Counted from the first letter of the stretch, positions 1 through 40,555 are shown. The stretch: 40,555 bases of DNA from Folioceros fuciformis (GCA_049999805.1 JBNGIO010006337.1:66902-107456); one strand, 5' to 3'. Translations and numbers: made by a program. Notes: a model not told the origin generated them from the letters alone.

Positions 1-779
1 GCACTCGCCGAATGCCTGTGCCTGCCCGGAGCTGCCGTCGCCAGCCAACCTGCTGGCTGGCTAGATCCGGCTAGCTTCCGCCGCCGGATCTGGCAGGCCC
101 CCCTTGCTAGCCTGCCCGCTTGTTCGATTCCCCTGGCTGTCACCTACTTGCCCAGGCCGACTGACTAGAGACCGCTAGTTGGTCTCCGGCCTGCAGATCC
201 AGCCATCAGTCCTTCCCCAGCCTTGCTGCTGCTAGGCCGGGCTGGCTGCCTGGTCGGATCTGCCCACCGCTAGTCCGCCCGTAGCCGCATCCAGCCGGTC
301 AGCTCAGTTGGTCGCATAGCCGGGCCTCCAGTGGCCGAGCCACCCTCCAGGCCGGCGTGCCCTCCCGAATCTGGCCGACCACCTACCATGACCGTCCCAT
401 CCAGGCAACCAGCTTGCTGGCCCACCTGCCTTCGTCCCAGTCTGCCCCTGTGGATCGGTCCAGCTCCTGGATCACCTGACCCCGGCTGCTGCTGGCCCGG
501 TCGACCAGCCGCCAGCAAGCCGGGCTAGCTGTCCCCCCCACACAATCGCTGATCCGGCTCCCACTGTCTTGTTGTTGCGTGGTCAAGTCTGGCGCTTGCA
601 GCGGCTACTTGCCTGCCTGCAGCCGGACAGGGCTGCCAGCCGCCGTCTCGGGCTGGCTGCTTCCTGCCCAGCCAACCCCTGTCTAGCCCATCCTCGACCA
701 GCCAGCCCGTCTGCTGGCTGGCTAGATTCGGCTGCCTTGCCACCACAACCCAACCTGCTTAAGCCCTACGGTCACCCGG

Positions 780-847
780 CCTGTTGAATCTTGCCAGGGC
801 TTGCAACCACCGACCTGTTGAATCTTGCCAGGGCTTGCAACCACCGA
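780..847. repeat. Perfect 34-bp tandem duplication
   Basis: cctgttgaatcttgccagggcttgcaaccaccga at 780-813 and 814-847. Confidence 0.95.
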
Positions 848-1784
848 TCCGTCCGCCTGTCAAGATCCATCCTAGCAGCAGGCCGGCCCGCCTACCGGCA
901 TGGATCCTCAGCCCCGGCCACCTAGCCGAAGGCCAAGGCAGGCCAAGGCACCCTACCTCCATGCCTATGCCCAACCGCCTTCCGCACGCTCTTAGGCACC
1001 CTCACACACCCGACTTAGGGTTCCACACACGCCGACGTCCCTCTCCACGGGCACACCCTACCCCCTACTTCACATTTTCCACGGCCAGGGTTAGCTAGAC
1101 GATTGTTGTCTTTCTAAACTGCACCACCACTATCCTCTGATCATCCTATTTAATCTAGCCTTATCTAACATAGTTTCCTAATTACCTCTCCAAGGAATTC
1201 TATCAAAACTCCAAAAAAAACAAATACCACCCAATTTCTAAGAGGCCTATCTACCATGTGGTCTCCACACTTGGCTTTCCCTCAATTGCTGCTCTTGGCC
1301 TGGGCTTCTTTGAATTGTCGTTCTAACGTGGCATTCTCATCCTCCCAAACTATGTCATCCCTAAAGAGCCAACAAGATAGGCTTGACCTCCGAGAGTTCT
1401 TGCATGCATTTGTCTCGTTCTTCTTGGAGTTTACTGGACTCATCCTCAAGTTATAAGGTGAGGTCCATGGCCTGTTCCTTAAGTGATGTGAGCTGTTCTA
1501 CCAACTCTATCATATGTCGTTGGAGGGCTATGCTTTCACCCTCCTTGGTTGCGACTTGTCCGAAAGACCAAGCTAGTCCTTTGGCCACAAAGGTGACAAT
1601 CCCTTGGGTTGCCTTCATAGCTCCGTCCAAGGTAGCTCTTGTGTGGAACCAATAATTGTGCGGCAACTTCACCCTCCCAAAGGAAGTCCAGATGGCCCAC
1701 CTCATAGCCTCAGAATCTCTGATTCCTTTGTCACTCACGTTCTCCAGGATTACTGATCATGGTAGATTTTTCCTCTTATAAAGG

Positions 1785-1967
1785 ACCTCATTTGGGTTTT
1801 GGGTTTAGGGCAAGAGCTGGCACGACTTTGGTTGGGGGCGCACTGGGGGATTGAGGTCCCTTACCTTTCTTCCTCACCTCATTTGGGTTTTGGATTTAGG
1901 GTAAGAGCTAGCACGACTTCGGTTGGGGGCGCAATGGGGGGATTGAGGTCCCCTGGCTTTCTTCCTC
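1785..1967. repeat. Imperfect tandem duplication, unit about 91 bp, containing telomere-like TTTGGG/TTTAGGG words
   Basis: acctcatttgggttttgg(g/a)tttaggg(c/t)aagagct(g/a)gcacgactt...gattgaggtccc...ctttcttcctc at 1785-1875 and 1876-1967. Confidence 0.9.
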
Positions 1968-3231
1968 CTATGTGGTGAAGGTGGCCACTTCAACCCCATG
2001 GTCCGATTCTGTGCTTTTCATTGTAGTTGCTCATCTAACTAGACTAGTTTGGCCTGCTCCGCCTGCTCCCTGCTCATGGGGGGATCGATTGAGGCCAAGG
2101 TTTGGCTATGAGCAGATTATCTAGCTCCAGTCTAGGGGGTGGAGGGGCACTTTGAATTGATATCCTCTTAGGTGTTGGAATGGTGGGCCGAGTGCTCCAT
2201 CGTTTGAAAGCAAGGACGTTCTTGGCTGGCGCAACTGCTACCTTGCGTTTCTTGGCCGGTGGAGGGCTGGCAGGAGAACTCAGGGTGGATGCCTAGGCCA
2301 TCAAAGTGGACTTGTCTTGAGGAGCCTTGCTGGCCACTCCCTTCTCCGTGCTGTTGGAGATAAGGAGTGGGACATATCCAAATTGGAACAGGCCCAATTC
2401 CCACTACTCCATCAAGTTGCTGGTTGTCGTTATCCAAGGCATGAAGTTGGGGTATGCCAAAGTGAGGATTTGGTCCTCATTGATCTTCTTGGGGTTGCCG
2501 GTTTCAAGAAACTGCTCGGGAGTTGTATGAAAGTTGAAACAAAGAGAAGCAAAGAGGCTAGAAGGGAAGATGGGGAGAGTGCGGAAGCAAGAAGTTCAGC
2601 GTTAAGGGGGAGAAGCGAAATGGTGAAAGAGGAGTATCAAGGTTGTGGGGTAGTCGGAATGGCGGGGACAAGGAGAGGAGAGTAAAGGGTAGGGGTCGTA
2701 AAGCTCAACTTACTAAAGCATAAAAGTTTACATTGTCGTGTCTACAACTGTCTGAAGGTGGTTACGCTTGCTCTTCCTCATGATTGTCAGTATCTTAGAT
2801 ATCAATATGATTATAAGCCTGTCAAATTGCGCGTCGGACCACCAACTCCTACACTTTGTCAAACTCAACGAATCTGAAACTTAAACAAAATAAAAAAACG
2901 CAACAAAAAGAGAAATGAACAATCTAAGTCCGGCGAAAGGTCCGTCGGACGATTGGAGATGAACTTTGATTATTTGGCATCTTCAACTACCATGAAGTAC
3001 TTCCCTTAAAGGGTTCTACGTACACCCCTATCATTACCTCTCAACAAAGGGTTAATAAGATTCATGAAGTGCTCTTCTAAAATGAGTACTATCATCAAGT
3101 GCTTCCATACAAAAGTCTTACATATAGCCCTACTAAGGACTACTTCATGTGTCACCTAAGTATTTTCTTTGTAATTGCATGAATAAATGGTGGAGGCTTG
3201 AGAAATTTCTTGACCCTCAACGCTTAAAGTT

Positions 3232-3960
3232 TTAAAGCTTTTGTCGTCCACTACAAATCAGGAAGGGATAAAGTCGTTCCAAGGCCAATTTGAACTGAAA
3301 TGACTTCAAGGCTCCACTAATTACTACGCTTCCACTAGAATAAACATTGATATGCACTAACCTACCCCCCACAAACACTTTTTGACGAAGTCCGTTGAAT
3401 TGTTCTGGCTCAAGCTTTAGAGATACAAGCTGCCCTTCAATGTGGTTGGAAGTAGTTGAGTGTACACTTTGCAATCCTCTAAGACAATCGTTCAGTTGCG
3501 ATAAGTCCACCGTAAAGGGTAGATGACCACTGGCCACGCGATTGGTAACTCTGAATTTTTGCGCGGATGCCGTAGGGTAGCCTGCATCACGTACAAGCTG
3601 CCCAATGTCCTTTGCTGCACAATGTGCAAGACACACCCTACGAGCACCCATAAAGGTCACCTTCCCTGTTTTGTACAAGAACGCTGACAATCCCCATTGC
3701 TCACCCCAGGTGAGATTGCAACGGTTAAAGAAAGCACTGTTTTGGTGGTGCGCATTGGGGAGGACCTGGCTTAACCGCTTTACGTCTACAGCCACGCCCA
3801 ATTCCATCGTTGCACAAACATTTTGTTGCGAGAAGAGTTGAAGTACATTGGATAACGGAAAAAGCTGACTTGAGCATACTGCATATACATGAGGTTGGAG
3901 GTCCCTATGAACACCTTGGTCCACTATACTAAATGGCTCCTTGGATGTTGACTTAGCCAT
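3232..3960 (-). CDS. Highly divergent TATA-binding protein (TBP)-like protein, 242 aa, single coding exon
   Basis: Two TBP-fold repeats align by eye with canonical TBP. QQNVCATMELGVAVDV~LQNIVSTVNLDCKLDL; AFLYKTGKVTFMGAR~ALIFASGKMVCTGAK; AAKDIGQLVRDAGYP~AARKYARIVQKLGFP; FRVTNRVASGHLPFTVDL~FKIQNIVGSCDVKFPIRL; LEPEQFNGL~YEPELFPGL; INVYSSGSVVISGA~LIFVSGKIVITGA; ALERLYPFL~AFENIYPVL. The ORF is open from ATG to stop. Confidence 0.85.
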   Translation of the reverse strand: MAKSTSKEPFSIVDQGVHRDLQPHVYAVCSSQLFPLSNVLQLFSQQNVCATMELGVAVDVKRLSQVLPNAHHQNSAFFNRCNLTWGEQWGLSAFLYKTGKVTFMGARRVCLAHCAAKDIGQLVRDAGYPTASAQKFRVTNRVASGHLPFTVDLSQLNDCLRGLQSVHSTTSNHIEGQLVSLKLEPEQFNGLRQKVFVGGRLVHINVYSSGSVVISGALKSFQFKLALERLYPFLICSGRQKL

Positions 3961-4831
3961 ATTTGCTACAAAAAAAATAAAAAATAAATCCTCATATCCA
4001 ACACAACTACATACGTATCTATAGTCTAGGCGTACATATATAGTTTTTTTTATCTCGATATGTCTATGGATGAAATTATTTATTCCTCATTGTACCATTG
4101 TTCTATATAACTCTTTGGATACATTCTTTAGGTTGTAATATTATTGTATATAACCCTTTCAATACATTCTTTGGGTCGTAACATTATTCTATTCTTCAAG
4201 GGTGGGGCGACAAAGAGGAGCACATGGGCCAAGATTTACAAGTACACTCCTCTACAAGTTCGACACATCTTTATCCTCCTAGCCATTAAGGCATATGCAA
4301 GACATTTTCCAAGGTATGGAAGTTGAGCACCAAGGTAGTTTGGAAGAGAAAAAATTGGCTTGGTCTTCCTCTATCTTATGTTGTAGATTTCTTTTGTTAG
4401 AGAGTTTCTATCGCACTATAGTGAGCGTTGGCTAATGCCACATATAGGATGATGACAATAATAGAAAAGGATACAAGACGACAACAATGGCAAGAGAGCC
4501 GACGTCAAAAACATCAATGGTAGGTATACTCTACTTCTTCATCGACCAATGGCTTAGCAATTCTAGGGGCTAGCCCTTATAGCATGGTCACATTTGGTGA
4601 ATGTTGACTCAACCATGTCTCCTAAAAAACAAAACAACAAAAAACAAAATCACTATGCCTAGTACAACCTCCATATATAAATTTGAAGTTGAGGCATACA
4701 TATATAGTTTTTACATCTTAATACGTCTATGAATGAAAGATTTACAAGCACACCCCTCCTACACATTGGACACATCTTTATCCTCCTTGCCACTAAGACC
4801 CATGAGGCCACATACACGACGTTTTTCCAAG
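3944..4831. repeat. Degenerate tandem duplication of the TBP-like gene's start and upstream region
   Basis: Collinear similar blocks: about 3944-3967 vs 4600-4623 (ATG plus TAG acceptor); 4028-4074 (aggcgtacatatatagtttt...tctatggatgaa) vs 4692-4737 (aggcatacatatatagtttt...tctatgaatgaa); 4231-4312 (aagatttacaagtacac...gacacatctttatcctcct...ttttccaag) vs 4737-4831. Confidence 0.85.
4432..4616 (-). pseudogene. Probable internally deleted paralog of the TBP-like gene
   Basis: Starts ATGGTTGAGTCAACATTC (MVESTF) vs ATGGCTAAGTCAACATCC (MAKSTS), with the same 5-nt spacing from an upstream TAG. Then, across frameshifts, PLVDEEV~SIVDQGV and IDVFDVGSLAIVVVLYPFLLLS~INVYSSGSVVI...LYPFLICS. It sits inside the duplicated block. 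Confidence 0.55.
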
Positions 4832-4931
4832 TTATTGAAGACTTATGTTGAGTGGTTCTTGCATCTAGGCCATATGAAGAGTTCAGATAACAATACCAAC
4901 TCCCAATTCTCCGTTAAGCAAAACTAACACC

Positions 4932-6080
4932 TTATTGGAGCTTGCTGAAGAGGTTCTTTCTTGTTGCCACTCTCTCCTTGGGTGTGCCATCGGCTAGACC
5001 ACCTTTAGTTCTATAGAGGACCATGATTGTCCGTAGAGCCCCACTACATAACACAGCTTCTTCTCTGCTTGTTTCCTCCAAAAATCCCTTTACAATAATT
5101 GTTCGATAGAATAGGTTCCCACTTGCGTCGGCCGGCGATGACATGAACACTGCTTGATCTATGTTTGGAGAGGTAGCTTGCTCTTGTTGGTTAAAGTCTC
5201 TGGTCCTACAATCCATTGCAAATGCTTCCCACTCATTAGTGACAATTGATGTATGTTCTAACAGCGCTTGTCTCACCATATCATCCATCCCTTGGTGCAA
5301 CTACAAAAATAAAATTTGGCATGCTGAAGTGGGACATCAAACTCCTCATGTATCTTCTTTGGAACTTCTTTCCAACAAGACTCTGCCTTCTTCCACAAGT
5401 GCCCAAGCTAGATCAGCCCTTATCGACTGGCTGAGCCAAAAACTGGGAGTGATACACTTGAGGGATAAAATCTTCTGTTCATAGCTCCCTAGAGCCTTAT
5501 AGAGGAATACCAAGCACATTGTCCATGCTTAGAGGCTTTGCTGAAAGGAGGAAGGCTTTGACATCTAAGTAGCCGCTCCATATTGAAGTGAAGAGCAGCG
5601 AACAATCCTTGGTATCTAGCAAAGGCTTGTCGGCCAAAATGTTGTTCATCAACCTTTGTCCTTAAGGGATTGCTTGAGTTTGCTATAGGTGTGGGGTTAG
5701 CATGCTTTTCCAAGTGTATCCAGCTGGATCTGCAACCTTTAGAACCCATTGGGCACTTAAAGTTTAGAGTCTAAGATTAATGGCTTTGCAAGTTAACTAG
5801 AGGCAAACATATTTTCCAATCTCCCCATTCTCGTCTTCTTCTTGGAATGATAGTCCCAAATACTTATGAGGGGAGATTGGTTGGACCCGAATAATATGAT
5901 TGATGCAAGTGGTTGGCTCCCCCTTCATGTTAATGCATAACATCCTAGTCTTGCTCCTGCTTACTTTACATCCCAATAATTGACCAAAACTTGAACATGA
6001 AAGAGCAAAGCTTTTAGAGATGTCTCGGCTGCATATGAGAATAATATTTTATCATCATGGAAGGCTGATTCACGCAACTG
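4932..6080 (-). mobile_element. Decayed non-LTR retrotransposon (LINE) ORF2 fragment: end of RT plus post-RT region
   Basis: The minus strand gives SAFHDDKILFS (YADD-box-like, FHDD at 6051-6062). After a frameshift it reads FGQLLGCKVSRSKT (~FGxxSGLKVNxxKS) and PHKYLGL (KYLG at 5854-5865), then LSAQWV...YTWK and SLLFTSIW, typical L1-clade post-RT motifs. Multiple stops and frameshifts; the 3' boundary is approximate. Confidence 0.7.
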
Positions 6081-7242
6081 CTTGTATGGCTACAGCACAA
6101 GTAACCTATGCTTGACCTATGATGGATAAGAGTGTGCAATGCATTTGTGGAAAACAAAGTAACAACAGTGAGAATCCACAACAACTTGCTACAAAGTAAC
6201 AGCCTGGAGAATCCACATTAACTTGCATAGGAATAACCCAAATAAAACAAAATTTCCTAGTTCATTCGCCATGAGGGTCATGACATATGAAGAAGAGTGT
6301 GGCACGAGAGATGACTTTCCTCTTGCTAAGATCAATAGAGGAATGGAAAATGTGCTTACTGAAGGCATGTTGCATAGGTTGAGACAAAATGAGACTAATT
6401 TTTTCTATTCCCTCCTCTTATTGTAAATGACCAATTATTTGTTGCCTCGTCTTCATTTTTCTGCTCTCTACCAGGTTCTCTATAATGAGAACATACACTG
6501 GAAAACGTAGAACTCAGAGGATTAGTAGCACTGGTAACAGGTAATTCACCACTGGCACCGTATGCAGGTGGGTCCGCCCCTCCATTCGCCTATATCGGGG
6601 CGGATACGCTGCCATGACCGACAGTCTACTGCTTTAAGGGGTTCCGTGCATCCGAGGGTTCTTGCTACAGCAGGTGGAGAAGAAAGAGGCCTTGTGTGTT
6701 GTGTCGTCAGGACCATTATGGAAATTTAGACGCAAGCGAGCAAGGTTGAGGGAATTGTTGGAGGAGAGCAAGTATGGCCCGCTTACGTTCCCCAACTGCA
6801 CCGGCCCTGCAACTGGGTCCAGTAATACCAACCATATCATGGCTGCTCAACTCAACCACGAGCTGTGATGAGCTGACAGCGAGATAAATGCCGAATTTTC
6901 GAGTGACAATCGACGTGACGAAAGTGTGATCCATACATATACACCCATGGTACGTAATTGAAATGAGAAACAGCATGACCCAGCCTGTGTGTCAAACAAT
7001 CTCGCCACAGCTCGAAGGAGGTCCAGCAGTGCAGCTACTTGGCGAGTTAAGAATCCGGATTCCCCGAAGAAGAAAGGATCGTTAGTGCAGTAACTGCTGA
7101 AAAAACTCACCAGCTTGGACTGAATTCAAACACAGCAGTGTGGCAGAGCTACTGGCTAGATTTTAGTTCCTCCGAAATGTAACCAGGCACCCGGTGCTAG
7201 CTCAGTCTTTCCTTGCCCTCTTTGGAAGGAAGGCTGACTGGG

Positions 7243-7971
7243 TTAGTCATACGGATAGTCGACTAGCAGGTTCGAAAAGTCTTCGTGGGTTCTCGATCTT
7301 TCTAGCGCAGCAAGGCGGCAGATTACAGCACGGGCTGTTGAATACTTGCCCCACTTGACTACATCTTCCCGCTCAGGCCCGTCAGCTGTTGAAGCCTTTG
7401 TCAGACTATCCCACAAATAGCAGAATTGGAAAGCTGCATAAACAGATGCGGTTGGGACATGACTGCAGCCGCCTGACAAAAGAACATCGAGAAACAGCAA
7501 TCAGGAGCGGCCATGTCCATTCACCTTCACTCTTGCTGATGAATCCCCTGACAGTGCACAGAACTCGCCAAGGCCTGCCTGCCCGGGATACCTTTGCACC
7601 GCCTTTCAAAGCACCGTTCTGCTGCTTGAATCTATCCAGCAATGTGATATCGTCAAAGCTCTGAGAACCAGGGTGACTGAAAAAGGCCAGACACATCATC
7701 AGCGCGCAAAGGAGAAGCAGCACCTGCGAGGTAGGTCAGTTGTCACACCCTGAAGTGTGGTTTGCTTGTCACAGGAGAGCAGAAGGTACGCCACCCAGAT
7801 GTCCCCGTCACCATCCTCCAGATCCCTCTCCCCAATCCTCAAGGAGGCAGCCCCGGACTTGCCTGCCAAACTGACCTCAGACTTGGCCAGCATATGCCTG
7901 TCTGTATGCAGGTGCTGTAACCAGTCGAAATCGGATTCCACCCCATACAGATACAGGTCCTTGTACAACAC
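7243..7971 (-). CDS. SLX1-like GIY-YIG domain protein with catalytic substitutions; last three exons 7971-7724, 7631-7525, 7433-7243; 5' exons unresolved (possibly up to about 8374)
   Basis: Spliced translation via canonical GT-AG with consistent phases: ...IWVAYLLLSCDKQTTLQGVTTDLPR|RFKQQNGALKGGAKVSRAGRPWRVLCTVRGFISKSE|AFQFCYLW...DYPYD*. This matches the plant SLX1-like pattern WxVYLILS...TYVGxTTDFxRRLKQHNGExKGGAKASxAGRPW...GF...A..FE..W. Confidence 0.8.
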
Positions 7972-8602
7972 CTGGCTGCAAATCGCCTTGTTCACCAGCC
8001 TGCCCCATCCTCTTGAGGTCGAGTCACGAGAAGGCAGCCAAGCCGCTCTGCCCGGGAGCTGACACCCTGTGCAACGAGTCCACGACAATAACATCTCTGA
8101 GCAAGCATCCGAATCAGGACCGAATTCCCAGTTGCGCTACACCAACACAGGCAGCCGGAGCTCTCTAAATCCCTGACGAGTTCTCATTTTGTAAGCGCCC
8201 GAAGATGGAGCAGCTATCCCCGCATCGGTACAACATCAGTAGCGCACACTGTGGCCTAGCTACTGCAATGCCCCCGTCTCCTGCCAGCCAAGGTGAAAGC
8301 CTGCCTGCGATTTCGTGCTTCCAGCACATTGCAAGTTCATTCAGAAGCAGACGGAATCCAAGGGCGTTGTTCATGTACTGTCGGCTCGAAAAGGCTAATA
8401 GTGTGGATTCTGCGCTCGTCTTGGAAAGAAGCCGCGTGCATAAACACAGTGGCCACTCCCCAATTTTCAAATCAGATGGCAGCGAGCCCGAAATAATTGA
8501 CTCGTGCCTGTCCCGTGCTCGTCTCTCATGCGCAATTGGCATCCACAGTCGTCAATACGACAGAGCCCAGCTTGAGCATCTCCTGGAAGTAGAGAGGTTG
8601 CG

Positions 8603-11600
8603 ATGGAAACTGTGGGGCTGGGTCCTGGCGATGTTGCGGCTGCAGAGGAGCGTCTGGACGTGCTGACCAAAGCTGGGCTTCACACGGGTGCGTCCAAGCC
8701 ACGGTGCGAATTTCTGCCAAAGTTGTGATTTTGGGCTGTTGTGGGTTGTTTGCCCGTGTACAGGATTTCGCTGTAGGATGGTGATCCACGTTGATATGCT
8801 TCATTGTGGGTAATTCAGGAGCTTGGTCCACCAAGATGGCGATTACCACAGAGCAGTGCATGTTTGGATCTACGCTGAGAGCACCGGAGAGTTGCTGCTT
8901 CAGAAGCGGGCGGACAGCAAAGACTCGTGGCCTGGACTGTGGGATATATCCAGCGCTGGCCACATTTCCGCCGGAGACTCTTCCCTCATCACGGCACAGT
9001 AAGATGAGATGAGAAGCATGTCAAGTTGGAGTCTTTTGAGCATACGTGTGCCTTCTGATCCTTCGGCATGCAAGTTAACCACCAGTAGGTCTGTGTAGGA
9101 GGGAGCTGCAAGAGGAGCTTGGAGTGATCCTGCCACCTGATGCCTTTGAGCTACTCTTTCTCTATCTCCAAGAGTGGTAATTACCCATGTCATCAGCCGG
9201 ATTACGCCTTCCGTCTCAGCTCTAGGAGGGAGTGATGATGCCTGTCGTCTTCGGTGCAGTACTACTAATAATGGAGCTTTCATCAACAATGAGTATAACG
9301 ACGTCTATCTCATCACGACGGAGAAGCCAATCCCACTGGAAGCTTTCACCCTGCAGGTTTTTCCCTCGAACCTGTGGTTACATTGTATTGCCATGATTTT
9401 ATTTGCTCGGCACGTGAACTTGGATCTGTTCCAGGAGTCAGAGGTTTCTGCAGTGAAGTATATCGGCTGGAAGGAGTATGAAGATTTAGTTCGGAAGGAA
9501 GATCCTGCCTATGTTCCTGTTGAAGTGGATGGAGGCTATAGCCGCTTTTTCTCTGCCATCAGGAGCAGGTTAGACAGTCTTCTCTTTCCTACCAAGGACA
9601 AGAATACTCCCTGGTATCAACATTGATGGTTTCGTAACAAAAATGAACAAAGTGCCTGCTGAGTTTCAGCATCCTTGGAGAACTGCAGATATGAGGTCGA
9701 CAAGGAAGCCAGAATCTTGTCTCTCAAGACTCAGCTCAGTAGATACGTGCCTACCACGTTTGATTCACAGGTCGGTAAACTTTAATGGCAACTGGGGGTG
9801 CAGGGAACGTCTGCTATTCAACGTGTTCGTGCAATCAGCTTGCTGATTGAGGGGCTGCTCTCTGCTTATGGGAATAGTGTTTTTGAGTTTTCATTTTGAT
9901 TTATGTTTTTCTTTCCATTGTTTTATCCTGTTTTGCAGCTCGAACAGCTGAGAGATGGTGACCGTCTTGCTATACCTTTCATCATCCAAGCTGCTGGGGT
10001 GCTCGAAAGGATCTTTCTCGAGCAGGTCTGCAGTTGTCGGGACCTTATGCTCCTTCCCAATTTGATCGGCAGAGGAGCTAGCTGACGTCGAATCTGATGC
10101 AGGAGTGGGTCACAAACCCAGCACTGAAGACCTGGCTTGAGCTGAGGTCATCTGAGTCGGAGCTTGATGCGGTGAAGCTTGCTTATTACAAAATCAATAA
10201 GAGTCCGTGGTAAGCACTGATAAATCAGGCTGAGTTCACCTGGCGGATGTTTTGTATATCTCCTGATAGACCCGCCGGAACCGTTTCTGGAGCATCTTGA
10301 AGATTTTGATCATGATTTGGTACCACATAGCCTTATCGGAGTGCACTGGATGTCTTGTGATACAGGTCGCTCCTAGATGAGAACGAAGCCTTCTTGACCA
10401 CAGCGGATTCTGCTTTGGTCAGTGCTGAGAAGGCTGTGAACGCTGTACCTGGGTGGGAGGGTTTGAAATACAGGGCAGCATTCCCAGTCCAAAAGCCTCC
10501 GGGTGCAAATTTTTATCCTTCAGATATGGACAAAGCGGTAATGTGGCAATCAGTACTACATGGAAGGGCCTTCAGTTTCCCATATCTCTACGAGTCTGTT
10601 ATTCAAGTTTTTGTTGGATTGAGATTACTCACACCAATCAAACTTCAATTGCAACAGGAGTTTGAGATATGGAAGTCAAATTTGGAGCCTGAAGAGCAGG
10701 AAGCAGCTACTGGGTTCTTCACAACCATTAGACGAGCAAGTGACCCAACCCTGTACAACTTGAAGATCATTCCTTACCCTGTGGAATATGGTGCTTTGCT
10801 AACTCAAGCATCTAAATATCTGCATACAGCCGGAGATCTTGCGGAGACGCCCAGGTCTGGATATGAAACACAGAAAGAAATGTTCCTTGTATGTATGTAC
10901 TCACGAGAAGGGACTTAAGTGCTTTACTATGGTTTGGTTCTCAGTTTGAAGAAGTTGCTCAAGTCCAAGGCCGATGCATTTCTCTCAAATGACTACTATG
11001 ATTCGGACATTGCATGGATGGAGCTAGTAAGCACTTTATTTGGCTGAATAGGTTCTGACTTGGACAGCACCAGCTCGCTTGCCTGGCTAGCTGCGATATC
11101 GATCTACCTTATTCTCTTGGTCGCAGGACTCTCCAGTTGATGTCACAATTGGTCCCTATGAGACGTATGAAGATGCACTTTATGGATACAAGGTATGACC
11201 ATCTAGCAGATATTGTTTTTGTAATACTCCATTTGTAGCACAACACAATTTCAAAATTTGATGTCATGAGGTGTCTTCCTGCAGGCAACTTTTGAAGCTT
11301 TCATTGGGATACGGGATGAGGTAGCAACCTCGCAACTGAAGCTCTTTAGTGAACGCCTCCAGGTGAAAATCTGCTGCACATGCTTGGGAGATCACCATTG
11401 GAAAGGATTGTCGGCTAGATATTTGGAGTTGGGCACTTAATTTCAAGCCTGACAACTTGCACTGCTGACGTCCGTTCCTAACCATCGTTTCCATCGTGGA
11501 CAGGAGCTTGAAGATAATCTGCCCCTGGCTTCTCAGTACAAATCAAAGGGTGTCACCGCTTCCCCTATTCGTGTCATTCAGCTTCTTTACAATGCGGGGG

Positions 11601-13066
11601 TAAAATGACTTCGAAAGTCCTGCTTGCTGATGTATTCCGAGCAGCTTGCTTGGCACGCACTCCCGTGGAAACTCGGTAGCTGTTCTGTGCAGACGCCCAC
11701 TTGAAGTATCTGAATCAAGAGATCTGATGCAGTTCTGTTTGTTCTGCAGGATGTGAAGGGCCCACAAACTGTAGCATTCAACCTTCCAAATGATGAGCGC
11801 ATAGTGAATGAGCGTGGTAGTGCTATGGTCATGTTGAAGAATATGTCAAGGGCAAAGTATAAATCACACTTTATGCGGGTAGGAGGTCCGATTTCCCATC
11901 CCTAGTTCTGACACAGACTACGTTCGTGAATTTGCAGATTTGATCAGATTTTGAGGCCTATAGCGAAGGTCAGTGTGGGGGTTTCTCAACGGGAGTACGT
12001 GGACTTTGAGTCCTTTTTCACCCACACAATCTGCCATGAATGCTGTCATGGTATTGGGCCACACAGCATCGTTCTGCCCAGTGGGAAACAGTCAACCGTC
12101 CGGCTTGTGAGTTGATTTAGTTCATCTTAGTGCAGCATTATTGCTTCTGGGAAGCCCTCAACCATGATCTGGCGACATGAGGCAGGTGCATAGGACATGT
12201 CTGCTGACTCGCTCTGATCCGTGTTTGTTTGATACAGGAACTTCAGGAACTCTATTCGTCAATAGAGGAAGCCAAAGCCGACATAGTTGGTCTTTGGGCC
12301 CTGCATTATCTTCTGGATAGGGTATGTACTCTGCCCCATGTTGCCTCAAACCACGTTCAGGAGTCTTTGCTATTGCGGGTAACATCTCTATTCCTGCAGG
12401 GACTGATATCAGAAAACTTCGAAAAGCCCATGTACGTCTCCTTCCTTGCTGGGTGCTTTCGATCAATTCGATTTGGGCTGGAGGAGGCACACGGGTAAGC
12501 AGCTCCTCTTCTTGCATCCCAACTCTTAACTGCGCATAGGAAAGACGAGTAAGTGGATCTAATGCCCCTGCTGATTGGCCTGCAGGAAAGGGCAGGCAGT
12601 TCAGTTCAACTGGATTCTGGAAAAGGGGGGTTTTGTTGAAAACCCGGATGGGACATTTTCTGTTGATTTCGACAAGGTAAGCATGGAAAGTCGTCGAAGG
12701 TTAGCAGTAACAGCAGAGAGTTGTGATTGATGGTCTGGGTCGTATTCGACCTGGCTCCGTGCATACGCCCAGGTGAGAGGAGCGGTGGAGAGCCTCAGCA
12801 AAGAAATCCTGACCTTGCAAGCTCGAGGAGATAAATCAGCAGCCAAGTCACTGTTGGCCACCTATGGAGTTTTGACACCTCCATTACTTCGTTGTCTGAG
12901 TCAGCTGGAGAGTGTTCAGGTGTTGCACAATCTACCTTCGAACTTCTTCAGGACTCTGGAATTTTGTTCCTGTGGGTTAACAGCTAAGCTACCTTTTCGT
13001 TCTTGAATGCCACAGGTTCCAATCGACATCGCGCCTACATTTGAGGTCCTGCGTCAGATAGCGTAG
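8603..13066 (+). CDS. NUDT3: Nudix hydrolase 3 (Nudix-dipeptidyl peptidase III / peptidase M49 fusion), about 21 exons
   Basis: Exon 1 (8603-8703) gives METV...EERLDVLTKAGLHTGASKPR. Exon 2 gives DGDYHRAVHVWIY...DSWPGLWDISSAGHISAGD. Nudix box GHISAGDSSLITAQRELQEELGV; KPPGANFYPSDM; DVTIGPYETYED; GPQTVAFNLPNDER; zinc motif HECCHGIGP (12035-12049); EEAKAD; ends VPIDIAPTFEVLRQIA* (TAG 13064-13066). Confidence 0.95.
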
Positions 13067-13704
13067 GAGCTTAGGGACGTTCTGCATTTAGACATGGTTA
13101 ACCGTTGATGTAGTGCTTGACACTAATTCAACAAGCTGACTTTGAGTCAAACATCTGTGTCTTCTGACTAGCCAGTCTTCGCATGTGCATATGAAAACTG
13201 GATCCGGGGCAGTTGCTTTGTCGCCACCCTGTCCGTCGAAGTGCACATAGCATAGAAGAGGAAGGGTGGCGGAAGGATTGCTCTGCAAGAGGGTACAGGC
13301 AGTGCATAAATAAAGCAAGGAACAAATCCACATCTGTTCCTCATCATAACATTAAAAATATTGTTACAGCCTCTAAGCATCCTTGGCAAAGTCTGAATTG
13401 TGACCAAACTACGTCATTGTCATGGAGCCGACGCTCGCAAGACCATAACGTCCCTCCGAGGTCTGTACAATTAGAACTAAATTAAAAAAAATGTGGCACG
13501 ATCTGCCAGGTACTCTACATCGATCTTCTACCTATCCCATTCCTGAGGAACTCGATGCCTCTTACCTTCACGCCATGAGCTCTAGAAAATTGCTGGGGTA
13601 CGCTTCTGCAACACCCTCGACATAAGGCCCACCTATGAAGGAAAGCTAGGAAGCTGAAACTAGTGAAAGAATGGAATGAACACGCCCGACCCTGTCACTC
13701 TCCT

Positions 13705-15889
13705 CTAGGCTTTTGTGGTTCTCCTGTTGGGCTTGAAGACAAACTTGATCAAAGACTCTTTGATTCCAAGCAACTCTGGGAACTCCTTCTGGATCTTGGA
13801 TGTGTCCAATTCGTTGTTGCTGCGAGGAGCAACAATAACCTTGGCTTGCTCCTCAAGGGTGAAGTTGACGTACTTGAAAGAGGGATCGATGTACTCCTTG
13901 TACATCTCCAATATCTCATTGTGGCTCACCACACCAGGGTTGGTGAAGTTCCAGATCCCTGTGAGATTTCGCTTCGCCATCTCGATGGAAATAGGTAGAA
14001 GCTCGTCCAGGATGGTCATGCTGTTGGGGATGTTGACAACCTTCTCGTAGCGAGTAATCTTGGTGATGAAGTTGCGCGGATTCTTGAGGTCAGCTGTAAT
14101 GGGCATGCGCACACGCAGGGTGCACACGTTCTCATACTCGTTCAGAAGCTCTTCCACCTGCACAAAAAAAAAAAAAAACAACCACCACATCACTGGGTGC
14201 TTGACACCGTAGCACTAGGACACGAAAACACTCCCCCTCGGCTCTCTGGTGAATCAAAGGCAAAAAACCGAAAACTGAAGCACGCACCATGGCCTTGGTC
14301 TTGGAATAGAAGGAACCAGTGAAGTTAGGAGTGTCCTCTTCCTTGAAACCAATACCAGAACCCAGAGGATGGGCAGCATCGTACTCGAAGATACAACCGG
14401 TTGCAAAGTTGACGAGCAGGATCCCCTGCTCCCGACAGACATCAGCAAGGGTGATGGTGCCAACCACGTTGGCTCTGATGGTTTCCACCTTGTGAGTCTC
14501 GCACCAATCGACATTGGGGCGTCCTGTCACCCCCGCAGCGTTGAGGACATGGGTGGGCTTAACCGAAGCCAGATCGGCTTCCAAGGCAGCCCTGTTCTCC
14601 AACCTCCCGGTGCCGTACTCATAGGCGATGCCCTGCTTTTCGAGGAGTCCTCCCAGGAGGCCCCCGATCCAGCCAGTGCGGCCGTAAATCAAAAACTTGA
14701 GCGGCGTCTTGGCAGCAGGTTTGGGCGGAACCAGCATGCCAGTTCGAACCCCGTTGGCGACAACAGCATCGAGGCGGGCCTCCTTGGGCTTGCTGTTGCC
14801 GTCCTTGTCGGCATCCCCGTTGGCAGTGGTGAAGTCGGAAATCTTCTCCACCCCGGCCATGGTGAGCATGCGCGGGTGCGGCACGAGCGCCCCCGACACA
14901 TCGCCCCACCATTCCGGGTGGCTGGTGTACCAGTCCTTGGTCTTGCGCAGGCCCTCCTCCCAGGTGGTGCGCTCCTGCCAGCCCAGATCTTTGAGCTTGG
15001 CGTCGTCGAGGAAGTACCTCTGATCGTTGAAGGGGCGGTTGTCGACGAACTGGATGACCTGGTCGGCATCGGTGCCGAAGAGCTTGCAGATATCCCTGGC
15101 CACATCCAGCACCCGGCGCTCCTTCTTGGTGCCGATGTTGTAGACGTGGCCCACCACCCCCTTGTGCAGCACCACCTCGAAGGCCTCCGCCACATCCTCG
15201 CAGTAGAGGTAGCTCCGGACGTTGGAGCCGTCCCCGTGGATGGGCAGCGGCTTGCCCTGCATCGCGAGCAGGATGAACTTGGGAATGAGCTTCTCCGGAA
15301 ATTGGTTGGGCCCGTAGACGTTGTTGCCCCTGGTGGTGATGAAGGGCAGCCCGTAGGATCTGCCGTAGGCCATGACGAGCATCTCGGCCCCGGCCTTGGT
15401 GGCCGAGTAGGGGTTGGTGGGCAGCAGCTGCGAGGCCTCGTGGTTACCCACGATGGCGTCGGCCTCCGTCTCGCCATACACCTCGTCCGTGCTCACGTGG
15501 ATGAAGCGGCGGATGATGCCCGTCACCTTGCACGCCTCCAGCAGCACGTGGGTCCCGTAGATGTTGTTCTTGGTGAACTCGAAGGAGTTGCCGAAGGAGT
15601 TGTCGACGTGCGTCTGCGCCGCGAAGTGCATGATGGTGTCGATGCCCTCCGTGAGCAGCAGGTAGTTGACAAGATCCGCGCTGGCGATGTCCCCCTTGAC
15701 GAATTTCAGGTTCTTGGACGGCTTGCTGGGCAGCAGATTCTTGAGGTTGGAGCAGTAGTCCAGCTTGTCCAACACCACAACCTTGTAGTGCGGGTAATTC
15801 CGGATGAGCCGATTGGCAACATGGCTGGCGATGAAGCCCGCGGCTCCCGTGATGAGGATGTTCTTGGGCGTGTAAGTGGCGTTCTCCAT
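13705..15889 (-). CDS. RHM: Trifunctional UDP-glucose 4,6-dehydratase / 3,5-epimerase / 4-reductase (UDP-L-rhamnose synthase), 684 aa; exons 15889-14288 and 14157-13705
   Basis: N-domain ILITGAAGFIASH, HFAAQTHVDNSF, STDEVYG, YSATK. C-domain LIYGRTGWIGG, GRPNVDWCE, YSKTK, LRVRMPI, APRSNNELD. One phase-0 intron (KAM|VEE), GT at 14287 and AG at 14159-14158. Confidence 0.97.
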
Positions 15890-16050
15890 ACCTGCTGCTG
15901 CTGTACTACCTGCCTACCCTCCCTCCCTCCCTCGGATCTGTCCACCTCGCTTGCTCCCAGATCTGCGCAGAGATGCCGATCCCGCAATGCCACACCACAC
16001 CACACCACAACAGAGCAAGCTTCGCAAATCAGAGAAGCGTTGCGCCCACA

Positions 16051-16230
16051 GCAGGAGCAGGAGCAGGAACAGGGGCAGGAACAGGAGCAGGAGCAGGAGA
16101 GGCGCAGAGCAGTGAACTTCACTACTGGCCGCCCATCAGATCAGGATGAAGAAGAGGCAGGGCAGGAGAGGAGATGAGAGGACAGAGCAAGCAAAGCAAG
16201 GCAAGGCAAGGAAAGGCAAGGCAAGGCGAG
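16051..16230. repeat. Simple sequence repeats upstream of RHM: (GCAGGA)n at 16051-16098 and (GCAAG)n at 16187-16230
   Basis: Directly visible reiterations. Confidence 0.9.
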
Positions 16231-16690
16231 ACAAGGACAGGGCAGGAGTGTCGAGTCGCACCACAACAGCCCGGTGCCAATGAGGAGCAGCAAAGCGTGT
16301 GTGGGAGTAGTGTCGTCGTCAAACTAGTCTAAGGTGGAGGCAGTGGGCAGCTCCCTCCCTACACACAACAGCGCCAGCTAGCCCACGCAGACAGGAGGCA
16401 ACACCCAAGCAGATGTTCTCCTGTGCTTTCGGGCGAGGCTTTTGTATTATGGTTTACTAGATACATAATCATGCATACGTATGTACATACTTTCATGCGC
16501 ATAGAGCATAGAGCATAGAGCATAGCGTAGAGTTCTAGACCTACATTGTGGGTGAGTACGGTACATATCTAGTTATGAGCACATGGGCCCTTGTTTTCGA
16601 TCGCGTTTCCGATACCAACCCGACATCCTGGGACTTTGGTGCCGCCAGTACCAGTGCCAGTGCCAGCGCCAAACCCAGGCAGGCTCCAGG

Positions 16691-16815
16691 CGCGTGTCGT
16701 CGCGTCTCGTCTTGTGTCGTCGCGTCTCGCCTTGTGTCGTTGCGTCTCGTGTTGTGTCGTTGCGTCTCGTGTTGTGTCGTTGCGTCTCGTCTTGTGTCTT
16801 CTCGCGTCGCGTCTC
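16691..16815. repeat. CpG-rich minisatellite, 20-bp unit (about 6 copies) built of 5-bp subrepeats
   Basis: (g/c)ttgtgtcgt(t/c)gcgtctcgt reiterated. Confidence 0.9.
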
Positions 16816-17764
16816 CGTATTATAATAACCTTAGGTGCTGGTCTTGGAGTTTCAACCGTTTTCCAAGGACCAAGGACGCCCTCCTTGGAAGGCGGATCTG
16901 GGGCCGGTAGTTATGAAAATTTCCCCACCCCACGTCATTTCCATTTCCTGCGTTGAGCAAGGATCAAGGTCCGCTCGCCTGCAAGGCTGCAAGGTGCTCG
17001 TGCCCTGCCCATGGGCAGCCCAGCTTTCGCTGCTCTCCCGCATCTCCTCCTCGTTTTCACCTTCCCCAGCGAAAAAACGCGCCTTGTCTTGTCTTGCCTT
17101 GCACCCGTACTCGCTCATTTATCATGCCCACTTCCATAGGCATTGCCTTTTAATGAGCTTCACAGCCCCGGCTTGTGAATGGCTTGACCTCGGAACTCGC
17201 AAAATGCCGCACCCGGGGACGGGAACGATGCCCGTCAATTACCACAAAACAAATTACCGTATGTATGTAGGTTTGTATGTATTCTCTTCCTCCAAAGGCA
17301 AAGGCTCTTCGACAACACATGAATACATGGATGGTGAAGCACATGCAGCTGCCCACTCCCCGGAAGCAGAGCGGGAGCCCGTGTTTACATATCACACAAA
17401 CACACACACGTCTGGGAGGCTGGCAGAAGGAACTACTGTACAGCCCGCTCATGCACCACGTTATACCAGTCCCCGTCACGTCGCCCACCAGCGACCTCCC
17501 TCACCACACACGAAGGGGAGCTGTTCCGGGAGGCAACCACATCGGAACTGCGCAAGCTAATGGGCTTGCTTCAGCGTCCCAGTGGCCTAGACAGGAACGG
17601 AGCAGGGTGCCACATCATAATCAGGGCCTAGGAAACAAGCAGCTGCAACTAAAAATGGGAGACTGACTAACAACTACATGCCTACGATACTGGAGCTGGC
17701 TCCCCTAATCACCATCTCTATTCTGTTAAGTTAGCACACAGCCCGGACGCTTGCTACTTACTCA

Positions 17765-23603
<5,839 letters not shown>

Positions 23604-24233
23604 AATATCAAATCCAACGCCCTGTATACAAACCCTAGCAATCCACAAAGTGAGAACCCGGATGCACCGATGGTGGAAGGCCAGAGAGCGAGGCAGGGAC
23701 GGGGCAGGCAGGGTGGCGTGCCACTGGATCCGCCTGCCCCGGAGGTACCGGAGCACATTACAACACGAGCATAGTGGCAGCGGCAGGGAAAGAGAAAGTT
23801 GGAAAGCGGAGAGCAATACCGCGCCAAGCTGGGGGCCGTGAGACAAGCATGGATCGCGGGAACAGGGCTATGGGCTGGCACGCATTCCAGGTCCTGCACC
23901 GCGCCGCGGGTGGATGCATGCGCACCGAAGGCGAGCCTGACAAGCCACAACAAACAGCACCCAATTGCAACAGAAGCAGCTAAGGGAGACGCATGCGAGC
24001 GTCGGAAGCAGTATTCAAGGCTGCTATGGACTCGCTGCGTCTGGCAGTGCGGCCTATTCCTATTTTGTTTTCGCTGCCTGCGTCTCCCACCTCCCTTTCC
24101 CACTTGTACTTATGTATACATACATACATACATTTTAGGTGGGAGGAGCTGGGACCTCCCCCATTTGCTCTTCTCAAAATGTTTTACTTCATATTTCGGT
24201 AGGTCGGTACCGAGACAGGTACTCCTATTTATA

Positions 24234-24333
24234 NNNNNNNNNNNNNNNNNNNNNNNNNNNNNNNNNNNNNNNNNNNNNNNNNNNNNNNNNNNNNNNNNNN
24301 NNNNNNNNNNNNNNNNNNNNNNNNNNNNNNNNN
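24234..24333. other. Assembly gap (100 N)
   Basis: Run of exactly 100 N. Confidence 1.
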
Positions 24334-25402
24334 CCTATAAATAATTTTATACCAGTTTCGATTTTAACGACCAACCAAATGTGACCCCACCCAATTCTTT
24401 CTCTCTATCCTACAGCCCACCGGATGCTTCAGCTGCACGCTGTGAAACCTATGTAAAACTATATAACAGTTTCATGCCTTATTTTTCTCTATGGGATCTG
24501 TTTTTCTTTTCTGCATCATCTGATTTTTTTAATTAAAATATTTTATTACACCCAAATCCATTAAATATTAATTAATTTTATTAATTATTAAAATTGATGC
24601 AAGTATTAATATCATAATACTACAGCAACATGAGTTAAGGGCCAGGTGTTCACTAAAGCAGTTTATGTAAGCAATAATACTTGATTAAATAAAATACTAA
24701 TAATAATAATAAAATTCTATTACATTTATGAGATCTTTTGAGAAGAAAGGTCTTCAACACCACAAAGATGATCAATGCACCCAGAGTTGCGGATCAAAAT
24801 TTTAGGTACATAAATTTAATTTTTTTAAGGAATAATCTTGCTCTCAAGAGCGTGTACATAGTGATGTATATGATATATAATAATCCACACTAAATAACAA
24901 GCTGGAAAAGACGGAATGTGAAACGATATACATATGATAAAAGACGGAAGAAAAAACATCCAGAAAAAAGGGGTCCACTACGGCCTGGTCATGGTCTCTC
25001 CGAGTGTGTGGTCAAAGAACACATCTTGGCATGTATGTACAGACATACAGCGTATTGCAACGTGCGGTCGGGGAACTGCTTCGACGGGGAGGCTTCGACA
25101 TGTGACCTGCCGCCGGCACAAAGCAATTGACGACTCAGGCAATCATTGTACTGCTCAGGGTGGGTTGCTCGATCGCCCGCACCACACACATCGAGGGAGT
25201 TTTCAATGGGACGCGTGACCCAGGTGGAACCTCGGCGCTCACAGTGGGGGACCATGGAGAATCAGCGACCGCCTTTCCTACTTGGAAGAACGGCAGCAAA
25301 CAACCCTAAAGAGGCAAAACTTGGTGAGGAGCACTTTCCGATTGAATGTTACGAGCCATTTGACACGCCGGTACGGCTGTCCACAAGCATCAACATCAAC
25401 GG

Positions 25403-28400
25403 CTAGTTAAGGTCCAGCTGCTTCTTCAACACTTCGTACACCAGGAAAGAGATGGCAGCTGCTGGCACAAGTTTCAAGTAATTTGGAACAAGCCCTGCAC
25501 GGAGAAAAAGTTTCTGTCAATCCCAACATGCACAAACGTAAACAACAAACAAAACAGCTTTGCTGGTCATCGGTAGCCACCACGTGGCTAGTTGAGCTTA
25601 GTCCTATACGTCTTCTAGTCTTACGACACATGCCAATTCCCACGACAACGTACCCGCATACAGGGCTTGCAAACCCTCTTCCTTCACAATAACTTGGAAA
25701 GCATCGATCATATTTTTGTATAGTTTGGGACCCTGTCTTGCAGCTTGCACCTGATGTCGACAAATTGCAGCAACCCTGTGAGCGACGCAACCAAGGACAC
25801 TTGTAAAAGAGCCACAAGTTCTGACACCAACCTGCAACCGTCGTTGTACCATCTCAAGAGGGTAAACTGCTGTTTGGGCAGAGGCACCTGCAAGAGCCCT
25901 GAGAGGACAAGGGAGCGACTGTACGGTCAGATGCTGGTGTGAACCACGAGGCTGGGGCCGACTGTTGTTGAACAGGAACAAGTTTCAACAACAGACCAGG
26001 CTTACAACATTACCCGAACACCATGGTCGGGATAGCACCGAGGTCACCACCAGGACCGATCTTCTTCCTGTACCATTGCTTCAGTTGATCGTAGACAAAA
26101 AAGTTTATGGCACCATATGGAGCCACTCTAACCTGCAAGGATAACCGCGCTTAGGGTTTAGGCGTATACGTGCATTAGGACAGACAGCAAAACATCGTAG
26201 AGCCAGTGGTATACCATGTTGGGACCCAGACCCCTGTACAATCCCAACCAACTATCCCGCTGGATGATGTCACGAGTCACATCCACCAATGATCTTCCTG
26301 CCCGAGGCCCTTGTACTGTCACAACAGATCTCACTGTGTCCACAGGATGTGTCACAAAGGTTCCAGCCATTGATGCTATTGACCCGAGCAACATCCGCTC
26401 TGGGCCACTGATATCTACCCGTCCTGTTCTTTTCAGAATCCCGTCTTTGAGGTTGTCATATACAAAAAACTCGACGGCCTGTCTCCAACACATCAGGGTG
26501 TCAAGGTTTGCGGTTTACTGCCTCCCTGTTCCCTGATGTGCTTCATCCCACACAAAGGCATGTCTAGAACTGCTGACTAGCAGCGACAACCAGCGAAACA
26601 TACCTTGGTGGGTGCAATACGCAAAACATTCAATAGGTTGCCTCTAAAAAGACCAGGGAGACCCTCCTCCCTGCATGGGTCTGCCATTAGTGATATTTAG
26701 CAATAGGAGCATTGCCAACACACAGTGCAGCTTGGTATGCACATGGACGACTTACCGCCAGATCTTTTTCAGAACAGCGGTGAATCCTTGTCTGGCCAGA
26801 TCTGAGTCAACCATAGACATAACCTACAGGGGAGAGGAGAGCTCATGAATACTTTGCTACTCATGCTACAAACGCAAAACCACGAGAAACACAGCACAAC
26901 ACTTGCCTTGATCCTTTCAAGTGGGGCCACAGCCGTCCTTGATACTGCACCGGACATGCCTCCTGCAAAAAGATGCTTAAGAACCTGTACTTTAGGTCTT
27001 CTCTGTCCAACTCGTCCCTGCTTGTTGTATCTCCCTGTAACGTATACGAAAGCCAGTGAGCTCACAGTAAGGCACTCTGGCACATGATACCCAGCTTCAG
27101 AACACAACGCCTGACTTAGCTGTCTTATCAAATGGGTCAGAAAGGGCTGTACCGGACGACATTGGGAAAGTTGTGTCGGCATCCCCTAGATCAATAACAG
27201 CCCTCCCCCAGATTTCAAAAATATCTCTAAGATCTTTGGCAGTCGACAACATCAAGAAATCTCTGCAACATGATGACGTAATTCAATATCGGGATGAAAG
27301 TTTGTGTAAAATCTGAGAGATTCTGCTGAACATTCACACACAAACTCACGATGAGGACAAAGAGTTATCTCCACAAGCCAGAAGTCACCTCCGTGGAGTA
27401 CCTAAGAACTGTATTCAGTAACACACCGAAAATCTGATGTGGATGGTCTACAGTTCCACGTGCTCCAAGCAAACGCAGGTGCAGGAACTCCCAATCAGTG
27501 AATTCTAAGTACAAAGCACCTGAACTCAGCAAAATCGAAGGCCTTGGTTTGGCTGTAAAAATCCTGAGATCCAAGCATTCCACCCCTCACGTGCATCCGG
27601 TCGATCATCTTCTTTACATCCTTGTCGGCAATTCTACAGCAAGAGTAAGTCAGCTACTGGCCATCCAACTCATACACCACGGCCACAATAACAGAAGTGC
27701 AGAGTGCCTGTGCCCGATCAGGACAACCACAAGATGCGTAAGGCAGAGCCGAGGGATGTGGTTGAGAACAACGTCTACCTGAATTTGTACTTCCGCAGAG
27801 CTTCTTTCAGCTCAGCTTCGGTTATGTAGCCAATCTGTTCAAGAACAAGGCGGTATTACATCGGCGGCCGTATCATGACGAATCAAAACCGAGCATAACA
27901 TCACAAAAGCTGACGGTCACGTCACCTTTCTTTTGTCCAGTTCCTTGAACGTATTGAGAAGTTCATTTTCTCTGCTGATTGCGTACTCGGCAAACGTTTC
28001 GAAGGTGAGAGTGGCGCTCTTTGTTGTAGCAGCGACTTGATTGACGAAGGCTTCAACGTCCTGTGCATGACACGGAACCCAAGGTTAACCAAGACGACGA
28101 CACAATTAGTCACGAGCGACAAGAGCCTTCATCTCCCATGACATCCGCCGAAGGCAAACGCCTTCGGCACACTCAGCACGCGATCACCGTAACAGAAACG
28201 TGGCGATCAAGAAAAAACTTGCAAAAGCGAAAGGCAGCTATGAACCTCTTCAGAAGCAGGCAGGTTGAGCCGCTTTAACGCCACCTTCAGGTCACCCTCA
28301 GAAATGTAGCCCACGCCTTCTCTGTCCAGCTCCTACAATGCAAACTTGGAATGAGAAAGAAAGCAGGTTCATGCGAAAAGCGTCAAAGTCGCACAAAATC

Positions 28401-29224
28401 GAACTCAACGCGACTCTACAGAGCGACAAGACTTGCCTGCTCACCACACAGCAATCTCAAACACTGAGGTTAATCTCAAACACCTTTCCTCCCTGCATCT
28501 AGTTAGTGACTAGTTGCTTCCCTGACTGAAATTCCGGTCAGCTGACCGCACAATCCCCTCCACACCGCACAAAACCCGCCACAGGAATCGGCTTGCTATG
28601 AACTCCCGGAGCATTCCAACAGGAATCCAGAAAATCTAACACCACGAACACCCAGCAATCCAAACCTAACCGAAACAGGCCTCCCCCTGCAAGCTGCTGA
28701 CCTTCCAGCGGCGCTGAAGCGCATCATACGCATACGTTCNNNNNNNNNNNNNNNNNNNNNNNNNNNNNNNNNNNNNNNNNNNNNNNNNNNNNNNNNNNNN
28801 NNNNNNNNNNNNNNNNNNNNNNNNNNNNNNNNNNNNNNNGAGCATAAGACACCATGGCCACCCTGCTCGGACCAAAGCCAGAATTTCCCCTCCGGACCCG
28901 CATCCCAGGCGCGGCCAGGCTCTCCACCGGGTCGCACACAAGCATCCCGGCGTCCTCCAAATCTCCATCCTTCGGCTCGGCCCAGGGCCCGGTTCGCCTC
29001 TTCCCCGCGTCCCGCCCCTGCAGCTCGGCGAACACGGCCCCGATTCCACCCACAACAGCATTCTGGCATTCGAGGAGCGCGTGCTGGAGCTGGTGCAAGG
29101 GATCCCGGTTCGCCCCAGCCTTGCTATGGAAGGTGCTGGGAATTCGAGCAGCGGTGCCGGATTCGCTCAGGCGGGGGAAGCGAATGCGCAAGCCCCCGGC
29201 ATCCGCATCCTGGAGGCGTGCCAT
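25403..29224 (-). CDS. Mitochondrial carrier family (SLC25) protein with N-terminal EF-hand region; carrier domain resembles Brittle1/BTL adenine nucleotide carriers; 5' exon structure uncertain because it spans a gap
   Basis: EF-hand-like exons: ELDREGVGYISEGDLKVALKRLNLP, ENELLNTFKELDKRK|IGYITEAELKEAL, FDFAEFR|DFLML...IFEIW...IDLGD. Three carrier repeats with Px[DE]xx[KR]-type motifs: APLERIK, HPVDTVRS, YPLEMVQRR. Also GLFRGNLLNVLRIAPTKAVEFFVYD and LVPNYLKLVPAAAISFLVYEVLKKQLDLN* (stop 25403-25405). ATG 29224 is tentative. Confidence 0.88.
28740..28839. other. Assembly gap (100 N) inside the carrier gene's 5' region
   Basis: Run of exactly 100 N. Confidence 1.
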
Positions 29225-29398
29225 GAGTGCAATGCCCGTCTACCTACTCCGGCAATGCGAGGCCGGGAGCCCTCTCCCGCGTCCAGGCAGCCGGGAGCAG
29301 TCAGAGCAGAGCAGAGCAACACTTGGAGGCAGCAGCAACAGCTCCAGGCGTCGGTAGCCAGGGAGTCTGGGGCGCTGGTCTTCGCCTCCTCCGGCCCC

Positions 29399-29498
29399 NN
29401 NNNNNNNNNNNNNNNNNNNNNNNNNNNNNNNNNNNNNNNNNNNNNNNNNNNNNNNNNNNNNNNNNNNNNNNNNNNNNNNNNNNNNNNNNNNNNNNNNN
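29399..29498. other. Assembly gap (100 N), flanked by C-rich sequence
   Basis: Run of exactly 100 N. Confidence 1.
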
Positions 29499-30849
29499 CC
29501 CTCCCCCTTTCCCCCTGGCGAAAGTGTGGCGGAATGCTTGTAATGCCACGATCCTTTCTATTTTGGAGTAAATGATAAAATGTTGGAGCGCGCCTCTATT
29601 TGTTTTCTCTTGTCGCGGATATTTTATCGTGCCACCTCATATGTTGCTGCTTTCGAATCGATTGAACGGTAGAGTTTTGGCAGCCATGGTGACCCGTTGA
29701 ACGGGGATAATTCACTGCGTGCCTGTTCGATTCCATTTCTGCGCATGCGCTCTCGATGCTGGCTGGCCTCTGCATTGTGGATGCCCGCGCTATCCACTAC
29801 ACGCCTCGTGGGAAGAAGGCCAGTACGCCTTGGCGGTGCCACTTACTTGTGCAAGTTCAATCAGGGCTTGGGTGCGGACAAGGACTTTGATGACGGACTG
29901 GTGTTCGGAATCAGGGTTTGAGCAAAGTTGACGCATGCTGAATCAAAGATGACTGCAGGCCCAAAGCATCAGATGCCAATCTCGATGCCTCGCTTGGCGC
30001 GCAAAGTTGGAATTAGGGAACGTGCGGATCATGGAGTTGAGTCGAGGTGATGGAAAGAGTTGCTTGCCAGGGCCATCGGATACCGTCCTCGGTGCCTTGT
30101 CTGAAGCTCAGTGATGAAGAACACGGACATAATGCCGCTGTACCACAGGGTTCACTAAACAAGAAGCTCTCTTAGGCTTCCTACCGTTGCCGCTGGGATC
30201 GTCACTTGCCGTATAGCGCAATCCGAAGACTTCATGTAGGAATGGATGCGACAAAGACGCGCTTCCACCATTTCTGGGATGGTGCTTGTACGCTCCGATC
30301 GTCCAATCGCAGAAGAGCACTACAGAGATCATTTTACAGGTGGAAAAAGTAAAGCATCGGTTGATGGGGACAATTGTGTGGTGTGGCGTTTCCAGCAATG
30401 TTTTCACCCAAAATGGGGAGTTGTGAACAAGTATGCCCAATGGGCATACTTCATGGCATGAAGGATTTTTCAAAGCCTATAAGTAGTCCTTGCCGTCACG
30501 TACCCAAGCCTCCTTGAGAAATTCAAGTAGGAGTTAGGAGTTTGCGAGATGTCAAGAGTTAGTGTGTCCCTTCCTAACTCTTCTTCAAAGGATCTCTTGT
30601 TTTGGAGGTGGTCAAACAAGTGGAGAATATCATGGTAGATCTTGAGGCAATCTAATTGGGAAAGGGCTCCCTCTCTGCTTAAACAATTTGGAAGCTTACT
30701 GACAAGAGCTGTAGCAAAAAAAGCAACTAGATCCAGCAACTCTGGACAGGCTAATGCAGTGAACGAAGAACGTCCCATGTGTAGAGAGTGCAAGATTAAG
30801 AAGACGATGAAAATGAATAAGAAGCTTACAAGATCCCTTGCAAGCTTGC

Positions 30850-31072
30850 TGAAGGTAACAATGCGCTGGTGGAAGAAGTCAAGTCAAGAATGAAGGTAAC
30901 AATGCGCTGGTGGAAGAAGTCAAGTCAAGAAATAAAGGGGAGGAGCATGGTAATGCCTCTGAGAGTTCAATCCGACATAGTCCATAAACTTGTTGGCCTA
31001 TTTGCAACCGTGGAAGACGTCAAGTCAAGAAATAAAGAGGAGGAGCATGGTAATGCCTCAAAGAGCTCAACC
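30850..31072. repeat. Nested direct repeats: perfect 41-bp tandem (30850-30890 / 30891-30931) plus an imperfect repeat of about 63 bp at 100-bp spacing (30910-30972 / 31010-31072)
   Basis: tgaaggtaacaatgcgctggtggaagaagtcaagtcaagaa x2; gtggaaga.gtcaagtcaagaaataaag.ggaggagcatggtaatgcctc..agag.tcaa x2. Confidence 0.9.
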
Positions 31073-31198
31073 ATAGGGTGTGCCAAATGTGTAGAAGGCT
31101 TAAGGGGGTTGTAGCCTAGTTCTGCTGATTAGCGAGCAGTACTAATCTAGAAATATGTCACTAAGAAGGTGATTTCGTATTGAGAGGATAGGAGGGAT

Positions 31199-31225
31199 TT
31201 TTGGGGTTTGGGGTTTAGGGTTTAG
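31199..31225 (+). repeat. Short interstitial telomere-like tract
   Basis: ttttggggtttggggtttagggtttagg: degenerate plant TTTAGGG units. Confidence 0.7.
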
Positions 31226-31384
31226 GCCGTGACAGATATTCTGTCTAGAATCAGCGTTCTATTTGAGCTTCTACAAGACATGCTAGAGACAGGTTTCCTA
31301 GTGGGCTCACATGATCAATCACCTTCCGTGTCCAGTTTTGTAATTCCTCTCAATAAAGGACTGATCCATATTTTTCTAACATCG

Positions 31385-32513
31385 TCTATTTGTTGCGGCG
31401 GGTTTGCTGGCAATCGTGCCGGTTACTATGAGCTACGAAAATACGAAAATGTTGAAGCAGGACAAGGAAGCTGCGCCTGCCTCCAGGCCCACCAGCGTGG
31501 CCAGTGATGTGAACCTCTCCATTTCCGCAAGTGCCAGGCCGCACGTTCTGCTGCAGGAGCTGGCCGAGGGTACGGTCCTGTCGTGTCCATCCACCTGGGA
31601 ATGAAACTGGTTTTCCTCGTTTCGTCGCCGGACATGAGCAGAGGGGTGCTCAAAGTGCAGGACAGCAGTTTCGCATCTCGAGCTCCCCTAGCAGCCCATC
31701 GACATCTGGTTTTGCAGGAAGGAAGATGCGCGTTCAGGATCCCCTTCGAATCCAGGCACCAGAATGTGAGGTGGCCGTGCCTTATTCGTGTCCGTTAACG
31801 TTGTTTTGCGAGCCTGCTGTGGTGTACATATTAGCTACAATGTAGCAAGTCGTTTAATTGGCTTGTCAGGAAGATCATGACGACAGAGCTATTGACGCCC
31901 TAGAGCAATTCAGAGACGCGGAACTGGGTGCTGCAATGAGATTTGTCTTGCGTAAGATTCCAGGAGAGGTCGACATCCACGGATTGGGAAATTCTGTAAC
32001 AATGACAACATGGTAGGTGGACCGGCAGGAGGCAGCTGAGTACGTTTGGGTGCTCCGTGAAACCATCCAGCTGCTGGGGATTCCGGTTCTTGGGGACAGC
32101 ATTTCTTTCTCGGGATTTCTTGAACCTTTGATTCCTGGGATTTCTGGAGCCGTTGTATAATGGAATCATAGCACTGGGTAGTACCCATCGGATCTCAGCT
32201 GCTTGTGGCCATGCTGTACAGAGACATCGATGTCAAAGGACAAAACTTCGGCATACTCCCTTTGGAAGTGGCAGAAGGATCTGCCCTGCCATCTCTCACG
32301 GCATGGTTGTATCCAGCGCCTTCCGTGCTGAACTGGTCCACAGCTTCGATTGCTGCCTTCCGCAAGGACAGAAACCACAAGACAGACAAGTCCGAAGAAT
32401 ATGGACTCCCTATACCCATGAAGTGTCCCCTTAAAGCAGTCCCAACCCCTCGCTTGCCGCTCCATCTCTACAAGTGTGATGATTCTTTTCCGTTTTCTGT
32501 GCATGTCACATAG
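31385..32513 (+). pseudogene. Cytochrome P450 (CYP71-clan type) pseudogene with frameshifts and a large central deletion
   Basis: In order across frames: TM anchor LFVAAGLLAIVPV; KLRLPPGPPAWPVM* (LPPGP at 31477-31491); RPHVLLQELA; YGPVVSIHLG...VSSPDMSRGVLKVQDSSFASR; RKIMTTELLTP; LLGIPVLGD; DIDVKGQNFGILP/FGSGRRICP (heme Cys at 32282-32284); LVHSFD; SEEYGL...PLKAVPTPRLPLHLY. I-helix, ExxR and PERF regions are absent. Confidence 0.9.
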
Positions 32514-35144
32514 CGACCAAGGGATGTCCTTTTTCTTTTTCTTCGGAGCCCTTCATTTGGGTCCCTGCTCCTCCCAGTTTCGTCCCATTGCCCTCCCAAG
32601 GCGGCCAGCCGAAATGGCATAGGCGCCGGGGTTGGACTCTGGCACCCACCCGGTTGTTTCTCCTGTGCAAATATATCACAACTTTCCATGTCTACAATTG
32701 TCCTCGCTCGCAACGTTGTGGCCAAGGTAAGTCGACAATCAACGACAATATCTGTGAACAGTGCAACAGGTAGTGCACAGTTGTGTCTGTAATCTGCGTG
32801 CCCTGGACAGTGGACAAGTATTCCTGTTTTTCGCTCTCGCCCCCCTTTGACATCCGGATGAAACTTGTTTGTTCTACAGAATCGCAGCTTCCAGCTTTCA
32901 CCTTTCGAGGCGCAGAGGCTGCGTTGGATCATGGTCTTGATGCAGGAAGCTCCCATCACGACGTTGAACAGCGAACGTCGGGTCATCAAGACGTTCGTCT
33001 TGATACCCCGATGTTCAAGGCTATGACGAGTGTAGCTGCGGGCAAAAATGCAGATGCAAAACTGCAGTCACATTACCGCTTTCTGAGAATTTGGTTTTAC
33101 ACTTTCTACACATGTCGTAAATAGGACAGTAACATGAGTCGATCGGGAAAGTCTACCGTGGAGCACGAACGCTGTGAATGCTTAGAACTTCTGTGCAATC
33201 GAGAACTTGGCGGATTGGCATGGAAGCGCACAAACCAACCGAACCCGTACTCACCGGCCTGAATACATAGAAGACTACTGAGACGTGTTTAGCGTGCTTT
33301 GCAGGGCGACGGCCATTCCTACATTGGCGTTATTCCGAAACCTGATCAGTATGGCTCAGGAAACCCCGGCTGCACCGAGCACACGCCATGGAAAACAGAG
33401 GTTTAGGTTAACATCGCTTGCAGCTTACAACGTGGAGTGAGTGGCAACCTGAACAAATCACGCGCATTTACATAGCAGCGCTCTTGATTTCCGAATTGAG
33501 ACTACGACGGTAGGAGATAACACCAGATTTCATCAACATCAACGTTCTGGACGTCTCCTCTACCAGATTTCTTTGCCGGACGACATACTCAACAGAAAGG
33601 GACCTGGAAGACGCCGTACACCCCGTTCTCAAACACCACATGCTCAACTCGTTGATCGGCACGGCAACCTCCAGCATGTATCTGCGTCTGCTGTTGCCTC
33701 ACACCGCCAGCAACGATTGTCGCAATACTTCAAAAATCCAGCTTGAGCTCTTCTGGTTCACGCAGCACAAAGTGTAGCACATAGGGTGTGGCGCGGATGG
33801 CCAACAACCATATCCCGACCACAGCCAGATGCTGGCGAAGCTGCTGATGCGCCGCCGCCTTGTCAGGCCGCCGGGGAATGCCTCCGAGAAACATAGCTGG
33901 AGAAGACTCGCTGCCTCGCCGGATGCACGCTCACTAGCCGGCTGGCTTGCGGGCCTGATCGCTAGCACACCTGCCGATTAGCACACCGAGCTTCCTTCCG
34001 ATTCCGTAACTGAGGAGCGATTAGGGCAAGCTCAAGCTAGTCATAGGCGGCTAGACCTAGCAGCTTCTCTCAAATCATAATGAATCTAAATCCGGCTACT
34101 GCTTGCAACCTACTCCTTCTAGGTTTTTCGCATTCAAACAGTCGGTAGGAGACGAAGAGCATCCTCATGCATGCTGCTTGCGGAAGTGAAGCACTAAAGG
34201 GCTTGCAGGTAGAGATACATGCAATACTTCATCAGGCTGTCTGAACGGCAGTCTCACCGCATTGTTTCCTAGGCGGTTGTATGGACTAAGACTATAGTCC
34301 TGATAGCCTTAGAAAAGGAACCTGGCCAGTTCGTCTGATTCTGGCAGTTCCCAGTGGAAGTTCAACGGTTAGGCATCGGCAGCGCAGAGCGTTGTGGTGT
34401 GCAAGTTTAACGCTGAGACGATTTGGCTAATGTTCTGCACCTGTATGCACTGGCCACCGATTGTCTCGTCAAGAGCAGCTTTTGCGCATGACGTTCCTTC
34501 CGGCCTGCTTCCCCATAACCAGCGGCGGCCCCGAGACTCGTCAAACTGTGATAAATCCCAGCATCTCGCCGCAACAGAGTATGGGAATCAGAGCTGTGAC
34601 GAAGCAAGCATACACCTCGTGGTGTGCCCCGCGCATACGGAATTCCTGAGGACCACACGAAATTTCTTACTGCCACTAAGGAAAATCCAACCTTCATCCC
34701 ATTGGCATCAAATCCCTTTCTTGAGAAGGATGAGCCCGCCATACCGATGAGGGAAAACGTGAGGTGAAGCATAGAATTCTGGACTCCGCGCTTGCTCAAG
34801 TCGTGACCTCCCAAAAAATCTTGCCACACTGCTGGGAAATTCGGGCCAGTGGGTGAGTGATTTTCCACCTATTTGAAAAGCATCTAATCCTATACCCTAA
34901 TGCTTGTGGTTGGCATTCGACAGCATAATTGATTCTTGGGCTTCAATTCAATTCACCGTGTATTTTATAAAGTGGATTATATTATGATGAATTATTTAAA
35001 GATGAATAATGATATAAAATGAAGTACTGAGGAATTTTATTAAATTATTTAGCCAGTATCCTTAGCTAAAGGACGTATGGAGAGCGTGGGGATATCCCGC
35101 ACGGCAGCACTGGGAAGGGGACGACAAGGTTGGGAAAGCAGGAG

Positions 35145-35390
35145 GACCGTTGGCAGCGGGCAGGCAACGGTCCAATGGGGCCCGCACCGGAACTGTGGGC
35201 GATGCTTGCACAAAATAGCACAGTGCAGCGCAGCGCGGACCGGGTGTGATAATGGGCCGCATTCAAAAGCCGTGGGCTAACGGAGGGATTTAACGAGGGC
35301 GGGGAGCCGGGTTCAAGCCTTAACGGTCACCTTGCGCAGTCGGTCTCCGCCTCGCGTCTCGCCCAGCCTGGGATCCCGCCTTCAACGGCC
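35145..35390 (+). promoter_or_regulatory. Cluster of five MSA-like (AACGG core, MYB3R-binding) elements upstream of the 1197-aa gene
   Basis: CCGTT at 35147-35151; AACGG at 35166-35170, 35279-35283, 35322-35326 and 35384-35388. Site-II-like TGGGCC/TGGGCT near 35253 and 35273. Confidence 0.65.
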
Positions 35391-36130
35391 GCCTCTGCCA
35401 CGCGTTCCTTCCATCCTCCCATCCCAAGCCAACCCAGGCCAAGGCTCCGGGCTGCACGCTCCCCTCCTCCCTCGCCGCCGCCTCCTTCTCGCATCCACAA
35501 TCGCTCCTCTCCGCGCCGCCCGCTTGCATGTCTGTCGCCTTTGCACTTCCGCCATCGCGACTGCCATTTGTGCTCCTCCCGCACCGGTATTGGCGGTGGA
35601 GCTCAATTCCAAGGCAGCCCTGGCAGCGCCTGCTGCTAGGGTCGTCCCAGCTGCGGGAGGGGAGAGTCTCAGCTCAGCTCCAGCTCCAGCTCCAGCTCCA
35701 GCTTCAGCTTCAGTTTTGCTGCACTGAACTGAACTCAACTGATCTGGAGAAGCCTGCAATGCCGGACGCAGCCACGCTAGCCAGCTAAGCTAGCTACCAC
35801 ACACGGGTGAGTACCCGGTGTCGGGTTTCGGAATTGGAACAGTGTCCAGTGTTTCAGCTCTGTCTCGGTGTGCGGGACCTGGAGCTGGAGCGATTGCTGG
35901 CCCGGGGAACCATGGCGCTTGCTTGCGCTTAACTGCTGACGATGCAGTGTGGCGTTTTGTTTGCCTGGTGTGGTGGTTTGGACTGTTTGGAATGCATTGC
36001 GGGGGTGTTGAAGTTGTTTTGAATGAGGAGCTAGCTAGGTTGGAGAGGCTGACACGAAGGTTGTTTGCAGGCAGCAGGTGGTGGTGCTTCGCAATTCCCT
36101 GCTCTCCGGGTCAAGAACGCTGTCAAGACG

Positions 36131-39100
36131 ATGAAGGCGGGTTCTGCGAAGGCTGAGAAGCCGCCCCCGAGCTTCAAGGGAACCCCTGTGAGGACGACAG
36201 GGAGGGAGGATTATGACAGGCTCGTGGCTGAGAGGAGGACGCCGCAGACTGCAAGATCTGCCAGGCGGGTCGGGGAGGATCCTAACAGGTTGATGCAGCT
36301 GGAGAAGTGTTGGACCACACCCAGGAGGAGGGTGGCTGGACGGGACAATTGTAGCGAGAATCTGCAGACGTCATCACATACGAGGACGAACCTTAAGCCA
36401 CAGTCTCTGTTTACTCCTCCCAGGCACTACCGAGAGGAGGTTTGGCCGAGAACAGCATCCGTGGCCTTGTCGCCGATCAACGTGAATGGGAGTGTGGCTG
36501 GAAAGGACGGGAGGCACGGGAAAGTTGTCGGTGATGTCTGTGCGAGCACTCCTGCTGATAGAGCGGTTTCTCAGGCTGACGACCTCGTTCCGTCATTGAG
36601 CGCATCAGGTTGGCGAACTCCTCCTCCCACCCCCTCACTGTAGAGCCTAGTCGTGGGGTTACTTTCTTGTAAGACTATTGACAGCTGATGAAGTCGGTGG
36701 TGCCGCTGCGGAGAGCTCTTTTCGAAGTTACTAACACATTGTCGTGGAACTCCTGCAAACAGGACGGAGGGTGCAGTTTGGATCGAGGACTAAGACCGTA
36801 AAATCTAAAGAGCTGTTTCAAGCAGGTAAAGGTCGGTGTCGGTAGTCAAATGGTCAGACACTTTTTTCCAGTCAGTGCGTGTTGTTGATGGTTTCGAAAC
36901 TGTCGGCCATGGAAAATGATGAAATTTGGATTATGTTGTCTTCTCTGTGCAGACTCTGGGGAAGAGGATGGCGGACAGAAGCGTGTTGTCTGGAGCAACC
37001 CTACTTTCTGTGCTCAGGGCCTCTGGGAAAAAGACGCGTACATGTCATCTCCTGGTCATGAATCAGGTGCTGTTAACTTGAGTATTCCTGAAGTGGCTGG
37101 TGCCACGGAAGGGGAGGGGGAGGGGGAGGGGGAGGGGGAGTTTCTCTCATTAGATGCATTCCGCCAGCTCAGATCTTGCCAAGACAAGGCTATCAGCAAG
37201 TCTTCACTGGCCGTTGATGAAACCATGTCCATGGCGGCCGGACTCTCGCATGTAGCTCGTCGAGGAAGCCTGGGGGCCTCCTCAGTTTCAGCCTCAGAAG
37301 GAGACACAAGTTCCATTATTATGTCTGCGGAGGATCTCGCAGCTGGGTCACTGGAATCTGCTGAAGGTGTCCGAGAATACGCGGACAGACAGCAGGATGT
37401 TGATGTGGCTTTTGTGGAGGCCGATTTGGAGGCAGACATTTGCCGCAACATTGAGGAGGAAATAGCAAATGAGATCAGGGTCTTGAGCGAAAAGCTGGCT
37501 GAGTTGCATGCAAGACAAGGAGTGTCTTACACTGACCGGGAGCAGTGCCCAGCTGTTGCTCTCAGCTGTCCTCAGACTCCGATTCTGTCTGCTGTGAAGG
37601 ATCGGGCTGCAGGGAAGGTACACTTCTTCCAAGACTCCTCAACAGAAGCAAGTGCAAGTGCTGCAAGTCCAATTGCACAGAGTCCGGCAAAGCCGATTAG
37701 TAACGTCGAAGCATCTCCATCAGTTGGGGGAGGGACCATTTCTCAAGCAGGAGAAACCAGCAGTGGTAAAAGCAGAAAGGGCAGAATAGTCTCAGCGAAG
37801 TTTTTGGATTGGACCACCAAGGAGGCAGGCACTTGCAAGTCTGGAGAGAAGAAGGCAGCCTCCAAGAATACTCCGGGACCTTTTGGTTCTTGTCCACAAC
37901 CTGGTCGAAGGGGGCTGAGCTTGGGAGGAGCAACTCTCATCACCAAGAGGAGGGAAGCAAGTGCTCATAGCCCCCACCCCCAATCGTCCAGGAAACTGGA
38001 ACCGAGGAGTTGTCTTCCCTCCGTAGGTGCTCAAGTACTCCCATCTCCATTGAAGCGAGGTGGCGAAGAGCAAAACAGGGCTCACGTGGAAGATAACGTG
38101 GGAGGGGTGAAGATGTCAAGCTTGAGCCACAGAGCAGCTACGGCCCCAGGAGCGGCAAGGCAGGGGAAGGCTGAAGCAGAACTGCCAGTTACAGACGCTA
38201 TCGGCAGCCTTCCATTACAGGGTGGTACGAGCAGTGCATGGCCATCTCTTGCTGTTAGCAAGCGGTTCGACTGGATAAAAACGTTGAGATCAGGCGCCCA
38301 AGGCAAGTCTCGAATGGTGCAAGAGGATGCTCAAACCCCCAATGGCACGGATGATGCTGAGGTGAAATCACGACTTCATGCTGCGAAGGCGTCGCCTGGA
38401 ATGAGCAGCATCCCCGAGAGAACTGACTTGCAGGTACCAAGATCTGCTGGCAGTCGTACAGTTGCCAGCCGGTACGGCACTTCTCCAGTCCTGGCTGCTG
38501 TGGAGAAGAGCAGCGATGGTGGACGAACGCCAGACGACAGGGGCAAGAGGGAGGGAAGCCGTTCCGACACTGGAAGGAAACCCACAATTCGTAGTGGGTA
38601 TCCCACTCCACCAGCTAGCAGTCCTGCTATTAAGCCACTGAAAAATGACAACATGAAGTCTCGGGCTGCATTGATGGATGCGGCGTCGCTGGCGCACAAG
38701 GTGACACCGAAAGGCAATTCGTGTGCTATGCAAGATGCTCCTGCTGGGTTGGCTCTAGCGGGTGCGTCATCGAAGAAGCCCGCCTTTTCAGCTGGCAAGA
38801 CTGCCCTATCCAAGTTGAATCTGGGTCCGGGTAGTCAGCTCGCTCAGAAGTACAGGTCCCAGGCTGTTACAGCGGATGGTGGGTCGTCGAGACACGGGCA
38901 GAAAGCTGGGAACGGGGATGTCCTGCTGGACTCACCAATCCCAACATGTGATCTCTCTAGCAAGTTTGAGCAGCTTGCTGTCAGGACGCTCAACAAGGAT
39001 AGCTCGAAGGAAAAGAGGGTCGGCACCTCGAATGATAAGCCGGACAACAGCGCAAAGGAGAAGACTGGCATCGGCGCAAAGGGGAAGTCGGATAACAGTG

Positions 39101-40005
39101 TGTGGCAAAGGCTAACGAAACAGTCCAGAGGATCTACCACAGTGTCTGCCGCACCTTCCGCGCCGCGATCTCCTGCACAGTCGTCAAGGAAAGCCAAAGT
39201 CCTTCAGACGCCATCTGCAAAGCCTGAGCGCAGGGGATCGCAAGAGGAATGCGTGAACACACCAGCCGACTTCTCTACGGAGCAGGAGTTCAGAACGCCG
39301 ACTGTGCTTTTCTCTCCTCCTCCAACAGCCCGGGTTACTCGCGATTACTTGAAGCCAGTGGTTACTCAATTGCGTTCACAGCTGGATAGCAGCCCTGCTC
39401 TCAAGAAGTACTCCGATCTGCTGAAGGATCTCGACGCCTTGGAGATGGAAAGGCGACAGCTGCCAAAAATTTCCACGAAGACACTCTTTGGCATCAGCCC
39501 CCGGGACTCAGGCTGTGTGAAGCGGGCTATTGAGCAGACCAACAGCCATCCCTTCAGAAGTTCCGAGAGCCAGCCAATTGCTTTTGAACTGAGTGAGCTG
39601 GATTCAATAGCTCTGAGCCAGAACCTGGAGAGCCTGGCAGGCCAGCTTGCTGTCAACGTCTCCAGCGAATGGAGCCGAAGTGGAGGAGGTGAAGCCATGA
39701 ACAGAGATGACACAATGCAGGGCCTGCTAGTTGGTTGCCTGGAGACGTACGCCAGAGAGGGCAGGTGGGAGAACGGCGCCCTGATGCAACATCTGAAGGA
39801 AGATCTTCTCGCAAGTTATGCGAAGGAAAGGAGTGGGCTCCACATGTCCGAAGACGGTGTCTTTGGAGAGCAGCAGCCTGAGGATGCATCACGAAAATCG
39901 GAGCTGGAAACACTGTGGCTCCTTGTTGACAGGCTTGACAAGGAAAGGCGAGATTCTGTTTATGAGATGCTCAGCCGACAGCTCTCCGTGATTCAGCAGG
40001 ACTAA
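36131..40005 (+). CDS. Large Ser/Pro-rich, mostly disordered plant protein, 1197 aa; exons 36131-36608, 36763-36825, 36953-40005; probable 5'-UTR intron at about 35807-36070
   Basis: Phase-consistent GT-AG splicing (478+63+3053 nt) onto the 1029-codon ORF. Conserved-looking islands: VWSNPTF, coiled coil IEEEIANEIRVLSEKLAEL, GRIVSAKF, RRGLSLG, RTVASRY, LPKI...SPRDSGCVKR. From memory these resemble an uncharacterised land-plant family; unverified. Confidence 0.8.
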
Positions 40006-40555
40006 GCGTAATTTCCCCCGAAATGTCCTGTACAGGTTGCAACTTTGTCCCCGCTGCTTTGCAAGGAGTAGTAGATCGTCCTGGCTGACCATAGACGACC
40101 TCGTCGGTGGAACATTTTGAGACAGCAAAGAAAAAACATGTATGTATGTAGGTATGTATGTAGCATCCCGGTCGTTTGCCCAAGCGTCGGGTTCTCATCC
40201 TCAGCGCAGGCCAGTCTCGTGGGCCAGCGAGGTGTGTGGGCACCGCGCCGCCAATTCTTGCCTGTATCCCGAGGATGAGGACGGACCATGATGTGATATC
40301 AGCCTTTGTATTCTATTAAATCACCACGTAACGTGAGCCGGTTTGCCCCGGATTGCCGCTTGTTGCTTTTTCATTGGAGCATTTTGTTCGCTTGCTTTGG
40401 GGTAAGGCCAGTGGGTTTTGAGGCCAGAATTGGTTAGGTCGAAAGTGCTGGCTGCAAACTTAGGAACTTATAAATGTTCACTAAATTCACCATACGGTAC
40501 GAACAACATACGGACATGAAATGCAAATAATATTCTTAAACCTAAGCTATGTAGG

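Follow-up and report, generated by a model that had tools for sequence, protein, structure and literature searches.

Few known proteins are as conserved as the TBPs of land plants, and from one eukaryote to another the TBP core usually shows 60-80% likeness. The account of plant paralogues in PMC10005294 puts the difference between TBP1 and TBP2 at about 10%. TBP-related factors, which serve promoter programmes of their own, are described in PMC4180970 mainly from animals and from some protists. The best known of them, animal TRF2 (TLF, TBPL1), is a fast-evolving paralogue found in bilaterians only and defined by three particular altered phenylalanines: its TFIIA and TFIIB sites are generally kept, the DNA-wedging Phe residues and the Leu208 position are altered, the wedge alteration accompanies a loss of TATA binding, and the protein is thought to run a separate, TATA-less promoter programme (PMC4180970). 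Trypanosoma brucei TRF4 and the TBP-like factor of dinoflagellates have lost wedge Phe residues independently, a loss tied to TATA-box-less promoters, and each is the only TBP of its own organism (PMC4180970). Stand-alone, very divergent proteins of the TBP fold, ~190-300 aa long, also occur in Nucleocytoviricota, for example in Heterosigma akashiwo virus 01 (A0A1C9C511) and Terrestrivirus, as EsV-1-53 and as a homologue of asfarvirus B263R. In land plants, a keyword search of the open-access literature found no report of a TBP-like gene of the sort described here.

The gene lies on the minus strand of the window, by which we mean the whole stretch of Folioceros fuciformis DNA that was analysed (40,555 nucleotides), and encodes a protein that we call P0001. 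Its coding features are:

3232..3960, minus strand: TBP-like gene, intron-less, 242 aa plus TAA stop (ORF call, Pfam, phmmer)
3562..3831, minus strand: TBP repeat 1, aa 44-133, with N47, F77, Y96 in place of Phe, FMGAR and a remodelled first stirrup, TWGEQWG (alignments, secondary structure of the model)
3250..3561, minus strand: TBP repeat 2, aa 134-237, with N140, the LEPEQF stirrup (E184, E186, F188), Y207 in place of Phe and ISGAL (Pfam, alignments)
3415..3501, minus strand: stretch of repeat 2 with an insertion of 7+10 aa, aa 154-182 (gaps in HMMER and BLASTP alignments, model)

The first-pass annotation had read a clean ORF of 242 aa with both TBP repeats at this place, and so it proved: 242 codons run from ATG to TAA, the frame is open stop-to-stop up to 4086 with no in-frame ATG, GTG or TTG ahead of the start codon, and the remaining five frames of the same stretch hold merely frames of 50-86 codons. 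The absence of introns beside spliced neighbours, noted at the same time, also stands, as RNA contigs show GT..AG joints in the adjoining NUDT3-like gene.

Membership in the TBP family, predicted in that annotation, is carried by profile and pairwise comparisons alike. The Pfam TBP profile PF00352 matches P0001 in two stretches covering both repeats (E 2.8e-16, 59.6 bits, gathering cut-off 22.9). Against PDB sequences, phmmer found 39 distinct entries at E<=10, the top 35 of which are TBPs or TBP fusion constructs; the best E value is 1.1e-8 and most alignments cover residues 45-234 of the query, the part to which the solved human, Arabidopsis, yeast and archaeal TBPs align with E values of 1e-8 to 9e-5. 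An AF2 model computed with a 77-row alignment (P0001 and 76 homologues) likewise gives the expected TBP saddle of two alpha/beta repeats, with strands and helices in the expected order (pLDDT 87.6, pTM 0.79); resting as it does on an alignment of canonical TBPs, the model gives no evidence separate from the sequence match, and the single-sequence AF2 model has a pLDDT of 35.7. The top Foldseek match in the PDB is A. thaliana TBP, 1vok_B (E 5.8e-15, TM 0.85 on target), and the TM values to solved TBPs range from 0.85 to 0.89 on target. In the model, the insertion in repeat 2 takes the form of a longer helix H1' (helix 153-167) and a loop before the stirrup strand; block pLDDT is 77-94 over residues 151-190, with the minimum of 77 at 171-180.

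At the surfaces by which TBP meets DNA and its partners, P0001 combines retained and rebuilt positions. The DNA contacts assigned here are in part presumed ones, and the N-terminal stirrup together with the basic helix 2 is the presumed surface used by TFIIA. The minor-groove Asn of each repeat is present (N47 and N140; Asn makes up 95-96% of these columns). Of the four DNA-intercalating wedge Phe residues, F77 and F188 are kept. The other two are Y96 and Y207, which leaves the canonical set of four Phe incomplete; Tyr is a natural state at these second wedge positions, in 7/76 and 5/76 homologues. Both xTGAK motifs are altered with their Thr replaced (FMGAR, ISGAL), the NAEYNPKRF segment reads NAHHQNSAFF, the first stirrup has changed from RIREPxTT to TWGEQWGLS, and helix 2, KSExxxxxAARKYAR in canonical proteins, is RRVCLAHCAAKDIGQ and less basic. 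The insertion in repeat 2 amounts to 17 aa (7+10). The pI of the core is 9.5, against a median of 9.75 among the 76 homologues. In the second stirrup, LEPEQF, both Glu of E184-P185-E186 are retained, and their equivalents in A. thaliana TBP2, E144 and E146, are given as the main TFIIB contacts in PMC10005294. The alignments thus agree with the first-pass annotation on the states that it had listed as kept (the Asn pair N47/N140, the first Phe of each repeat, F77/F188, and the acidic EPE stirrup, E184/E186) and as changed (Y96/Y207, FMGAR/ISGAL and the NAEYNPKRF segment), and the insertion that it had put at about 20 aa is slightly shorter by count. The paired Asn, the two Phe, the two conservative Tyr, the basic saddle and E-P-E suggest that seating on DNA and the TFIIB surface would be retained, while the changes in the wedge, the xTGAK motifs, the first stirrup and helix 2 suggest an altered bending and sequence preference and a lost TFIIA contact of the TBP type.

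Set beside canonical eukaryotic TBP (1vok), P0001 shares the two-repeat saddle, a short N-terminal tail, one Asn and the first wedge Phe per repeat, E-P-E and a basic core, but is only 24-28% identical to it and differs in the second wedge Phe (Tyr), the replaced xTGAK Thr, the remodelled first stirrup, the 17-aa insertion and the lack of introns. The altered wedge is a likeness to TRF2, and the position of Leu208 is Phe94 in P0001; but TRF2 is altered at three particular Phe and P0001, in a land plant, at two, both to Tyr, and the TFIIA-side stirrup, kept in TRF2, is not kept here (PMC4180970). Nothing points to orthology. By these likenesses and differences P0001 is not a TRF2, though TRF2 is probably its closest functional analogy. 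Unlike TRF4 and the dinoflagellate factor, each of which stands alone in its organism (PMC4180970), P0001 presumably exists beside a canonical TBP.

As judged from its amino acids, P0001 is an orphan, extremely divergent protein of the TBP family. Among 1.84 billion representative proteins, phmmer returned 119 matches at E<=0.001, the best at E 2.9e-10, with no match at E<=1e-10 and no match to itself. The top match, a Penstemon gene model, was dropped as a special relative because it merely carries two tandem canonical plant TBP cores. Identity to any of the 76 two-repeat homologues is at most 32%; these homologues are 29-82% identical to plant TBP, whereas P0001 is 24% identical to it. A word-index protein search scored 0/333 candidates, PHROGs gave a chance-level match only (E 0.24), and tblastn of the protein against its own window returned nothing but itself below E 1. 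Scans of viral contigs (with P0001 and with alignment A1) and of metagenome contigs (with P0001) yielded no confirmed relative, and neither did scans of both contig sets with P0007, a neighbour of P0001 in the trees. No orthologue or paralogue is known, which we count against a function in the host.

The divergence is unevenly distributed over the protein. Among the columns with at least 70% consensus in the 76 homologues, P0001 keeps 32/56; measured as identity to a canonical TBP, 31/55 conserved core columns agree, against 16/115 variable ones (Fisher p 2.6e-8). Neutral decay would be expected to strike conserved and variable columns equally, and the preferential keeping of the conserved class thus argues for divergence under coding constraint and against a decaying retrocopy. 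The 242-codon frame has stayed open in spite of a branch of 3-4.7 substitutions per site, and when 5000 copies of the ORF were simulated with 138 random substitutions each, leaving indels aside, only 1% escaped a stop codon. Coupled with the retention of columns, this makes it very unlikely that P0001 is a retrocopy of the host TBP in neutral decay. The greater part of the divergence arose under selection for a folded TBP-like protein, either here or in the genome of a donor.

Where the gene came from was approached through a quick tree of 77 rows and three careful trees of 30-32 rows. P0001 has the longest end branch, with 3.0 substitutions per column in the quick tree and 3.5-4.7 in the careful ones, in which the starred archaeal-type clade leaves it outside. 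In a careful tree it pairs with P0007, itself on a long branch, with support of 82/73; we flagged this pairing as possible long-branch attraction, and with P0007 left out the attachment falls between the archaeal-type and the eukaryotic groups. Two placements were put to the AU test, one with the archaeal-type clade (p 0.32) and one as sister to plant TBP, which is 14.4 lnL worse (p 0.09); neither is rejected. Of the archaeal-type likeness proposed in the first-pass annotation, the motif part stands: P0001 has the EPEQF and VASGxL states that are found in archaeal TBPs (NCBIfam NF001592-NF001601). EPEQF occurs in 8/76 homologues, at least three of which pass the NCBIfam archaeal TBP cut-offs. 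The likeness does not extend to the whole protein, which lies on a plant chromosome, outside the archaeal-type clade, and whose best NCBIfam archaeal TBP score is 54.5 bits, far below even the lowest of the cut-offs (181-347), which the controls P0005, P0116 and P0060 pass. Profiles built for the purpose score P0001 much alike, at 75.6 bits (archaeal-type, 4 sequences) and 71.9 bits (canonical eukaryotic, 24 rows), with subsamples at 56-74.

A link to giant viruses, also put forward in the first-pass annotation, fared less well. Likeness of fold is there, as Foldseek matches Nucleocytoviricota TBP-like proteins with E values of 7e-12 to 3e-8, but in structural alignments with BFVD the known giant-virus TBPs are 8-16% identical to P0001, as against 20-25% for cellular TBPs; the IMG/VR scans gave no relative, and the 39 ORFs of the window that were compared with Pfam include no viral neighbour. 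In the ESM Atlas the first-ranked cluster has 55 members, is made up of TBPs, and is 76% viral, for the most part from Nucleocytoviricota; its score, 0.96, barely exceeds the 0.95 of two others. The locus shows neither of the marks by which endogenous giant-virus DNA is recognised, clustered virus-like genes and best matches to viral homologues. As regards a processed retrogene, the gene is intron-less, and a downstream poly(A) tract was not seen by eye. GC3 is 0.43 in P0001 and 0.47-0.53 in five other coding stretches of the host, with RHM as an outlier at 0.84, so the codon composition of the gene is host-like. Low GC3 had been considered as a sign of foreign origin on the strength of the RHM contrast (0.43 vs 0.84), which was gone once the five host stretches were added. 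The source of P0001 may be viral, or it may be a very fast-evolving retrocopy of plant TBP.

The gene is anchored in the plant chromosome, its nearest described neighbours being:

8421..13000 (3' end approximate), plus strand: spliced host gene, NUDT3-like, expressed in the RNA contig set (GT..AG joints, RNA contig)
14132..15913, minus strand: rhamnose-synthase (RHM) host gene, first large exon (Pfam; identity to RHM)

X1 and X2 are two DNA runs of one sample, possibly the assembly's own source. The X1 contigs 1955-4696 and 4668-13073 and the X2 contig 3387-5160 have 0 differences to the window and overlap from 1955 to 13073, and together they join the ORF to the NUDT3-like gene; the linkage to NUDT3, which the first-pass annotation had marked for confirmation, thereby holds. 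Depth in X1 is 10.8 over the ORF and 11.7 over the NUDT3-like gene, and in X2 8.9-10.2 over the ORF and 7.3-9.1 over host genes; no extra contigs or depth were found at a likeness of at least 80% on the bins of the ORF. Error-free linkage, host-level depth and the lack of extra contigs show that the gene is single copy at the level of at least 80% and no contaminant. The RHM exon matches its bryophyte and lycophyte counterparts at 82-88% identity, and further host exons encode SAP, Surp and mitochondrial-carrier domains: the window is ordinary plant gene space. Its gaps, three of 100 N, all lie far from the ORF, at 24234-29498. The "TE-rich island" with decayed surroundings of the first-pass annotation was not confirmed, for 0/39 distinct ORFs across the window carry a transposon or viral Pfam domain (decayed genes could escape Pfam), and what is found is repeated DNA by depth; Rfam returned nothing over the window. 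Within a gene-poor stretch of ~7 kb P0001 is the sole open frame, which suggests that it has been kept. It is a real, single-copy (at the level of at least 80%), nuclear gene of a land plant that has long evolved under coding constraint. The name NUDT3 is that of the earlier annotation; four of the exon ORFs of the gene at 8421-13000 gave no Pfam match.

Repeated DNA occurs on either side of the ORF. Highly repeated, GC-rich DNA fills 1-1334 (contig depth 100-700), and upstream of the gene we found the following features, none of them assigned to a strand:

~4003..6003: moderately repeated DNA 5' of the gene (depth 37-74 vs ~11 for unique DNA)
3942..4322: repeat copy 1 (unit of 245-380 bp), comprising the first ORF codons, the 5' leader and the upstream region
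4598..4840: repeat copy 2, 70-75% identical to copy 1 with several indels; an ATG and a few codons, then a stop

The two copies are spaced about 640 bp apart, and copy 1 holds a 43-bp tandem array at 4090-4192 and a TATA-like block. If both arose together in place, which could have been by tandem duplication or as a terminal-repeat pair, then the ORF has been open here over ~0.15-0.19 substitutions per site, and its staying open through that divergence would speak for selection within the host; this clock argument falls if the copies belong to a dispersed family and were inserted separately, as the extra depth allows. The ATG of P0001 possibly lies within repeat-derived sequence, which is counted against a host function. 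As regards a TRIM or LTR reading of the two upstream copies, an adjoining primer-binding site or polypurine tract was not seen by eye.

A hint against activity of the gene comes from run X3, which is bisulfite-like (among its listed changes, 656 are G>A and 170 C>T). Its contig at 3542-3989 has 70 changes against 98 G, and the 28 unchanged G come close to the number of CG and CHG sites (14+15), whereas in the three X3 contigs at 17837-19461 the changes equal the G in number (78/78, 32/32 and 99/99). Since the unchanged G on the ORF so nearly equal the CG and CHG sites and conversion at 17837-19461 is full, this hints, indirectly, at a transposon-like CG+CHG methylation of the ORF, with none over the gene at 17837-19461; X3 contigs were placed at a likeness of at least 80%, a level below which fully converted contigs of the ORF stretch would fall, and single positions are not seen in them. 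Maumus et al. describe a moss whose genes are almost unmethylated and whose repeats and giant-virus-like regions are heavily methylated and silent (PMC4083422). In the RNA-like contig set X4 (48.6 million letters) the neighbouring genes are covered and 1335-4669 is without a contig, an observation that counts neither way.

P0001 may be an extra promoter-recognition factor. Our working interpretation, which we hold tentatively and at somewhat short of an even chance, sees in P0001 a lineage-restricted TBP-related factor whose TFIIB stirrup is kept but whose surfaces for DNA kinking and for TFIIA are altered. Given the retained Asn pair and the wedge residues F77 and F188, the basic saddle of two repeats would probably sit on DNA via the minor groove. 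With Tyr at two wedge positions, its kinking and sequence preference should differ from those of TATA-bound TBP. The C-terminal stirrup E184-P185-E186 would recruit TFIIB or a plant TFIIB-related protein, and with its N-terminal stirrup remodelled and its helix 2 less basic it would have lost the TBP-type engagement of TFIIA. At a limited number of promoters such a protein might seed a variant pre-initiation complex or compete for one, its expression probably being confined to one tissue or life stage.

As the main alternative, the same gene could be a silent foreign relic, left by an unknown virus or mobile element with an already divergent TBP, methylated and useless to the plant, its ORF intact merely through young insertion or luck. 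We think this doubtful, if by no means far-fetched: a protein with no relative better than E 2.9e-10 in 1.84 billion representatives, without introns, placed by the trees outside the canonical eukaryotic crown (and 14.4 lnL worse, AU p 0.09, as sister to plant TBP) is what such a relic could look like, the ESM Atlas cluster that is nearest by a slight margin is three-quarters viral, and the hint of CG+CHG methylation from X3 recalls the silent, methylated giant-virus-like regions of moss (PMC4083422). Yet the known viral TBPs are the least similar of all to P0001, the viral and metagenome contig scans with the protein or alignment A1 gave no relative, not one of the 39 ORFs has a viral or transposon domain, and the main text of PMC4083422 does not contain the word "TATA". 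Against a relic also stand a GC3 near that of host genes, the position of P0001 as the sole open frame of its gene-poor stretch and, on the assumption that both repeat copies diverged in situ, an old insertion. A host-made protein could also act by interference: expressed, with the TFIIB stirrup kept but unable to bend DNA productively, it would be a dominant-negative decoy that titrates TFIIB-family factors or blocks promoters. A kept pair of stirrup Glu, beside a changed first stirrup, two changed wedge Phe and the replaced Thr of both xTGAK motifs, would suit a decoy, as would the loss of TATA binding that goes with the wedge alteration in TRF2 (PMC4180970), but the paired Asn, two Phe, basic saddle (pI 9.5) and conservative Tyr fit retained DNA binding better, and we consider the decoy quite improbable.

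Two plainer accounts are weaker still. That P0001 is a decaying processed pseudogene of the host's canonical TBP is in keeping with a single copy without introns and with the AU test, in which a position as sister to plant TBP escapes formal rejection (p 0.09), and is nevertheless close to refuted: P0001 and plant TBP are 24% identical, where the difference between plant TBPs is ~10% (PMC10005294), a neutral copy so diverged would be riddled with stops and frameshifts (1% open after 138 substitutions, indels uncounted), retention is four times as frequent in conserved as in variable columns, and no poly(A) tract is seen downstream by eye. A contaminant or an assembly mis-join, which a gene without relatives and three 100-N gaps in the window (though far off, at 24234-29498) could bring to mind, is hardly credible in view of the error-free X1/X2 contigs that span 1955 to 13073 at host-gene depth, even though these come from one sample, possibly the source of the assembly.

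If P0001 is indeed a TBP-related factor, with the fold and the TFIIB stirrup of TBP kept but its DNA-kinking and TFIIA surfaces rebuilt, it would be a natural experiment in core-promoter recognition. It would also be a possible partner of the enlarged TFIIB family of plants, of which PMC3044737 describes pBRP2. A bolder version of this reading, rather unlikely and offered as speculation, would make it the first TRF-like "system factor" of a land plant, not derived from the plant's own TBP but taken from a deep-branching or viral donor and domesticated, which pairs with a plant TFIIB-related protein for a stage-specific programme without TATA or TFIIA (e.g., in gametangia or sporophyte). If it is a silent relic, it would be the record of a donor lineage, viral or other, with a TBP that matches nothing in 1.84 billion representatives.

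Finally, two details concern the start of the gene, one of them upstream of the coding region:

4035..4042, minus strand: TATATAT motif ~75-80 nt 5' of the ATG, a possible core promoter (read by eye)

The TATATAT block is the best-preserved part of the upstream repeat as well. The start codon lies in the context gcaaatATGGCT, with A at -3 and G at +4.

The left end of the window is occupied by a highly repeated element, with a depth of 100-700 in the contigs of the DNA runs in comparison with about 11 for unique DNA. This element is apparently transcribed, its sequence also being contained in the RNA-like contigs, and an Rfam search of positions 1-1334 found nothing. The stretch is listed here with the remaining features (window coordinates):

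1-1334, GC-rich stretch (66%) with short direct repeats
5800-6048, minus strand, 83-codon frame (…RVQPISPHKYLGLSF…) within moderately repeated DNA
24234-24333, 28740-28839 and 29399-29498, three N runs, each of exactly 100 N
36889-40005, plus strand, open frame of 1038 codons, Ser/Ala/Gly-rich, GC3 0.53

Judged by eye, the 83-codon frame resembles the last part of a reverse transcriptase of the LINE type; this identity is unconfirmed because a Pfam search gave no match at E<=0.1. The three N runs are scaffold gaps of the assembly. The 1038-codon frame, also without a match in Pfam, is probably an exon of a large, mostly disordered host protein.

A further run, X3, looks bisulfite-converted: conversion is complete in its contigs at 17837-19461, the region of the SAP-domain gene, and only partial in those at 1496-6553, the gene-poor stretch containing the TBP-like ORF.

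The NUDT3-like gene (plus strand) and the rhamnose-synthase gene (RHM, minus strand) are convergent, and their 3' ends seem to overlap, as one RNA contig of 4868 nt (record 24) spans 8421-15581, running through the NUDT3-like exons and then the RHM gene, although a two-gene contig is no proof of a single transcript. Codon bias is strong in one gene, RHM, with a GC3 of 0.84 in its exon at 14132-15913 (minus strand), much higher than the 0.47-0.53 in the other coding stretches of the window.
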